IMG/VR virus record: IMGVR_UViG_2740892431_000022
DNA length: 35,244 bases
Direction: 5' to 3' (one strand)
From: a virus
Taxonomy: Duplodnaviria > Heunggongvirae > Uroviricota > Caudoviricetes
Shown here: piece after piece, positions 1 to 35,244 of the stretch
Position numbering within the stretch: position 1 is the first letter of the stretch
Layout: every line of letters starts with the position of its first letter
The notes under the pieces: generated by a model
Database searches by the model: none
Told to the model about the DNA's origin: nothing
The model's input: the letters and a program-made list of their open reading frames with translations, nothing else
Translations under genes and position numbers: made by a program

Positions 1-751
1 GTGCAGCACGAGACAAAAATGGAAAACCAGAGCTGGTTGAAAAAACTCGCACGCCGCCTGGGGCCTGGTCATATCGTTAATCTCTGCTTTATCGTGGTAT
101 TGCTTTTTTCCACCTTGCTCACCTGGCGTGAAGTGGTGGTGCTGGAAGATGCCTATATCTCCAGCCAGCGTAATCATCTGGAAAACGTAGCCAACGCGCT
201 CGATAAGCATTTGCAGTATAACGTCGACAAACTGATCTTTTTGCGTAATGGCATGCGCGAAGCTCTCGTGGCGCCACTGGATTTCACCTCTCTGCGTAAT
301 GCCGTAACCGAGTTCGAACAGCATCGCGACGAGCACACCTGGCAAATCGAACTCAACCGACGGCGCACCCTGCCAGTCAATGGCGTATCGGATGCATTAG
401 TCAGCGAGGGGAATCTCCTGTCTCGCGAAAATGAAAGCCTCGACAATGAAATTACCGCTGCACTGGAAGTTGGTTACTTGCTGCGACTGGCGCACAACTC
501 CTCGTCGATGGTTGAACAGGCGGTGTATGTCTCGCGTGCTGGATTTTACGTTTCGACGCTGCCGACCTTGTTTACGCGCAATGTACCAACGCGTTATTAC
601 GGCTATGTCACCCAACCCTGGTTTATCGGCCATTCACAACGAGAAAATCGTCACCGCGCGGTACGCTGGTTCACTTCGCAACCGGAACACGCCAGCAATA
701 CTGAACCGCAGGTTACCGTCAGTGTTCCGGTAGACAGTAATAACTACTGGT
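1..751 (+). pseudogene. dgcQ: 5' fragment of a diguanylate cyclase sensor gene (DgcQ/YedQ-like), interrupted by prophage insertion
   Basis: N-terminal TM helix plus periplasmic domain matching my recollection of E. coli DgcQ up to ...VPVDSNNYW; the frame then runs into 13 unrelated codons ([13 protein letters not shown]) and a stop at 790-792; no second TM or GGDEF domain. Identity is recalled, not searched. Confidence 0.6.
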
Positions 752-800
752 TGATCAGACATGAGATAAATGAAGGGGGATCCGTGAGATAAATAACGAA
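752..800. repeat. Prophage terminal region with two direct copies of TGAGATAAAT (762-771, 785-794); candidate transposase-binding sites
   Basis: Direct 10-bp repeat spaced 23 bp immediately inside the putative end; a looser third copy GATAGATAAG lies at 858-867. Confidence 0.45.
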
Positions 801-874
801 TTGGAGTGGGTTAACATGGGTTCTGGTGAACAGAACTGAAATTCTTTTCCGCTATACGATAGATAAGTCGGGCA

Positions 875-904
875 TTGAAATCATCCTTCCTGGCAACTTA
901 GAAT
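875..904 (+). promoter_or_regulatory. Putative sigma70-type promoter TTGAAA-N18-TAGAAT
   Basis: TTGAAA at 875-880 and TAGAAT at 899-904, about 45 bp upstream of a small ORF that has an AAGGA ribosome-binding site. Confidence 0.3.
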
Positions 905-947
905 CGAGTTTGCTGAAACATGACCCGTAACAAAAAGGATGATTCCA

Positions 948-1109
948 ATGACTACTCAAAACAATAAGCATGACAGCCTGGATTACTCAGAAAAGCCCAA
1001 AAGCAAGCACATTGTGACGTTCGAGCGCGATTCCGGTAGAAAAGGAGAATCGTCTTCCTCTGCCAATAAAACCACTATGCCGGCAGCTCCTGCTCCAGGG
1101 AAAAAATAA
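948..1109 (+). CDS. Small hydrophilic hypothetical protein (53 aa)
   Basis: ATG at 948 preceded by AAGGA at 8-nt spacing; hand-translated as MTTQNNKHDSLDYSEKPKSKHIVTFERDSGRKGESSSSANKTTMPAAPAPGKK; below the ORF-track size cutoff; convergent with the 1113..1746 gene. Confidence 0.3.
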   Translation: MTTQNNKHDSLDYSEKPKSKHIVTFERDSGRKGESSSSANKTTMPAAPAPGKK

Positions 1110-1112
1110 ACA

Positions 1113-1746
1113 TCATTCATCGTTCGTTGCACGAACGCGCCTGATCTCCACTCTGGCAATCTGATCTGCTGGAATATAGGTTGCCAGAGCTCCCCAGTAC
1201 TTATCAACCACGCCTTTATACTCTTCCCATTCGTTACTTCCTGAAGGGCTGCTGTGCGTGACGTAAAGAACCATATCGCCTTTATTTCCCAGGGTAAACG
1301 GACCGTTAGGCCACTCTTCAAAGTTCCCTGGCAGCCGTGACATCATACCGGAACCATCGCGAAGAATCACTCTGACCTCGGTGACGCTGAAGCCTGTTTG
1401 ATCAAACATTGCCTGCCATGCTGAGCTGGTATTGTCAGACCATGAAATATCATTATTCCACAGTAATCTGTACATCCATTTGCGACCGTACCTGCGCCAC
1501 CACGCACCGCATGTAACGGCACACAGAAGTGCTGGGGGGGTTGCCAGCCAGGCATTCAGACCTGCCCACATAACAGCCTGGTAAGCCATCATTGCTGTCA
1601 GGCCAAAAATCAGCGAAGAAAAAGTCACCTCAATGGGTTTGTGGTGATCCTTCAGCCCCACATTCGCAATAAAATACCCAATATAGCCACTGGTCAGGGT
1701 CACCAGTGTTGCCCATGGCAGATTTAATAACGAAACGTCAAACATA
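1113..1746 (-). CDS. Polytopic membrane protein (about 3 TM helices plus a roughly 110-aa C-terminal domain), cargo gene at the prophage end
   Basis: ORF 1113..1823; start assigned to the ATG at 1746 (MFDVSLL...) preceded by GGGAGA; hydrophobic helices LPWATLVTLTSGYIGYFIANVGL, VTFSSLIFGLTAMMAYQAVMWAGL and WLATPPALLCAVTCGAWW; no family recognised. Confidence 0.7.
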
Positions 1747-1780
1747 TTTTCTCCCTGCATCCTGAATATTACATAGAGAG

Positions 1781-1813
1781 CATAAAAAAAGCACGGTAAA
1801 GGGTCTACCGTGC
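1781..1813 (-). terminator. Rho-independent terminator downstream of the Mor-like gene
   Basis: On the minus-strand RNA: 8-bp stem GCACGGUA/UACCGUGC (1792-1799 with 1806-1813), 6-nt loop, then a run of 7 U (plus-strand A-run 1785-1791). Confidence 0.7.
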
Positions 1814-1859
1814 TCTTATACAATAAGGAGATTTTTGAAAGGACTTTAACAAGCAGGAA

Positions 1860-2258
1860 TTATCTGGATTTGTTAACGTCTTTCGTCTCCTCTGGCAGAT
1901 CTTCATCAAACAACCTGCCCTGCATCCGATCCAGTTCTTCTTTTCTGACCCGCTTAACCACGCTGTAGACCCACTGAAGCGAAACACCAAAATTGCGGGC
2001 CAGTTCGTGGTGGTTGCGTCCGTTAAACTCCCTGAAGATTTCCCGGTCGCGCTGACTGACCTTCCATACCATGCCCATCGGGAAATAAACGTTTTGCCCG
2101 CCCCAGACCTGCATCATTCGGTTCGCGACGGCCTGACCAATCTGGTCGGCAATTGCGGGCTCAATATCAATAATCTCGCGAACGGTCTCAGAGGTATGCT
2201 GTGCCAGTTCCACCAGGAGTTCCGGCCCTTTACTTCGAAACTGATTCAGGTCGCTCAT
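1860..2258 (-). CDS. mor: Mor/C-family transcriptional activator (middle operon regulator-like)
   Basis: Family signature ...GGQNVYFPMG...RDREIFREFNGRNHHELARNFGVSLQWVYSVVKRVR; GGGAG ribosome-binding site upstream; last gene of the early operon. Confidence 0.88.
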   Translation of the reverse strand: MSDLNQFRSKGPELLVELAQHTSETVREIIDIEPAIADQIGQAVANRMMQVWGGQNVYFPMGMVWKVSQRDREIFREFNGRNHHELARNFGVSLQWVYSVVKRVRKEELDRMQGRLFDEDLPEETKDVNKSR

Positions 2259-2682
2259 GTTTTACTCCCGCAGCTCTGCGCTGCCACTTCTTCAGTTTCT
2301 CAATAACACTGCTTGCCTGTTCAGTATTGAGCCAGCGCAGGGCGCTGATGCCCGTTTCCCGCTTGATCCACCGCGCTAATGCATTTTCTGAACGGTCACG
2401 AACAATGCCGGCAGCAGCCATTTCAAGCCATAGCGCACGGATTTTCCTGGACTGCGGATGGTTATCCAGCGGTAAACCGGAGCTGGCTTTTCTGGCAGGC
2501 TTAACGCGAAAGCCTTTCCTTTTCATGGATTCCAGCACGCAGTTTAGTTGTGTGGTATCCATTCCTTTGGTTGAGGCTTTACCGGTCAGCCCCTGTAACA
2601 TCTGGCGGTAGGTGTCTTCATCCATACCCAGTTCATTACGGGCAATATGAATGAGCTGGATAAGACGTTGTTTAGTCATCAT
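2230..2682 (-). CDS. gemA: GemA-like protein (Mu gp16 family)
   Basis: MMTKQRLIQLIHIARNELGMDEDTYRQML...KRKGF matches the Mu gp16/GemA pattern; AAAGGAG ribosome-binding site before tandem ATGs at 2682 and 2679. Confidence 0.8.
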   Translation of the reverse strand: MMTKQRLIQLIHIARNELGMDEDTYRQMLQGLTGKASTKGMDTTQLNCVLESMKRKGFRVKPARKASSGLPLDNHPQSRKIRALWLEMAAAGIVRDRSENALARWIKRETGISALRWLNTEQASSVIEKLKKWQRRAAGVKHERPESVSK

Positions 2683-2887
2683 CGTTGCTCCTTTTACCTG
2701 CGCCACCGATATAATCGACATATAAAGGAAGCGCCACAGGCCAGCACAGGAACATCACCGACCAGCTAATCCAGTAGCCGGCACCACTGTAACGTGAATA
2801 AAACCCTGAACGGCGGTGCAGTTCAGCAGTACACCAACCGACAAAACAATACCAGAACAGGGCACATACAACAGATTCAGCCGTCAT
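2672..2887 (-). CDS. Small hydrophobic protein (71 aa)
   Basis: Internal ATG at 2887 of ORF 2672..3043, preceded by GGGGGGA; hydrophobic core VVCALFWYCFVGW / WISWSVMFLCWPVALPLYV. Confidence 0.4.
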   Translation of the reverse strand: MTAESVVCALFWYCFVGWCTAELHRRSGFYSRYSGAGYWISWSVMFLCWPVALPLYVDYIGGAGKRSNDDD

Positions 2888-3107
2888 TCTGAATATCCCC
2901 CCAACTGATATGAATATTACGGGCAGCAATGACAGGGTCGTTATTCCACCATGCACCTGACATGTATTTTTCAACCTGTTCGCGTCCGGCAATAACACCA
3001 ATTGTGATCCCCGGCCTGACGTTCTTAAAAAAGGCGCGGGCAAAAAGGTATCTGGCAGATATTCGGCAGGCTTTTAATTTCCGGCTGTTACCTGATAGCG
3101 TAATCAT
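2877..3107 (-). CDS. Hypothetical early protein (76 aa)
   Basis: ATG overlaps the stop of the upstream gene in an ATGA arrangement (3104-3107), suggesting translational coupling. Confidence 0.45.
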   Translation of the reverse strand: MITLSGNSRKLKACRISARYLFARAFFKNVRPGITIGVIAGREQVEKYMSGAWWNNDPVIAARNIHISWGDIQNDG

Positions 3108-3787
3108 CTGGCCTCCAGTTTCTGTTGTTCCTGCCCACTGACCGGGCGGTGCAGTCTGACGTTCTGCCCTTCACGAAACCCCGCATAGCGCGAGGCGTCG
3201 CCATTGCGGCTTCTTCCCGGTTTACGCGCCCTGGTGGTTTGCGTCTGCGGGTATTTATGTTCCAGCCACTGCTGCATCAGTTCACGCTCATCATCGGTCA
3301 GGGCAAAGGACTGTATTTCACTGATAACGGCCAGCACCCAGCCTTCGGCAAACTGGTCTCCACGGCTGGTGCGGGTGGCGGTTTTTATTCTTTTGTTCTG
3401 TGCACTGATATACTGCTGACGCGCCTTTTTCAGCTGACGGGCCAGCACTTCCCAGGTGTATGCAGCCAGTGCCGCACGTTCCCGGTTGCCGTAGAACCCC
3501 ACAGACGGGTGCGTGCCGGGGTGAATGATGGAGTTAACACCAAATACCTCGCGGATGATGTTCATCAGGCCCAGCATGTAGCGCGGTGGACGGAGACTGC
3601 CTGTCGGCCAGTAGTGACTGATGGTTTCATCAATATCACTCATAGCAATGTCGGAATGTGTGATGCCGTGAACATCCATCAGTTTACGGGCTCGGCGCAG
3701 TGCCAGAGCGGCCTCGTGCGGGTTGCCGGATGCGGCCAGCGCCAGCAACTTTTTCAGTTTCTCAATGTGTTTATTCTGGTCTGTCAT
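3104..3787 (-). CDS. Early protein with a DUF2786-like N-terminal motif
   Basis: KLKKLLALAASGNPHEAALALRRARKLM motif; start placed at the ATG at 3787 (MTDQNK...), which overlaps the stop of the 3784..3999 gene as ATGA; alternative start at 3823. Confidence 0.65.
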   Translation of the reverse strand: MTDQNKHIEKLKKLLALAASGNPHEAALALRRARKLMDVHGITHSDIAMSDIDETISHYWPTGSLRPPRYMLGLMNIIREVFGVNSIIHPGTHPSVGFYGNRERAALAAYTWEVLARQLKKARQQYISAQNKRIKTATRTSRGDQFAEGWVLAVISEIQSFALTDDERELMQQWLEHKYPQTQTTRARKPGRSRNGDASRYAGFREGQNVRLHRPVSGQEQQKLEAR

Positions 3788-3999
3788 TGTTCTGTATCTC
3801 CGGTATTTTTCTGCCGTTTCCATGCCCGGACAGCGTCGGACAGCTCTTTCAGGCTGTATGCTGCTTTAAGCTTTTCCCATAACCACTGTGTTGTTATGTG
3901 CATCAGCAGGGCAGCCAGGGCTGCCCCCGCACTGAGGCATGTCGCCAGGCCAGTAAGAATCAGTGTCCATGCGGTGATTTCCCTGAGTATGTCAGCCAT
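3784..3999 (-). CDS. Small membrane protein (71 aa)
   Basis: GGGAGG ribosome-binding site 5 nt before the ATG at 3999; one predicted TM helix (WTLILTGLATCLSAGAALAALLM). Confidence 0.55.
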   Translation of the reverse strand: MADILREITAWTLILTGLATCLSAGAALAALLMHITTQWLWEKLKAAYSLKELSDAVRAWKRQKNTGDTEQ

Positions 4000-4013
4000 T
4001 GAATGCCTCCCGG

Positions 4014-4310
4014 TTACTCGTTCGTGTAAATCACGCCCAGTCGTGCAGCCAGACGTTCCAGTTTTTTCTGTTTGTGGAAGTCAATCAGCCGGTCCATCCC
4101 CTGAAGGCGCAGTTGCTCTGTCATGATTTCCACGTCTGCCAGCTCTGCCGCGAGGTCACTTTCGCTGCCCTGTCCGTTCAGGTTGCGGGCGGCACTGGCC
4201 GCCAGTTCAGCGGCCTCTTCTGCCAGTTTCAGGGCCTGTGCGTCCGGCCCGAAACGCTGCAGGGCCAGACGGTAGAGGGCGGTGCGGGTGAGTTCGGTGT
4301 TTCGTGTCAT
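4014..4310 (-). CDS. MazG-like nucleotide pyrophosphohydrolase domain protein (98 aa)
   Basis: EEAAELA...ELADV acidic motif pattern typical of the MazG/HisE all-alpha NTP pyrophosphatase fold; GAGGG ribosome-binding site. Confidence 0.55.
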   Translation of the reverse strand: MTRNTELTRTALYRLALQRFGPDAQALKLAEEAAELAASAARNLNGQGSESDLAAELADVEIMTEQLRLQGMDRLIDFHKQKKLERLAARLGVIYTNE

Positions 4311-4319
4311 GCCGCGCCC

Positions 4320-4592
4320 TCAGTGCTTCCGGCTGACGGTGATGTGCAGGCCGCCTTCTGCAGTGGTTTCCATCCGGTACGGCACCTCATGCTCTGCCGT
4401 GTGGGTGAGTGTGTTCATCAGTACCTGCAGGGCAGCCTCCTTTCCGTTGGTCGCCACAATGGCCTGTGTGGCCATGCTGATTAGCGCCGTCAGGACGTGA
4501 TTCACATCGGTGAGGTCGCGGCATTCACACTCGTTGACATAGTGTTCAACAAGGGTTCGGGTGCGCTGTCGTGCTTCCTGTGGGGTAATCAT
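4320..4592 (-). CDS. Hypothetical early protein (90 aa)
   Basis: GGGAGG ribosome-binding site; ATGA overlap with the stop of the upstream Zn-ribbon gene. Confidence 0.6.
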   Translation of the reverse strand: MITPQEARQRTRTLVEHYVNECECRDLTDVNHVLTALISMATQAIVATNGKEAALQVLMNTLTHTAEHEVPYRMETTAEGGLHITVSRKH

Positions 4593-4783
4593 TGCGCGTC
4601 CTCCCTGTCAGGGCGGGAGAATTCCATGACGGGCACGTCCGCCGAAAAATGCTGGCTGCAGTACGGGCAGACCAGGGTGACACGTACTGCAGGTATGTGA
4701 TACTTACCGGACATCACGGCGATGGCGCTGTGAAAACGCAGGGCTGTTATATCCCTCTCGCACTGAATACATTTAAATATCAT
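4589..4783 (-). CDS. Zn-ribbon protein (CxxC...CxxC, 64 aa)
   Basis: Cys pairs at residues 5/8 and 39/42 (CIQC ... CPYC); GAGGAG ribosome-binding site. Confidence 0.6.
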   Translation of the reverse strand: MIFKCIQCERDITALRFHSAIAVMSGKYHIPAVRVTLVCPYCSQHFSADVPVMEFSRPDREDAQ

Positions 4784-4880
4784 AATTTAATTCTCCTCTG
4801 TTTCCGGCGTGCAGAAGCCCACGGCGCTGACGCCGGAATAAAAAAGAAAATGTTTTTATTAAATAATTAACGTGGTGTGT

Positions 4881-5411
4881 TTACTGCACATCCTGCTCAA
4901 AAGGAATTATTGAAAAATCCTCAATGTCGCTTTTAATGGAAATACCGGGAATATTTTTCACGGCCTCTTTTTCATTCAGAATGGCATCTTTATTTATTTC
5001 CTCCTTTACACGAATAAAGCGCTCAAGCCCCAGACGTCTCAGCAGTTCAATGACATTATCCGCCCCGCGAATGCTGACTGACGGCGGACGGTTTCGCCAC
5101 TGCACCTCGCCGGTGGTGAGGTTAGCGAACTTCACCTTCCCGTTGCCGGTCAGTTCATCACGGTGCGCCTCACACCATGTCTGGATACCGGACTGCAGTT
5201 CGGCCATGCGTTTTTTCAGGCTCTCGGTGAGCGGGGCATAACGTGCAGTGATGTCGCCAATGGTGTCATTCATTTCTGTTTCAGCCCTGACCAGTTCACG
5301 TTGCGCGTCACCAAGCAGTCTGATTCCCTCAATGACCTCTTCGCGTGTCCCCGGCACCCAGAGTGCTGCTGCGGCTTTGATACGTTTTGCCCCTTTTGTA
5401 CTTTTTGCCAT
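4881..5411 (-). CDS. gam: Host-nuclease inhibitor Gam (Mu Gam family)
   Basis: MAKSTKGAKRIKAAAA...WCEAHRDELTGNGKVKFANLTTGEVQWRNRPPSVSIRG...FIRVKEEINKDAIL...EDFSIIPFEQ closely follows my recollection of Mu Gam. Confidence 0.88.
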   Translation of the reverse strand: MAKSTKGAKRIKAAAALWVPGTREEVIEGIRLLGDAQRELVRAETEMNDTIGDITARYAPLTESLKKRMAELQSGIQTWCEAHRDELTGNGKVKFANLTTGEVQWRNRPPSVSIRGADNVIELLRRLGLERFIRVKEEINKDAILNEKEAVKNIPGISIKSDIEDFSIIPFEQDVQ

Positions 5412-5438
5412 ATTTTATGACTCCTCCTGTTGTGCTGA

Positions 5439-5708
5439 TTACCACAAAGATTCCGGCCACACGACGCGACAGCCGTGCAGTTCGAAAACGCCCTGACGGA
5501 AATATCCCCTGTGGTCATGTCCGGTATACAGATAACAGGCCTTTCCCTGCTCAAGCATGCGCATGCAATGCGCACTCCGGGAAACGCGGATGACAGGTTT
5601 GTTACCCCTGATGGTGATGCTTTGTACATCCGTGTTCGTCGCCTTAAGCGCCATAATGGCTGACTGCACTTTGCTGATTTGCTGGTTGATACCTGTGGTG
5701 GATTTCAT
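5439..5708 (-). CDS. Hypothetical early protein (89 aa); positional analogue of the Mu kil/cim region
   Basis: AAAGGGG ribosome-binding site; start abuts the stop of B; no family recognised. Confidence 0.55.
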   Translation of the reverse strand: MKSTTGINQQISKVQSAIMALKATNTDVQSITIRGNKPVIRVSRSAHCMRMLEQGKACYLYTGHDHRGYFRQGVFELHGCRVVWPESLW

Positions 5709-5710
5709 TA

Positions 5711-6877
5711 TTAAACCCCTTTGACAACGTCAGCGTTGACCTGTGGAACCCCGATTTCAGCGGCCAGATTCATGGCGGCTATCACCAGGTTACTGACGGC
5801 CAGCGGATACAGCAGGCTGACCATATTTTTACGATGACTTCCCGGATTGCTCAGGCGGGCACGTATGGCATCCACTGCGCTGGCGTCCATAATGTCCGTC
5901 AGTTGTTTACCGGCCCGTTGCAGTTTGAACGTCAGAAATTCTTCAAGGTTATTGTCCAGAGGCAGAAGTTCGACCACCTCACAACGCTGAACGACTTCAC
6001 GGACTTCCATATTGCGTTCAGACAGTTTTGTCGCCAGTTCCGGCTGGCCAATCAGCACGATGGACAGCAGTTTTTTGAAACCGGACTCCAGCTCAAAAAA
6101 GCGTTTGAGGTGTTTCAGTGTCGGAATGGGCAGACTGTGGGCCTCCTCAATCACCAAAACGTGGCTGAACCCCGCCTGGCTGCTGTCTTTCAGGACGCGA
6201 TGCAACTGGCGAAAGCGGGCGTCCTGACTGCGTCTGATGCTTTCCAGTGGTGCGATGGTACTGATAATGGCTTCGGCAATCGCTGCTGCCTTCAGGGTTT
6301 TCCCTTTCACATCGTTGTCTTCCATAGCGATGATGTATGGCTCGATAACAATTACCGGCGCATTCTCGCGGTTGATACGTTCAGTCAGGTCGCGGCGCAG
6401 CGTGGATTTACCCGCACCGGACTCACCGATGACGGCCATAAACCCACCATGACGGGCTGTCTGGTACAACGCCTCACGCACGTAGCGAATGTCCGGGGTG
6501 GTGAACACATCATCAGAACCCTGCATGGCTTCATCGGCGAACGGGTCACGGAAAAGACCAAACGCTTTTTTGGTTGCTGGAAATAACACCTGTTTTTTGA
6601 GTAACATATTCTCTTCCTCACTGAGGCTCGTTTTATCTGTGGTACCCGCTGTACGGGGCGTGGCTGCGCCCTGTACAGCATCAAAACTCTTCGTTGTATC
6701 AATCCCCTGACTTTCCAGCCAGGACGCAAGACGCCGGCGCACTTCTCCGGGGCTGGTGCGGGGCCACGCGTTATGATTCACAATCTGGGCCAGCGTGGCC
6801 TCAGAAACATCGACAGCTCTCGCCACCACCGCCTGTGGGATACGGGCCTCTTTCAGTTGCTGCTTCAGTACCAGCAT
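5711..6877 (-). CDS. Transposition ATPase B (MuB-like AAA+ protein)
   Basis: N-terminal HTH-like segment, Walker A GESGAGKST, Walker B-like VLVIEEAH; start placed at the ATG at 6877 with a strong GAGGAGGAA ribosome-binding site (ORF extends to 6916). Confidence 0.88.
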   Translation of the reverse strand: MLVLKQQLKEARIPQAVVARAVDVSEATLAQIVNHNAWPRTSPGEVRRRLASWLESQGIDTTKSFDAVQGAATPRTAGTTDKTSLSEEENMLLKKQVLFPATKKAFGLFRDPFADEAMQGSDDVFTTPDIRYVREALYQTARHGGFMAVIGESGAGKSTLRRDLTERINRENAPVIVIEPYIIAMEDNDVKGKTLKAAAIAEAIISTIAPLESIRRSQDARFRQLHRVLKDSSQAGFSHVLVIEEAHSLPIPTLKHLKRFFELESGFKKLLSIVLIGQPELATKLSERNMEVREVVQRCEVVELLPLDNNLEEFLTFKLQRAGKQLTDIMDASAVDAIRARLSNPGSHRKNMVSLLYPLAVSNLVIAAMNLAAEIGVPQVNADVVKGV

Positions 6878-6887
6878 GTTTTCCTCC

Positions 6888-8657
6888 TCAGTTGCCGTTA
6901 ACAATGCTGATAACACTGCTGCGTGCCGGCGTGGTCAGCGTGGCCATGACTTCATCCAGTGCAGCTTCCGGTACGCCGTCCGGGTACTGTGCCGTTAACT
7001 GGCGGTAATGTTCCGGCGTCCAGGTAAGGCCGTCGGCGCTGAACTTATCGCGCAGGGCTTTCGCGGCCTCCACATGAGTCATGGGACGTTGTTCAGTGCG
7101 CGGCCCGCGTACGTCAGAGGCCTGACCACGCTTCGGCATATAGGCCGGAAGTGTGGTGTCGTCGATATGTTTATACGGGTCAAGCCGCCCGCCGAACGGC
7201 AGCGCCTTCGCCTTGCGTGCGGCGGCTGCATCTGCGGCGTTGTCTGTACCGGTAACCAGCGCTTCAGTTTCTTTTGCCGCCATCTGTGCCGAGGTTTCCG
7301 GCAGGGCTTTGTAACTTTCGCCAAATACCGCCGCGCCTTCAGCAAAGCCAAACTCGTTCTTTCTGACCTCTTCGACCAGGAAGAACGTCTCGTGGCCGTC
7401 CTCACCGGTCAGAACCACCTGTGCCACATCGCTGCGCCATGGGTTACGGGTAATCATCAGTTTTTCACCAACCAGTACGCCCGGTACCGTTGATACGTCA
7501 AATTCAGTGCCCCGGAACGAGACACGAAGTTTTGGCGTGACTTTGCGGAGTTCTGGTGCCGCCACAGCCAGTTCACGACATACCTCAACGGAAGGCGCTT
7601 TTTTCAGCTGCTCAGCAGTAATCTTCAGCCAGATATCCGTGCGGGTTTTACCGTGGCGGCTGTGAACAGCCGTGGCGTTAAAGTGGCTGCGCCATTTCGC
7701 GGCCAGCGCGTTGAGTTCTTCCAGACTGTGAACCGGCCGGAACTTCAGCCCCGGCTCCAGCTTGCGTTCGATAATGTCACGCGCCTTTTCCACCTGTCCG
7801 GTGGCGCGGGCGTTATGCGGCTTGTGCGCTATCAGGTCGATGCCCAGTGAGCGGCACATGTTTTTCGTCATACCCGCGGTGTTTGCCGAGCCGGGGTCGA
7901 GATAGAGTATTTTCGGCACGCCGTGCAGCACGTCTGCGCCGCCACGCTCCTGCATGGCGTTGATAAGCACAGAACACAGGTTCTCACCTGATTCCGCGCC
8001 CGTCACATACTCAACGTAAATCCAGCCGCTGGCATGGTCGGTAATCTCGTAACTCCACACGCGGTCACTGGCGATACGGGCAAGGTTAGCGGGCTTGTTC
8101 TTGTAGAACTTCGCGCTGTCCATCACCTGCAGCCCTTTATGTCCATTGCTCAGGTAGTAAAGCGTGCAGAGTGAGGCGTCAATCTGCCAGACATGATTGG
8201 GATGCAGACTGGCCACTTCGGTATGTGGTGCAGGGGCATCCAGTTGTTCCGGGTGCAGGCCATAGTTACGCAGAGCACGGCTGATGGCATCTTCAGACAA
8301 CGGGAAAAACTCACTGGTGGTTTCATCTGTTCTGCCTGCGGTGATAAAGCCGTTAGCCCGCAGGGTTTCCACTGCATCTGCGATGGAATAGAGACGCTTA
8401 CCGTTCTTGCGGGTGGCCTCACGCAGTGTGGCAGATATCAGCGCGGCTTCGTCGCGGGTCAGGGCGCTGCGCCCGGCATCGGCGCGTTTTTTGCGTTTAT
8501 CAGTCACAGAGACCTCCTTCAGCCTGCGCAGCAGAGTGGCGCGGGACATGCCAAGTTCAGCACAGGCAGCGTCGTATATTGCACCGCGTTTACCATGCCC
8601 CGCGTCACGTGCCGCGCGGGCGACATAAACCAGTCGTTCAGTCAGGGCAGCATTCAT
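6888..8657 (-). CDS. Mu-type DDE transposase A
   Basis: 589 aa; N-terminal DNA-binding region, central rve-like core (...HVWQIDAS..., ...LYLDPGSANTAG...) and C-terminal region; GGAGG ribosome-binding site; immediately upstream of B. Confidence 0.92.
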   Translation of the reverse strand: MNAALTERLVYVARAARDAGHGKRGAIYDAACAELGMSRATLLRRLKEVSVTDKRKKRADAGRSALTRDEAALISATLREATRKNGKRLYSIADAVETLRANGFITAGRTDETTSEFFPLSEDAISRALRNYGLHPEQLDAPAPHTEVASLHPNHVWQIDASLCTLYYLSNGHKGLQVMDSAKFYKNKPANLARIASDRVWSYEITDHASGWIYVEYVTGAESGENLCSVLINAMQERGGADVLHGVPKILYLDPGSANTAGMTKNMCRSLGIDLIAHKPHNARATGQVEKARDIIERKLEPGLKFRPVHSLEELNALAAKWRSHFNATAVHSRHGKTRTDIWLKITAEQLKKAPSVEVCRELAVAAPELRKVTPKLRVSFRGTEFDVSTVPGVLVGEKLMITRNPWRSDVAQVVLTGEDGHETFFLVEEVRKNEFGFAEGAAVFGESYKALPETSAQMAAKETEALVTGTDNAADAAAARKAKALPFGGRLDPYKHIDDTTLPAYMPKRGQASDVRGPRTEQRPMTHVEAAKALRDKFSADGLTWTPEHYRQLTAQYPDGVPEAALDEVMATLTTPARSSVISIVNGN

Positions 8658-8660
8658 TGG

Positions 8661-9575
8661 TTATGCCTCCAGCCCGTTAATCTGTGGCGTCGGCTCAGTC
8701 AGCCATGAAGGCGCTGCATTGCCTGTTGGCTCGTCCGGCAGGTCAAATGTGGAGCGCAGGCTACGCGCTGTGCTTTCCAGTTGACAGACCAGGCCTGCCA
8801 TGAAGTCTCTGGGGGTATCAATCATGTTTTCAGCACAATATGCGCACAGCGTCTCAAAAGCGCTGGACAGTCGGACGGCGATAGCAGATTCCGCCTCAAC
8901 CGCTAATGCTGTTACTTCCGCCCGCAGCTTCTTAACCTCCTCATCAGGCTCAGGCGGCTGAATACGGGATTTCTTCTCCAGTCTGGTGGAGAGTGAATCT
9001 ATTTTTTCATTTTTGTCGGCGAGTACGCGCTGTTGTGCTGCGTTGGTTTCGCGCGCTTCGCGCAGGGCCTGACGCAATTCACGTACTGACATGCGATCAA
9101 CGTCGTCAAGCGTCAGGCCGGCAACTGTGCCGCCGTCGGCCAATTCATCAAGTTCTTCATTATCCAGAACCATCAGGTCGTACAGTTTGGCTTTCCCCAA
9201 AACGCTCAACGTTGAGCGTTTTGTTGGCTCATCACCTTCTCCCAAAAACTTCATACTGGCTTGCATCATGCGGCGAGCAACTTGTGGTGCAAGTCCGAGT
9301 TCATTTTCTAAAATGTTTGTAAAATCACCGTGTGGCTCATTTTCTTTTAAGATGATCAGCCGCTTACCCGCTTCCAGCATAGATTCAGCACTCTGCGCCA
9401 TATAAAAACGTGCTTCGTGAACAATGCGATCACGTTCATAAGGCAGTCCATCACCAAACTGCTGCATAATTTCCATGCGATGCTGTGTCATAGCGTTCAA
9501 ATTGACATTGATGTTATCTGACAGCGGAACCTCAACATTCAGTTCAGTGTTAACGGGTGATTTGGTGCGTCCCAT
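8661..9575 (-). CDS. Early protein, acidic with a predicted coiled coil (304 aa), function unknown
   Basis: AAGGAG ribosome-binding site; lies between the regulators and A; no confident family assignment. Confidence 0.7.
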   Translation of the reverse strand: MGRTKSPVNTELNVEVPLSDNINVNLNAMTQHRMEIMQQFGDGLPYERDRIVHEARFYMAQSAESMLEAGKRLIILKENEPHGDFTNILENELGLAPQVARRMMQASMKFLGEGDEPTKRSTLSVLGKAKLYDLMVLDNEELDELADGGTVAGLTLDDVDRMSVRELRQALREARETNAAQQRVLADKNEKIDSLSTRLEKKSRIQPPEPDEEVKKLRAEVTALAVEAESAIAVRLSSAFETLCAYCAENMIDTPRDFMAGLVCQLESTARSLRSTFDLPDEPTGNAAPSWLTEPTPQINGLEA

Positions 9576-9585
9576 TGATTACTCC

Positions 9586-9894
9586 TTACAAACGACTACC
9601 TGAAATAACTCGTTGGTTGATTTCGTTAATACGATCCTGTGCACGCGCCATCTCGTGACTGTGAGCCATGGCGATCTGTAGTAACTGGATTCCCGGTGCG
9701 AAACGTCCGTTCTCTAATTTCATGGCCAGTCCCTCTTCAATAAGGGTATTAAGTGCTCGATTGATATTCGCCGGGGACTCCCCCAGGGCTGATGCCAGTT
9801 CACCGTTAGAAACACCGTTCAGAGCATGACCGCGTAGAGCTTTGAGTACACGTAGGATGCGGGTCCCAGAACTGGAAATATTTACTTTACTCAT
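9586..9894 (-). CDS. Winged-helix (IclR/MarR-like) DNA-binding protein
   Basis: ...SGTRILRVLKALRGHALNGVSNGELASALGESPANINRALNTLIEEGL... resembles a wHTH; start at 9894 (MSKVN...) preferred over 9957; neither start has a strong ribosome-binding site. Confidence 0.55.
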   Translation of the reverse strand: MSKVNISSSGTRILRVLKALRGHALNGVSNGELASALGESPANINRALNTLIEEGLAMKLENGRFAPGIQLLQIAMAHSHEMARAQDRINEINQRVISGSRL

Positions 9895-9910
9895 GTCACA
9901 TTTCCATTTT

Positions 9911-9941
9911 TGCAATATGTGATAACCTGTTGCATATGTGG
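9911..9941. promoter_or_regulatory. Direct repeats TGCAATATGTG (9911-9921) and TGCATATGTGG (9931-9941), spaced 20 bp
   Basis: Related copies at 10154-10163 (TGCAATGATG) and 10172-10181 (ATATGTGATA) in the divergent promoter region. Confidence 0.35.
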
Positions 9942-9946
9942 AAAAT

Positions 9947-10135
9947 TTATGCCGCATTTGACGTGGGTTTTAATCCCAGTTTTACGGCAATTTCATGGGC
10001 TTTGCCGTAACGAGCTTTGGTCTGTCCATTGAGAACACGATAGACCTCATTGCGGCTGTAGCCGTGTTCTTCGGCCCAGCGGGTAAACGTGATACCACGC
10101 TGACGGAAGAGATTTTTAACTTGTTCGGAAGTCAT
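9947..10135 (-). CDS. ner: Ner-like DNA-binding protein (Ner/Nlp family)
   Basis: 62 aa; ...FTRWAEEHGYSRNEVYRVL...GKAHEIAVKLGLKP parallels the Mu Ner HTH and C-terminal segment; AAAGGAGA ribosome-binding site; first gene of the leftward operon. Confidence 0.75.
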   Translation of the reverse strand: MTSEQVKNLFRQRGITFTRWAEEHGYSRNEVYRVLNGQTKARYGKAHEIAVKLGLKPTSNAA

Positions 10136-10182
10136 TGTTGTCTCCTTTGTTGATGCAATGATGTTTGTTTTATATGTGATAG

Positions 10183-10211
10183 ATTATGAGAACTATTGTT
10201 CTCATTGTCAA
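10183..10211 (-). promoter_or_regulatory. Early promoter Pe (minus strand): -35 TTGACA, 17-bp spacer, -10 CATAAT
   Basis: Reverse complement of 10206-10211 is TTGACA and of 10183-10188 is CATAAT; about 45 nt upstream of the ner-like ATG. Confidence 0.6.
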
Positions 10212-10214
10212 TGA
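10186..10214. promoter_or_regulatory. Operator-like palindromes overlapping Pe
   Basis: ATGAGAAC-tatt-GTTCTCAT (10186-10205, 8-bp arms) fills the Pe spacer; TCATTG-t-CAATGA (10202-10214) overlaps the -35. Confidence 0.55.
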
Positions 10215-10221
10215 GGTTTGT

Positions 10222-10647
10222 GTGAATTTTGATTCTCTTTGCGCGTCGCGGTTCAAAGCTGAGCGTTCGCGGTTATCACTCAAGCAGGCTGAAGTAGCAG
10301 CCCTTTGTGGCGTTTCAAGAGAAATGTGGGGGAAATATGAACGAGGGGTTGCTGTTCCCGGAGGTGAGTTACTTGCAGCCTTTGCAAGAATTGGGGCCAA
10401 TGTACAGTTCATTCTTACCGGGGAGTCATCAGGTATAACTTTATCACGTGATGAAATGGAGTTACTGCAGCACTACCGGCAGGCACCATTACAGGTCAAA
10501 GGTTCAGTTTTGTCGGCCTTGACTACTGGCTCCTCCAGAGAACGGGCGGAACAGGTTATTCATGGAGATGTTCTGGGGAATGTTATCAAAGGTAACGTAA
10601 CCATAGGAACAGGTGGAATAATGAACAAAAATACCAAGAGAAGATGA
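10222..10647 (+). CDS. XRE-family HTH repressor-like protein
   Basis: HTH ...LSLKQAEVAALCGVSREMWGKYERG...; divergent from the ner-A-B operon; GTG at 10222 has GAGG 5 nt upstream; the ORF-track ATG at 10186 lies inside the operator palindrome (a leaderless start there is not excluded). Confidence 0.7.
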   Translation: MNFDSLCASRFKAERSRLSLKQAEVAALCGVSREMWGKYERGVAVPGGELLAAFARIGANVQFILTGESSGITLSRDEMELLQHYRQAPLQVKGSVLSALTTGSSRERAEQVIHGDVLGNVIKGNVTIGTGGIMNKNTKRR

Positions 10648-11630
10648 GTAAAGAGAAGCAAACAGTTAACGGGGATGTGGGTAACGTTGTCAGCGGTGAT
10701 GTTACCATTCATAACTATTCTGCTGACATACTTCCTTCGGCCCAGCAACCAATTTCGTTGCTGCAAAAACGCGATTTACACAGATTGATGGATGAATTGG
10801 TTGATCTGGGGGAAAGTAAGCGCGAGCTATGGATGACGATCCACACGAAACTTAATACCAAAACAGTTAATGAAATGACTGCGGCTGATTATCATGGTGC
10901 GGTTGAGATCCTTCAGAGATATGCACAACAGATCCAGAATATGAAGGACTGTAATCTTCTGGTCAGCAAAATAATGGCGCTTACTGACCCTGGGTATCGT
11001 CTTGACCGTGACAGATACTGTCTGAAGCATTTCGGTACAACCCATCTTAAAGGCCTAGACAAAGAGCAGTTGCAGGCTGTGTTTGGTTATTTTGATGATC
11101 TGCTGAATATTCGTGATGAGAGTAAAACTCTATCACCTCCATCGGAAAGCGGTGCAAAATCAGTCGCAACTGTACCAACCAGAAGCTGGAAGCCTCATGT
11201 AGTAGTGTTGGGGGGAGTGTTAGTTCTTGTAGCAATATTTTTCGTGGGAATGATTGTGTTCGCTGGTAAATGGGGAAATGCCAAAGCAGTAGCTTCTACT
11301 GAAACCAGCGTTTTTAACATTAAAACCAACGATAAAATAATAGAAGATTCCATCCCCGCACTGCGCAGCATGTTTCCAGGGTTAAATAAGTACTCAGATG
11401 ATTTCCATTCGGTTTCAAGCTACAAGCAAAAAACGGGCTGGCATACCCTTAAATTTACTGTATCAGCAAAGGCATCCGTCCCCGAAAATTATAGTGTTAA
11501 GGGCAAGGTTTGTTACATTAACATAAGCCCTGATGGTAGTTATGCTCGGGTTTTGACTGCTCCATGTCGTTCACTGCTACTTGATCAGCAAAGCACTCCT
11601 GACAGTAAATACCGTTTTATTCTTAAATAG
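10644..11630 (+). CDS. Single-pass membrane protein (328 aa), unknown function
   Basis: ATG overlaps the repressor stop (ATGA); roughly 180-aa N-terminal domain, one TM (HVVVLGGVLVLVAIFFVGMIVFAG), roughly 120-aa C-terminal domain with two Cys; sampled GC about 33-47 percent. Confidence 0.75.
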   Translation: MSKEKQTVNGDVGNVVSGDVTIHNYSADILPSAQQPISLLQKRDLHRLMDELVDLGESKRELWMTIHTKLNTKTVNEMTAADYHGAVEILQRYAQQIQNMKDCNLLVSKIMALTDPGYRLDRDRYCLKHFGTTHLKGLDKEQLQAVFGYFDDLLNIRDESKTLSPPSESGAKSVATVPTRSWKPHVVVLGGVLVLVAIFFVGMIVFAGKWGNAKAVASTETSVFNIKTNDKIIEDSIPALRSMFPGLNKYSDDFHSVSSYKQKTGWHTLKFTVSAKASVPENYSVKGKVCYINISPDGSYARVLTAPCRSLLLDQQSTPDSKYRFILK

Positions 11631-11720
11631 AAAATAACAGCTGAATTACCATGGGATCAGAAAAAAGACAAAGGCGGCATCATGCTGCGTTCTGAAATTT
11701 TAATGTAAAAGGTGATGAAC

Positions 11721-12302
11721 ATGGCAGGGATTCAGGTTATCGCAGGAAGTTTTCCTAAAGGGTGGGCAAGCATGGGGTTCGGTACCATCGTGTTTGCCAA
11801 AAAACCAAAACAAGGCTTTCCTGAAAATATTGTATTAAATCTGAAAGAAGAGCTTTTATCGATTGAACTTGCGGATAGTGAAGAGGAAAACCGTATAGGT
11901 AAGGCGGCAGGCGCAGGTTTGCTTGGTGGATTAATCTTTGGTGGTGCAGGGTTGGTCATTGGAGGTTTGCTTGGTGCGGCGGACAAGACGAAAAAAACTA
12001 TCACTTTTAAGGCAATGTTTACGGGAAATAGGTTACTTCTGGCTAAAACAGATTCAAAAACTTTTGTAAAACTTCAGTCAATTGCTGCTGATAATGCCCA
12101 TAACGCATCTGTAATCAACATGAAGCAAACTAATAGGGGCGATGTTTCTTCTCGTAAACAACTAACAGAAAATCCACAGCAGCAAGACTTACCTGCGCCC
12201 GCTACAACAGTAAAAATGACTGCCAAAGATAAGTTAGAATCGGCTCTTGGGCTGGGAATCATCGTTATAGCTGTTTGGGCAATAATACACTTCTTTTTTT
12301 AG
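11721..12302 (+). CDS. Glycine-zipper membrane protein (about 193 aa), unknown function
   Basis: AAGGTGA ribosome-binding site before the ATG at 11721 (ORF opens at 11712); AAGAGLLGGLIFGGAGLVIGGLLGAA segment plus C-terminal hydrophobic helix LGLGIIVIAVWAIIHFFF. Confidence 0.7.
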   Translation: MAGIQVIAGSFPKGWASMGFGTIVFAKKPKQGFPENIVLNLKEELLSIELADSEEENRIGKAAGAGLLGGLIFGGAGLVIGGLLGAADKTKKTITFKAMFTGNRLLLAKTDSKTFVKLQSIAADNAHNASVINMKQTNRGDVSSRKQLTENPQQQDLPAPATTVKMTAKDKLESALGLGIIVIAVWAIIHFFF

Positions 12303-12304
12303 TG

Positions 12305-12328
12305 CAGCCCTTCAGGGCTGTTTCTGTT
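12305..12328 (+). terminator. Putative rho-independent terminator after the cargo operon
   Basis: Stem CAGCCC/GGGCTG (12305-12310 with 12315-12320), loop TTCA, then TTTCTGTT. Confidence 0.5.
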
Positions 12329-12339
12329 CAGGAGGTATC

Positions 12340-12816
12340 TTAAGGATTATCCGGGGCGTTTTCCTGTTTGCCGTACTTCGGAGACGAACAACATTCTGTT
12401 GGCTGACCGGTGAGTTTACGTAACTCCTTCATGAGCAGCTCCTGATCGTAAACTGTCATCAGTGCCGCAATGGTGGCATGCAGTGCATCGGGCAGTATCC
12501 AGGGTTGCCGGCCCGTGGGGCATATAACATCCAGCAGCTCATTCGTCCGACAGATACGCTCCTCGCCGTATGACAACAGGCCCTGTCCCGTGTATTCCTC
12601 TAGCCTGATCACTGTGCCACCCCGTGGCTTCTGCCAGGTCGTCAGATCTTCGCCATTCATACGGCGCTCATTCTCCACGTCAGCAGCATCGACAATGACG
12701 CTGTTTCCGAGTTCCTGTTTCACCATCTCTTCTATCCGCGCCAGTACGTAACTTTTACCGCTGCCCACAGGACCGGACACAGTGACAGTGATGACCGGAT
12801 TCAGTGTGTGCGTCAT
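12340..12816 (-). CDS. Small P-loop NTPase or kinase-like protein (158 aa)
   Basis: Walker A GPVGSGKS at residues 15-22, then VIVDAAD; AGGAGA ribosome-binding site; opposite strand to both neighbours. Confidence 0.75.
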   Translation of the reverse strand: MTHTLNPVITVTVSGPVGSGKSYVLARIEEMVKQELGNSVIVDAADVENERRMNGEDLTTWQKPRGGTVIRLEEYTGQGLLSYGEERICRTNELLDVICPTGRQPWILPDALHATIAALMTVYDQELLMKELRKLTGQPTECCSSPKYGKQENAPDNP

Positions 12817-12877
12817 ATCGTATTCTCCTCTGTGAATAATTCATCGTTTATCCTGCACATCCCGTATCCCCGGCTCT

Positions 12878-12927
12878 CTTAACGCGCTTTAAAATCCTTC
12901 GCGCCCTGTATTTGTGATGCTGTCTCC
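12878..12927 (+). promoter_or_regulatory. Putative late promoter for the lysis operon
   Basis: CTTAA (12878-12882), TTAAAATC (12889-12896) and CTGTCTCC (12920-12927); the same arrangement recurs upstream of two other late operons. Confidence 0.4.
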
Positions 12928-12946
12928 ACCAAACGAGGAGACACAC

Positions 12947-13297
12947 ATGAAAAACCTGAAAAAATTCATTCCCCCTGTTAAAAAACCTCGCCTCAGCGGC
13001 TGGCTGCTGACCTCAGTGCTGTTGCTGGGCACCATCGCTCTGGTCTCACCACAGCAGCTGCCTGTTGTGATCTACAAGCTGGCACTCATCACGCTGGCAG
13101 CAGTGCTGGGTTACTGGCTTGACCGTTCGCTCTTCCCCAAAGCCCGTCCCGGTCAGTACCTGAAACATGACGACAGGCTGATGGCTGAAGGGCGTTTCCC
13201 GGTACAGACCGGCCTTCACCTGGTGTTTTCTGCTGCGTTAATCCGCCGTGCACTGATTGTTGCAGCGGTCTGCCTGGCTGTTGCGATGGGGCTTTAA
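12947..13297 (+). CDS. Putative holin (3 TM, 116 aa)
   Basis: GAGGAG ribosome-binding site; three hydrophobic helices; immediately upstream of the endolysin. Confidence 0.6.
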   Translation: MKNLKKFIPPVKKPRLSGWLLTSVLLLGTIALVSPQQLPVVIYKLALITLAAVLGYWLDRSLFPKARPGQYLKHDDRLMAEGRFPVQTGLHLVFSAALIRRALIVAAVCLAVAMGL

Positions 13298-13299
13298 TC

Positions 13300-14040
13300 A
13301 TGAACTGGCCGCAGATCACCTGGATTGTATGCATGTCCCTGAAACTGGCTTTCGAAGCCTTTCGGGTCTTCATCAGAACCGAACGCCTGTCAGTCCGCGC
13401 CGGGACCTTTCTGGTTCATATGGCATGGGTATTCTTTGTCGCAATGTTGCTCTGGTGTGGCGGCTTTTTCAGCCAGGCATGCGCAGCACAACCTCCGCAG
13501 GCTGCGCTGCAGTATCGCGATGATGTGATCCGTAATGCCCGGCTTGAATGGGGACTGTCTGCGCCGGTGGCCGATTTCGCCGCGCAACTGCATCAGGAAA
13601 GCGGCTGGCGACCTGATGCGATCTCGCCGGCTGGCGCTCAGGGACTGGCGCAGTTCATGCCTGCCACTGCCGACTGGATAAGCCAGTTGATACCGATGCT
13701 GAGCAGTCGTGAGCCGTTTAATCCGGCATGGGCTATCCGGGCGCTGGTCAGCTATGACCGCTGGCTGTGGCAGCGTGTCAGCGCCGCCAGTGACTGCGAG
13801 CGTATGGCCATGACACTGTCGGGCTATAACGGTGGTCTGGGCTGGGTACAACGGGACAGGCGGCTTGCATCACAGAAAGGTCTGGACAGCACCCGCTGGT
13901 TCGGACATGTCGCCACGGTGAATGCCGGACGCAATGCGGCCAGCTGGCGGGAGAACCGCCATTATCCGCAGCGCATCCTGCGCGAACTGGCACCGCGATA
14001 TCTCACATGGGGAGGCAGCAGTTGTGTGGCATCTGGTTAA
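13300..14040 (+). CDS. Endolysin, lytic transglycosylase with an N-terminal signal-anchor (SAR-like) segment
   Basis: SLT-type motif ...LHQESGWRPDAISPAGAQGLAQFMPATA...; hydrophobic N-terminal segment WVFFVAMLLWCGGFF. Confidence 0.8.
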   Translation: MNWPQITWIVCMSLKLAFEAFRVFIRTERLSVRAGTFLVHMAWVFFVAMLLWCGGFFSQACAAQPPQAALQYRDDVIRNARLEWGLSAPVADFAAQLHQESGWRPDAISPAGAQGLAQFMPATADWISQLIPMLSSREPFNPAWAIRALVSYDRWLWQRVSAASDCERMAMTLSGYNGGLGWVQRDRRLASQKGLDSTRWFGHVATVNAGRNAASWRENRHYPQRILRELAPRYLTWGGSSCVASG

Positions 14041-14674
14041 AAAGCTGCCGTGGCGCGGCATTCTGCTGGCCATTCTTATCAATGCCTTTCTGGTCGGCCT
14101 GTATGCCATGGGATACAGAAGTGGTCATGACTCTGCAAAGCGTGACGGTGATACCGCGCTCAGTCAGTTGCAGTCAGCATTTGACGCGTACAAAACGGAG
14201 CAGGCAACGCTTGAGAATGCTGCGCTGCGGGCCTGGGCCAGACGGTATCAGGAGCAGGTGGCCGCCGGGCAGCGGGCTGAAGCCGGTTATCTTGAGCAGA
14301 TTGCTCAACTGGAGAGCCGGAACAAACAACTACAGGGGCAAATTAACGATGTCACACAGCGCTGGATTGATGAAAAAGGTAAGAGTCATCCCATTGAGTG
14401 CGTGTTTACTCGCGGTTTCGTGCGCCAGTACAACGCCGCACTCGGGTATGACAACGCATCTGTCGACACCGGTCATTCAGACTCAGTTGCCGCCACTGGC
14501 ACCCGCTCTGGCACAGCGACCGGGCAACCTGAAACCACTGACACCCGGTTACGCGATTCGGGTGTCTCCCAGCGTGACGTTCTCGCCAACATCATCGACA
14601 ACGCAGGACAATGTCGTCGCTGGCGGAACCAGATAAACGCGTTACTGGATGAACGGGAAGGATTACAGAAATGA
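14024..14674 (+). CDS. Rz-like inner-membrane spanin
   Basis: GTG at 14024 with GGAGG 8 nt upstream; N-terminal TM (ILLAILINAFLVGLYAMGY) then coiled-coil region. Confidence 0.65.
   Translation: MWHLVKKLPWRGILLAILINAFLVGLYAMGYRSGHDSAKRDGDTALSQLQSAFDAYKTEQATLENAALRAWARRYQEQVAAGQRAEAGYLEQIAQLESRNKQLQGQINDVTQRWIDEKGKSHPIECVFTRGFVRQYNAALGYDNASVDTGHSDSVAATGTRSGTATGQPETTDTRLRDSGVSQRDVLANIIDNAGQCRRWRNQINALLDEREGLQK
14370..14636 (+). CDS. Rz1-like outer-membrane lipoprotein spanin, embedded in the +1 frame of Rz
   Basis: MKKVRVIPLSACLLAVSC with lipobox-like AVSC followed by a Pro-rich sequence; lies wholly inside 14024..14674. Confidence 0.65.
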   Translation: MKKVRVIPLSACLLAVSCASTTPHSGMTTHLSTPVIQTQLPPLAPALAQRPGNLKPLTPGYAIRVSPSVTFSPTSSTTQDNVVAGGTR

Positions 14675-14997
14675 CACTGCAGGTTGAATTCTGGACGGTG
14701 GTGAGTTTTTTGCTCACCTTCATGGGGTTTGTGGGAGGGCTCGCCAAATGGTTGTTCAGTAAAACAGAAGAACGCCAGGCGGCACGATTCGCCTCTCTTG
14801 AACAGGCCCTGCAACAGTCCGCATCCAACTGGGGCGAGCTGGAAAAAGAATTTATGCGATTTAAAGCGGATTTACCGCTGAATTATGTCCGTCGCGAGGA
14901 TTATATCCGTGGCCAGACAGTCATCGAGGCCAAACTGGACGCGCTTTATAACAAACTGGAAGTGGTACAGCAGTACCGCAATACCGGAGGTCAATAA
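14671..14997 (+). CDS. Small membrane protein with coiled coil (108 aa)
   Basis: ATGA overlap with the Rz stop; one TM (FWTVVSFLLTFMGFVGGLAKWLF). Confidence 0.6.
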   Translation: MTLQVEFWTVVSFLLTFMGFVGGLAKWLFSKTEERQAARFASLEQALQQSASNWGELEKEFMRFKADLPLNYVRREDYIRGQTVIEAKLDALYNKLEVVQQYRNTGGQ

Positions 14998-15308
14998 TGG
15001 TCGATATTACCCGGGTACGCCGCGAATCCCTGCGCTGGAGTCTGCTGGTTGCCCTGAACAAAACCCGCCCTTACACCGCCAGCGAAACGTTGCTGCTGGA
15101 CGTGTCCCGCGCCATCTACCCGGACACCACGCAACTGGAGCTGCGCCGGGAGCTTGATTATCTGGCAGATCGCAAAATGGTGGAGCTGGAGAAGAGACCG
15201 TCCGGTGACTGGTTTGCCGATCTGAGTCGCCTTGGTGTGGATATTGTGGAATACACCGTGGAATGCGGCCCGGGTATTGCCCGACCGGAAAAATACTGGA
15301 GTGAGTGA
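14997..15308 (+). CDS. Hypothetical protein (103 aa), possible winged helix
   Basis: Coupled ORF between the lysis genes and the terminase genes; no family recognised. Confidence 0.55.
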   Translation: MVDITRVRRESLRWSLLVALNKTRPYTASETLLLDVSRAIYPDTTQLELRRELDYLADRKMVELEKRPSGDWFADLSRLGVDIVEYTVECGPGIARPEKYWSE

Positions 15309-15310
15309 TT

Positions 15311-15853
15311 ATGGGACGTCGCAGCAGCATTGATTCTCTGCCGACGGATGTCCGCCGCTGGCTGGAGCGGGCGCTGACGGAGAATAATTTCACCGGCTAT
15401 GCTGAACTTGAAAGTTTGTTAAAAGAGAGGGGATATGTGATAACCCGCTCCTCCCTGCAGCGGTTCGGCTACAAAATGGAGCAGCAACTGGCCCGTGTTC
15501 GTGCGGCAACTGAAGCAGCCAGGCTGATGGCTCGTGAAGCGGGGGATGATGCGGATGACCGTTCTGCGGGACTGATGACGTTGATCCAGACGGAGATGAT
15601 CGACATCCTGATGCGTCTGCAACAAGTCAGTGACGAGAATGATCCGACTGATCGGGCGAAATTGCTGGCCACCGCTTCCCGCAATATTGCGACCCTGACC
15701 CGCGCCTCTGTCAATCTCAAGCGTTTTCAGAGTGAGGTCAAGGAAAAAGCAGAACTTGCAGCGAATGCGGCCGAGAAAATTGCCCGTAAGGGCGGATTGT
15801 CAAGCGACGCAGTACAGGCACTTCGTCGCGAGATTCTGGGGATTGCCACATGA
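15311..15853 (+). CDS. Mu gp27-like protein (DUF3486-type, putative small terminase subunit)
   Basis: MGRRSSIDSLPTDVRRWLERAL... N-terminus; immediately upstream of the large terminase. Confidence 0.7.
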   Translation: MGRRSSIDSLPTDVRRWLERALTENNFTGYAELESLLKERGYVITRSSLQRFGYKMEQQLARVRAATEAARLMAREAGDDADDRSAGLMTLIQTEMIDILMRLQQVSDENDPTDRAKLLATASRNIATLTRASVNLKRFQSEVKEKAELAANAAEKIARKGGLSSDAVQALRREILGIAT

Positions 15854-17373
15854 GCCAGTTCACGCCGGTAATACCAGACACTTCCGGTTATGATGCCCCT
15901 CCCGTTCTGTTGCCCTACCAGCAGCGCTGGGTGGCAGATGCCTCTCCGCTTAAGGTGATAGAAAAGAGCCGTCGTACCGGTATTACATGGGCTGAGGCAT
16001 CCGATAACGTACTGACCGCCGCCTCTTCTGCGCCAGCAGGCGGGATGAATGTGTATTACATCGCTTATAACCAGGACATGACCGTCGAATACATTCAGGC
16101 GTGTGCGATGTGGGCACGGGCATTCAACTATGCGGCCAGTGAAATTGAAGAAGGATTCTGGGAAGAGGACGACGACGACAAACACATCAAGACTTACACC
16201 ATCAAATTTCCTGACTCCGGCTTTCGTATTGTTGCGCTCTCCAGCCGCCCGTCTAACCTGCGTGGCCGTCAGGGTATTATTGTTATCGACGAAGCGGCGT
16301 TCCATGAGCAACTGGACGAACTGCTGAAAGCGGCGCTGGCGATGCTTATCTGGGGGGGAAAGGTACGCGTTATCTCCACCCATGACGGTGACGACAATCC
16401 GTTCAATACGCTTATCGGGGATATCCGTGCCGGACGTCAGGGAGGCAGCGTACATCGCATCACTTTCCGGGAAGCCGTATCTGAGGGGCTGTTCCGGCGC
16501 GTCTGTCTGCGCACCGGGAAGGAATGGTCAGAGGCATCCGAGCAGGCCTGGATGGCGTCGGTGTACAAATTCTACGCTGCCGGCGCATCCGAAGAGCTTG
16601 ACTGTATTCCGGTCAACGGTGGCGGCGCCTGGCTGTCCCGTGCCCTGATAGAGTCCCGCATGTCCGCTGATACGCCGGTATTGCGTCTGACCTGTCAGGA
16701 AGGTTATGAACTGCTGTCTGATGAGGTTCGCTTCCACGAGACACAGGACTGGCTTGATGAGCATCTGAAACCCTTGCTGGAGGCACTCCCCGCTGATGCC
16801 CGCTCTTTCCTGGGGCGCGACTTTGGCCGTAGCGGTGATTTGTCGGTGGACTATCCCCTGCTGCAGGAGAAGAACCTGGTACGACGCGTGCCATTCGTAC
16901 TGGAGCTGCGTAACGTGCCGTTCAGACAGCAGGAGCAAATCACCTGGTATCTGATGGATGGCCTGCCCGGTCTACTGGGTGCAGCGTTTGATGCCCGTGG
17001 TAATGGTGCCTATCTGGCTGAATACGCCATGCAGCGCTACGGCTCCAGCCGGGTTCAGCAGGTGATGCCAACTGAAGGCTGGTACCGGGAGCATATGCCT
17101 CCGGTCAAAGCTGCACTGGAAGACGGTAACCTGGTGGACTTACCAAAGGATGAAGACACACTGGATGACCTGCGGGCCGTTCAGGTGGTGAACGGTGTCC
17201 CCCGCGTGCCGGAGCAACGCTCAAAAGCAAAGGCTGACGGTGGTAAACGCCACGGGGATTCAGCCATCGCACTGGCGCTGGCGTATTTCGCCAGCCGTGA
17301 AATTAACAAAGGGCCGGTGAAGGCAAGCTCACGCCGTCGTCGTCAGGCGGCCCGTATGCTGGAGGGATTCTGA
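15850..17373 (+). CDS. Terminase large subunit (Mu gp28-like)
   Basis: 507 aa; ATPase-like N-terminal region and nuclease-like C-terminal region (...IVIDEAAFH...); conserved position. Confidence 0.88.
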   Translation: MSQFTPVIPDTSGYDAPPVLLPYQQRWVADASPLKVIEKSRRTGITWAEASDNVLTAASSAPAGGMNVYYIAYNQDMTVEYIQACAMWARAFNYAASEIEEGFWEEDDDDKHIKTYTIKFPDSGFRIVALSSRPSNLRGRQGIIVIDEAAFHEQLDELLKAALAMLIWGGKVRVISTHDGDDNPFNTLIGDIRAGRQGGSVHRITFREAVSEGLFRRVCLRTGKEWSEASEQAWMASVYKFYAAGASEELDCIPVNGGGAWLSRALIESRMSADTPVLRLTCQEGYELLSDEVRFHETQDWLDEHLKPLLEALPADARSFLGRDFGRSGDLSVDYPLLQEKNLVRRVPFVLELRNVPFRQQEQITWYLMDGLPGLLGAAFDARGNGAYLAEYAMQRYGSSRVQQVMPTEGWYREHMPPVKAALEDGNLVDLPKDEDTLDDLRAVQVVNGVPRVPEQRSKAKADGGKRHGDSAIALALAYFASREINKGPVKASSRRRRQAARMLEGF

Positions 17374-18866
17374 TGGCGAGGGGTATCTGGGTTTCACCCG
17401 ATGAATTTGTTGCTTTTTCTGAGCCTCAGAAATCACTGACCGCGCAGATTGCCTCCCGCAGCCGCGCGATCGACTTTTACGGACTGGGCATGTATCTGCC
17501 CAATCCTGATCCCATTCTCAAGGCTCAGGGACGGGATATCCGTATCTACCGCGAACTGCGCACCGACCCGCTGGTCGGGGGCTGTATCCGCAGACGTAAA
17601 GCAGCGCTCAAATCGCTGGAGCGTGGACTGGAGCGTGGTCACGCCTCTGCCCGGGTCTTCCGTTTCATCCGCGACATGCTCGACGATCTGGATCTGTCCC
17701 GCATCATCGGTGAAATGAGCGATGCCGTGCTCTACGGGTATCAGCCCTGTGAAATCATGTGGGGCCGTTCGGTCAGGGCGTGGGCGGTGACGGATATTGT
17801 CGGCAAACCGCCTGAGTGGTTTCAGTTTGATACGGACAACTGCCTGCGCTTCCGGGCGCGTGATGCGGGTGTGGAGGGTGAGCTGCTGTCACCGTCAAAA
17901 TTCGTGGTGCCGGCACAGGATGCCTCGTATGACAATCCTTACGGTTTCCCTGACCTGTCCATGTGCTTCTGGCCGGTCGCCTTCAAGAAAGGCGGGATGA
18001 AATTCTGGCTCCGCTTTGCCGAAAAGTTTGGCTCCCCGTGGGTGATCGGTAAGCACCCGAGGGGCGCAAATGATGCAGAGATTGAAAAACTGCTGGACTC
18101 CATGGAGCAGATGGTGGAGGACGCGGTGGCCGCCATCCCCGATGACAGCAGTATTGAGCTCAGGGCAGCGGATGGCAAGGCAGACAGCAGCGAGGTATTT
18201 CGCGAGCTGATCACACTGTCACGCAGTGAGATCTCCATTGCATTACTCGGTCAGAATCAGACCACGGAAGCGAACAGTAACAAGGCCTCTGCACAGGCCG
18301 GGCTGGAGGTAACGGCTGATATCCGCGATGCGGATGCGGACATCATTCAGGCGGCAGTGAATCAGGTCATCAGAACGGTGGTCACCCTGAACTTCGGCGA
18401 TGTGCCGTGTCCGGTCTGGGCCATGTGGGAACAGGAGGCCATTGATGACACCCGCGCCACCCGCGACGAAAAACTCACCCGCGCGGGACTGCGCCTGACC
18501 CCGCAGTACTTCATGCGGGAGTACCAGCTGCAGGAGGGGGATATTGACCTCTCTGATGCACCGGTTGCGGACGGGGCAGTGCCTGCGGAATTTGCCGAGG
18601 CGATAAGCGCCGATCATGATGCACAACAGCAGCTTGACGACGCGCTGGACATTCTGATGAACGGAGGTGTGTTAAATGGCACGCTGGAACCCGTCCTGGC
18701 ACCTCTGTTTAAGCGGGTCGAAAATGGGGTTAACCCGTCTGAGCTGCTGGGCGAACTGGCGGAGCTCTACCCTCAGATGAACACGGACGATCTGCAGGAA
18801 CGGTTGGCCCGCATTCTCTTTGTGGCAAATATCTGGGGGCGTCTGCATGAGCGTGACAACGGCTGA
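17373..18866 (+). CDS. Portal protein (Mu gp29-like, DUF935-type)
   Basis: 497 aa following the terminase; N-terminus MARGIWVSPDEF... typical of Mu-type portals. Confidence 0.88.
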   Translation: MARGIWVSPDEFVAFSEPQKSLTAQIASRSRAIDFYGLGMYLPNPDPILKAQGRDIRIYRELRTDPLVGGCIRRRKAALKSLERGLERGHASARVFRFIRDMLDDLDLSRIIGEMSDAVLYGYQPCEIMWGRSVRAWAVTDIVGKPPEWFQFDTDNCLRFRARDAGVEGELLSPSKFVVPAQDASYDNPYGFPDLSMCFWPVAFKKGGMKFWLRFAEKFGSPWVIGKHPRGANDAEIEKLLDSMEQMVEDAVAAIPDDSSIELRAADGKADSSEVFRELITLSRSEISIALLGQNQTTEANSNKASAQAGLEVTADIRDADADIIQAAVNQVIRTVVTLNFGDVPCPVWAMWEQEAIDDTRATRDEKLTRAGLRLTPQYFMREYQLQEGDIDLSDAPVADGAVPAEFAEAISADHDAQQQLDDALDILMNGGVLNGTLEPVLAPLFKRVENGVNPSELLGELAELYPQMNTDDLQERLARILFVANIWGRLHERDNG

Positions 18867-19668
18867 ACTGGCGTACTGCATGACGCTTCCCCCGAAGCGG
18901 GCAGTCAGTTACCTGAAGTCCAAAGGGTATCAGATTACCTGGGACTGGGAAGAAATGTGGCAGGAGGCCCATGCCCGCGCCTTTACCGTTGCTAAAGTGA
19001 CCCGCCTGGATATCCTGGAAGATATTCGCGGGGCACTGCAGCAGGCTGTCGATGAAGGAAAAACCGATCGCTGGTTCCGGCAGGAGCTGGAGCCGGTGCT
19101 GAAGCGTAAGGGATGGTGGGGACCACGTGACACGACTGACCCGGTAACGGGTAAGCCGGTCACCATTCAGCAGGGCAGTCCGTGGCGGCTCGATACCATC
19201 TTTCGCACCAATATGTCCGTACTCTACAGCGCCGGTCGTTGGGCGGAACAGATGGAAAACGTCGACGACAGGCCGTACTGGATGTATACCGGCATCAACG
19301 ACAGCCATACCCGCAGGAGCCATCTGGCGCTGCATGGTCTGGTGCTGCGCTGGGATGACCCGTTCTGGCAGGCATTTTACCCGCCGAACGGCTGGCGCTG
19401 CCGCTGTAGTGTGATTGCCCTGAGTGCGGCGGATGTACGTGCCCGTGGCCTGAAGGTTATCAGCTCCGGCTCTGCCATGGGCCAGGAACTGAAACTGGTC
19501 TCAGAGAAAACCGGCGAAATGCGGAACGTGGCCACCTTTAATACCGGCACCACGAAGGTGACCACCGACGTCGGCTGGTCTTATGCACCGGGGGCAGCAT
19601 ACCGTCCCGACCTGGCCCGCTATCAGGGTACGCTTCAGCCACTGGCACAACAGGAACTGAGAGGATAA
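18847..19668 (+). CDS. Head morphogenesis protein (Mu F-like)
   Basis: Start at the ATG at 18847 (MSVTTAEL...), overlapping the portal stop; Mu F/SPP1 gp7-like order and length. Confidence 0.8.
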   Translation: MSVTTAELAYCMTLPPKRAVSYLKSKGYQITWDWEEMWQEAHARAFTVAKVTRLDILEDIRGALQQAVDEGKTDRWFRQELEPVLKRKGWWGPRDTTDPVTGKPVTIQQGSPWRLDTIFRTNMSVLYSAGRWAEQMENVDDRPYWMYTGINDSHTRRSHLALHGLVLRWDDPFWQAFYPPNGWRCRCSVIALSAADVRARGLKVISSGSAMGQELKLVSEKTGEMRNVATFNTGTTKVTTDVGWSYAPGAAYRPDLARYQGTLQPLAQQELRG

Positions 19669-19670
19669 CA

Positions 19671-20129
19671 ATGGCTTCCGATAACCTGGTCAGTATCACC
19701 ATTAACGATAAATCCCTGCGCCGGAGCCTCCGTGCGCTGGATCTTGCTGCCACAGACCTGGAGCCCGCGATGCGCAAAATCGCCGGAACCCTGCTGGCGG
19801 AAACACAGTTTAACTTTCTTGATGAGGGGCGTCCGGGGTGGATCCCCTCGCTGGCAGCGGAAGAACGTGACGGGCAGACACTGCAGGATACCGGGCGTCT
19901 GATGGGGTCAGTATCAACCGACCATGACGACCGGCAGGCTGTTGTGGGGACCAACGTTGTTTACGGTGCCATTCACCAGTTCGGGGGTAAAACGGGGCGT
20001 AATGAGTCTGTTGAACTTCCGGCCCGCCCGTTCCTGCCGGTGACGGGGGATGGAGAACTACAGCCTGAAGTGGTAATCCCCATCCTCGATACCATTGTCC
20101 GCCATCTTGAATCAGCGGCCCGTCGCTGA
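19671..20129 (+). CDS. Virion morphogenesis protein (Mu G-like)
   Basis: 152 aa directly after the F-like gene. Confidence 0.75.
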   Translation: MASDNLVSITINDKSLRRSLRALDLAATDLEPAMRKIAGTLLAETQFNFLDEGRPGWIPSLAAEERDGQTLQDTGRLMGSVSTDHDDRQAVVGTNVVYGAIHQFGGKTGRNESVELPARPFLPVTGDGELQPEVVIPILDTIVRHLESAARR

Positions 20130-20175
20130 GTTTTCTCTCTTCAGGCGGGTGATTTATCATTGCCAGCGAATGAGG

Positions 20176-20216
20176 GGCTGTATTACCTTTATAAAGGCTT
20201 TACAGCCTCTGTTTTA
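20176..20216 (+). terminator. Putative terminator or structured element after the G-like gene
   Basis: GGCTGTA (20176-20182) pairs with TACAGCC (20201-20207), followed by TCTGTTTTAT; the loop contains the palindrome CCTTTATAAAGG. Confidence 0.4.
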
Positions 20217-20270
20217 TAACCGCCTCCGGTTCACCGCATTGCTTTCCCTGTCCTTCTCCCCTGATGTTTT

Positions 20271-20319
20271 CTAAAGCAGATTAAAATCGCCGGGCCTGCA
20301 TTTCTCACAAACTGTCTCC
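20271..20319 (+). promoter_or_regulatory. Putative late promoter for the head protease/scaffold operon
   Basis: CTAAA (20271-20275), TTAAAATC (20281-20288), CTGTCTCC (20312-20319), with the same 31-bp box spacing as at 12889/12920. Confidence 0.4.
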
Positions 20320-20343
20320 GACAACATAACGCGGGACAGCAAA

Positions 20344-21459
20344 ATGTCAGCCATTCACATTTTTAAAGCCGGTACTCATACCGATATGCACGGCAAAAAA
20401 CTGCCGTTCACGCCAGACGATCTTGCCGCCTGCGTGAAAGCCTATGACCCGTCCGTCCATGAAGCACCACTCGTGATTGGTCATCCCAGAACGGAAGACC
20501 CGGCGTGGGGCTGGGTGAAAGCCCTGTCGCTCAGCGGCGTCGATCTGATGGCAGAGCCTGCCCAGCTGGACCCGCAGTTTGCTGAGATGGTCACCGACGG
20601 ACGATTCAAAAAAGTGTCCGCCTCTTTCTACCTCCCGGATTCACCGTCCAATCCGAAGCCCGGCGTGCTCTACCTTCGCCATGTGGGCTTTCTCGGGGCA
20701 CAGCCACCTTCCGTCAAGGGGCTGAAACAGGTGTCCTTCAGTGAGCAGGAAGAAGGTGTGGTGGAGTTCGCCGACTGGCAGGCCATCACGAATGCCTCCC
20801 TGTGGGGAAAGCTGCGCGATTTTCTGATCGCCCGCTTCAGTCTGGACGAGGCAGAAAAAGTCCTGCCGGAATGGCAGCTCAACAGTCTGCGCGAAGAGGC
20901 GTACCGCGACACACTGTCGCAGGATGCAGCAGGTGCACAATTCAGTGAGACAGGCCCGGGGCCGTCTTCCGCAAGTAACGAGGAATCATCGATGACAAAA
21001 GAAGAGATTGAAGCCCTTCAGGAGGAGAACCGCCGCCTGAAGCAGCAGGCTGCTGATCGCGATGCGCGTGATGCACAGGTCAGACAGGAGCAACTGCATA
21101 AGGACAATGTGGCCTTTGCAGAAAAACTGGTCGCAGAGGGCCGTCTGGCTCCCCGCGCCTCCTCCGTGGTGGTTGCCCTGCTGGATGCCGTCGCCGGTGG
21201 CGACAAGCCGGTGGAGTTTGCTGAGGGGGAAAGCCGCACACCGCTGGCCACCGCCTTTCGTTCATTGCTCTCCGACGGGGAGCCGGTGATGAATTTCGCC
21301 GAACAGGCCACAAAAGAGCGTGTCGGCGACACGGTGAAGGTGGATGTGGCAGAGTTTGCGGAAGCCGATCCTGAGCGTCTGGCCCTGCATCAGAAAGCAG
21401 TGGCCCTGTCCAAAAAAGAAGGCATCAGCTATGAGGCTGCTGTCGCACGCTGCCTGTAA
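20344..21459 (+). CDS. Head maturation protease/scaffold (Mu I-like)
   Basis: 371 aa; N-terminal protease-like domain and C-terminal coiled-coil/acidic scaffold-like region; directly upstream of the major head gene. Confidence 0.82.
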   Translation: MSAIHIFKAGTHTDMHGKKLPFTPDDLAACVKAYDPSVHEAPLVIGHPRTEDPAWGWVKALSLSGVDLMAEPAQLDPQFAEMVTDGRFKKVSASFYLPDSPSNPKPGVLYLRHVGFLGAQPPSVKGLKQVSFSEQEEGVVEFADWQAITNASLWGKLRDFLIARFSLDEAEKVLPEWQLNSLREEAYRDTLSQDAAGAQFSETGPGPSSASNEESSMTKEEIEALQEENRRLKQQAADRDARDAQVRQEQLHKDNVAFAEKLVAEGRLAPRASSVVVALLDAVAGGDKPVEFAEGESRTPLATAFRSLLSDGEPVMNFAEQATKERVGDTVKVDVAEFAEADPERLALHQKAVALSKKEGISYEAAVARCL

Positions 21460-21473
21460 TTTAAGGAGAGAGC

Positions 21474-22427
21474 ATGTCTGATTACTTAAAAGGTAAACGT
21501 GTCGTTGATCCGGTACTGACCAGTATCGCCCGTGGCTATAAAAATGCCGCATTCATCGGCGAACGTATTTTCCCCGTCGTGCTGACGGACAAGGAAGGCG
21601 TGCGTGTACCGACCTTCGGGAAAACCGCCTTTGTGGAATATGACACCGAGCGTGCCGTCGGGGCGGACAGCAATGTTCTGGTCCGTGAAAAAACAGGCAC
21701 GCTGGACCTGGTGCTGGGTGAACACGATCTGGCTGCGCCGGTGGACTATCGCGAGCAGGCGGAGTCCATGTTTAACGAAGAGAGCAAGGCCATCCGTCGC
21801 GCCACGAATGGCGTGAACCTGCGCCGTGAACTTATCGCTGCCCGTCTGGCTCAGGATGAAAAGGTCTACCGTACCGGGCACGTCAAAAAACTGACAGCCA
21901 GTGATCGCTGGGCCGGTGGTAAGGGGGACCCCATCGGGGTGATTGAAGCCGGTATGGAAGCGGTCCGTACGGCCACGGGGCTGCGTCCTAACCTGATGAC
22001 CATGGGGGCCGGCGTGATGGCGCTGCTGAAGTTCCACCCGGCGATTCAGGCCGCCATCGGAGCCAACGAACGCAAGCGCATCACCACAGAAATCCTGCAG
22101 GACCTCTTTCAGATCGAAGAGATCGTCATCGGTGCCCCAGTCTCCCTGCCGTCCATGAAAGCGGCAATGGATAAGAACAGCGTGCCGGCGGATATCTGGG
22201 GAGACAATCTGATGCTGCACTATGTCGGCAAACCGCAGCCGGGGGCGGACAGCGCGGACGAGAACGAGCCGTCCTTCGGCTACACCCTGCGTCGTAAGGG
22301 GATGCCTGTTGCCGACAAATACGACGGAGCCGGTGGCAAGGTGAAGTACTGCCGTTATACCGATATCTACAAAGTCGCCGTGGTTGGTGGCGATGCCGGG
22401 TATCTCATTACCGGTATCAGTAAATAA
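21474..22427 (+). CDS. Major head subunit (Mu T-like)
   Basis: 317 aa; N-terminus MSDYLKGKRVVDPVLTSIARGYKNAAFIGERIFPVV typical of Mu-type major capsid proteins. Confidence 0.88.
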   Translation: MSDYLKGKRVVDPVLTSIARGYKNAAFIGERIFPVVLTDKEGVRVPTFGKTAFVEYDTERAVGADSNVLVREKTGTLDLVLGEHDLAAPVDYREQAESMFNEESKAIRRATNGVNLRRELIAARLAQDEKVYRTGHVKKLTASDRWAGGKGDPIGVIEAGMEAVRTATGLRPNLMTMGAGVMALLKFHPAIQAAIGANERKRITTEILQDLFQIEEIVIGAPVSLPSMKAAMDKNSVPADIWGDNLMLHYVGKPQPGADSADENEPSFGYTLRRKGMPVADKYDGAGGKVKYCRYTDIYKVAVVGGDAGYLITGISK

Positions 22428-22436
22428 GGAGGCGTT

Positions 22437-22775
22437 ATGGGAACCACTCAGCAGGTCATTCTGATCACAACCGTAACGGCAGGGGCAGCACTGGCACAGC
22501 AGCGTTTTGTCGGGGCAGATAATACCCCCTGTAAAGCCGGTGCCGCAGCGCTCGGGGTTGCCGAAGTGGATGCTGTTACCGGCGACAGCACGCCGGTGAG
22601 CGTTCTGGGCATTATTGCTGTCGAGGCCGGGGCCGCTGTCAGCCGTGGTGTGGCTGTTCAGTCAGATGCTCAGGCCAGAGCCGTGCCGCAGTCCGGCGAC
22701 GGTAAATCCTGTGGTATTGCACTTGATGAAGCCGGGGGTGAAGGCGACGTCATTCGTATCCTGCGCGGGGTGTGA
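22437..22775 (+). CDS. Hypothetical head-associated protein (Ala/Val/Gly-rich, 112 aa)
   Basis: ORF directly after the capsid gene. Confidence 0.5.
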   Translation: MGTTQQVILITTVTAGAALAQQRFVGADNTPCKAGAAALGVAEVDAVTGDSTPVSVLGIIAVEAGAAVSRGVAVQSDAQARAVPQSGDGKSCGIALDEAGGEGDVIRILRGV

Positions 22776-22776
22776 C

Positions 22777-23223
22777 ATGTACTGCACCCTGGAGGATTTG
22801 CTTGCGCAGGTGCCGGAGCGGACGCTTATCGAGCTCACCAGTGAAGAGATGGACTTCGACTCACCTGCAACAGTGAATACCCGTGTGGTGGACAGCTGTA
22901 TCCGCTATGCCGACGAGCTGATTGATGCCCATCTGCGCGGACGCTATATCCTGCCACTGGCAGAGATACCGACTGTTCTGCGGGACATTGCCATCACGCT
23001 GGTCCGTTACCGGCTCTACGCCCGCCGCCCGGAAGGTGACCTCCCGGATACGGTGAAGGATGACCACAAAGAAGCGCTGCGGCAACTCAGGGAGTTACGT
23101 GATAACAGGCTCACGCTGGGGCTGCCGTCCACTCAGAAAGATGTGCCTGAGCCTGGCGAGTTTCGTGTACGCAGTCGCCCGGCTACTTTCGGCGGTCGTG
23201 ACGGTTTACTGGAGAAATACTGA
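22777..23223 (+). CDS. Mu gp36-like protein (DUF1320-type)
   Basis: Start at the ATG at 22777 (MYCTLEDLLAQVPERTLIEL...), just after the upstream stop. Confidence 0.7.
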   Translation: MYCTLEDLLAQVPERTLIELTSEEMDFDSPATVNTRVVDSCIRYADELIDAHLRGRYILPLAEIPTVLRDIAITLVRYRLYARRPEGDLPDTVKDDHKEALRQLRELRDNRLTLGLPSTQKDVPEPGEFRVRSRPATFGGRDGLLEKY

Positions 23224-23687
23224 TGAACGTTCTGCCCGTCCTTGATGCGGTACTGGCCCGGTTACGCGAGAAGCTGCCGCAACTGCAGGTGGAGTACTTC
23301 CCGGAGAAACCGGCTGAATATCGCCTGAACCATCCGGTTGGCGCGTTGCTGTTGAGCTATGCCGGTTCGCGCTTTGACAGGCCGGATGATACCGGTGCAG
23401 TGATCCAGTCTCAGACTATCCAGCTCTGCGTCACGGTGGTCTTCCGCCAGCTCAACGGTAAAAAAGGGGCGATTAATGTCCTGGATGCTGTCCGCCGCAT
23501 TCTCGGTGGCCACACCCCGCCCGGCTGCCGCCGCCGTATCTGGCTGACCCGCGAGGTGTTTATCGGTGAAGTCAGGGGGCTGTGGCAGTACGCCCTCGAC
23601 TTCGCGACTGAAAGCGTCTTTATCGAAGACAGCGATTTACCGTCCGGCCCGCTGTTAACCGAAGTGAACTATGAGGAAAGCGAGTGA
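23223..23687 (+). CDS. Mu gp37-like protein (DUF1834-type)
   Basis: 154 aa; coupled to the previous gene. Confidence 0.7.
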   Translation: MNVLPVLDAVLARLREKLPQLQVEYFPEKPAEYRLNHPVGALLLSYAGSRFDRPDDTGAVIQSQTIQLCVTVVFRQLNGKKGAINVLDAVRRILGGHTPPGCRRRIWLTREVFIGEVRGLWQYALDFATESVFIEDSDLPSGPLLTEVNYEESE

Positions 23688-23938
23688 TGAAAGAATACCG
23701 CTATTCCGGCCCGGCCAGCGGCGTCACGCTGTCGGACGGAACCGAAATCCTGCTCTGGCCGGGGAAGACGGTTTCCCTGCCGGAGGAGCATGACTACGTG
23801 AAGGTACTGGTGGCGCTGAAACATCTGACGCCGGTACCTGAAGAGACTAAACCCGCCGGCACACCGGCTGTGCAGTCACCAAAGCGCAGAAGCAGCAGTG
23901 ACAGCGAAGTGAAAACGGAGGACACCCATGGCAGCTAA
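23684..23938 (+). CDS. Hypothetical small protein (84 aa)
   Basis: Coupled ORF upstream of the sheath gene. Confidence 0.5.
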   Translation: MMKEYRYSGPASGVTLSDGTEILLWPGKTVSLPEEHDYVKVLVALKHLTPVPEETKPAGTPAVQSPKRRSSSDSEVKTEDTHGS

Positions 23939-25355
23939 CTATCTGCATGGTCCCGAAACCATTGAGGTGGAAAACGGTGCCCGCCCGGTTAAAACGGTGA
24001 AATCTGCCGTTATTGGCCTGATTGGTACCGCCCCGATGGGGGATGTCAATACGCTGGTACAGTGCCTGTCTGAGAAAGACGCAGCGGCATTTGGCAGCCA
24101 GTTCACCGGCTTTACCATTCCGCAGGCGCTGGATGCGATTTATGACCATGGTGCAGGTATCGTTCTGGTCATTAACGTCCTCGACCCGGCGAAACATAAA
24201 ACGGCGATCGAGGATGAGGTGGTTACCTTTGACAAATCGACAGGGCAGGCCAGACTGGCGCATCCGGTTGTCGCTAATGTGGTGGTGAAAAACAGTGAAG
24301 GCAGCACCTCCCACACGGCGAACACGGACTACCGTGTTGATGCGCAGGCGGGTGTGCTCACGAACCTGGGCAAGGCTATTGAGGCCGGTGGCAGCGTGAA
24401 GGTGAGCTATGAGTACGCGGACCCGTCGAAGGTGACTGCGGCGGACATCATCGGCGGGGTGAACAGCGCCGGAAACCGAACCGGCATGAAGCTGCTTAAC
24501 GACAGCTTCAACCTGTACGGCTATTTCGCCAAAATTCTGATTGCGCCGGTGTTCTGCACCCAGAAGAGTGTCGCAGTTGAGCTTATCGCCATGGCAGAGA
24601 AGCTGGGCGCGGTAACCTACATTGATGCGCCTGTCGGTACCACCTTTGCACAGGCTCTGGCAGGTCGTGGCCCGGAAGGCACCATCAACTTCAATACCAG
24701 CTCCGACCGCGTCCGTCTGTGCTATCCGCATGTGAAGGTATATGACCCGGTGACAAACACAGAGCGTCTGGAGCCGCTCAGCCAGCGTGCAGCAGGTCTG
24801 CGTGCCAGAGTCGATCTGGACAAGGGCTACTGGTGGTCATCCTCCAATCAGGAGATTCTGGGGATCACTGGCGTGGAGCGCCAGCTGTCCGCGATGATTG
24901 ATGACCCGCAGAGTGAGGTGAACCTGCTTAACGAACAGGGGATCACCACGGTATTCAGCAGTTACGGCAGCGGCCTTCGTCTGTGGGGTAACCGGACGGC
25001 AGCATGGCCAACGGTCACCCATATGCGTAACTTTGAGAACGTTCGCCGCACCGGTGATGTGATCAACGAGTCCATTCGTTATTTCAGCCAGCAGTACATC
25101 GACATGCCGATTACTCAGGCGCTGATTGATGCACTGACGGAGTCGGTCAACGCCTACGGTCGCAAAATGACTGGTGATGGTGCGGTACTGGGCTTCCGTT
25201 GCTGGTTTGATCCGGCCCGCAATCCGGAGACGGAGCTGGCCGCCGGGCACCTGTTGCTGAGCTACAAATATACGCCACCACCGCCGCTGGAGCGACTGAC
25301 GTTTGAGACTGAGATCACCTCGGAATACCTGTTAACCCTGAAAGGGGGCAACTGA
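23928..25355 (+). CDS. Tail sheath protein
   Basis: 475 aa; followed immediately by the tube gene; sheath-like length and sequence character. Confidence 0.88.
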   Translation: MAANYLHGPETIEVENGARPVKTVKSAVIGLIGTAPMGDVNTLVQCLSEKDAAAFGSQFTGFTIPQALDAIYDHGAGIVLVINVLDPAKHKTAIEDEVVTFDKSTGQARLAHPVVANVVVKNSEGSTSHTANTDYRVDAQAGVLTNLGKAIEAGGSVKVSYEYADPSKVTAADIIGGVNSAGNRTGMKLLNDSFNLYGYFAKILIAPVFCTQKSVAVELIAMAEKLGAVTYIDAPVGTTFAQALAGRGPEGTINFNTSSDRVRLCYPHVKVYDPVTNTERLEPLSQRAAGLRARVDLDKGYWWSSSNQEILGITGVERQLSAMIDDPQSEVNLLNEQGITTVFSSYGSGLRLWGNRTAAWPTVTHMRNFENVRRTGDVINESIRYFSQQYIDMPITQALIDALTESVNAYGRKMTGDGAVLGFRCWFDPARNPETELAAGHLLLSYKYTPPPPLERLTFETEITSEYLLTLKGGN

Positions 25356-25876
25356 TGTCAAAGATTGAGATAAACCGCATCACGAATGCCAACATCTATC
25401 TGGATGGTACTAACCTGCTGGGACGGGCTGAGGAAGTTAAACTCCCCGATGTCTCCATGATTATGCAGGAACACAAGGCGCTGGGGATGGTGGGTAAGGT
25501 GGAACTCCCGGCTGGTTTTGACAAACTGGAAGGCGAAATCAAATGGAACAGCTTTTACCGCGATGCGATGCTGTCTGCCGCGAACCCGTACAGGTCGCTG
25601 GCACTGCAGTGTCGTTCCAGCGTCCAGCGCTACAGCTCGCAGGGGCTGATTGACGAAATCCCGCTGGTCACCTTCCTGACGATTATGTTCAAGAAGAACC
25701 CGCTGGGGACGTTCAAACAGCACGAGAACGCCGAGTTCTCCAGTAGCTTCACCTGCACGTATATCAGACAGGTACTGGATGGTGAAGAGCTGCTGCAACT
25801 GGACTATCTGGCCAACATCTTCCGGGTCGGCGGTGTTGATCAACTGACTGACTACCGTATCAATATCGGGGGCTGA
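25355..25876 (+). CDS. Tail tube protein
   Basis: 173 aa; ATGA-coupled to the sheath gene. Confidence 0.85.
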   Translation: MSKIEINRITNANIYLDGTNLLGRAEEVKLPDVSMIMQEHKALGMVGKVELPAGFDKLEGEIKWNSFYRDAMLSAANPYRSLALQCRSSVQRYSSQGLIDEIPLVTFLTIMFKKNPLGTFKQHENAEFSSSFTCTYIRQVLDGEELLQLDYLANIFRVGGVDQLTDYRINIGG

Positions 25877-25878
25877 CG

Positions 25879-26160
25879 GTGAGTGTTGAACTGACGGATA
25901 AAGGAGGACGATGTGCGGCACTGGGCATGTCAAATGGTACGTGGTTTACCCTCCTTGATATTCCGGGGGTGGAAACCCTTTTTAATACCCGTAAAACCAA
26001 TGACCCGATTGACTGCACACGTTCAAAGGCCCGCAAACTGGCGGATTTGATTGAAGCATGGGAGCCTCCCGACCACTGGTTCTCCGGCATCGGCAAATCT
26101 GAGGGAAAGACGCTTCTCATCGCTTTCCTGCGTAACTGCAAGGGGTTTCGCACTTGCTGA
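25879..26160 (+). CDS. Hypothetical protein (93 aa, GTG start)
   Basis: ORF between the tube and tail-chaperone genes; followed by a terminator-like hairpin. Confidence 0.45.
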   Translation: MSVELTDKGGRCAALGMSNGTWFTLLDIPGVETLFNTRKTNDPIDCTRSKARKLADLIEAWEPPDHWFSGIGKSEGKTLLIAFLRNCKGFRTC

Positions 26161-26167
26161 CATCACA

Positions 26168-26190
26168 GGGGCTCCGGCCCCTTCTTCTTA
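26168..26190 (+). terminator. Putative rho-independent terminator
   Basis: GGGGC-tccg-GCCCC (26168-26181) followed by TTCTTCTTA. Confidence 0.5.
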
Positions 26191-26236
26191 ATCTCCTTTA
26201 ATATCCGTCACGCGCTTCTCCCGACATACTGCCCTG
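26187..26236 (+). promoter_or_regulatory. Putative late promoter for the tail operon (diverged copy of the late motif)
   Basis: CTTAA (26187-26191), TTAATATC (26198-26205) and CTGCCCTG (26229-26236) at the same spacing as the other two sites. Confidence 0.35.
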
Positions 26237-26257
26237 AACTTACACAGGAGCACAATC

Positions 26258-26593
26258 ATGTCACAGACCCCATCCGATACTTTTAAATTGTCTTATCCCT
26301 TCACCACTGCTGCAGGCACCAGAATTGAGCTGGTTGAACTGAAACGCCTGACGGTAAAAGACCTGAAGCAGGTGCGCAAAATCAGCAAAAACCCGGCAGA
26401 CTGGGACGAACCGCTGATTGCCCGCAGTACTGGTCTTCTCCCGGAAGATCTCGACAATATGGATCTGGCTGATTACCTGCAGTTACAGAAACGATTTCAG
26501 CTCATCACGGGGATGGGTGAGAGCAACCAGGGCGCTGACGCAGGCGCAGGGGCTGCTGGCGAGATGGTTCCGGTTTCAGCCGGGGGAGATTGA
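26258..26593 (+). CDS. Tail assembly chaperone (gpG/gpE-like)
   Basis: 111 aa directly upstream of the tape measure gene; overlapping extension ORF in another frame. Confidence 0.75.
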   Translation: MSQTPSDTFKLSYPFTTAAGTRIELVELKRLTVKDLKQVRKISKNPADWDEPLIARSTGLLPEDLDNMDLADYLQLQKRFQLITGMGESNQGADAGAGAAGEMVPVSAGGD

Positions 26594-26675
26594 TGCCCTC
26601 GATACTGACGATCTGGAGATGTGGCTGGAGCAGGCTGAAGAGCAAATAAAAAGCGAGTACGGCGACAAATCATAG
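26258..26675 (+). CDS. Predicted frameshift-extended chaperone product (gpGT/E+E'-like), shift near 26582-26590
   Basis: Second ORF (26418..26675, frame offset +1/-2) overlaps the 3' end of the chaperone gene; G-run GCC GGG GGA GAT TGA immediately before the stop. Confidence 0.5.
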
Positions 26676-26750
26676 TACAGACAGCCGCCAGTAGCGGCTG
26701 TTCTGCGTTATTCCCTCACGTCTTTTCACCTTCCCCGGAGGTTAACCACT

Positions 26751-29700
26751 ATGTCGGGACAGTTTTCAGTCGGCGTTGTTATCGGCGGGATGATTGGCAG
26801 CACATTCCGTTCTGCAATGAGCGGTACCCGCCGTGCGCTTGATTCCCTGAGCGATACCTCACGCCGCCTGCAGGAACGTCAGAACGCTTTAACCCGTGCA
26901 ACAGAACGTTATGGTCAACTGGGTTCTTCCCGGATGCAGCATCTCAACAGCGAGCTGCTGCGGGTAAGCCGCACCATGGAGCAAATTGAGCGCCAGCAGC
27001 GCCGTCTGTCAGCGGCATCCGCTACCAGTGATGCGCTGAAAGCTAACCGCATGGCGCTGTATGGTCAGGGGATTGAAGCGTATGGCATGGCACAGACTGT
27101 TTATCATACGGTTTCCCCTGCCGTTCAGCAGTCCATGTCTTTTCAGGACAAAATGATTGATATGTCGATCACCGCAAAATATGACAATAAAACGCGGGAT
27201 GCACTTGCCGGACAGATAAAAGGCTGGGCGCTTAAATACAATCAGTATCAGGATGAGCTGCAGGAGGCGGTGGGTTCACTCATCAGCGACAATATTGATA
27301 ATGTGTCAGATATCGGTTTTCTGATGCCGGATATTGCCCGCGCGGCAACGGCAACACGCACGTCTGCTCAGGACTGGGCAAAAGTGGCCGCAGTCTGGCA
27401 AAACTCCCTGAAAGGTGCGGCCAGAGATTTTGGTGCCGTTCAGAATATTATGGCTTATGCCGGTGACCAGGGGTCATTTGAAATCCCGGATCAGGTCAAG
27501 TGGATGCAGTCCCTGGCCCCAATGATGGCGGGTATTGCCAGTGGAAAAGAGGCTGTTGCTGAAATCGGGGCCAGTCTCCAGATAGCAAAAATCGGTGCAG
27601 GTTCCACCGACGAAGCAGCTAATAATTTTAAAAACTTTCTTACCAAAATTTTTGCCCGCGATACTCAGAAACAGTTTGCTGATCTGGGTATTGATTTGCA
27701 GGGATCTATTGCGAGTTATAAAGCTGCGGGGATCTCTCCGATTGAAGGGATGTTGAGTGTTATAGAACGTTACCTCAATGCCAAAAGCCCCGAAGCGCTG
27801 GCCGGCTTCAAATCAGCCATGAAAATAAAGAATGATACGGCAAGAGATGAGGCACTTCAGGCTCTGGCGAAAAACTTTGGTCTGGGCGATATGTTCGCGG
27901 ATATGCAGGTCATGGCATTTATCCGCCCGATGCTGGCCAACATGGACAGATATCGAGAGATCCGTGCCGGTGCTCTCAGGGCTGCGGATAACGATTTGCT
28001 TGCCAGTGCTTATGATCAGCGGCTGAAATCTCCCCTTGAAGCCACTAAAACACTTATGGTCAGCAGTCGCGATCTGGCAATTACGCTGGGCGATCAATTA
28101 GCTCCATCTTTTATTTCTTTGACTCAGGAACTGCTTCCACTCATTCAGGGGGCAAAACACTGGGTAGCGACTCACCCGCAATTTGTCAGTGGGGCTTTTA
28201 AGCTCATCAGTGCGCTCCTTGCGATTAAGATAGCGACTGTTGGTCTCAAACTGGGGCTGAATCTCCTTATTTCCCCCTTTGTAAGTGTCTGGAAAAATGC
28301 TGTTTTACTTCGGGCCAACTGGCTTCGTCTGTCGCTCGCACTGGGGCAAGGCGGTAAGCTCCGCTGGCTGGTGACCGGATTTAGCGCCGTCGCCAGAGGA
28401 GCCAGAACACTGAGTGGCGTGCTCTCCGGGGGGCTGGTTCGCGGAATTATGCTCGCCGGACGTGCTGTTCTCTGGATTGGACGTGCGCTGATGATGAATC
28501 CCATCGGTCTCGTTATCACCGCTGTCGCGGCAGCAGCTTACCTTATCTACCGCAACTGGGGGGCAGTCAGTGGCTGGTTTAAACAGCGCTGGGCAGACAT
28601 TCAGGAAGCCTTTAACGGCGGCATTGTGGGAATTGGTAAGTTACTGATTAACTGGTCGCCGGCAGGCCTGCTCTATAAAGCCTTTGCGGCTGCGCTGAAA
28701 TATTTCGGCGTTGCTCTGCCGGCAAAGTTCACCGACTTCGGTGGCCATCTTATCGACGGTCTGATTAACGGTATCAAAAACAAATGGGGGTCGCTCAAAT
28801 CCAGTGTAACCGGAATGGGTGACAGCATCAGTAGCTGGTTTAAACAGTGCTGGGCTGACATTCAGGAAGCCTTTAACGGCGGTATCGCGGGAACTGGTAA
28901 GCTGCTGATTAACTGGTCGCCGGCAGGTCTGCTCTATAAAGCCTTTGCAGCTGCGCTGAAATATCTTGGTGTTGATCTGCCGGCAAAGTTCACCGACTTC
29001 GGTGGCCATCTTGTCGACGGTCTGATTAACGGTATCAAAAACAAATGGGAGTCGCTCAAATCCAGTGTAACCGGAATGGGTGACAGCATCAGTGGCTGGT
29101 TCAGCGAAAAGCTGGGCATTCATTCGCCGAGCCGCGTGTTTATGGGCTTTGGTGACAATATAAGCTGGTTTAAACAGTGCTGGGCTGACATTCAGGAAGC
29201 CTTTAACGGCGGTATCGCGGGAACTGGTAAGCTGCTGATTAACTGGTCGCCGGCAGGTCTGCTCTATAAAGCCTTTGCAGCTGCGCTGAAATATCTTGGT
29301 GTTGATCTGCCGGCAAAGTTCACCGACTTCGGTGGCCATCTTGTCGACGGTCTGATTAACGGTATCAAAAACAAATGGGAGTCGCTCAAATCCAGTGTAA
29401 CCGGAATGGGTGACAGCATCAGTGGCTGGTTCAGCGAAAAGCTGGGCATTCATTCGCCGAGCCGCGTGTTTATGGGCTTTGGTGACAATATCGCGCAGGG
29501 GGCCGCCATTGGCCTGCAGCGGACCACTCCGCTTGCAGCTCTGGCCGGGCAGCGAATGGCCAGTGAACTGCTCCCCAAAATGCCCGTGAGCATTCAGGGG
29601 CCAGAAATACGGGATAACACTTCAGGTGTTCGCTTCAGTATGCCGTTGCCCGATATCAATGGGTTTATGTCGTCTGCTAAAAATGCGATCGGAGCCGTAA

Positions 29701-30032
29701 TCAATAGTTTGTCTTCCATGCCCGCTATCCCGCTCTCCACCCGGGCATCGATTTTACCAGGGCAACGTCTGGCAAATGAGATGACACCGGATGTTCCCCG
29801 TATCCCCTCGCCTGAAATCATGGCTGCCGGATATTCAGGCCGTGGTGCAGCTGCAACCGGCGGTGGAACGTCTGGTGGTATCCAGGTCAGCTTTAATCCT
29901 CAGTTTTTCCTCAATGGCAGGGAAACCACAGCGCCTGCAGGACTGACTGGTGCCCTGAATATGAGTCTGCATGAGCTGGAAAAAATGCTGGAGCGTCTGC
30001 TGGCTCAGAAACAACGTAAGGAGTACCGCTGA
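26751..30032 (+). CDS. Tail tape measure protein
   Basis: 1093 aa, alpha-helical/hydrophobic character, follows the chaperone pair; contains an internal tandem repeat array. Confidence 0.9.
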   Translation: MSGQFSVGVVIGGMIGSTFRSAMSGTRRALDSLSDTSRRLQERQNALTRATERYGQLGSSRMQHLNSELLRVSRTMEQIERQQRRLSAASATSDALKANRMALYGQGIEAYGMAQTVYHTVSPAVQQSMSFQDKMIDMSITAKYDNKTRDALAGQIKGWALKYNQYQDELQEAVGSLISDNIDNVSDIGFLMPDIARAATATRTSAQDWAKVAAVWQNSLKGAARDFGAVQNIMAYAGDQGSFEIPDQVKWMQSLAPMMAGIASGKEAVAEIGASLQIAKIGAGSTDEAANNFKNFLTKIFARDTQKQFADLGIDLQGSIASYKAAGISPIEGMLSVIERYLNAKSPEALAGFKSAMKIKNDTARDEALQALAKNFGLGDMFADMQVMAFIRPMLANMDRYREIRAGALRAADNDLLASAYDQRLKSPLEATKTLMVSSRDLAITLGDQLAPSFISLTQELLPLIQGAKHWVATHPQFVSGAFKLISALLAIKIATVGLKLGLNLLISPFVSVWKNAVLLRANWLRLSLALGQGGKLRWLVTGFSAVARGARTLSGVLSGGLVRGIMLAGRAVLWIGRALMMNPIGLVITAVAAAAYLIYRNWGAVSGWFKQRWADIQEAFNGGIVGIGKLLINWSPAGLLYKAFAAALKYFGVALPAKFTDFGGHLIDGLINGIKNKWGSLKSSVTGMGDSISSWFKQCWADIQEAFNGGIAGTGKLLINWSPAGLLYKAFAAALKYLGVDLPAKFTDFGGHLVDGLINGIKNKWESLKSSVTGMGDSISGWFSEKLGIHSPSRVFMGFGDNISWFKQCWADIQEAFNGGIAGTGKLLINWSPAGLLYKAFAAALKYLGVDLPAKFTDFGGHLVDGLINGIKNKWESLKSSVTGMGDSISGWFSEKLGIHSPSRVFMGFGDNIAQGAAIGLQRTTPLAALAGQRMASELLPKMPVSIQGPEIRDNTSGVRFSMPLPDINGFMSSAKNAIGAVINSLSSMPAIPLSTRASILPGQRLANEMTPDVPRIPSPEIMAAGYSGRGAAATGGGTSGGIQVSFNPQFFLNGRETTAPAGLTGALNMSLHELEKMLERLLAQKQRKEYR
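28572..29492 (+). repeat. In-frame tandem repeat array inside the tape measure gene
   Basis: Two 330-bp units (28833..29162 and 29163..29492) identical except the last base, preceded by a diverged 261-bp copy (28572..28832); each full unit encodes 110 aa. Confidence 0.85.
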
Positions 30033-30916
30033 TGTTTGCCGTACTGGGTGATATTGAGTTTGAGCTGATTACCTACTGGGACGGCTTCGAGGCCACGTTC
30101 GGCGTCGATTATGCGGAGCATGCCCGCATCGGGGGTAAGCCTGGCCTGCAGTTCGTCGGCGACAGGCTGGACGAAATCCAGATAACTCTGGTTTTCCATC
30201 AGCATTATTGTGTACCCGATGTGGAGCTGGCGAGACTGCGAACAGCCATGAAAGCCCATCAGGCACTGGCGCTGGTCTTCGGCAACGGTGACTATCGCGG
30301 CTGGTTCGTGATTACCGATGTGACTGCAACCAGCGAGCAGACTGACAGTACCGGCAACGTGCTGGCTGTCAGTGCCACCGTGTCTCTCCGGGAATACACC
30401 GGTGACCCGAAAAATCCTCTGCAACCACCGGCAATACGCACGAAGCTCCCGGGTGTCGGGGCGGTCTCCGGTGCCATTCCTTCGCCTTCAGGGGTGGCGC
30501 AGTTCATCCGCAACGGCGTCAACTATGCGAAACAGGCGCAGTCTGTACTCCAGACCACTATCAGCGCCGTTCGGGTGACACAGAAAATGAAGGATAACCC
30601 CGTTGTCGCACTGACCCGTGTGCCGGGGCTGATGAGCGGACTGGGTAATATCTCCGGGGCTCTGGGGAAAAGTGTTCCGGCGTTTAACGCACTCTCTGAA
30701 TCCATGCCCGATGCCATCAGTCTGGCCAGAACAGCCAGCGAAGCAGCCACGTATGTACAGCAGGCACAGTCTGCGCTGAGTGGTGTGGACAAAAGAAATA
30801 TTGCAGGTGCTCTGGATACCGTTTCCGGGCAGCTTAACGCCGCCGGCACAGCATTCAACCGCATGTCTCCGGGATTAAGTGCAATGGCCACCAGAATACT
30901 GACGAGGAGTGTGTGA
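30032..30916 (+). CDS. Tail protein, P2 gpU / Mu N-like
   Basis: Immediately after the tape measure gene; N-terminal ...GKPGLQFVGDRLDEIQITL... resembles the gpU-type pattern; C-terminal Ala/Ser-rich extension. Confidence 0.65.
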   Translation: MFAVLGDIEFELITYWDGFEATFGVDYAEHARIGGKPGLQFVGDRLDEIQITLVFHQHYCVPDVELARLRTAMKAHQALALVFGNGDYRGWFVITDVTATSEQTDSTGNVLAVSATVSLREYTGDPKNPLQPPAIRTKLPGVGAVSGAIPSPSGVAQFIRNGVNYAKQAQSVLQTTISAVRVTQKMKDNPVVALTRVPGLMSGLGNISGALGKSVPAFNALSESMPDAISLARTASEAATYVQQAQSALSGVDKRNIAGALDTVSGQLNAAGTAFNRMSPGLSAMATRILTRSV

Positions 30917-31128
30917 TGTTTCTTGAACATATTACCCGTGACGGAGAGCGCTGGGATTCGCTGGCATGGCAGTACTACGGTGACCCGCTGGGCTATCCCC
31001 GGATTATTGCAGCCAATCCGCACGTGGCCATCACGCCGGTGCTGCCCTCCGGGTTGTTGTTACTGATCCCGGTTATTGAGGCTGAAGATGCCCGTACAGA
31101 AGAGGATATTGCCCCATGGCTGAGATAA
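30916..31128 (+). CDS. Tail protein X-like (LysM-like)
   Basis: About 70 aa; ...ERWDSLAWQYYGDPLGYPRIIAANPHVAITPVLPSGLLLLIP... matches the P2 gpX pattern; GAGGAG ribosome-binding site. Confidence 0.75.
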   Translation: MFLEHITRDGERWDSLAWQYYGDPLGYPRIIAANPHVAITPVLPSGLLLLIPVIEAEDARTEEDIAPWLR

Positions 31129-32270
31129 ACAGTACTGCGCAAGCCACATCAGCGTTAACCGGCGTCAGCGATGTGCTGACGCCGGTATTCACTCTGTGGT
31201 ATCTGCAGAAAAACATCACCTCTGATATCGCGCCTTATGTCACCCGTGTGGTCTGGAGCGATAACATCAAAAATGAGTCCGATACCATTGAGGTGGAGCT
31301 GGACGACACCGATGGCCGCTGGCTGGATAAGTGGTATCCGGGCAAGGGTGACACGCTGACGCTGAAAATGGGTTATCAGGGCGAGAAACTGCTGTCCTGC
31401 GGTACATTCTCAATAGACGAGATCGAAGTGAGTTCGCCCGCGTCCGTTGTCGCTATCCGTGGGGTGGCCACCTCGGTTAACAGTGCTCTGCGGACTAAAT
31501 CCAGCCGTGGTTTTGAGAACACCACGCTGGCAGCTGTTGCGGGGCGGATTGCCAGAAAGCACCGGCTGAAACTGGTGGGCAGCATTGAGTCCATCAGAAT
31601 CGACCGGGTGACCCAGTATGCTGAAACCGACGTGGGTTTTCTGCGCCGGCTGGCCAGCGAGTATGGTTATGCAGTGAAAGTGGTCAGTGACCAGCTGATT
31701 TTTTCTCATCTGGCCACACTGCGCAGTCAGGAGCCGGTCAGGCAGTTAAAACCGCAGGATGTGGCCCGCTTTTCCCTGCGTGACACCATCAACCGGGTCT
31801 ATAAATCTGCAAAGGTAAAACACCAGAAAAGCAGCAGTAAAAAACTGATCGTCTACGAAGCTGATGGTGGTACCCGTGAAAGCGACAAAAAGCTCAAAGG
31901 TGGTAAGGTTACCAGCGCTGACTCACTTAAAGTTAACAGCCGCGTCAGCGACCCGGACAGTGCCCGGATTAAAGCGGATTCAGCACTGGCCAGACATAAC
32001 GAATACCAGCAGAACGGCTCCCTGACGCTGACGGGAACACCTCAACTGACAGCAGGCAACAAAATTGAACTGGTGGGTTTTGGGCAGTTATCCGGGCCAT
32101 GGCTCATAACCACTGCCCGCCATGCGTTTGACCGTAACAGCGGCTACACCACAGAGCTGGAAGTGGCACGGGGGCCAGTCACAAGAGGGAAAAAACAAAA
32201 AACTCAGAAACTCACGGTTTATCACCCGGATGGCAGTACATCGACGGTGATTAAGGAGAAGAAAAAATGA
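31116..32270 (+). CDS. Late control D-like tail/baseplate hub protein (P2 gpD / Mu P-like)
   Basis: 384 aa; conserved position between X and V. Confidence 0.82.
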   Translation: MAEINSTAQATSALTGVSDVLTPVFTLWYLQKNITSDIAPYVTRVVWSDNIKNESDTIEVELDDTDGRWLDKWYPGKGDTLTLKMGYQGEKLLSCGTFSIDEIEVSSPASVVAIRGVATSVNSALRTKSSRGFENTTLAAVAGRIARKHRLKLVGSIESIRIDRVTQYAETDVGFLRRLASEYGYAVKVVSDQLIFSHLATLRSQEPVRQLKPQDVARFSLRDTINRVYKSAKVKHQKSSSKKLIVYEADGGTRESDKKLKGGKVTSADSLKVNSRVSDPDSARIKADSALARHNEYQQNGSLTLTGTPQLTAGNKIELVGFGQLSGPWLITTARHAFDRNSGYTTELEVARGPVTRGKKQKTQKLTVYHPDGSTSTVIKEKKK

Positions 32271-32863
32271 CTGGTGTCACTCGTCAGGTCGGTACGGTCA
32301 GTGCCGTTGATGCCGACAGGGTTCAGGCCCGCGTTCGTCTGCCTGAATGCGATAACCTGCGCACAAACTGGCTTAACGTGCTGCAGCGCAATATCCAGGA
32401 TAACAAAGATTACTGGCTCCCTGACGTGGGGGAGCAGGTTGAGGTGCTGCTCGATGCCAACGGCGAGGATGGTGTTATTCTGGGCGCGGTGTATTCAGAC
32501 GTCGATAAACCACCGTTCAGTGACAAAAATATCCGGGGAACCCGGTTTGCTGATGGTGCAGAGTACAGCTACAACCGGAAGACGCACACTCTGATCATCC
32601 GGGGCGGCATTGAGCATATTGTCATTGAGTGTGGTGCTGATGTGGTATTGAAAACACAGAAAGCCACGATTGACGCACCGGAAACCGAACTTACCGGAGA
32701 TCTGCGTGTCAGGGGTAAACTGATTTACGAAGGAGGCATGGCGGGTTCTGGTGGTGAAGGTGTTACCGCGACCATCCATGGCAATATCGAGATTAAAGGG
32801 AATGCCCATGCCACGGGCAGTATGTTGTCTGATGGCGAAAACTCCAGCCACCACTCCCACTGA
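32267..32863 (+). CDS. Baseplate spike protein (gpV-like)
   Basis: 198 aa; ATGA-coupled; Gly-rich C-terminal region. Confidence 0.82.
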   Translation: MTGVTRQVGTVSAVDADRVQARVRLPECDNLRTNWLNVLQRNIQDNKDYWLPDVGEQVEVLLDANGEDGVILGAVYSDVDKPPFSDKNIRGTRFADGAEYSYNRKTHTLIIRGGIEHIVIECGADVVLKTQKATIDAPETELTGDLRVRGKLIYEGGMAGSGGEGVTATIHGNIEIKGNAHATGSMLSDGENSSHHSH

Positions 32864-32917
32864 GCTTTTTAAACGCCTTTAATATCAGCGTTCCCGCACG
32901 GGGGCAATACTGCCCCC

Positions 32918-33265
32918 ATGAAAACAACCTCAGTATTCTGGCAACCAGCCCTGCAGGCTCCCGGCGAAATTGTCCGGGGGCTGGATGATATCCGGCAGGC
33001 GATTCAAATTATCCTGCGGACTCCCCGCGGCAGCGACCCGCATCGCCCGGAGTTCGGCAGCAATCTGCATCTTTATATCGACTGGCCTGTAGACCGGGCC
33101 ATTCCGCATGTGGTGCGCGAATCCGTCGATGCCATCCGGCGCTGGGAGCCCCGCTGCCAGCTTATGTCAGTTAAACCCGCCGTCGACGGCGAACATCTTA
33201 CGCTCCGGGTGAGCTGGAAAGGCTCAGACGGACAGACCCGGACTCAGGTGCTGCTATGGCGCTGA
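32918..33265 (+). CDS. Baseplate protein W (gpW/gp25-like)
   Basis: 115 aa; conserved position. Confidence 0.82.
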   Translation: MKTTSVFWQPALQAPGEIVRGLDDIRQAIQIILRTPRGSDPHRPEFGSNLHLYIDWPVDRAIPHVVRESVDAIRRWEPRCQLMSVKPAVDGEHLTLRVSWKGSDGQTRTQVLLWR

Positions 33266-34359
33266 CAGAACCCGATTTTATTGAACGCGATGCCGACAAA
33301 ATCACGGCAGAAATGATTGCGAAGTATGAAGCGGATACCGGCAAAACGCTGTACCCGGCACAGGCAGAACGTCTGCTGATTGATCTGTGGGCCTATCGCG
33401 AAATGCTGGTCAGGGTTGCGGTACAGGAGGCAGCAAAGCAGAATCTGGTCGCCTTTGCCCGTGAGCCGATGATTGATTACCTCGGTGAACTGGTTGGTGT
33501 ATACCGTCTTGCCGCGCAGCCTGCCACCACCACGCTCCAGTTCTCCGTAGATGAGGCACTGGCCATTGATGTGCTGATCCCGGCAGGCACCCGCGTCAGC
33601 GCTTCCGACAGCGTTATTTTTGCCACCGATACAGATGTGGTACTGAAGGCCGGATTGCTGCTGGTCAATGTCACGTCCACCTGTACCGAACCCGGTACCG
33701 CTGGTAACGGCTGGCAACCTGCGCAGGTCAGTCAGTTACTCGATGAGATTGATAACGTCGACCTGCTGGTGAGCAATCTGACGGCCAGTTCCGGCGGTTC
33801 AGAACAGGAAGACGATGACAGGCTCCGGGAGCGTATCAGGCTGGCCCCGGAGTCATTCACCAATGCCGGAAGCCGTGGCGCATACCGCTTTCATGCCATG
33901 CAGGCCCATCCCAACATTGTCGATGTTGCTGTGCTTTCCCCGGTTCCCGGGACCGTAGATCTGTATCCGCTGCTCAGTACCGGTCTGCCGGACGGCGGTG
34001 TTCTCACGCTGGTAGAGAGTTTCTGCTCTGATGAGAAAGTCAGGCCACTCACTGATACAGTGCGGGCTAAAACACCAGTGAAGGTGGATTACACCATTGA
34101 AGCCAGGATTACGATCTATCGTGATCAGGATGCCAGGTCTGTAAAAGATGCCGCTAACAGCGCCATACAGAACTGGGTGGCATCACGTGCCGCCACGCTG
34201 GGGCGCGATATTGTCCCCAGCCAGATTATCAGTGCATTGTCCGTTTCCGGGGTGTACCAGGTTGAACTGGTGACACCGGCACTGCGGGTGGTGGCAGAAA
34301 ACGAATGGGCAAACTGTACGGCAATCACTCTTAACATGACTGGAGTGTCTGATGACTGA
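33256..34359 (+). CDS. Baseplate protein J
   Basis: 367 aa; conserved position after W. Confidence 0.85.
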   Translation: MALTEPDFIERDADKITAEMIAKYEADTGKTLYPAQAERLLIDLWAYREMLVRVAVQEAAKQNLVAFAREPMIDYLGELVGVYRLAAQPATTTLQFSVDEALAIDVLIPAGTRVSASDSVIFATDTDVVLKAGLLLVNVTSTCTEPGTAGNGWQPAQVSQLLDEIDNVDLLVSNLTASSGGSEQEDDDRLRERIRLAPESFTNAGSRGAYRFHAMQAHPNIVDVAVLSPVPGTVDLYPLLSTGLPDGGVLTLVESFCSDEKVRPLTDTVRAKTPVKVDYTIEARITIYRDQDARSVKDAANSAIQNWVASRAATLGRDIVPSQIISALSVSGVYQVELVTPALRVVAENEWANCTAITLNMTGVSDD

Positions 34360-34930
34360 GCCATTACAACTCCCGCCACCGCTTGAGGGTGATATCAGTC
34401 TCAGGACGCTGGGAAGACTGGCAGGACGGCTGGATAACATCGACCTGAGCGTACTGATGGTCTTTCTCGTCGATATCGTCGACAGTTCCGCGCTGCCATG
34501 GCTGGGCGAGCAGTTCTCACTGTCTGGCGATGGCTGGGAGCTGGCGGAATCGGACGATGTTCGCCGCATGCTTATAAAAGCAGCCATCGAACTGCACCGG
34601 TATAAAGGGACGCCGTGGTCAATCCGGGAAGTTATCCGCCGTTTTGGCTTTGGTGAAGTGGATCTGATTGAAGGCACAGGTCGTCTCAGTTACGACGGCA
34701 ATCGCAGCTATAACGGACTGTTTGTTCATGGAGATGCAGCCGCCTGGGCAGTTTATCGCGTTATTCTGAAACAGCCCATTACTAACGATCAGGCCGCGAT
34801 GCTGCGTCAGACGCTGGCTGCATTTGCACCGGCCTGCTGCCATCTGGCCAGCCTGGAGTATCAGTCTGTGGCCATTCGCTATAACAATACAGCCATCCAT
34901 GATGGCAGTTATAACCACGGGAGCAGTTGA
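34352..34930 (+). CDS. Tail protein I-like (baseplate)
   Basis: 192 aa between J and the tail-fibre gene. Confidence 0.78.
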   Translation: MTEPLQLPPPLEGDISLRTLGRLAGRLDNIDLSVLMVFLVDIVDSSALPWLGEQFSLSGDGWELAESDDVRRMLIKAAIELHRYKGTPWSIREVIRRFGFGEVDLIEGTGRLSYDGNRSYNGLFVHGDAAAWAVYRVILKQPITNDQAAMLRQTLAAFAPACCHLASLEYQSVAIRYNNTAIHDGSYNHGSS

Positions 34931-34932
34931 TT

Positions 34933-35244
34933 ATGGGAAACCTGAATGAAACAGAAAAGTGGGAAGAAAATATCTATCAACTGGAGACATCAGATCCGGT
35001 TCTGGGTGGTGCAGACGGGATATCAAATCGAGCCCCCCGGCAACTGGCAAACAGGACGAAATGGCTGAAGAAAAAAACGGAGGAAGCCGCACAGTCACTG
35101 GCTGAACACGTACGTTCCCGTAACCACCCGGACGCGACACTGACAGCTAAGGGGTTCACCCAACTGAGCAGTGCCACCAACAGCACCTCTGAAACGCTGG
35201 CCGCCACACCAAAAGCCGTCAAGGCTGCATACGACCTTGCAGCC
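34933..35244 (+). CDS. Tail fibre protein, N-terminal part (continues past the window end)
   Basis: ATG at 34933; open to the window end (104 codons checked by hand); N-terminus MGNLNETEKWEENIYQLETSDPVLGGADGISNRAPRQLANRTKWL typical of conserved tail-fibre N-termini. Confidence 0.8.
   Translation, partial: MGNLNETEKWEENIYQLETSDPVLGGADGISNRAPRQLANRTKWLKKKTEEAAQSLAEHVRSRNHPDATLTAKGFTQLSSATNSTSETLAATPKAVKAAYDLAA

Follow-up and report, generated by a model that had tools for sequence, protein, structure and literature searches.

A phage protein family with an unusually small P-loop-type core domain at one edge of the hypermosaic region of enterobacterial BcepMu-like prophages

Between the cargo genes and the late genes of a Mu-like prophage lies a small gene on the opposite strand, whose product carries an amino-terminal phosphate-binding loop, raising the question of what kind of protein this is and what it does for the phage. 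We analyzed the gene within a stretch of 35,244 nucleotides, here called the window, which is a BcepMu-like (genus Bcepmuvirus) transposable prophage of E. coli, 95% identical to phage PhiKM over the common parts. Genes for a Ner-like HTH protein, an IclR-type HTH protein, a DUF3102 protein, an rve transposase and an ExeA-like ATPase lie leftward of the locus, and rightward follow the holin, SLT, spanin-like, Mu gp27-like, terminase and Mu portal genes. An earlier description made from the DNA letters alone, referred to below as the sequence-only reading, had reported a 158-residue open reading frame on the minus strand with the motifs GPVGSGKS and VIVDAAD and a ribosome-binding site; all of these were located, with VIVDAAD corresponding to residues 40–46. 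The arrangement it gave, convergent to a cargo operon and divergent from a lysis operon, was also recovered, as the gene faces three plus-strand genes spanning 10186–12302 and diverges from the genes of a Holin_2-3 holin (Pfam, E 1.5e-41) and an SLT transglycosylase. The convergent genes are:

10186–10647, plus strand: gene of an Xre-type HTH (Xre/HTH_31) protein
10644–11630, plus strand: gene of a 328-aa protein
11712–12302, plus strand: gene of a 196-aa protein

As the HTH gene at 10186 occupies the c repressor position of relatives, divergent from the Ner-like gene at 9947–10135, the cargo operon is probably a repressor gene followed by two membrane-protein genes. The two latter genes probably share a transcript with the repressor gene in the lysogen and are thus candidate genes for lysogenic conversion or for exclusion. 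A similarity of the 328-aa protein to the amino terminus of Flk, a flagellar regulator, falls far short of the cut-off (NCBIfam PRK10715, E 3.5e-12), and a Flk_N-like protein was found again in the matching region of another prophage (L039). Among the rightward genes, the DUF3486/Mu gp27-like, small-terminase-like gene is an open reading frame of 182 codons in the window (15305–15853); its counterpart in the otherwise matching prophage of strain IAI39 (L002 2964–3509) has an internal stop and a pseudogene annotation.

The features of the P-loop gene and its surroundings, with the evidence for each, are:

12340–12816, minus strand: coding sequence with ATG start of the 158-aa protein, a short allele of the phrog_3787 family (open reading frame call, profile match, dN/dS)
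12825–12830, minus strand: ribosome-binding site GAGGAG, 8 nt 5' of the ATG (sequence; the AGGA core is retained in diverged relatives)
12751–12774, minus strand: Walker A motif GPVGSGKS, residues 15–22 (residue counts in 54 non-redundant members)
12592–12816, minus strand: mini P-loop domain, residues 1–75 (profile search of 1.84 billion representative proteins; alignments)
12664–12669, minus strand: E50-R51 pair in the loop after strand 2 (residue counts)
12595–12615, minus strand: hydrophobic strand 3, TVIRLEE, residues 68–74, ending in E74 (residue counts; strand 68–75 in the first structure model)
12412–12564, minus strand: helical 'module c', residues ~85–135 (alignments; split genes in locus L015)
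12340–12366, minus strand: allele-specific tail, codons 151–158 and stop (DNA alignment with the 242-aa PhiKM allele)
12817–12946, unstranded: divergent control region of 130 bp in common with the holin/late operon, with a putative regulatory role
12304–12321, plus strand: terminator-like hairpin between the convergent gene ends, with its T-run on the plus-strand side (sequence)

Several independent observations identify this as a genuine gene and not a chance open reading frame: the protein matches the phrog_3787 profile with an E-value of 2.1e-107 (359 bits; residues 1–157 on positions 1–157 of 242), homologues are annotated as coding sequences in 570 of 5426 complete E. coli genomes, chromosomal in all cases, the exact 158-aa protein is found on at least 1000 contigs, and codons 1–150 differ from the PhiKM allele by 13.5 synonymous and 11.5 non-synonymous changes, corresponding to a dN/dS of ~0.26. 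The gene is thus under purifying selection and, far from being the orphan it had been taken for, belongs to a populous family. Copies 100% identical to it reside in prophages of IAI39, CE10, ST131 strains and others, the 158-aa allele being identical in more than 20 genomes among the matches listed. Its G+C content of 56% is similar to that of the phage backbone, compared with ~42% for the neighbouring cassette. phrog_3787 is a PHROG family without assigned function, so that membership gives no mechanistic explanation, and the literature search found no paper on the P-loop protein.

Within the family, conservation is concentrated in the first 75 residues, termed the head. An HMM search of 1.84 billion representative proteins yielded 67 matches at E ≤ 1e-3 in proteins of 70–364 aa, nearly all of which, except the close E. 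coli alleles, are confined to profile positions 1–75. Distant homologues, standalone or fused, likewise match the phrog_3787 profile over positions 1–75. Free-standing heads of 70–90 residues are frequent, exemplified by a Yersinia protein (P0094, 71 aa) and by L030 (70 aa), P0082 (81 aa) and P0071 (88 aa). The common layout comprises a strand, the Walker A motif, a helix, a second strand, the E50-R51 pair, W61, P64 and a strand ending in E74. Residue counts over 54 domains, non-redundant at 80% identity and given in window numbering, confirmed the amino-terminal P-loop, with G20 and K21 present in all 54 domains and G15 and S/T22 in 53 each. Outside the loop, E50 is kept in 51 of 54, R/K51 and E74 in 45 each, and W61 and P64 in 37 each. 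One cluster has GKN instead of GKS/T, which disfavours Mg-NTP hydrolysis as a universal activity of the family.

The second motif of the sequence-only reading fared differently. Its aspartate, D43, is retained in 13 of the 54 domains, so that VIVDAAD is not a family feature, and VIVD was rejected as a Walker B motif. A better Walker-B-like candidate, judged from conservation, would be the TVIRLEE strand ending in E74, which fits the sequence pattern of a Glu-type motif. The first structure model places strands at residues 7–13, 40–45 and 68–75, and both models show the Walker A pattern GxxxxGK[ST] between the hydrophobic strand 7–13 and the helix 20–35. With three predicted strands at most, the head has too few for the canonical P-loop NTPase core, a parallel sheet of at least five strands, and such a sheet was not found here. 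AlphaFold models reached a mean pLDDT of 48.7 with 15 close sequences and 68.8 with 59 diverse sequences, with reasonable confidence for residues 11–40 and the carboxy-terminal helices only. As these models are poor to moderate, and the better one forms no sheet and leaves residues 62–80 disordered, the fold is not established. P-loop character is instead indicated by weak and consistent PDB matches over the strand-loop-helix-strand element to UreG, ABC, kinase and designed 'phosphate-loop' chains, as well as by sporadic AAA or ABC Pfam matches in family members.

The sequence-only reading had described size and P-loop placement as kinase-like, and a small nucleotide or polynucleotide kinase, using the P-loop and VIVD as Walker A and B, for instance in counter-defence repair, would fit the GxxGxGKS motif that follows an amino-terminal hydrophobic strand in a small soluble protein. 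Sub-threshold matches to guanylate, uridine and cytidylate kinase models were indeed obtained over the first 25–50 residues, all of them scoring 10–15 bits against cut-offs of 180–263 and covering the P-loop only. The NCBIfam guanylate and uridine kinase models gave 12–13 bits over residues 7–58, and kinase matches in general were restricted to the P-loop at E ≥ 0.05. The conserved domain of ~75 residues leaves no space for the substrate-binding or lid regions of nucleoside-monophosphate and polynucleotide kinases, what follows residue 75 is replaceable or absent, and the Walker B aspartate such a kinase would use is not conserved, as described above. Searching the weak structure models against known folds, a check that the sequence-only reading had proposed, matched nothing and recovered no kinase fold. 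We therefore regard a kinase as very improbable.

Other P-loop families resemble the head over a similarly short element. The GPxGSGKS-type Walker A and the following helix are shared with ABC ATP-binding proteins, and the best PDB matches are ABCB nucleotide-binding domains over 20–35 residues. In contrast to these proteins of ~240 aa, the 158-aa phage protein lacks the Q-loop, the LSGGQ signature, the Walker B-D-loop and the H-loop, and has no transporter partner. With scores of 13.6 bits for Pfam ABC_tran (cut-off 25) and 11–15 bits for NCBIfam ABC models (cut-offs 266–875), and with the signature motifs absent, an ABC transporter ATPase was rejected. On these findings, both the kinase and the ABC readings are essentially excluded. 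A further parallel is offered by UreG and HypB (SIMIBI/G3E GTPases), with which the head has in common a hydrophobic strand, the GPVGSGK[ST] loop, a helix, a second strand (VIVDAAD compared with VITNDI) followed by acidic residues, and a candidate Walker B strand that ends in Glu instead of Asp. Profile matches to UreG in the PDB span query positions 4–42 with non-significant scores (E ~1e-3), and the alignment of the window protein is limited to its first ~45 residues; unlike these GTPases of ~200 aa, the phage domain of ~75 aa lacks the NKxD motif for base specificity, the CPH motif for metal binding and strands 4–7.

In the profile search of PDB sequences overall, the matches covered the strand-loop-helix(-strand) element only, the best E-value of 6e-5 being the sum of two weak ABCB1 stretches; the longest alignments were to UreG and ABC domains, and none of the matches was convincing. 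Among the best matches were also laboratory constructs such as the 'phosphate-loop protein' 6c2u and the designed ATPase 9jix (E 5e-4 to 2e-3), which present a strand, P-loop and helix in a very small polypeptide and imply no homology. A Pfam scan of the window protein and 59 relatives gave sub-threshold or sporadic AAA, ABC and kinase matches restricted to the P-loop, with no Pfam family spanning the mini P-loop domain. Database entries name family members 'ABC transporter ATPase' and 'EcfA2' (RefSeq/PGAP, UniRef), fragments 'KAP family NTPase' or 'P-loop NTPase fold protein', and one homologue 'Ni2+-binding GTPase' (JGI). Since the model thresholds support none of them, these names are P-loop-only labels, and 'ABC transporter ATPase', 'EcfA2', 'KAP family NTPase' and 'Ni2+-binding GTPase' are propagated misannotation.

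Behind the constant head, homologues vary: the sequence that follows residue 75 can be exchanged or is missing altogether. Alleles of 141, 158, 182, 242/247, 255 and 291 aa differ by whole carboxy-terminal modules. The 158-aa allele of the window has one helical module and lacks the last module (~85–90 aa) of the 242/247-aa alleles, corresponding to the last ~85 of the 242 phrog_3787 profile positions. Its module c, with the pattern W-LPDA-HA-IAAL-YDQ-L-ELRK, is found as well at the extreme carboxy terminus of the distant fused proteins P0034, P0036, P0057 and P0062. The modules, module c among them, are encoded separately in the metagenomic locus L015 (6001–7009). There an 88-aa head gene is followed by a 161-aa gene and a 76-aa gene with the modules that E. 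coli, Salmonella and Citrobacter proteins have in fusion with the head; the 76-aa gene matches the final module of the E. coli allele of 247 aa. This Rosetta-stone split suggests that the head and the helical modules cooperate and yet are separable.

The short form of the window gene could also be read as decay, in which a low-GC cassette replacing the Dam region would have left a 3'-truncated pseudogene. In the DNA alignment with the PhiKM allele, homology stops directly after codon E150, at the start of low-GC DNA, and the 3' end of the gene is a recombination boundary; together with the missing terminal module of ~90 aa this is what a remnant would look like. Nevertheless, prophages with different cargo carry alleles at 83–87% identity that have the same 158-aa layout and likewise finish in PDNP, and an even shorter 141-aa form exists. 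In addition, the head is a standalone gene in other phages, and the identity of the allele across genomes does not point to decay. Given the persistence of the short allele elsewhere together with the purifying selection, a decaying remnant is disfavoured and we give it very little credence. Damaged copies are found in other strains: many E. coli copies are frameshifted or truncated after residues 40–75 (P0020–P0029, P0033, P0035, P0044, P0050, P0053, P0055), and the 182-aa alleles (P0028, P0030) show an in-frame loss of residues 51–124. Evidently, the P-loop gene is dispensable in many lysogens.

The position of the gene had been called non-standard for a Mu phage. This stands with respect to BcepMu itself, in which no homologue was found and gp18–20 on the other strand occupy the interval, and the gene is not a member of the core gene set of Mu/BcepMu-like phages. 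It does not apply to the enterobacterial sub-group, where a homologue directly neighbours the holin gene in divergent orientation in all BcepMu-like elements examined, and where this slot opposite the holin/late operon is kept down to 32% protein identity. Divergence from Holin_2-3/SLT was observed in the window, in PhiKM and in Salmonella, Citrobacter and metagenomic BcepMu-like prophages, with the following gene forms:

PhiKM-type E. coli prophages: 242 aa, followed by small genes and then Dam
Salmonella enterica prophage: P0034, 255 aa, 36% identity, followed by Dam
Citrobacter braakii / Salmonella: P0039, 291 aa
Metagenomic relative (L015): P0071, 88 aa, 32% identity, followed by the separate 161-aa and 76-aa genes
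E. coli elements: 158-aa allele at 83% identity and 141-aa allele, with quite different neighbours

As a constant anchor, the P-loop gene thereby marks one border of a hypermosaic region whose contents include Dam, a variety of repressors and small genes, among them Flk_N-like ones. Most relatives have a Dam-type (MethyltransfD12) gene just 3' of the P-loop gene on the same strand (for example L003 5014–5778, L011 7932–8702, L037 6295–7059 and L039 6202–6966), and the window prophage has the repressor-linked membrane cassette in place of Dam. A tblastn search against 50,697 phage genomes gave PhiKM as the sole match.

Outside the Mu-like phages, the head domain recurs at the junction of lysis and packaging genes. 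A Yersinia mollaretii lambdoid prophage carries it immediately behind a set of lysis genes that includes holin, DUF2514 and LysC, and ahead of HNH, TerS and TerL. On at least eight IMG/VR contigs from HK97-like phages, for which Pfam confirmed Holin, HNH, Terminase_2 and TerL, the homologue lies co-directionally between the lysis genes and HNH-TerS-TerL. Further occurrences are in early regions rich in DNA methyltransferases and on large viral contigs of 140–258 kb, one of which harbours Acb2/Tad1-hairpin and Sequestin-family genes within ~6 kb of the homologue in a jumbo-phage-like region. A metagenomic homologue, P0087 (L010 1919–2398), has a peptidoglycan-binding PG_binding_1 domain fused amino-terminally to the mini P-loop, a combination that is odd for a nucleotide-binding module and stems from one 2.9-kb contig only.

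These contexts bear on when the gene would be expressed. Since the HK97-like homologues sit inside a late operon between lysis and packaging genes, we infer expression during lytic growth, the recurrence of this junction, which is also a classic moron slot, suggesting late expression as a hint. The divergent orientation in BcepMu-like phages leaves the timing open, so that expression from the prophage is possible as well. Such expression would be expected of a moron that acts in defence or superinfection exclusion, where a small NTPase would block incoming phages in the lysogen. The edge position beside hypermosaic cargo and the immunity region would suit this role, as would an accessory gene with its own ribosome-binding site that is transcribed opposite to the late operon, and family members showed sporadic weak matches to the P-loops of AriA, PtuA and DndF. 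However, no defence family was reached in PADLOC-DB v2, where the best match of the window protein (E 0.007) covered the P-loop only, as did the sporadic matches of 59 family members; the G+C content is backbone-like and unlike that of true cargo, the co-directional position in the HK97-like late operon is not one of prophage expression, and a consensus promoter scan of 12817–12946 found no sigma-70-like site. We consider a prophage-expressed defence moron improbable.

The same interval, for which promoter mapping had been proposed, contains blocks conserved in diverged phages, namely TTTTAAAGCGCGTTA (12880–12894, inverted-repeat-like), TGGAGACAGCAT (12917–12928) and GCAGGAT (12850–12856), which are kept where the proteins have diverged to 32–51% identity. 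In the Salmonella element the counterpart of TTTTAAAGCGCGTTA is a perfect TTAAAG-N2-CTTTAA, and the motif has 4 matches in the window compared with 0.29 expected. TTTTAAAGCGCGTTA may be the binding site of the late activator, and the control region is compatible with an activator-dependent divergent promoter. Two copies of TTTTAAAGCGCGTTA with two mismatches lie in other intergenic gaps of the window, at 1834–1848 and 32867–32881.

A control region that is conserved and common to the holin operon could further be taken to indicate an auxiliary late factor that either helps lysis timing or packaging or controls the adjacent late promoter or the Dam gene (com/mom-like). The recurrence of the gene beside lysis cassettes and just upstream of HNH-TerS-TerL would be in line with such a factor, as would the Dam gene that follows it at once or at a short distance in prophages of the PhiKM type, of Salmonella and others, and the PG_binding_1 fusion, were it not a single short contig. 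Yet the gene is missing from BcepMu and from most phages that share these lysis and packaging genes, the window phage keeps it without Dam, and hypervariable tails and frequent frameshifts are unlike a conserved machine component. An auxiliary late factor therefore appears quite unlikely to us.

Taken together, we tentatively favour, at somewhat less than even confidence, an accessory protein of the lytic phase in which a minimal P-loop head, probably oligomeric, is combined with variable adaptor tails to modulate the host or host immunity. The protein would be accessory and cytoplasmic and composed of two modules, the P-loop head (1–75) and the helical module (~85–135). The head would bind a phosphate-bearing ligand, be it an NTP, a nucleotide or the backbone of a nucleic acid. 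Because it has three strands only, it probably self-associates to attain a stable sheet and any active site, in keeping with the idea, from work on P-loop prototypes, that such small fragments need self-association to bind phosphate ligands. The variable tails would link the head to changing host or phage partners, consistent with helical modules that appear shuffled, fused or split into separate genes across the family. In the window, the gene would be transcribed from the compact divergent region in common with the lysis/late operon. The basic phage cycle can do without the gene, as it is missing from BcepMu and carries frameshifts in many prophages, and the likeliest role would be that of a late-infection modulator of the host or its immunity rather than of a core replication, lysis or packaging enzyme. 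Slots adjoining lysis cassettes are, however, general hot spots for morons, so that the synteny may say little on function.

A more specific proposal is a counter-defence factor, whose oligomeric head would sequester a nucleotide immune signal or nucleic acid, or whose tails would block host immune proteins. A small, accessory and fast-shuffling gene with a constant head and variable tails conforms to this proposal, the phosphate-binding motif is kept even where the Ser/Thr is lost, homologues are often near phage DNA methyltransferases, and one lies close to the Acb2/Tad1-hairpin and Sequestin-family genes mentioned above. These associations are purely circumstantial, as methylases and anti-defence genes are commonplace in such regions, and the protein has no similarity to any known sponge or inhibitor; we hold a counter-defence factor to be possible, with a probability on the low side. 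Bolder still is the idea that the head of 70–75 residues is a natural, autonomously folding minimal P-loop whose oligomers bind nucleotides or nucleotide-derived immune signals, acting alone or with exchangeable adaptors as a late counter-defence sponge or switch. To our knowledge, a head of this length is far below the size of any characterised Walker-A NTPase, and we put this idea forward as a rather doubtful one.

What emerges is a gene of a known phage family, phrog_3787, whose core is an unusually small P-loop-type domain that is not described in Pfam. Should the head bind nucleotides, by itself or in oligomeric form, it would parallel in nature the 'P-loop prototype' peptides made in the laboratory to model the origin of NTPases, and would constitute a new, widespread phage domain outside Pfam, present in about one tenth of complete E. 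coli genomes. A practical gain is the correction of names propagated on the basis of the P-loop only. As a fixed anchor beside hypervariable cargo in the BcepMu-like prophages of E. coli, Salmonella and Citrobacter, the gene can thus serve as a landmark for mining lysogenic-conversion and immunity genes.

Follow-up and report, generated by a model that had tools for sequence, protein, structure and literature searches.

Background

In phage Mu, the activators Mor and C act at 16-bp elements in which 5-bp inverted repeats flank a G/C-rich 6-bp spacer; these elements are centered at -43.5, replace the -35 element, and also need the bases directly downstream of them, and the layout has been published for the Mor site in P_m and for the C sites in P_lys, P_I, P_P, and P_mom (PMC4390567, PMC2582627). 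Structures of Mor/C with RNA polymerase have been obtained by cryo-EM (bioRxiv 10.1101/2025.05.02.651988). A further described arrangement is that of the T4 genes e, soc, 49, and I-TevI, where the 5' strand of an inhibitory structure is specified by DNA that contains the late promoter (PMC3014915).

The window analyzed here, the whole 35,244-nucleotide stretch of IMG/VR record IMGVR_UViG_2740892431_000022, is a BcepMu-type (Mu-like) transposable prophage within an enterobacterial chromosome. It carries four sites that very probably serve as late promoters dependent on Mor, the sole activator of a cascade from early to late genes. As in Mu, there is an activator of the Mor/C family and there are four putative late promoters per genome. 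In each of them, an imperfect dyad of 16 bp, whose 5-bp half-sites are A/T-rich and whose 6-bp G/C-rich spacer lies over the -35 position, is combined with a recognizable -10 at a fixed distance. The first two would head the lysis and protease (I) operons, matching the genome positions in Mu.

The window also differs from Mu in several respects. The box in the window follows TTAA-N6-TTAA, whereas that of Mu C is TTAT-N6-ATAA-like (Mu boxes read, for instance, ATTAT-GCCCCA-ATAAC), and the distance from the dyad center to the hexamer is 30.5 bp here versus 31.5 bp in Mu P_lys and P_mom. Mu uses a Mor-then-C cascade and the window a single activator; the third and fourth promoters are predicted at the tail-chaperone and gpW genes here, whereas in Mu they lie inside N and at com-mom; and gpW mRNA is predicted to be leaderless in the phage group of the window. 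As read from the DNA, the core is a well-known kind of promoter with a new box specificity. Full-text literature searches returned no description of BcepMu-type late promoters, although one may exist in subscription journals. Promoter-embedded hairpins, a leaderless gpW, and a shared divergent box, all of which we propose below, are known themes that appear to be unreported for Mu-like phages.

The prophage and its Mor gene

Positions 12300-14100 are 98% identical to Escherichia phage PhiKM (genus Bcepmuvirus), and bases 1-792 encode a host CHASE7 sensor protein. A prophage that inserts at random is exposed to read-through from its host. The early region consists of leftward genes extending from about 10.4 kb to 1.1 kb, including a Ner-like gene, homologues of transposase A and B, gam, and gemA, while rightward repressor-side genes at 10186-12302 point toward the holin gene. 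The late region runs rightward from 12947, first with the holin (Pfam, 1.1e-41), SLT endolysin, spanin/lipoprotein, TerS (gp27-like), TerL, portal, F-like, and G-like genes, and further on with the genes for protease/scaffold, major head, sheath, tube, tail chaperone, tape measure, baseplate, and fibres. The tail chaperone gene (ATG 26258) matches Pfam Phage_TAC_7 at 5.5e-21, and the gpW-like gene (start 32918) matches Pfam GPW_gp25. A search of the whole window returned no Rfam families.

Near the end of the leftward early operon lies a gene for a 132-aa Mor/C-family activator (1860..2258, minus strand; Pfam Mor PF08765, E=3.6e-43). The sequence-only reading had named a single protein of this family, and both the Pfam result and tblastn bear this out: queries with Mu Mor, Mu C, BcepMu gp01, and Komp Mor revealed no second Mor/C gene in the window. 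The GGxxxY(I/F)P linker and the FNGRN-HTH motifs of the encoded protein are common to Mu Mor and C. Its identity to the Mor proteins of the reference genomes is about 93% for Klebsiella phage KP12, 90% for PhiKM, 55% for Burkholderia phage BcepMu, and 45% for Pseudomonas phage Komp_PAO1_1.

Four co-oriented sites in the late region

A bipartite motif had initially been proposed ahead of three late operons, without an obvious -35. The three sites do lie at the positions given, but the motif is not confined to them. A window-wide scan with TTAAWATC-N23-CTGYCY produced four intergenic matches, each of them on the + strand, compared with none in 100 dinucleotide shuffles, and the octamer TTAAWATC occurs in the window at these four places and no others. 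The overlooked fourth site occupies 32868-32917 (+ strand), between the baseplate V-like and gpW-like (start 32918) genes. The absence of a -35 holds as well, since no sigma70-type promoter with a -35 was called at any of the four sites.

Site 1 consists of CTTAA (12878-82), TTAAAATC (12889-96), and CTGTCTCC (12920-27); site 2 of CTAAA (20271-75), TTAAAATC (20281-88), and CTGTCTCC (20312-19); and site 3 of CTTAA (26187-91), TTAATATC (26198-205), and CTGCCCTG (26229-36). The leading CTTAA first ascribed to all three is thus found at sites 1 and 3, and site 2 departs from it by one mismatch. MAFFT mis-aligned site 2 when applied to these three sites, and a fixed-register alignment was used in its place.

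A PWM was trained on 111 sites from distant clades, with the window and its close relatives left out. Applied to the window, it returned exactly four sites, with scores of 28.7-32.2; the next score, 17.4, belongs to site 1 in reverse orientation, and the maximum over shuffled windows was 14.5. At site 1, the predicted activator box CTTAA-CGCGCT-TTAAA (12878..12893, + strand; PWM 30.9) is a 16-bp dyad with a conserved ATC extension to 12896. It is followed by the putative -10 hexamer GATGCT (12916..12921, + strand), with A2 and T6 at the fixed distance, and by a predicted +1 at A12928; the predicted operon comprises holin (ATG 12947), endolysin, spanin, terminase, and portal. Site 2 has the box TCTAA-AGCAGA-TTAAA (20270..20285, + strand; PWM 32.2) and the hexamer CAAACT (20308..20313, + strand), which is the same as that of Mu P_I, with a predicted +1 near 20320; its predicted operon runs from protease/scaffold (ATG 20344) through major head to tail sheath/tube. 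At site 3, the box is CTTAA-TCTCCT-TTAAT (26187..26202, + strand) and the hexamer CATACT (26225..26230, + strand), with a predicted +1 at A26237, ahead of a predicted operon of tail chaperone (ATG 26258), tape measure, and baseplate hub. This site had been regarded as diverged, a description that does not really fit, as its PWM score of 30.4 is on par with the other sites. Site 4 has the box TTTAA-ACGCCT-TTAAT (32868..32883, + strand; PWM 28.7).

Terminator-like hairpins lie directly upstream of sites 2 and 3. The one before site 3, AGGGGCTCCGGCCCCT (26167..26182, + strand), resembles an intrinsic terminator whose T-run merges into the site-3 box, and relatives are arranged alike; it heads the list of terminator-like hairpins drawn up for 12700-32690.

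Conservation and predicted promoter anatomy across relatives

The reference genomes compared were PhiKM, KP12, BcepMu, and Komp_PAO1_1. In addition, we collected 67 prophage loci from Enterobacterales, Burkholderiales, Pseudomonas, Neisseriales, and relatives, using a gp36/J-like adaptor protein as query and retaining 10-kb flanks. The holin, protease, tail-chaperone, and gpW slots were placed by tblastn, and start codons by an in-frame start search, as extrapolation from tblastn offsets had yielded many non-ATG starts. At a PWM score of at least 15, the element is present in 211 of 222 homologous slots from the 67 prophages, which span four bacterial orders: 29/29 for holin, 70/71 for protease, 62/68 for tail chaperone, and 50/54 for gpW. 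Similarly, the PWM finds exactly four co-oriented sites each in BcepMu, KP12, and Komp_PAO1_1, in the same slots as in the window. This group of Mu-like prophages is widespread, with members in E. coli, Klebsiella, Photorhabdus, Pectobacterium, Burkholderia, and Pseudomonas, but has seen little experimental work; these results offer a map of its regulation.

For the anatomy of the element, 200 non-identical upstream regions were anchored on a loose TTAA-N6-TTAAWA score, and the 178 with at least 8/10 matches were kept. Among the positions outside the anchor, position 40 is A in 173 of these sites, position 44 is T in 174, position 45 is G in 130, and position 51 is A in 110. Positions 39-44 are, on this evidence, the predicted sigma70 -10 hexamer, with -11A and -7T at an invariant distance from the box, and position 51 would be the expected +1. 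The element is a 16-bp dyad, nTTAA-(G/C-rich N6)-TTAAW, followed by a -10-like hexamer that begins 22 nt past the box, without a -35. The spacer is 62-98% G/C at positions 7-10, with 93% and 98% at the outer two of these (178 sites), and the promoter-proximal positions 16-20 are also conserved, as (A/T)A(G/T)CC. Between the dyad center and the first base of the downstream hexamer the distance is 30.5 bp, which puts the center at a predicted -42.5 if +1 lies 7 nt past the hexamer and at -43.5 if it lies 8 nt past it.

The single Mor gene, the dyad, the fixed -10 spacing, the lack of a -35, and the location at late operons give good support to the original proposal of activator-dependent, Mu-type late promoters. 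In the proposed mechanism, Mor (1860-2258), which would be the last-expressed early protein, binds the nTTAA-N6-TTAAW dyad and the adjacent A(G/T)CC, as its family membership suggests. The dyad center would then lie about 42.5 bp upstream of the start, in the usual place of the -35, and bound Mor would recruit sigma70 RNA polymerase to a weak nAnnCT hexamer exactly 22 bp past the box, with transcription starting about 7 nt past the hexamer. Judging by position, the four promoters would head the lysis/packaging, head, tail, and baseplate operons, forming a two-tier early-to-late cascade with one activator that replaces the Mor-then-C scheme of Mu.

A reading without Mor would take the TTAA...TTAAAA block as a UP-element-like or bent-DNA feature, or as an IHF/Fis-type site, belonging to sigma70 promoters that are constitutive or dependent on a host factor. 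Such a block, A/T-rich and located at about -50 to -32, does overlap the position of the proximal UP subsite (PMC4390567). We nevertheless consider this reading highly improbable: the block is a strict dyad, with two TTAA exactly 6 bp apart around a G/C-rich spacer; no indels are tolerated between the dyad and the -10, unlike in degenerate A-tract UP elements; and the block is found solely at the four late-operon heads. Moreover, the -10 hexamers are weak and without TG extensions, so that an activator would be needed.

The identity of the binder can be approached through more distant Mor clades. The Mor proteins of the Pseudomonas siphovirus JBD25 and the Stenotrophomonas phage phiSHP3 are about 36-39% identical. 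The PWM gave no matches to the BcepMu-type box in these two phages, in which other repeated boxes, TTTTCGCyCCTTCCAAAAGAC and GTGCAAATGACCTG, occupy these slots. A box that differs between Mor clades within a constant architecture supports Mor indirectly as the binder, and the wholesale change occurs despite overlapping hosts (JBD25 and Komp both infect P. aeruginosa), which again argues against a host factor or a UP element. Another phage regulator could be proposed for the box, such as an IclR-like, CII-like, or HU-like early protein or a late repressor, and the early region does encode several further DNA-binding proteins. Yet Mor/C sites are defined by just this layout, a 5+6+5 dyad whose G/C-rich spacer lies over the -35 position, Mor is the sole family with a documented late-activator role in Mu-like phages, and a Mor gene is present in every complete box-bearing genome examined; we regard binding by such a regulator as improbable.

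With Mor as the likely binder, the dyad would define a second specificity class among Mor/C proteins through a precise, predicted recognition sequence, TTAA-N6-TTAA versus the Mu boxes on the same fold. No match in box sequence to the Mu Mor/C sites was found, the BcepMu-type PWM giving an irrelevant match of 13.2 on Mu, and the Mor site of Mu P_m could not be placed unambiguously by eye from sequence. The -10 regions, by comparison, are alike: TAGACTGCC and CAAACTGAC in Mu, and GATGCTGTC, CAAACTGTC, CATACTGCC, and AATACTGCC in the window, with CAAACTG and AnACTGCC as common features. Used beside the cryo-EM structures of Mor/C with RNA polymerase (bioRxiv 10.1101/2025.05.02.651988), the predicted class would allow a comparison of how one fold reads both boxes.

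Predicted promoter-embedded hairpins

The segment CTGYCYCC had been taken as the second half of the motif. It is not a family-wide recognition element and instead corresponds to the last two bases of the putative -10 and the discriminator. Outside the enterobacterial clade it is conserved only as CT (hexamer positions 5-6) and the next G; conservation across the family is restricted to hexamer A2, T6, and the following G, the remainder being clade-specific. The post-hexamer segment covaries with the downstream ribosome-binding region and, whatever the clade, complements the stretch directly ahead of the first gene's start codon.

In the window, the complementary segments are predicted to form hairpins on the + strand at three sites. 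At site 1 (12921..12943), the SD GGAGACA (12937-43) has as its partner TGTCTCC (12921-27), a segment ahead of the predicted +1; at site 2 (20312..20339), CTGTC(T)CC (20312-19) pairs with GGGACAG (20333-39) in the SD region; and at site 3 (26230..26252), TGCCCTG (26230-36) pairs with CAGG(A)GCA (26245-52), again the SD. Read-through RNA folds at -13.3 kcal/mol (z -4.6) at site 1 and at -12.1 kcal/mol (z -3.6) at site 3, whereas RNA from the predicted +1 of the same sites reaches only -0.5 and -1.4, respectively. Site 2 is the exception to the rule that the promoter's own transcripts are unstructured (two of three): its read-through RNA folds at -10.7 kcal/mol (z -2.1) and its own RNA at -5.9 (z -2.0), as a weak hairpin that leaves the SD open and touches the AUG.

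The complementarity extends beyond the window. For 110 unique sites, duplexes of the 18 nt that start within the hexamer were compared in a permutation test without alignment, which gave mean energies of -13.3 kcal/mol with the site's own initiation region, -7.4 with those of other clades, and -6.8 for shuffled arms. The own partner ranked in the best 5% for 55 of the 110 sites and in the best 20% for 93. In the enteric holin slot, 79% of the helix is paired, versus 42-59% in slid registers, and an explicit pair count finds modest covariation, in 2 of 10 pairs; in the protease slot, pair 7:30 (alignment A3) is CG in 12 sequences and GC in 11. RNAalifold on MAFFT alignments recovered 5 pairs in the protease slot and none in the holin slot, with the 3' arms mis-aligned between clades. 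The 5' arms begin at hexamer positions 3-6 and finish near the predicted +3.

Two other roles for the inverted repeats around the hexamer were rejected: that of a repressor operator, as the arms differ between slots of one genome while their complementarity is kept, and that of intrinsic terminators, for lack of a U-tract after the repeats.

Starting within the -10 hexamer, the 5' arm would be missing from RNA made by that promoter itself. The covariation suggests a function for this stretch, from the end of the hexamer to about +3, in pairing with the translation-initiation region of the first gene: read-through RNA would fold the SD and AUG away, and promoter-started RNA, lacking the 5' arm, would be translatable. 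The DNA of the -10, discriminator, and +1 may thereby double as the 5' arm of a hairpin, and gpW (or the protease in some clades) may use a leaderless mRNA instead. We give even chances to the proposal that translation of the first gene in each late operon is restricted in this way to Mor-initiated transcripts, insulating it against outside transcription. We infer that Rho-dependent termination could then act on read-through RNA that is left untranslated.

The design recalls T4 gene e, where longer transcripts initiated upstream can hide the SD and/or the AUG, the promoter lies in the 5' strand, and late transcripts, without that strand, undergo translation; a lysis gene (the holin) is likewise the first case here. 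The T4 late promoters are of the gp55 type, TATAAATA, whereas sigma70 and an activator would be used here, and the design is predicted at all late operon heads, is conserved with covariation in four orders, and is known from sequence. The transposon IS10/Tn10 is the other likeness. Davis, Simons, and Kleckner reportedly showed in 1985 that "fold-back inhibition" guards its transposase against external read-through transcripts. Both elements are transposable and can land in host operons, and in both a segment upstream of the own start pairs with the RBS; in IS10/Tn10 this pairing blocks translation of externally initiated RNA. They differ in that IS10/Tn10, an insertion sequence, has a single gene under a constitutive promoter, whereas the window has a set of phage late operons that would be activator-dependent. 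Within Mu itself, P_I likewise pairs its post-hexamer segment with the region before the ATG (-16.3 vs -4.9+/-2.0); arms that pair with the initiation region occur at essentially every promoter here but are absent from Mu P_lys and P_mom.

The same complementarity might have nothing to do with insulation from read-through: it could be a by-product of a C-rich discriminator and a G-rich SD, an RNA processing or stability element, or a DNA cruciform that affects melting. Discriminators resembling CTCC pair with GGAG by default, terminators are already present upstream of sites 2 and 3, and the protease slots of Pseudomonas have a 3' arm other than an SD. Against this reading, the own partner is about 6 kcal/mol better than foreign partners that all contain an SD, and the pairing arms, 7-12 bp long, are specific to clades, for example CCTTCGCGT/ACGCGAAGG and AATCCTCC/GGAGGATT in betaproteobacterial tail slots and GGCTGTGCGC/GCGCACAGCC in Pseudomonas protease slots. 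The consistent start of the 5' arm within the -10 hexamer is, in addition, the geometry of T4 e, soc, 49, and I-TevI (PMC3014915). On balance, a role other than insulation is possible but somewhat doubtful.

The insulation proposal predicts a promoter-embedded device that limits translation to activator-initiated transcripts, a principle known mainly from T4 and insertion sequences. If true, it would amount to a genome-wide safety device fitting random insertion into host operons, conserved with covariation in at least four orders, and partly common to Mu P_I.

Site 4 and a predicted leaderless gpW

The fourth site departs from the other three in its layout. In its core (32900..32920, + strand), the inverted repeats GGGGGC and GCCCCC flank the putative -10 hexamer AATACT (32906-11), and the ATG follows at 32918, with no SD. 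Counted from the end of AATACT, the A of this ATG falls on base 7, the predicted +1. ATG 32918 is also the first possible start after an in-frame stop, and annotators independently chose the corresponding start in BcepMu, KP12, PhiKM, and Komp. Across relatives, the gpW start codon, taken as the first in-frame start, lies 6-7 nt past the hexamer and lacks an SD in 47 of 50 loci. Together with the predicted promoter geometry, these observations predict a leaderless gpW mRNA.

Leaderless mRNAs are known from lambda cI, when transcribed from P_RM, and from tetR of Tn1721, in which the start codon stands at the 5' end of the transcript, without an SD. The predicted gpW mRNA shares both properties, the start codon being at its predicted 5' end, and differs from these examples in that the gene is a late structural one (baseplate wedge gpW, or the protease in Betaproteobacteria). 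In that class, the protease gene has a like layout, for instance GCCGCC-gatcat-GGCGGC-ATG, and so do JBD25 and phiSHP3.

Read-through RNA at site 4 forms a hairpin of -15.8 kcal/mol (z -3.8). The flanking inverted repeats of this arrangement (class L) have a pairing score of 0.649, compared with at most 0.557 in shifted registers and 0.478+/-0.028 for permuted partners. The repeat is well formed, with at least 5/6 pairs, in 20 of 47 sequences, and is thus significant but not universal. The start codon of gpW, being the predicted +1, would make a translatable leaderless mRNA from promoter-initiated RNA only. The class-L hairpin has the AUG itself unpaired, a point that favors a role other than insulation for the complementarity.

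Two consequences follow if the predicted geometry holds. The elements would specify four, possibly five, start sites at single-base precision, along with a conserved leaderless mRNA for a structural gene. For annotation, some deposited protease starts (e.g., BcepMu gp32) lie upstream of the predicted transcription start and are probably wrong.

A probable divergent promoter at site 1

The box of site 1 is nearly palindromic and probably also fires leftward, which would make it a fifth promoter. In reverse orientation it scores 17.4 with the PWM, versus the shuffled maximum of 14.5, and the candidate -10 hexamer that would share it is CAGGAT (12850..12855, minus strand), with a predicted +1 near 12843. 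A mirrored hexamer with A2 and T6 is found in the holin slot in 11 of 22 sequences, and in 10 of 12 when +/-1 nt is allowed. The other slots give 0 of 54-56 for tail, 0/46 exact and 3/44 (+/-1) for gpW, and 5/63 exact and 12/63 (+/-1) for protease.

The predicted target is a leftward gene of 158 aa (12340..12816, minus strand; phrog_3787), which has the SD GAGGAG and a Walker-A-like GPVGSGKS motif; its product is truncated compared with the 242-aa homologue in PhiKM. In PhiKM and KP12, the leftward unit extends to a DNA adenine methylase, an arrangement that echoes the C-dependent mom operon of Mu.

Organization around the predicted lysis promoter

The box of the predicted Mor-dependent late promoter preceding the holin gene (site 1, 12878-12893) seems to be shared with a divergent promoter that points leftward: the hexamer CAGGAT stands on the minus strand at 12850-12855, at the mirrored distance from the box. 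Among the enterobacterial relatives, this mirrored arrangement is kept only at the holin position. In the related phages PhiKM and KP12 the leftward unit reaches a Dam-like methylase, whereas in the window it consists solely of a truncated, P-loop-like ORF of 158 aa (12340-12816, minus strand), whose PhiKM counterpart has 242 aa.

Three rightward genes (10186-12302, plus strand), directed at the holin gene, occupy the stretch from the early operon to the predicted lysis promoter; they encode an HTH_31/XRE repressor-like protein (153 aa), a phrog_10002 protein (328 aa), and a phrog_12025 protein (196 aa). Because PhiKM carries a different module at this position, with a Dam methylase and every gene leftward, we read this stretch as a putative swapped immunity or accessory region.

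Features of the protease position

Between the G-like gene and the predicted late promoter preceding the protease gene (site 2), the window carries CTTTATAAAGGCTTTAC at 20187-20203, which overlaps a weak terminator-like hairpin (20195-20208). The motif TTTATAAA occurs only once across the entire window, and motifs of this type are present at the protease position in 52 of the 63 unique relatives, including BcepMu, Komp_PAO1_1, and JBD25, in most of these 52 lying 61-94 nt upstream of the box. The same G-I intergenic position is occupied by the annotated strong gyrase site of Mu (Mu 17879). The motif at 20187-20203 could be a gyrase, IHF, or nucleoid-organizing site.

In BcepMu, the annotated ATG of gp32 (L003 18850) falls within the predicted -10 hexamer, GATGAT, and the deposited start is probably wrong. 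An in-frame ATG located 7 nt 3' of the hexamer (GGGCGCC-ATG-AAC) is consistent with a leaderless start and with the conserved N-terminus MN(A/T)xKPLHIF. This observation covers the protease position in BcepMu, L029-L031, and other betaproteobacterial loci.

Late-operon heads of other Mor-bearing phages

Repeated boxes also stand at equivalent late-operon heads in two Mor-bearing siphoviruses, but their sequences differ from the window-type box: TTTTCGCyCCTTCCAAAAGAC at about 13340, 21760, and 27270 in JBD25, and GTGCAAATGACCTG at about 11190 and 19250 in phiSHP3. These differences suggest that Mor recognition codes are clade-specific.

In phage Mu, a 7-bp perfect complement (CTGCTCA/TGAGCAG, L005 18026-18049) links the +1 region of P_I with the bases directly adjoining the SD of gene I, with a duplex energy of -16.3 versus -4.9 ± 2.0 for shuffles; the same comparison found no comparable complement at P_lys or P_mom.

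Tail-chaperone genes and left prophage end

From the tail-chaperone start onward, two ORFs that overlap each other (26258-26593 and 26418-26675) resemble the G/GT-type programmed frameshift pair typically found 5' of the tape-measure gene. At the opposite side, a host CHASE7 periplasmic-sensor gene (1-792, plus strand) continues beyond the left edge of the window, which places the left end of the prophage within the interval from about 800 to 1100. Transcription of the Mor gene runs outward, in the direction of this junction.

Follow-up and report, generated by a model that had tools for sequence, protein, structure and literature searches.

Inverted repeats at the starts of the late operons

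The sequence upstream of a phage holin gene raises the question of why a translation start should be complementary to the DNA that precedes it, and of which transcripts would carry both halves of the pairing. The window (the whole stretch of DNA analysed, 35,244 nucleotides) is an Escherichia coli BcepMu/Mu-like transposable prophage with contiguous late operons; prophages of the same type were found in 638 of 5,426 complete E. coli genomes, and in one strain, E. coli SCU-172 (NZ_CP054353), the segment 12817-13300 is 100% identical. The genes that matter here are the activator gene and the first genes downstream of four late promoter sites, called P1 to P4, together with one terminator.

1860..2258, - strand: gene for a Mor/C-family late transcription activator of 132 aa (Pfam Mor PF08765, E=3.6e-43)
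12304..12321, + strand: terminator-like hairpin closing the rightward repressor/cargo genes
12947..13297, + strand: holin gene, first of the lysis/head operon (Pfam Holin_2-3, E=1e-41); downstream of P1
20344..21459, + strand: head maturation protease/scaffold gene, equivalent of Mu gene I (PHROG head maturation protease, E=2e-163); downstream of P2
26258..26593, + strand: tail assembly chaperone gene (Pfam Phage_TAC_7, E=5.5e-21); downstream of P3
32918..33265, + strand: baseplate wedge (gp25/W) gene (Pfam GPW_gp25); downstream of P4

The repressor/cargo genes (10186-12302) read rightward and are aimed at P1, with the terminator-like hairpin in between, and terminator-like hairpins are also present just upstream of P2 and P3.

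The preliminary description had reported 7-bp stems upstream of the holin and head protease genes, and both were found to be real. TGTCTCC (12921-12927) and GGAGACA (12937-12943) are exact reverse complements, and CTGTCTC (20312-20318) forms six Watson-Crick pairs and one U.G pair with GGGACAG (20333-20339). The GAGGAG site was also rightly described as trapped in the first stem: the 3' arm covers the GGAG of this Shine-Dalgarno (SD) sequence (12935-12940) and ends 3 nt before the holin ATG at 12947. The number of sites had to be corrected from two to four, with further pairings at 26223-26262 and 32900-32917, and it had gone unnoticed that pairing at the holin site continues over 15 bp (12911-12927 with 12937-12951), the AUG included. 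The paired segments are as follows.

12921..12927, + strand: P1 5' arm TGTCTCC (-7..-1); the 5' strand of the minimum free energy (MFE) fold reaches back to 12911
12937..12951, + strand: P1 3' strand, GGAGACA + CA + CAUGAA, over the SD and the holin AUG (12947-12949)
20312..20318, + strand: P2 5' arm CTGTCTC (-8..-2), overlapping the last two bases of the -10 hexamer
20333..20339, + strand: P2 3' arm GGGACAG, separated by 4 nt from the protease ATG at 20344
26223..26236, + strand: P3 5' strand, GACAU (26223-26227) + UGCCCUG (26230-26236)
26245..26262, + strand: P3 3' strand, CAGG-A-GCA (over the SD AGGAG) + AUGUC (start codon at 26258)
32900..32917, + strand: P4 hairpin GGGGGCA / UGCCCCC, ending directly before the ATG and kept in relatives

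As a raw observation, the presence of such stems is not beyond chance, and it is their position and conservation that give them significance. The window contains 73 perfect 7-bp inverted repeats with loops of 3-20 nt versus 40 +/- 9 in shuffled sequences, and CTGTCTCC, which occurs twice in the window, is expected to do so in 25% of shuffles. Rfam covariance models at the gathering score gave 0 matches across the whole window.

Four predicted Mor/C-type promoters overlap the 5' arms

Inspection of the four sites revealed a common module, made of a (T/C)TAA-N6-TTAA dyad, 23 bp and an nAnnCT hexamer in the position of a -10 element. The strict dyad-N-hexamer pattern has exactly four matches in the window versus 0.01 expected, all on the + strand and ahead of late operons. 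A direct-repeat search had missed the modules, as their conserved blocks are too short. The elements, with transcription starts predicted from the sequence and from homology with the mapped promoters of Mu, are listed below.

12879..12896, + strand: predicted P1 activator site (sequence pattern), TTAA-N6-TTAA dyad (12879-12892) extended to a TTAAAATC box
12916..12921, + strand: P1 -10 hexamer GATGCT; the TG at 12913-12914 makes an extended -10
12928..12929, + strand: predicted P1 transcription start (A12928), 7-8 nt past the hexamer T, from -10 geometry and the S1-mapped starts of Mu
20271..20288, + strand: predicted P2 activator site (sequence pattern), CTAA-N6-TTAAAATC
20308..20313, + strand: P2 -10 hexamer CAAACT, the same six bases as in Mu PI, whose gene I is orthologous
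20320..20321, + strand: predicted P2 transcription start (G20320/A20321), placed as for P1
26188..26205, + strand: predicted P3 activator site (sequence pattern), TTAA-N6-TTAATATC, overlapping the T-tract of the terminator hairpin at 26168-26181
26225..26230, + strand: P3 -10 hexamer CATACT, inside the P3 5' strand
26237..26238, + strand: predicted P3 transcription start
32869..32886, + strand: predicted P4 activator site (sequence pattern), TTAA-N6-TTAATATC
32906..32911, + strand: P4 -10 hexamer AATACT, making up the loop of the hairpin and its first base pair

Mu late promoters have a -10 and no -35 element, with the C dyad centred at -43.5 (PMC2582627), and the consensus of the C site is TTAT-N5-6-ATAA (PMC12867686). 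According to the oligonucleotide design and figure legend of PMC4461284, from which, with the -43.5 of PMC2582627, we took the Mu start sites, the hexamers of Plys and PI are TAGACT and CAAACT, with the S1-mapped +1 located 7-8 nt downstream. In the modules described here, the centre of the dyad lies 35.5 bp before the last hexamer base, which corresponds to -42.5 or -43.5 for a start located 7 or 8 nt past the hexamer. Comparison with Mu showed several shared features: the activators belong to one family (35% identity with Mu C in the DNA-binding region, E=8e-15), a -10 is present but no -35, the hexamers are of the nAnnCT type, the leaders are about 20 nt long and promoters precede the lysis genes and gene I. 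The two systems differ in the half-sites (TTAA/TTAA here, TTAT/ATAA in Mu), in the distance from half-site to hexamer (27 bp at all four sites here versus 28 bp at Mu Plys, PI and Pmom), in the location of the other promoters (before the tail chaperone and baseplate wedge genes here, inside gene N and before com in Mu) and in the number of Mor/C proteins, two in Mu (Mor and C) versus one in the window, where no second family member was found besides the product of 1860..2258. This protein is the presumed activator of all four promoters.

The sequences of related prophages pointed in the same direction. Positions A2 and T6 of the hexamer are conserved in 209 of 209 distinct orthologous sites from 116 related loci and C5 in 205 of them, while the sequence of the spacer varies freely, a combination that is the signature of a promoter rather than of an RNA motif. 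The P1 activator site is kept in all 59 distinct holin-upstream sequences, and similarity to diverged relatives begins at this site (~12876-12880). The standard sigma-70 scan, which requires both hexamers, gave no + strand hit at the four sites, as would be expected of promoters lacking a -35, and could not serve to place their starts. From their sequence, we interpret the four modules as activator-dependent sigma-70 late promoters of the Mu C type.

The module at P4 is peculiar: among its 37 distinct orthologous sites, the A of the wedge ATG always follows the hexamer T, by 7 nt in 29 sites and by 8 nt in the other 8; none of them has an SD, and every one uses ATG as start codon. The P4 mRNA is thus probably leaderless, with the A of the ATG at 32918 as the predicted +1.

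These positions changed the interpretation of the stems. At P1 and P2 the 5' arm coincides with the last base or bases of the -10 hexamer and the discriminator, so that the predicted +1 (A12928; G20320/A20321) falls in the loop, between the two arms. The preliminary description had treated the stems as hairpins in the leader of the late mRNA and had named transcription starts downstream of the stems as the observation that would speak against this; the predicted starts fall inside the stems, the 5' arms would be absent from the late mRNA, and on this criterion the leader interpretation does not hold.

We nevertheless weighed the possibility that the late mRNAs carry the hairpins in their 5' leaders and that these hold back translation or guide processing, perhaps with relief by a phage factor. 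The stems do bury the SD and AUG and are conserved at the RNA level, the upstream boxes TTAAAAT and TTAATAT look like -10 hexamers, and there is a precedent in the Mu Com protein, which opens a translation-blocking hairpin (PMC6483171). However, the box reads TTAAAAG in most relatives, without the key T of a -10, and belongs to the conserved dyad located where a Mor/C site is expected, of which it forms one half; on these grounds TTAAAAT was rejected as a -10. The nAnnCT hexamer located 19 nt past the box is invariant at A2 and T6 and matches the Mu hexamers whose starts are mapped, and the position of the P4 ATG, 7-8 nt past the hexamer, makes sense only if the hexamer is the -10. Among the relatives there is no conserved sequence upstream of 12876 that could supply another promoter. 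A search for the relieving factor found no Pfam Com match among the early ORFs (within the window, which does not reach the right end of the phage), and the only small Cys-containing ORF (4589-4783) has no significant similarity to Mu Com (E=0.11). We therefore consider a leader hairpin unlikely.

Predicted folding of read-through and promoter-initiated RNA

Comparison of predicted folds showed that RNA entering each site from upstream and RNA initiated at the promoter differ markedly. The MFE at P1 went from -14.2 kcal/mol (z -2.67) for read-through RNA to -0.5 kcal/mol for RNA beginning at +1, that at P2 from -17.1 to -5.9 kcal/mol and that at P3 from -12.1 to -1.9 kcal/mol. The P4 hairpin was at -17.8 kcal/mol (z -3.28), a value reached by 0 of 200 shuffles. 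At P2, the -5.9 kcal/mol of the promoter-initiated RNA corresponds to a small alternative hairpin that can still form and touches the AUG. Pooled TIR pairing probabilities were 0.78, 0.66 and 0.64 for read-through RNA, 0.34, 0.43 and 0.39 for RNA from +1, and 0.53, 0.56 and 0.48 when the core was shuffled, in the same order. The SD and AUG are thus predicted to be sequestered in a helix on transcripts initiated upstream, and the promoter-initiated late mRNA is predicted to be unstructured, the hairpin being confined to the former.

The thermodynamic signal is modest at P2, where only 19 of 39 sequences outscored 90% of the shuffles made from them. When the TIR pairing of single sequences was compared across the 28 late gene starts of the window, P1 alone stood out, and the values of P2 and P3 were like those of ordinary genes, so folding energies are not sufficient evidence by themselves.

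The reading that we favour, with somewhat better than even confidence and on predicted starts, is a translational masking of read-through transcripts of the type known for gene e of phage T4. The -10/discriminator is complementary to the SD/AUG of the gene starting about 20 nt downstream and, because it constitutes the 5' arm, +1 would fall between the complementary segments. Transcription from the phage's own promoter would then produce a late mRNA lacking the 5' strand, unstructured and translated, whereas RNA entering from upstream would carry both strands, fold and bury the ribosome-binding site (RBS), leaving the first gene untranslated. We infer the existence of such read-through RNA and its effect on translation from this architecture; its sources could be the repressor/cargo genes, the upstream late operon or leaky terminators. 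At the holin gene, masking would constitute a fail-safe against lysis in the lysogen. At P4, where the -10 hexamer lies within the hairpin and the ATG that directly follows is also the predicted +1, the arrangement would be a leaderless version of the same masking.

Just the first gene of each operon would be masked, and the benefit at P2 to P4 is unclear. At P2 and P3, which lie behind terminator-like hairpins, there may be little read-through RNA.

Conservation and covariation of the pairing

Conservation of the structure, which the preliminary description had proposed from two sites, was borne out: the pairing is kept in over 100 related prophages, among which compensatory changes and G·U intermediates occur. 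In distinct sequences from the 116 related loci, standard pairs are formed by 89% of the helix cells at the protease site, 88.5% at the holin site and 95.8% at the third site, versus 19-58% when the 3' partner was slid by 1-3 columns. Duplexes between promoter cores and translation starts averaged -13.4 kcal/mol for cognate partners versus -10.0 kcal/mol for swapped ones, and the cognate mean was reached in 0 of 20,000 permutations. The related sequences are not independent, and these counts overstate the number of evolutionary events.

Compensatory series were found at the P2 pairs 20315-20336 (UA/UG/CG) and 20317-20334 (CG/UA/UG). The alignable set of the holin helix shows only one-sided (wobble) changes, and the core pairs of P1 never vary; the compensatory cases in this helix (L082, L103 and L102) were out of register in the MAFFT alignments and were read by eye. 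One of them, the series C-G/U.G/U-A in L102, costs an SD base. Distant lineages have unrelated, yet complementary, arms: GGTCTCC/GGAGACC, CTCCGG/CCGGAG, GTGAC/GTCAC, ATGATACT/AGTATCAT and CTGCTCCTGAA/TTCAGGAGCAG. G.U cells outnumber A.C cells by 51 to 20, or by 51 to 6 when one lineage-specific outer pair is removed. Such + strand stems, conserved at the RNA level and burying the RBS of genes that are first in their late operons, imply post-transcriptional control, as had been suggested from the two original stems.

The 5' arms span -14..+2 relative to the hexamer-defined +1, reaching +2/+3 in some lineages and overlapping the hexamer itself in several others (-10..-1, -14..-7). A 5' arm located inside the hexamer means that the RNA that folds must begin upstream of the promoter. 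The 3' arm tracks the SD/AUG as the length of the leader changes, with loops of 4 to ~30 nt.

A role of the repeats in DNA was also considered, either as a cruciform or non-template hairpin that aids C-dependent melting or presents the -10, or as the operator of a dimeric protein. One arm always contains the -10/discriminator, the hexamer lies in the loop at P4 and in BcepMu and Ralstonia, and C is reported to act partly through unwinding of promoter DNA (PMC4461284). A single protein operator is ruled out, as the sequences of the arms and the lengths of the loops differ between sites and lineages. On the complementary strand of a cruciform, the G.U-biased substitutions of the + strand would appear as A.C mismatches, the 3' arms (+10 to +20) lie outside the open-complex bubble at a distance that follows the SD/AUG and is not fixed relative to the promoter, and Mu PP, a bona fide C promoter far from any start codon, is without such a repeat. 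A DNA-level role is thus improbable.

We give similarly little credit to the idea that the structures are stability or processing elements of polycistronic read-through RNA, shielding the 3' end of the upstream segment or a 5' end left by cleavage, in which masking of the RBS is incidental. They do form only on long RNAs and at operon junctions, and processing had also been raised in the preliminary description. However, there is no upstream late message to protect at P1, P2 and P3 already have strong terminator hairpins a short way upstream, RNase III would find stems of 7-15 bp short, and the 3' arm always lies over the SD or over bases next to the AUG, in L102 even at the expense of an SD base. 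Coincidence is very improbable: C-rich discriminators (CTCC) are trivially complementary to GGAG SDs, which accounts for four of the seven pairs of the invariant P1 core, and 7-bp stems are common, but the pairing goes past CTCC/GGAG, is kept with unrelated arms in other lineages and at other sites, and the compensatory changes, the swap test and the slid controls are all contrary to it.

Comparison with T4, IS10 and Mu mom

Translational masking of read-through RNA is already known, T4 gene e and IS10 being the textbook cases, and what is proposed here is an extension rather than a new principle. In the T4 genes e, soc, 49 and I-TevI, the DNA encoding one strand of a helix that sequesters the RBS, the 5' one, contains a late promoter (PMC3014915). 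As proposed here, the SD/AUG is buried on longer upstream transcripts and a late promoter directly before the RBS yields a translated RNA without the 5' strand; the first example is likewise a lysis gene (lysozyme, e), and the rationale is the avoidance of premature lysis. In T4, a virulent phage, the promoters are gp55/gp33 late promoters (TATAAATA), early transcripts are set against late ones and the genes concerned are scattered; in this temperate transposable phage the promoters are predicted to be Mor/C-dependent sigma-70 promoters, and the arrangement recurs at every late operon start, once in a probably leaderless form.

IS10/Tn10 is protected from external promoters (Davis, Simons and Kleckner 1985, cited in PMC13181058), and similar arrangements have been reported for other IS elements. 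Outside transcripts fold and sequester the start of the element's own gene, and transcripts from its own promoter begin inside the structure and escape; both IS10 and the present phage transpose and insert into host transcription units at random. The outer strand of IS10 is part of the terminal inverted repeat and one transposase gene is protected, whereas here the outer strand is the promoter core and late genes deep within the element would be protected.

In the com-mom operon of Mu, the zinc-finger protein Com opens a hairpin that blocks the start of mom (PMC6483171), so that in both cases the translation start of a Mu-type late gene is sequestered by an RNA hairpin. The mom hairpin, however, is part of the late transcript and depends on a protein acting in trans, whereas here the late transcript is predicted to lack the 5' strand. 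A Com-type hairpin lying wholly within the late transcript was rejected, as the 5' arms overlap the -10/discriminator according to the predicted +1.

Start-straddling repeats in Mu and other Mu-like phages

If the proposed mechanism is correct, the late genes of Mu-type phages would be under double control: the C/Mor activator would act on transcription, and an RNA mask would silence all other transcripts. This would explain how the holin gene stays silent despite random insertion in host operons and despite cargo genes that are expressed in the lysogen and face the lysis cassette.

Whether this is a design rule of Mu-like transposable phages, classical Mu included, by which every Mor/C promoter abutting a gene start embeds an RBS-masking strand in its -10/discriminator, we regard as evenly balanced. 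Were it true, late proteins, and above all lysis proteins, would be translated from activator-initiated transcripts only, and a leaderless form, with the hexamer in the loop and the ATG at +1, would be recurrent. The rule would add a translational fail-safe layer, undescribed so far, to the regulatory cascade of Mu; in the searchable literature, which leaves older subscription journals outside, we found no earlier description of start-straddling repeats in Mu-like phages. It would also allow late starts to be located by sequence only in thousands of prophages, with the dyad, the hexamer and the complementarity to the next translation start as the signature for annotating Mu-like late promoters and starts.

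The same architecture is found ahead of the protease gene in BcepMu, phiE255 and phages of Ralstonia, Pasteurella and Pseudomonas. The TTAA dyad is absent in B3, RcapMu and phiSHP3, in which promoters could not be placed; RcapMu has a 7-bp hairpin over the protease SD despite this absence. A capsid alignment with Mu included proved too divergent to retrieve loci.

The start-straddling geometry apparently extends to phage Mu itself. Mu Plys (arms GCCATCA/TGATGGC) and PI (arms CTGCTCA/TGAGCAG) have perfect 7-bp repeats that straddle +1 and lie over the start codon or RBS, as here, and Pmom also has such a repeat, with most of its 5' arm downstream of +1, whereas PP, located 335 nt from any start codon, is without one. 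The predicted folding energy at Mu PI went from -16.7 (z -3.0) for read-through RNA to -1.5 for RNA beginning at +1.

Four copies of one module in the late genes

The window is a transposable, Mu-like E. coli prophage that belongs to the BcepMu/phiE255 branch. Its protease shares 49-50% identity with the BcepMu and phiE255 proteases, and 638 of 5,426 complete E. coli genomes contained its holin region. On the minus strand lie the early genes, for the transposase (6888-8657), Gam, GemA and a single Mor/C-family activator that is 35% identical to Mu C. The late genes, on the plus strand, begin with the holin at 12947 and include those for the SLT endolysin, terminase, portal, protease (20344), capsid, sheath, tape measure and baseplate.

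The preliminary description had reported stems at two of these genes, and both are there. At the holin, TGTCTCC (12921-12927) is the exact reverse complement of GGAGACA (12937-12943), the 3' arm lying over the Shine-Dalgarno (SD) sequence and pairing GGAG within GAGGAG, while at the protease CTGTCTC (20312-20318) pairs with GGGACAG (20333-20339) through six Watson-Crick pairs and one U.G. A single 7-bp stem carries little weight, since perfect 7-bp inverted repeats with loops of 3-20 nt number 73 in the window versus about 40 in shuffles. Both sites also share TTAAAATC, with CTGTCTCC 31 nt downstream (start to start). Scanning the window for the pattern [TC]TAA-N6-TTAA[AT]A-N21-23-nAnnCT, the remaining late intergenic gaps being inspected as well, gave exactly four matches (0.01 expected), all on the plus strand:

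12879, plus strand, P1 module, before the holin gene
20271, plus strand, P2 module, before the head protease gene
26188, plus strand, P3 module, before the tail assembly chaperone gene (26258)
32869, plus strand, P4 module, before the gp25/W baseplate wedge gene (32918)

Promoter identity and predicted start sites

We compared the sequences 5' of these four genes with their counterparts in 116 related loci (80 IMG/VR contigs and 36 species-representative genomes, including Photorhabdus, Xenorhabdus, Pectobacterium, Dickeya, Serratia and Salmonella). In the hexamer located 19 ± 1 nt past the 8-bp box, A2 and T6 were found in 209 of 209 distinct dyad-bearing sites and C5 in 205. The 19-nt spacer was free to vary among relatives, and invariant hexamer positions combined with a free spacer are the behaviour of a -10 element. 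Mu late promoters have a -10 and no -35, the C activator dimer binding an imperfect dyad centred at -43.5 (PMC2582627), with the consensus TTAT-N5-6-ATAA (PMC12867686). Judged by their sequence, the four modules are Mu C-type late promoters.

The published Mu promoter oligonucleotides include 20 nt 3' of the S1-mapped starts (PMC4461284); their placement on the Mu genome gave the hexamers TAGACT (Plys), CAAACT (PI) and TAAGAT (Pmom), with +1 falling 7-8 nt past the hexamer T. CAAACT is also the hexamer of the protease promoter, and the window protease is orthologous to Mu gene I. The distance from the start of the proximal half-site to the hexamer was 28 bp at the three Mu promoters (3/3) and 27 bp at the window sites (4/4). 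Promoter conservation, Mu geometry and the Mu C-like activator thus place the predicted +1 at A12928 (or C12929), G20320/A20321, A26237/A26238 and A32918.

In 37 of 37 distinct orthologous sequences of the baseplate wedge gene (32918; window region 32900-32920), the start codon was always ATG, its A lay 7 nt past the hexamer T in 29 sequences and 8 nt past it in the other 8, and the SD was absent; the simplest reading is that this mRNA is probably leaderless. The P4 geometry independently supports the hexamer at P1-P3, where the spacing is the same. The P4 hairpin GGGGGCA/UGCCCCC (32900-32917) encloses the -10 hexamer and, as modelled, could form only on read-through RNA, entering from upstream of the promoter. 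The protease genes of BcepMu, phiE255 and Ralstonia YO107_2 (related loci L121/L122, 568-588, and L128, 565-585) showed this leaderless geometry too, and in BcepMu the annotated gp32 start, an ATG within the hexamer, probably lies 12 nt upstream of the true one.

All members of the E. coli-type group keep ATTTGTG (12910-12916) just 5' of the holin -10 hexamer, whereas other spacer bases vary. This block provides the TG of an extended -10 as well as the outer strand pairing with CAUGAA across the holin start codon, and may be under double constraint.

Proposed masking of read-through RNA

Relative to the predicted +1, the 5' arm lies at -7..-1 (holin) and -8..-2 (protease), in the hexamer end and discriminator, and would be absent from transcripts of the adjacent promoter. 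In some relatives it takes in more of the hexamer (AACTGTTTCC, -10..-1) or coincides with it (ATGATACT, -14..-7), so that the folding RNA must begin upstream of the promoter. Predicted folds of the read-through RNA reached -14.2 kcal/mol at P1 (z -2.7; a 15-bp helix over SD and AUG), -17.1 at P2, -12.1 at P3 (SD and AUG both paired) and -17.8 at P4 (z -3.3), whereas RNA from the predicted +1 folded at -0.5 (P1), -5.9 (P2) and -1.9 (P3) kcal/mol. No Rfam family matched.

Pairing probability of the translation-initiation region, pooled across all distinct relatives (read-through RNA; RNA from +1; read-through RNA with shuffled promoter core)
P1: 0.78; 0.34; 0.53
P2: 0.66; 0.43; 0.56
P3: 0.64; 0.39; 0.48

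We consider it rather probable that each late promoter core encodes a strand masking the ribosome-binding site (RBS) of the next gene, so that promoter-started RNA would be open and RNA from upstream closed. The same arrangement is documented at T4 genes e, soc, 49 and I-TevI (PMC3014915) and, among transposable elements, at IS10 (Davis et al. 1985, as cited in PMC13181058). A true leader hairpin, as in the preliminary description, would require transcription to start upstream of the 5' arm; it is unlikely, because the predicted +1 places this arm in the promoter core and no homologue of Com, the Mu translational activator of mom, was found in the window.

Phage Mu and other phages

Perfect 7-bp repeats straddle the mapped starts of Mu Plys and PI: GCCATCA/TGATGGC ends at +1 and covers the lys ATG (Mu locus L083, 1451-1485; AF083977, 10450-10484), and CTGCTCA/TGAGCAG lies over the annotated gene I RBS (L083, 9027-9050; AF083977, 18026-18049). 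The PI fold was -16.7 kcal/mol (z -3.0) on read-through RNA versus -1.5 from +1. At Pmom a 10-bp repeat, GCGAATTGAT/ATCAATTCGC, flanks the com RBS and ATG, largely downstream of +1. Mu PP, inside gene N and 335 nt from the next start codon, has no start-straddling repeat. The 3' arm remains over the SD/AUG with loops from 4 to about 30 nt. This loop-independent position, the PP contrast and the PI fold tie the repeats to the translation start. Dyad, hexamer and repeat were also found 5' of the protease gene in five other phages:

Pseudomonas phage Komp_PAO1_1: hexamer CAGGCT, arms GGCTGTGC/GCACAGCC
Pasteurella phage AFS-2018a: hexamer TATTCT, arms GCTATTC/GAATAGC
BcepMu and phiE255: CGCCC-[GATGAT]-GGGCG, ATG 8 nt past the hexamer
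Ralstonia YO107_2: GCCGCC-[CAACAT]-GGCGGC, ATG 7 nt past the hexamer

No dyad was present upstream of the protease in B3, RcapMu and phiSHP3. The Rhodobacter phage RcapMu nevertheless has, despite lacking a TTAA dyad, a perfect 7-bp hairpin, GTCCGTC/GACGGAC (L125, 543-562), over an SD-like AAGGA adjoining the protease ATG; RBS masking at gene I may extend beyond the BcepMu and Mu groups.

Conservation of pairing

Standard pairs occupied 89%, 88.5% and 95.8% of the cells of three helices versus 19-58% with slid partner columns, and cognate core/initiation-region duplexes were better than swapped ones in 20,000 of 20,000 permutations; as the sequences are related, conservation counts overstate independent events. 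One protease pair was U-A (12 sequences), U.G (8) or C-G (3) and a second C-G (9), U.G (7) or U-A (7). One holin pair is C-G in the window, U.G in Photorhabdus-type phages and U-A in a Xenorhabdus locus (L102), where the change converts the SD from GGAG to GGAA. Distant lineages kept complementarity with unrelated arms (GGTCTCC/GGAGACC, CTCCAT/ATGGAG, CTCCGG/CCGGAG, GTGAC/GTCAC, CTGCTCCTGAA/TTCAGGAGCAG and, with a far longer loop, TGTTCCTGAA/TTCAGGAGCA).

Non-Watson-Crick cells comprised 51 G.U versus 20 A.C, 14 of the latter in one outer pair of a single lineage. The bias towards G.U favours plus-strand RNA over duplex DNA and, with the variable loops and the repeat-free Mu PP, makes a DNA-level role of the inverted repeats improbable. 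Pairing that serves RNA stability or processing, the latter entertained in the preliminary description, seems to us equally doubtful. Chance complementarity is very improbable given these comparative data.

Under the masking that we favour, stray RNA at the holin would likely come from the rightward repressor/cargo block (10186-12302), aimed at the lysis genes and separated from them by one terminator-like hairpin. At P2-P4 the gain is harder to see, since masking would reach the first gene alone and terminators precede P2 and P3. The principle is already known; its systematic use at Mor/C-dependent promoters, Mu included, is apparently a new instance of it, as is the leaderless variant. No description of start-straddling repeats was found in the searchable Mu literature.

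Other features of the window

A variable cargo region (10644-12816) separates the repressor-like gene from the holin promoter. It holds two genes of unknown function that run rightward (328 and 196 aa), a hairpin at 12304-12321 that resembles a bidirectional terminator, and, pointing leftward, the gene for a P-loop protein of 158 aa (phrog_3787). Diverged relatives (KP12, Phi06_2974 B, some E. coli prophages) become similar to the window abruptly at about 12876-12880, exactly at the promoter dyad, which suggests a recombination boundary at the edge of the promoter module.

1860-2258, minus strand, Mor/C-family activator gene, early block

This is the single Mor/C-family protein of the window, versus both Mor and C in Mu, and the cascade may be two-stage (early to late) instead of three-stage. 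Its gene comes after GemA at the early operon end, and the 236-aa ORF that follows (region 1113-2258, minus strand) had no Pfam match. A near-consensus sigma-70 promoter (TTGACA-17-CATAAT, 11/12; 10183-10211, minus strand), probably the early promoter, faces the Ner-like and transposase genes and overlaps the 5' end of a rightward HTH repressor-like ORF (10186-10647).

The tape measure gene (1,093 aa) contains three tandem units of about 300 nt at 28572-29462, 86-100% identical and spaced 261 and 330 nt apart. They suggest a recent internal duplication, which could change tail length.

Follow-up and report, generated by a model that had tools for sequence, protein, structure and literature searches.

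That tail chaperone genes make use of programmed frameshifting is textbook knowledge, and for this reason the existence of such a feature at the locus described here is unsurprising; the phenomenon is already known, and what is new is the variant of the site. Phage P2 reportedly makes gpE and a longer gpE+E′ product by a −1 frameshift at T_TTT_TTG (Christie et al. 2002; Xu, Hendrix & Duda 2004). The E′ part of P2 is a product only as the E+E′ fusion (PMC3091744). Phage Mu reaches the extension of its gp41 chaperone by a verified −2 shift (about 2.2%) on a five-G run, CGG_GGG_CGA. Shifting in the +1 direction is described from other genes. P-site slippage on UUU_C has been demonstrated for influenza A PA-X (UCC_UUU_CGU, no stimulator, low efficiency), and the nature of the codon in the E site affects +1 shifting both there and at RF2 (PMC3498833). 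The UUU_CGN motif of PA-X is found again in the Amalgaviridae and in chronic bee paralysis virus, and E. coli prfB, which encodes RF2, shifts with stimulation by a stop codon at CUU_UGA_C, with an upstream SD-like element.

The window, by which we mean the whole stretch of 35,244 nucleotides analysed here, is an E. coli prophage of the BcepMu-like (Bcepmuvirus) kind, and matches to this prophage family are present in 821 of 5426 complete genomes. The gene of interest (Table 1) encodes 111 amino acids, ends in ...GCC GGG GGA GAT TGA and is situated between the tube and tape-measure genes, as expected for the lambda G/GT class. Residues 8–81 match PF10109 (Phage_TAC_7) with E = 5.5e-21 and a score of 74.8 bits (cutoff 25), and the product is a tail assembly chaperone of the P2 gpE/Mu gp41 type, belonging to a BcepMu-like myovirus prophage. 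Its functional domain ends near F80–Q81. The C-terminal tail past about residue 85 is unconstrained; among relatives the 0-frame stop falls anywhere from 10 to 59 codons past the Phe codon of F80.

Table 1. Coordinates in the window of the genes, domains and candidate sites discussed in the text.
Feature	Position	Strand	Basis
Tail tube gene	25355..25876	+	PF04985, E = 2.9e-53
0-frame tail assembly chaperone gene (gpE / Mu gp41 / BcepMu gp41 equivalent)	26258..26593	+	ORF list, PF10109
Proposed +1 shift site CGA_UUU_C	26492..26498	+	Conservation, synonymous-site entropy, bracket
Predicted +1-frame extension after the shift, 58 codons (SSSRGWVRATRALTQAQGLLARWFRFQPGEIDALDTDDLEMWLEQAEEQIKSEYGDKS) and TAG	26499..26675	+	Translation
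GGG_A, competing candidate for the +1 slip, immediately upstream of the Trp codon	26510..26513	+	Codon usage
TGG (Trp), first invariant +1-frame codon; downstream limit of the shift region, Enterobacterales set	26514..26516	+	Entropy
C here, T in a near-identical allele that is very common	26528..26528	+	Allele comparison
E′-like domain, +1 frame (QAQGLLARWFRFQPGEIDALDTDDLEMWLEQAEEQIKS)	26541..26654	+	hhalign, PF06528
G-run GGGGG of the sequence-only reading, within the E′ coding region (+1 codons CCG GGG GAG = P-G-E)	26582..26586	+	Alignment
Tape measure gene	26751..30032	+	PF10145, E = 2e-20

A second ORF (26418–26675) is open in the +1/−2 offset frame and overlaps the 3′ end of the chaperone gene, where no ORF was found in the −1 frame. 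An earlier, sequence-only reading of this DNA had proposed tail-chaperone recoding with an extension in the +1/−2 rather than the −1 frame, and the conserved ORF supports it on that point. That reading regarded an unconserved extension as grounds for rejection; the extension is kept in relatives. The +1 ORF with its E′-like motif is present in 107 of 109 distinct sequences of a close set and in 72 of 73 of a distant set, some 180 distinct related sequences that span Enterobacterales, Ralstonia, Pseudomonas and Burkholderia, and we conclude from this comparison that the overlapping ORF is real, conserved and more than a product of chance. Nearly all relatives have an extension of 54–60 amino acids; in the window, the 58 predicted residues would follow 80 of the chaperone to give a fusion of 138. 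When the profile of the extension is aligned with P2 E′ by hhalign, residues 15–48 match with a probability of 91% and E = 1.1e-6. PF06528 aligns with extension residues 20–52, and although the window's own sequence reaches 15.8 bits where the cutoff is 23, 16 of 19 related extensions match at E < 0.1, the best at 6.2e-6. No homologue of the fusion with a solved structure was found.

Stop codons in relatives indicate where the two frames must join. In three sequences (L005, L063 and L064) and 13 distant ones the +1 frame is closed by a stop only 4–6 codons upstream of the Phe codon, and 0-frame stops occur as few as 10 codons downstream of it; on this comparison the shift is restricted to roughly 26487–26513. 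The pattern of codon variability agrees in placing selection on the +1 frame from 26514 onward. Up to 26512 the entropies of the three codon phases are 0.78/0.53/1.26, the 0-frame wobble position being the most variable, and a 0-frame pattern of hydrophobic residue plus Gly continues to the same point; from 26514 on, variability is highest at the wobble position of the +1 frame and lowest at that of the 0 frame. The Trp codon that begins there has an entropy of 0, while the residues that overlap it in the 0 frame differ between sequences (M/L/V, then G/A/D/V). A common allele offers a further illustration. C26528T introduces a TAG into the 0 frame, which leaves a chaperone of 90 amino acids, and does not alter the +1-frame residue (ACC to ACT). 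Sequences with this change are widespread (one of them, P0026, occurs in 1681 index blocks), and in L231–L234, L150 and L086, which differ from the window at 2–3 of 418 nt, the extension peptide is identical.

Within the bracket set by the +1-frame stops and the first invariant +1-frame residue, CGA_TTT_C is the sole invariant block. In each of the 109 distinct sequences of the close set, TTT_C occurs in the 0 frame once and only once from the domain anchor to the stop. The codon usage is TTT in 102 of 102 and the rare CGA in 100 of 102, and CGA is used at two other invariant Arg codons in only 1 of 92 and 0 of 83 sequences; synonymous entropy is 0 for TTT and 0.15 for CGA, against 0.36–1.9 for 23 other conserved codons. 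In principle, the freezing of the CGA A and of the last T of TTT could reflect +1 coding of Asp-Phe if the shift took place 1–2 codons upstream; no conserved slippery codon is found 1–2 codons upstream of CGA_TTT. Among distant relatives the block takes the form NNN_UUU_CGN, as in TCC_TTT_CGC of BcepMu and GTG_TTT_CGG of Pseudomonas, and a 0-frame UUU followed by C is present in 64 of 72. The other eight, distinct sequences of the Pseudomonas type, have UUG_C, with GTG_TTG_CGG in place of GTG_TTT_CGG and the +1 E′ ORF still intact; manual inspection of this UUG_CGG subclade revealed no feasible re-pairing site. Since the subclade keeps its E′ ORF, re-pairing of tRNA-Phe cannot be the universal mechanism. 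The codon after UUU is CAG or CAA in the window clade and CGC, CGG or CGT in the BcepMu/Pseudomonas branch. The A-site CAG is a common codon, so the classical stimulus of a slow A-site codon is absent from the window clade. RNAalifold, applied to 29 diverse sequences, detected no conserved downstream RNA structure (three pairs, −0.96 kcal/mol, no covariation), the single sequence gave a z-score of −0.39, there was no Rfam hit, and no SD-like element is visible in the alignment upstream of the site.

On these grounds we consider it likely that tRNA-Phe slips +1 at CGA_UUU_C to yield a fusion of the E+E′ type. Most ribosomes would keep to the 0 frame, their product being the short chaperone, and a minority would shift at this site. 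Peptidyl-tRNA-Phe (anticodon GAA) in the P site would leave UUU (26495–97) and re-pair on the overlapping UUC (26496–98), exchanging a G·U wobble pair for a G:C pair; decoding would resume at AGC (26499) and continue for 58 codons to the TAG at 26673–75. The predicted 138-residue product, …LQKRF/SSSRGWVR…LLARWFRFQPGEIDALDTDDLEMWLEQAEEQIK… (slash at the junction), would join the chaperone domain to a C-terminal domain like P2 E′. The frozen rare CGA, which would pair weakly (I·A) in the E site, probably assists the shift. Because neither a stimulatory RNA structure nor an SD-like element is evident, the efficiency of the shift is probably low, perhaps a few per cent, which would fit the small ratio of fusion to chaperone needed by tail-chaperone systems. 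By analogy with lambda gpG/gpGT and P2 E/E+E′, we suspect that both products bind the tape measure and that the extension recruits the tube protein.

The sequence-only reading had put the shift elsewhere, about 85 bases downstream of the site proposed here, as a +1 or −2 shift on GCC_GGG_GGA (26579–87), stimulated by the TGA and giving …SAG(G)EIDALD…; a shift there predicts the junction …EMVPVSAG(G)EIDALDTDDLEMWLEQAEEQIK. The window's 0 frame does reach this G-run, tRNA-Gly could re-pair there (+1 from GGG or −2 from GGA), and the −2 shift of Mu likewise uses a G-run. As a conserved shift site, however, the run is effectively refuted, and we give the model next to no credence. The five Gs are there, but not directly at the stop as had been described, for GAT (26588–90) precedes the TGA. 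With the slippery codon in the P site the stop would therefore not be in the A site; a TGA in the A site would put GAU, which is unable to re-pair +1, in the P site, so stimulation by the stop is impossible, and the position of the 0-frame stop is in any case not conserved. The run itself is absent from most relatives, replaced in most lineages by CCGAGTGAG (QPSE) and similar sequences, the equivalent 12 nt reading CAGCCGAGTGAG or similar in many of them. It is often out of reach of the 0 frame: in 37 distinct sequences whose chaperone ends GEVV-stop the 0-frame stop lies upstream of a G-run that is still present, as it does in the 90-residue allele 2 nt from the window. The +1 frame is under selection already from 26514, and the E′ homology begins about 13 codons upstream of the suggested junction, so that the fusion would be without the most conserved part of E′ (LLARWFRFQP). 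Nor was the run the only obvious slippery sequence, as had been stated; UUU_C (26495–98) and GGG_A (26510–13), both within the region that comparison assigns to the shift, also allow +1 re-pairing. Database proteins of 138 residues that read …SAGEIDALD… are consistent with single-G deletions. We examined database proteins of 138–194 amino acids that appear to be E–E′ fusions; each can be traced to a one-G deletion in a G run (26510–13, 26529–31 or 26582–86), often with two such deletions per protein, and for this reason they are most likely homopolymer sequencing errors and were set aside as evidence for a fusion.

A shift at GGG_A, five codons downstream of CGA_UUU_C, is a rival that we regard as unlikely. 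Here tRNA-Gly would move from GGG to GGA and give …RFQLITG/WVRAT…, again of 138 residues. The codon at 26510–12 is GGG in 85 of 102 distinct sequences, compared with 2 of 92 and 13 of 85 at other conserved Gly codons; the 0-frame pattern of hydrophobic residue and Gly lasts to 26512; and the position recalls Mu, whose verified −2 shift on CGG_GGG_CGA also precedes a Trp codon. Yet 17 of the 102 carry GGA_T, GGC_G/C, GGT_A or AGC_N, on which +1 re-pairing fails, and keep the extension, and no GGG codon is found at this place in the BcepMu, Ralstonia and Pseudomonas relatives. The third position of the codon is variable (entropy 1.31), and the frozen synonymous positions of CGA_TTT are left unexplained. 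A shift at UUU_C, for its part, would account for the enrichment in GGG as a preference of the +1 frame for Gly, Ala or Asp before the Trp. Translation of the E′-like ORF on its own from an internal start, with no frameshift at all, is in our judgement very improbable, even though in some E. coli genomes PGAP gives it a CDS of its own ("GpE family phage tail protein", 46 aa) and gene callers sometimes predict an ORF of 39–52 amino acids there. No ATG, GTG or TTG of the +1 frame keeps its position among relatives (at most 32 of 88 sequences share one), and in L005, L063, L064 and the 13 distant sequences with an upstream +1 stop the frame opens only 4–6 codons before the Phe. Purifying selection on the +1 frame sets in right after the chaperone domain and not at a start codon, and GenBank annotation too has the homologous P2 E′ made only as the E+E′ fusion (PMC3091744).

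The window resembles P2 in several respects. Both genes lie between a tube gene (FII in P2) and a tape-measure gene (T in P2), both products have an N-terminal PF10109 domain (E = 1.5e-12 for P2 gpE) and probably a homologous C-terminal E′ domain, and the sizes are alike (91/142 amino acids in P2, 90–111/138 in the window family). In each the shift would fall on a UUU codon for Phe where the chaperone domain ends on its C-terminal side, without downstream RNA structure, and from the junction, predicted in the window, to the E′ domain the spacing is about 17–20 residues, against 19 in P2. An hhalign comparison of the chaperone domain to P2 gpE and Mu gp41, which bears on whether the same Phe column is used, was not significant, the N-terminal domains of P2 and the window being too diverged; in Pfam profile coordinates, which we used instead and which are precise to about 3 positions, the P2 −1 site falls within approximately 3 profile positions of the site in the window. 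The direction differs, +1 rather than −1, and the P2 heptamer U_UUU_UUG is not present in the window. Because the candidate CGA_UUU_C stands in its place, slippage of a single tRNA in the P site would be expected in place of tandem slippage.

Mu gp41 is likewise a tail chaperone, encoded upstream of the tape measure gene, with an extension in the +1/−2 frame, a rare CGA codon adjoining the slip site and a Trp codon soon after the junction. In Mu, however, the CGA is in the A site and the slip is −2 on five Gs, whereas the window junction is without a conserved G-run; the region contains only ACG_GGG_A, four Gs on which a −2 shift would give CGG and which are not conserved, and a shift of the Mu type is thus not indicated. 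We also considered −2 slippage at CGA_UUU_C, and manual inspection showed that re-pairing is impossible. Mu gp41 matches mainly PF23746, and by eye its extension is without an E′-like motif. BcepMu gp41/gp42 is an orthologous pair: gp41 matches PF10109, gp42 is a +1-frame ORF that carries LLLVLKIQPSEIAELDMDDYWHW, and TCC_TTT_CGC stands at the equivalent Phe. Its GenBank record leaves gp41 and gp42 unjoined and instead presents gp42/gp43 as the frameshift pair resembling lambda G/T. Our search of the literature, which covered sources other than Xu 2004, Baranov 2006 and Christie 2002, returned nothing relevant on a frameshift in BcepMu or Bcepmuvirus.

A likeness in mechanism is to PA-X, in which, as proposed here, tRNA-Phe in the P site re-pairs from UUU to UUC, conservation of the E-site codon goes further than coding requires, no stimulatory structure is present and low efficiency is expected; the distant relatives of the window literally read TCC_TTT_CGC (BcepMu) or NNN_TTT_CGN. 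PA-X is an unrelated gene read by the eukaryotic ribosome, and in the window clade the Arg codon is 5′ of UUU (CGA_UUU_CAG) and not 3′. E. coli prfB provides a bacterial +1 P-site slip whose efficiency the E-site codon modulates, unlike the window family in that the latter's 0-frame stop position is not conserved. We lean slightly towards a wider reading, in which a minimal, structure-free UUU_C +1 signal for the E+E′-type fusion would be common to the BcepMu-like phages and prophages of both Gammaproteobacteria and Betaproteobacteria; Enterobacterales would have it as CGA_UUU_C, Burkholderia and Pseudomonas as NNN_UUU_CGN. The signal would be a bacterial counterpart of the UUU_CGN of PA-X and the amalgaviruses, at the place where P2 has its −1 U_UUU_UUG. 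One homologous gene pair would have changed its direction of shift around the same Phe codon, CGA would act as an E-site enhancer, and the UUG_CGG subclade would show that shifting can continue without P-site re-pairing. If the mechanism holds, CGA_UUU_C/UUU_CGN would be a compact natural bacterial +1 signal with a clean test by synonymous mutation, and a natural system in which to study the effects of E-site codons.

For annotation, the fusion is unannotated or mis-assigned both in this E. coli prophage family, which is very common, and in BcepMu, the type phage, and the harmless TAG of the 0-frame allele sometimes causes the chaperone gene to be marked as a pseudogene. In a larger context, homologous E/E′ pairs appear to use −1 (P2, AFS-2018a) or +1 (BcepMu-like) at the same domain boundary, and would illustrate that the ratio of the two products is conserved and the recoding mechanism is not. 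The pair in Pasteurella phage AFS-2018a has its −1 site at G_GGA_AAG.

Relative to the chaperone gene, the open ORF at 26418-26675 lies in the +1 (or, equally, -2) frame, and there is no -1-frame ORF, so the sequence-only reading was correct in proposing a +1/-2 rather than a -1 extension. It had also made conservation of the extension in relatives a point to check, for which we assembled four sets of sequences: 59 loci from bacterial genomes at one per species (Enterobacterales prophages, 47-99% amino acid identity), 80 loci from IMG/VR, 80 more distant loci for which sequences of BcepMu, Pseudomonas, and Ralstonia served as seeds, and individual phage records. A +1-frame ORF with the E' motif …(Q/K)A(Q/M)(G/A)LLARWFRFQPSEIDxLxxD(D/E)(L/F)ExWLxxAxxQIKxE is kept in 107 of the 109 distinct close sequences (the two exceptions have indels) and in 72 of 73 distant ones. 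Past the 0-frame stop, variability is 0.62/0.44/1.22 bits and highest at +1-frame third positions, as expected of a frame that is translated. A profile built from 19 diverse extensions matches the E' part of P2 gpE+E' (probability 91%, E = 1.1e-6; QAQGLLARWFRFQPGEIDALDTDDLEMWLEQAEE against DLMADVAVIFHWPPSELYPMSLTELITWREKALR), and 16 of the 19 match PF06528 (Phage_P2_GpE) at E < 0.1, the best at 6.2e-6; the window's own extension scores 15.8 bits, under the gathering score of 23 bits. On this comparative evidence we regard the extension as real and functional.

The upstream limit for the shift is given by +1-frame stops lying 4-6 codons 5' of the conserved Phe codon (TTT, 26495-97; two such stops are listed in the table); stops at this distance are also present in Pseudomonas phage Komp_PAO1_1 (L064) and 13 distant sequences. 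The downstream limit is an invariant +1-frame Trp codon (TGG, 26514-16), over which the 0-frame residues vary (M/L/V, then G/A/D/V); 0-frame stops 10-15 codons past Phe in some relatives supply a looser one. Together, the stops and the invariant Trp place the shift within roughly 26487-26513 (AAA CGA TTT CAG CTC ATC ACG GGG ATG). Across the overlap, 26514-26593, the 0-frame wobble position is the least variable (0.43 bits) and the +1-frame wobble position the most (0.91), whereas 5' of 26498 the 0-frame wobble position is the most variable (1.26); this switch in codon phase indicates selection on the +1 frame from 26514 onward. Such selection would make sense only if shifted ribosomes were already in the +1 frame, and we consider it very likely that the shift takes place 5' of 26514. 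The E' homology itself starts at about 26541, some 13 codons 5' of the junction first proposed.

The sole invariant block within this interval is CGA_TTT_C (26492-98), and on strong comparative evidence we think the shift probably occurs there, at UUU_C. From the PED..MD anchor to the stop, a 0-frame TTT_C occurs exactly once, at the same position, in 109/109 distinct close sequences. Synonymous positions are frozen (TTT in 102/102; CGA in 100/102, with CGG in 2), and the synonymous entropies of 0.00 for TTT and 0.15 for CGA are the lowest of 25 conserved-residue codon columns, the others falling between 0.36 and 1.9; CGA, a rare codon, accounts for 1/92 and 0/83 at the two remaining invariant Arg positions. 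The same tetranucleotide is found in distant hosts (CGA_TTT_CTG in Ralstonia, GTG_TTT_CGG and GCA_TTT_CAA in Pseudomonas, TCC_TTT_CGC in BcepMu), and TTT_C is present in 64 of 72 distinct sequences of the distant set, the great majority reading NNN_TTT_CG(C/G/T). On UUU_C, tRNA-Phe (anticodon GAA) can re-pair perfectly in the +1 frame; it is described in PMC3498833 as pairing better with UUC than with UUU. A -2 shift at this site was rejected since re-pairing is impossible (UUU to GAU). Neither a conserved RNA structure nor an SD-like element was found at the site.

CGA, which is decoded through an I·A wobble pair, would be the E-site codon while UUU occupies the P site. The discussion in PMC3498833 associates weaker E-site pairing with more +1 shifting for RF2 and describes the PA-X E-site codon as conserved and stimulatory; by analogy, the frozen CGA may contribute to shifting. 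Alternatively, +1 coding (GAT TTC, Asp-Phe) could be what freezes the third positions of CGA and TTT, but this requires a shift 1-2 codons upstream, where no slippery codon is conserved and the codon before CGA varies (AAA, ACC, GGC, GAG, CAA, or AAG).

The sequence-only reading had instead placed a stop-stimulated shift at the G-run, 26582-86. GCC GGG GGA GAT TGA is present, at 26579-26593, with a GAT codon standing between the G-run and TGA, so that the run is not directly at the stop; TGA could stimulate only tRNA-Asp slippage on GAU, which is unable to re-pair. Nor is this the only obvious slippery sequence, since UUU_C and GGG_A also allow +1 re-pairing. In a representative alignment the G-run, CCGGGGGAG, is limited to the clade nearest the window; elsewhere this position reads CCGAGTGAG, CCAAGTGAG, CCCAGTGAA, or CCAAATGAA, among others, and the 0-frame stop follows the conserved Phe codon by 10, 11, 15, 25, 27, 29, 30, 32, 33, 36, or 59 codons in relatives. 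In 37 distinct 'GEVV*' sequences a 0-frame TAG comes 7 codons before the G-run, which is still there. A 90-aa chaperone allele (protein P0026) differs from the window at 2 of 418 nt; it occurs in 1681 index blocks of the assembly collection, and many complete E. coli chromosomes are among its carriers. One difference, C26528T, creates a 0-frame TAG but only swaps ACC for the synonymous ACT in the +1 frame, leaving the extension peptide the same, so that 0-frame ribosomes in those prophages never get to 26582. Missing from most relatives and often unreachable in the 0 frame, the G-run does not hold up as the site: the reading was right on frame and wrong on site and mechanism.

Slippage on GGG_A at 26510-13 is feasible in the window, and GGG is enriched at 26510-12 (85/102 sequences). 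A re-pairing-competent codon is, however, absent there from 17/102 sequences and all distant relatives, and a preference of the +1 frame for Gly, Ala, or Asp before Trp would account for the enrichment as well, implying that the +1 frame is already used at that point. Independent initiation of E', with no frameshift, is unlikely: no start-type codon in the +1 frame is conserved (the best position reaches 32/88), and for P2 only the fused form of E' is known. UUU_C itself has an exception, a Pseudomonas-type subclade of 8 distinct sequences (IMG/VR contigs L195, L198, L200, L210, L216, L219, L223, and L228) in which GTG_TTG_CGG replaces GTG_TTT_CGG. Here the E' ORF is intact, with a +1-frame stop 4 codons upstream and the Trp 3 codons downstream, and no re-pairing-competent site was seen in the bracket of ~8 codons. 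Shifting in this subclade either dispenses with re-pairing, in a Ty3-like manner that combines a weak U·G wobble in the P site with the CGG codon, or is inefficient. The subclade leaves the location of the shift unmoved and tempers tRNA-Phe re-pairing as the whole mechanism.

Tail chaperone frameshifting is conserved across tailed phages and is usually -1, with exceptions in Mu (-2) and some Listeria, Bacillus, and haloarchaeal viruses (+1) (PMC5009743, PMC3498833, PMC2628397). The feature is of this ordinary class, tail-chaperone recoding, and is genuinely present. The gene pair has the domain content of P2 E/E+E' but lacks that family's defining -1 T_TTT_TTG; it shares its frame with Mu but not the site (CGG_GGG_CGA in Mu), and it is not of the stop-stimulated type. 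The pattern in distant relatives is the UUU_CGN motif of influenza PA-X, for which peptide sequencing showed a +1 slip on UUU_C, with low efficiency and no stimulatory structure (PMC3498833). The predicted fusion is 80 + 58 = 138 aa. Its junction would fall where the PF10109 domain ends on the C-terminal side, at profile position ~74 compared with ~77-78 for the P2 site, and 17-20 residues, compared with 19 in P2, separate it from the E' domain. Pasteurella phage AFS-2018a (L065, MH238466), whose chaperone is of the same Pfam family, has an E'-like extension (…VAWWFGWNVSEIEQMTLDELSTWLEQANRQIK) in the -1 frame, with a lambda-type heptamer G_GGA_AAG directly 5' of the stop (~870-885 of the locus) and the frameshift unannotated; shift direction is thus evolutionarily labile. 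We found no paper describing a UUU_C site in the BcepMu-like family in the literature covered, which did not include key primary papers.

In the BcepMu GenBank record (L149, AY539836; 4603-5364), the pair annotated for lambda G/T-like slippage is gp42/gp43; homology instead points to gp41 (PF10109) and gp42 (the +1-frame E'-like ORF), joined at TCC_TTT_CGC, as the true pair. In PGAP annotation the extension is either missing or a gene of its own, and the TAG allele counts as a pseudogene. In E. coli E30 (L150, NZ_CM143888.1, 301-718) the C26528T allele leads PGAP to mark the chaperone as a pseudogene ('internal stop'), and the E' region is annotated on its own as a 'GpE family phage tail protein' of 46 aa with a CTG start; both calls are artefacts of the unrecognised frameshift. 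Public protein collections also hold many 135-194-aa 'fusion' forms of the chaperone (P0004, P0006-P0009, P0011, P0016, P0023, P0028, P0041, P0060, P0093, P0099, and P0113), easily mistaken for junction evidence. We rejected them as such: single-G deletions in the short G runs at 26510-13, 26529-31, or 26582-86 account for each of them, a pattern suggestive of homopolymer errors in the assemblies. For a prophage family this common, the corrected site sets the annotation right, and it would provide a natural +1 signal that is neat and easy to test.

The tail module described here belongs to a BcepMu-like myovirus prophage and shows 99.8% identity to Escherichia phage PhiKM (genus Bcepmuvirus). 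Of 5426 complete E. coli genomes, 821 carry the segment, 573 of them with an identity of at least 99%. This E. coli prophage segment (99% amino acid identity) also appears under 'Arthrobacter sp. GMC3' (L003/L084, NZ_PJIO01000028.1; an 8.2-kb contig, coverage ~7), probably through contamination of this actinobacterial assembly.

Tail-module genes and upstream +1-frame stops, in window coordinates
Feature	Coordinates	Remarks
Sheath	23928-25355	
Tube	25355-25876	
Small DUF7739 ORF	25879-26160	
Chaperone	26258-26593	PF10109 'Phage tail assembly chaperone proteins E, or 41 or 14', E = 5.5e-21
+1-frame stop TGA, relative L005	26478-80	window equivalent
+1-frame stop, Ralstonia phage L063	26484-86	window equivalent
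Tape measure	26751-30032	
gpU	30032-30916	

The small ORF between tube and chaperone (93 aa; DUF7739 match sub-threshold, 24.7 bits against a cutoff of 27) is kept in PhiKM, KP12, and E. coli prophages, where it is annotated 'hypothetical'; P2 lacks a gene in this place. GC-rich hairpins stand on both sides of the chaperone gene: one at 26167-26182 (AGGGGCTCCGGCCCCT, then TCTTCTT) resembles a terminator, and the other, at about 26681-26701 (ACAGCCGC-CAGTA-GCGGCTGT), lies directly past the extension's TAG and ahead of the tape measure gene. They may be attenuators or elements of mRNA processing or stability. The tape measure gene contains tandem direct repeats of 261 nt and 330 nt (28567-29491), the 330-nt unit in 2.0 copies that are 100% identical. 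Its product is 1093 aa in the window and 896 aa in the near-identical prophages L231-L233; the number of repeats is thus variable and is expected to alter tail length.

Follow-up and report, generated by a model that had tools for sequence, protein, structure and literature searches.

An apparent 330-bp tandem duplication in the tape measure gene of a BcepMu-like Escherichia coli prophage is probably a scaffolding artefact

The IMG/VR virus record IMGVR_UViG_2740892431_000022, whose full 35,244 nucleotides are referred to here as the window, contains what reads as a tandem duplication of 330 bp within the gene for the phage tail tape measure protein (TMP). Comparison with public records and with related prophages indicates, with a probability that we put at about 0.88, that this duplication is a scaffolding artefact, i.e., an overlap between two contigs that was left unmerged and joined by a single N. 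The TMP gene as written in the window is 3282 bp in length and encodes 1093 amino acids, whereas the true gene is, on this comparative evidence, most likely the 2952-bp, 983-amino acid allele found in the nearest relatives.

The element that carries the gene is, judged by its gene content and termini, a BcepMu-like (Bcepmuvirus) transposable prophage inserted in E. coli dgcQ. Annotation and Pfam matches identify genes for a DDE (rve) transposase, a MuB-like ATPase, Mor, Gam, a Mu-type portal and Mu F. The left end of the prophage (TGATCAG...) lies at position 752 of the window, the right end reads ...GCATCA, and both ends are flanked by the 6-bp direct repeat ACTGGT. The dgcQ gene, encoding a cellulose-regulating diguanylate cyclase, is split by the prophage, and positions 1-751 of the window are its 5' part. 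In E. coli AF3, AF14 and MSB1_4I, the insertion site is identical to that of the window. The TMP of PhiKM, which is classified as a Bcepmuvirus, is 96.9% identical to that of the window; a literature search on PhiKM and on Bcepmuvirus tail data found nothing relevant. The baseplate J-like gene is annotated as a frameshifted pseudogene in AF14 (26176-27278), and is an intact 367-amino acid open reading frame (ORF) in the window (33256-34359) and in AF3.

The TMP gene and the two ORFs that precede it are as follows.

26258-26593, + strand: tail assembly chaperone gene Phage_TAC_7 (PF10109, 74.8 bits), directly upstream of the TMP gene.
26418-26675, + strand: overlapping extension ORF of the chaperone, just upstream of the TMP gene.
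26751-30032, + strand: TMP gene as written (3282 bp, 1093 amino acids; from the ORF list and translation).

The first-pass annotation, made from the sequence alone, had called the gene a tape measure gene, and profile searches bear this out: the protein matches PF10145 (73.9 bits against a cut-off of 33.2, residues 159-340), TIGR01760 (57.6 bits against a cut-off of 28.8, residues 120-493) and phrog_28 (E = 3e-132), along with further tape-measure PHROGs. Its position between Phage_TAC_7 and the gpU, X and D genes agrees with this assignment, the complete gene order being sheath, tube, DUF7739, Phage_TAC_7, TMP, gpU, X, D, V, W, J, I. The chaperone gene and its extension ORF immediately upstream help to identify 26751-30032 as the tape measure gene, and the 2952-bp genes of the relatives are annotated as 'phage tail tape measure protein'. 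Relative to 26258-26593, the extension ORF is shifted by +1/-2, where -1 would be usual; a -2 shift was reported for Mu by Xu et al., as cited in PMC2628397. Hydrophobic windows are present in the TMP at residues 478-508 and 579-600. The AlphaFold2 single-sequence model of residues 590-1000, made without an alignment, is mostly helical and unreliable (mean pLDDT 39.6). Autocorrelation of Trp, Phe and Tyr positions detected no 11-residue aromatic periodicity in the TMP, and the lag of 18 reaches only z = 1.7.

The array as written has the layout that the first-pass annotation had described, with a diverged 261-bp copy followed by two 330-bp units, all in frame with the ORF 26751-30032, and direct comparison confirmed it. 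Tandem Repeats Finder reports a 330-bp period over 28833-29491 (2.0 copies, 100% matches) and a 261-bp period over 28567-29101 (2.0 copies, 93% matches), and a repeat search places the starts of the three copies at 28572, 28833 and 29163. The sequence 28833-29161 is exactly that of 29163-29491, a run of 329 bp at an offset of 330, which is far above chance expectation for an exact repeat. The two 330-bp units, 28833-29162 and 29163-29492, thus differ only in their last base, where 29162 is A and 29492 is C. The A at 29162 matches neither of the possible parental bases, which are T (28832) and C (29492). The diverged unit A1 is identical to the first 261 bp of the second unit at 244 of 261 positions (93.5%), and the ends of A1 and A2 have in common an exact run of 43 bp (28790-28832 and 29051-29093). 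In the protein, A1 corresponds to residues 608-694 and the two 330-bp units to residues 695-804 and 805-914. The parts of the array, as we interpret them, are listed below.

28572-28832, + strand: unit A1, a real diverged repeat of 261 bp (87 amino acids), present in AF14, AF3 and MSB1_4I.
28833-29093, + strand: unit A2, the real second unit of 261 bp (87 amino acids), equal to the first part of the second unit as written.
29094-29161, + strand: first part of the conserved segment GWFSEKLGIHSPSRVFMGFGDNI downstream of the units, and probable end of the left assembly piece (from the translation and the public record).
29162, no strand: junction base, written A in the window but N in the public contig JSVP01000032.1; probably a one-base placeholder.
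29163-29491, + strand: probable redundant copy of 329 bp, an exact repeat of 28833-29161 with which the right assembly piece would begin.

Across the join at 29162, the sequence reads GACAATAT-x-AGCTGGTTT. On the opposite strand, an ORF of 270 amino acids runs through the repeats (28641-29453, - strand), and similar antisense ORFs of 303 and 384 amino acids are found in the related record IMGVR_UViG_2740892433_000005; these look like by-products of stop-free repeated sequence and not genes.

The evidence that carries the artefact reading comes from the public source of the window. A search with the exact gp25 protein led to the contig JSVP01000032.1 of NCBI assembly GCA_001651605.1, which, among the matches listed, is the only one with a 3282-bp TMP gene. 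This contig is the same as positions 22918-35244 of the window (12.3 kb), and extends two bases past its end, with one position excepted: the A at 29162 of the window is an N in JSVP01000032.1 (position 6245 of the compared region), and 329 identical bases lie on either side of that single N. A genuine tandem duplication would be expected to show a called base at the junction derived from the parental flanks, and the base in the record is N. The first-pass annotation had left the choice between a very recent duplication and an assembly artefact, and the N at the junction favors the artefact and tells against the duplication. Exact look-up of the 1093-amino acid protein found no record, because the codon containing the N is translated as X in the public product. 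The text of the window seems to write ambiguous bases as A, a practice that may mask scaffold joins in other windows as well.

Comparison with relatives leads in the same direction. A related TMP gene is present in 636 of 5,426 complete E. coli genomes, where the best-matching genes are either 2952 bp in length, which is 330 less than 3282, or 2691 bp, another 261 less, and none is 3282 bp long. When 29162-29491 is left out, the window differs from the complete genome of AF3 by three single-nucleotide polymorphisms (SNPs) and no indels over 34,914 bp, and from MSB1_4I, which carries a 2952-bp gene, by seven SNPs; taking out the redundant copy gives back the sequence seen in the closest relatives. 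The DNA of AF3 is identical over 20689-29161 of the window and has one mismatch over 29163-35244. AF14 aligns to the window identically apart from the absent 330 bp, and in the alignment UPEC129 has one chimeric unit and lacks the redundant copy. The 983-amino acid allele of AF3 and AF14 (WP_016234462.1) sits among the same neighboring genes and at the same insertion site as the gene in the window, and differs in lacking 29162-29491. Related prophages had been proposed as the comparison for the two-copy state, and every close relative (AF3, AF14 and MSB1_4I) is single copy.

The junction itself was likewise not found in the collections searched. A 50-bp probe centered on the junction with base A had no match in the 5,426 complete E. 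coli genomes, nor did the same probe with C, T or G at that base, whereas a matched 50-bp probe for the A1/A2 junction, used as a positive control, was found in 572 of the 5,426. Whatever its central base, the junction is also absent from IMG/VR, where 35 contigs hold the normal sequence as a control, from the JGI metagenomes and from the GTDB representative genomes. Among 120 close protein homologs, there is none with two HSPSR motifs or with a length of 1093 amino acids. Three things here are directly observed: the record has an N, the 329 bp to its left and right are identical, and the junction occurs in none of the other collections searched.

The order of the assembly events and the software responsible are what we infer from these observations. 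The two real 261-bp units, A1 and A2, are 93% identical and would break short-read assemblies at this spot. Graph-based assemblers tend to break at branch points, and 28833 is the first base after such a branch point in the assembly graph. The left piece would have run through A1, A2 and 68 bp further, ending at 29161, and the right piece would have begun at the first base of A2, just past the 43-bp stretch common to both units. Since the right piece would start at A2 while the left piece would end at 29161, the two would overlap by 329 bp; the overlap would have gone unrecognized, and the pieces would have been joined with one N, which is displayed as A in the window. The reading frame is kept by the sum of 329 and 1, which is 330; this has a 1-in-3 chance of occurring and has no evidential weight. 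One point that fits this scheme less well is that the putative end of the left piece, 29161, coincides with no repeat boundary.

The same locus is damaged in other assemblies. IMGVR_UViG_2740892433_000005 has a single N in its TMP array (position 3846, reverse complement), and beyond this N the sequence goes back by 892 bp and starts again, with eight mismatches. It resembles the window in having one N in the array, a repeat after the N and a junction found nowhere else, and differs in that its overlap is 892 bp with eight mismatches and breaks the frame, whereas the overlap in the window, of 329 bp, has no mismatch and keeps the frame by chance. PhiKM has a gap represented by a run of Ns in the array (about 4915-5240), and several contigs (L018, L052-L054 and L055) begin or stop inside it.

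The principal alternative is that the duplication is real and very recent, with A2 and a 23-amino acid segment containing the HSPSR motif doubled, the N hiding one uncalled junction base, and the prophage encoding a private TMP of 1093 amino acids. We consider this unlikely. It has in its favor that the extra copy is in frame, that a lone N could in principle be an uncalled base within a real duplication, and that TMP length scales with tail length (the values for TP901-1 and KS10 are given below). Apparent perfect in-frame tandem duplications with no N at the junction also occur in the same region in relatives, one of 303 bp in GCA_018489775.1 (4595-5200, 1084 amino acids) and one of 36 bp in GCA_026214595.1 (5068-5139, 995 amino acids), each a singleton in a draft assembly, and they make a real event conceivable. 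In addition, of 150 distant TMP representatives, 9 naturally have two HSPSR-type motifs at a spacing of 50-293 amino acids, so that such an architecture is tolerated. Against a real duplication, the N falls precisely on the junction and is flanked by 329 identical bases left and right, that junction is absent from all other collections searched, and the nearest relatives, which are only three to seven SNPs away, are single copy. The single-N overlap artefact at the same locus in IMGVR_UViG_2740892433_000005 is a close parallel to what is seen here, and the shared dgcQ site implies vertical inheritance, with no selection for an in-frame product.

Routes by which such a duplication might have arisen were considered separately. 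Slipped mispairing or unequal crossover was rejected as the origin of the 330-bp copy, since its breakpoints share no microhomology, which also counts against a real duplication in general. An origin at the nearest homeologous patch (GGTGACAnnATC) was rejected because it predicts a period of 333 bp and a different junction. Derivation of the junction base from an allele with an ATA codon was likewise dismissed: no such single-copy sequence was found in the GTDB representatives or JGI metagenomes, and the question is moot given the N. All 35 of the IMG/VR contigs with the normal sequence carry C at that codon position.

Least probable, and clearly less likely than a real duplication, is that the assembly is wrong and the true allele is neither the two-unit form nor the form written, consisting instead of at least three 261-bp units or of a mixed population that the assembler did not resolve. 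Alleles of one, two and three units do occur on identical backbones, and IMGVR_UViG_2740892433_000005 suggests at least four units that an assembler could not resolve; here the left piece covers A1, A2 and the HSPSR segment without a break and the right piece A2 and the HSPSR segment, each in agreement with the two-unit allele of AF3, and a third 261-bp unit is indicated nowhere in the sequence.

With the 330-bp copy most probably set aside as an unmerged overlap, there remains a real form of repeat variation at this locus, that of the 87-amino acid unit. Together with the motif WF..LGI[HN]SPS[RK]VF, this unit forms a module of ~135 amino acids (window 28572-29560, residues ~608-940). The module is conserved in more than 7,700 TMP representatives, 1,083 of them at E <= 1e-10, and the motif is present in 94 of 150 distant representatives; in the window TMP, the module has no Pfam match at E <= 0.01. 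Most long TMP representatives contain a single unit; two to four are found in some. A link to the conserved TMP segment of ~130 residues sensed by Avs18 (PMC13581612) was set aside, since the text of that paper does not specify the segment.

Allele sizes, taken from protein lengths and anchor distances, are 896 amino acids for one unit, 983 for two and 1070 for three (loci L003, L004, L010 and L038 are among the examples), and the 983-amino acid form is the commonest among the close homologs listed. The sequence of IMGVR_UViG_2740892433_000005 hints that its true allele has four or more units. The unit of the one-unit allele begins like A1 and ends like A2, and the middle unit of the three-unit allele begins like A2 and ends like A1; by this chimeric structure, the one-unit and three-unit alleles are the reciprocal products of unequal crossover. 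Even where the 800 flanking residues are identical, alleles of differing length are found, and this holds in several distinct backbone groups; such copy-number differences on identical backbones indicate that the changes are recurrent and recent. The expectation that the locus would be unstable by recombination, raised when the repeat was first noticed, therefore holds for the real 261-bp units, whose copy number has changed repeatedly, and falls away for the 330-bp copy. Natural gain and loss of repeat units has been described by Belcaid et al. 2011 (PMC3271669) and for the repeats of TP901-1 (PMC5099701), and the 87-amino acid units resemble these in being gained and lost (one to three copies). 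They differ in size, the Belcaid-type repeats being of 11 or 18 amino acids and marked by aromatic residues, a pattern that the array in the window does not show.

In other phages, the length of the TMP sets the length of the tail, for which lambda gpH and T4 gp29 are the classic evidence, as cited in the literature. In TP901-1, deletions and a duplication in the TMP scale tail length with a slope of about 0.146 nm per amino acid, and an insertion or deletion of 29% changed tail length by about 30%; the Mu-like myovirus KS10 has a TMP of 811 amino acids and a tail of about 140 nm. Engineered TMP duplications in lambda gpH, TP901-1 and T4 gp29 lengthen tails, whereas the extra segment here is most likely absent from the DNA. 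The prediction of a longer tail than in a single-copy relative, which had been drawn from the repeat as written, thus loses its basis, as the additional 110 amino acids are most likely missing from the real genome; the true gene being most likely the 983-amino acid allele, no change in tail length is expected.

If the duplication were true, the contractile tail would be expected to be about 16-19 nm (about 11%) longer than that of relatives with a 983-amino acid TMP, with about 4-5 extra tube and sheath rings on the assumption of about 4 nm per ring. This Mu-like myovirus would then have, in a 600-bp stretch of its TMP gene, a hot spot for tail-length variants of 36, 261, 303 and 330 bp. With the artefact as the preferred reading, the window contains an ordinary tape measure gene, the true form of which has already been sequenced in hundreds of E. 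coli genomes, and the 330-bp copy has little biological weight. Because the window displays that N as an A, a perfect repeat interrupted by a single orphan base should raise suspicion of an unmerged overlap, and the lesson is to look for an N in the source record before interpreting such repeats. On a modest scale, the copy-number changes of the 87-amino acid unit may show how tail length varies naturally in a phage with a contractile tail.
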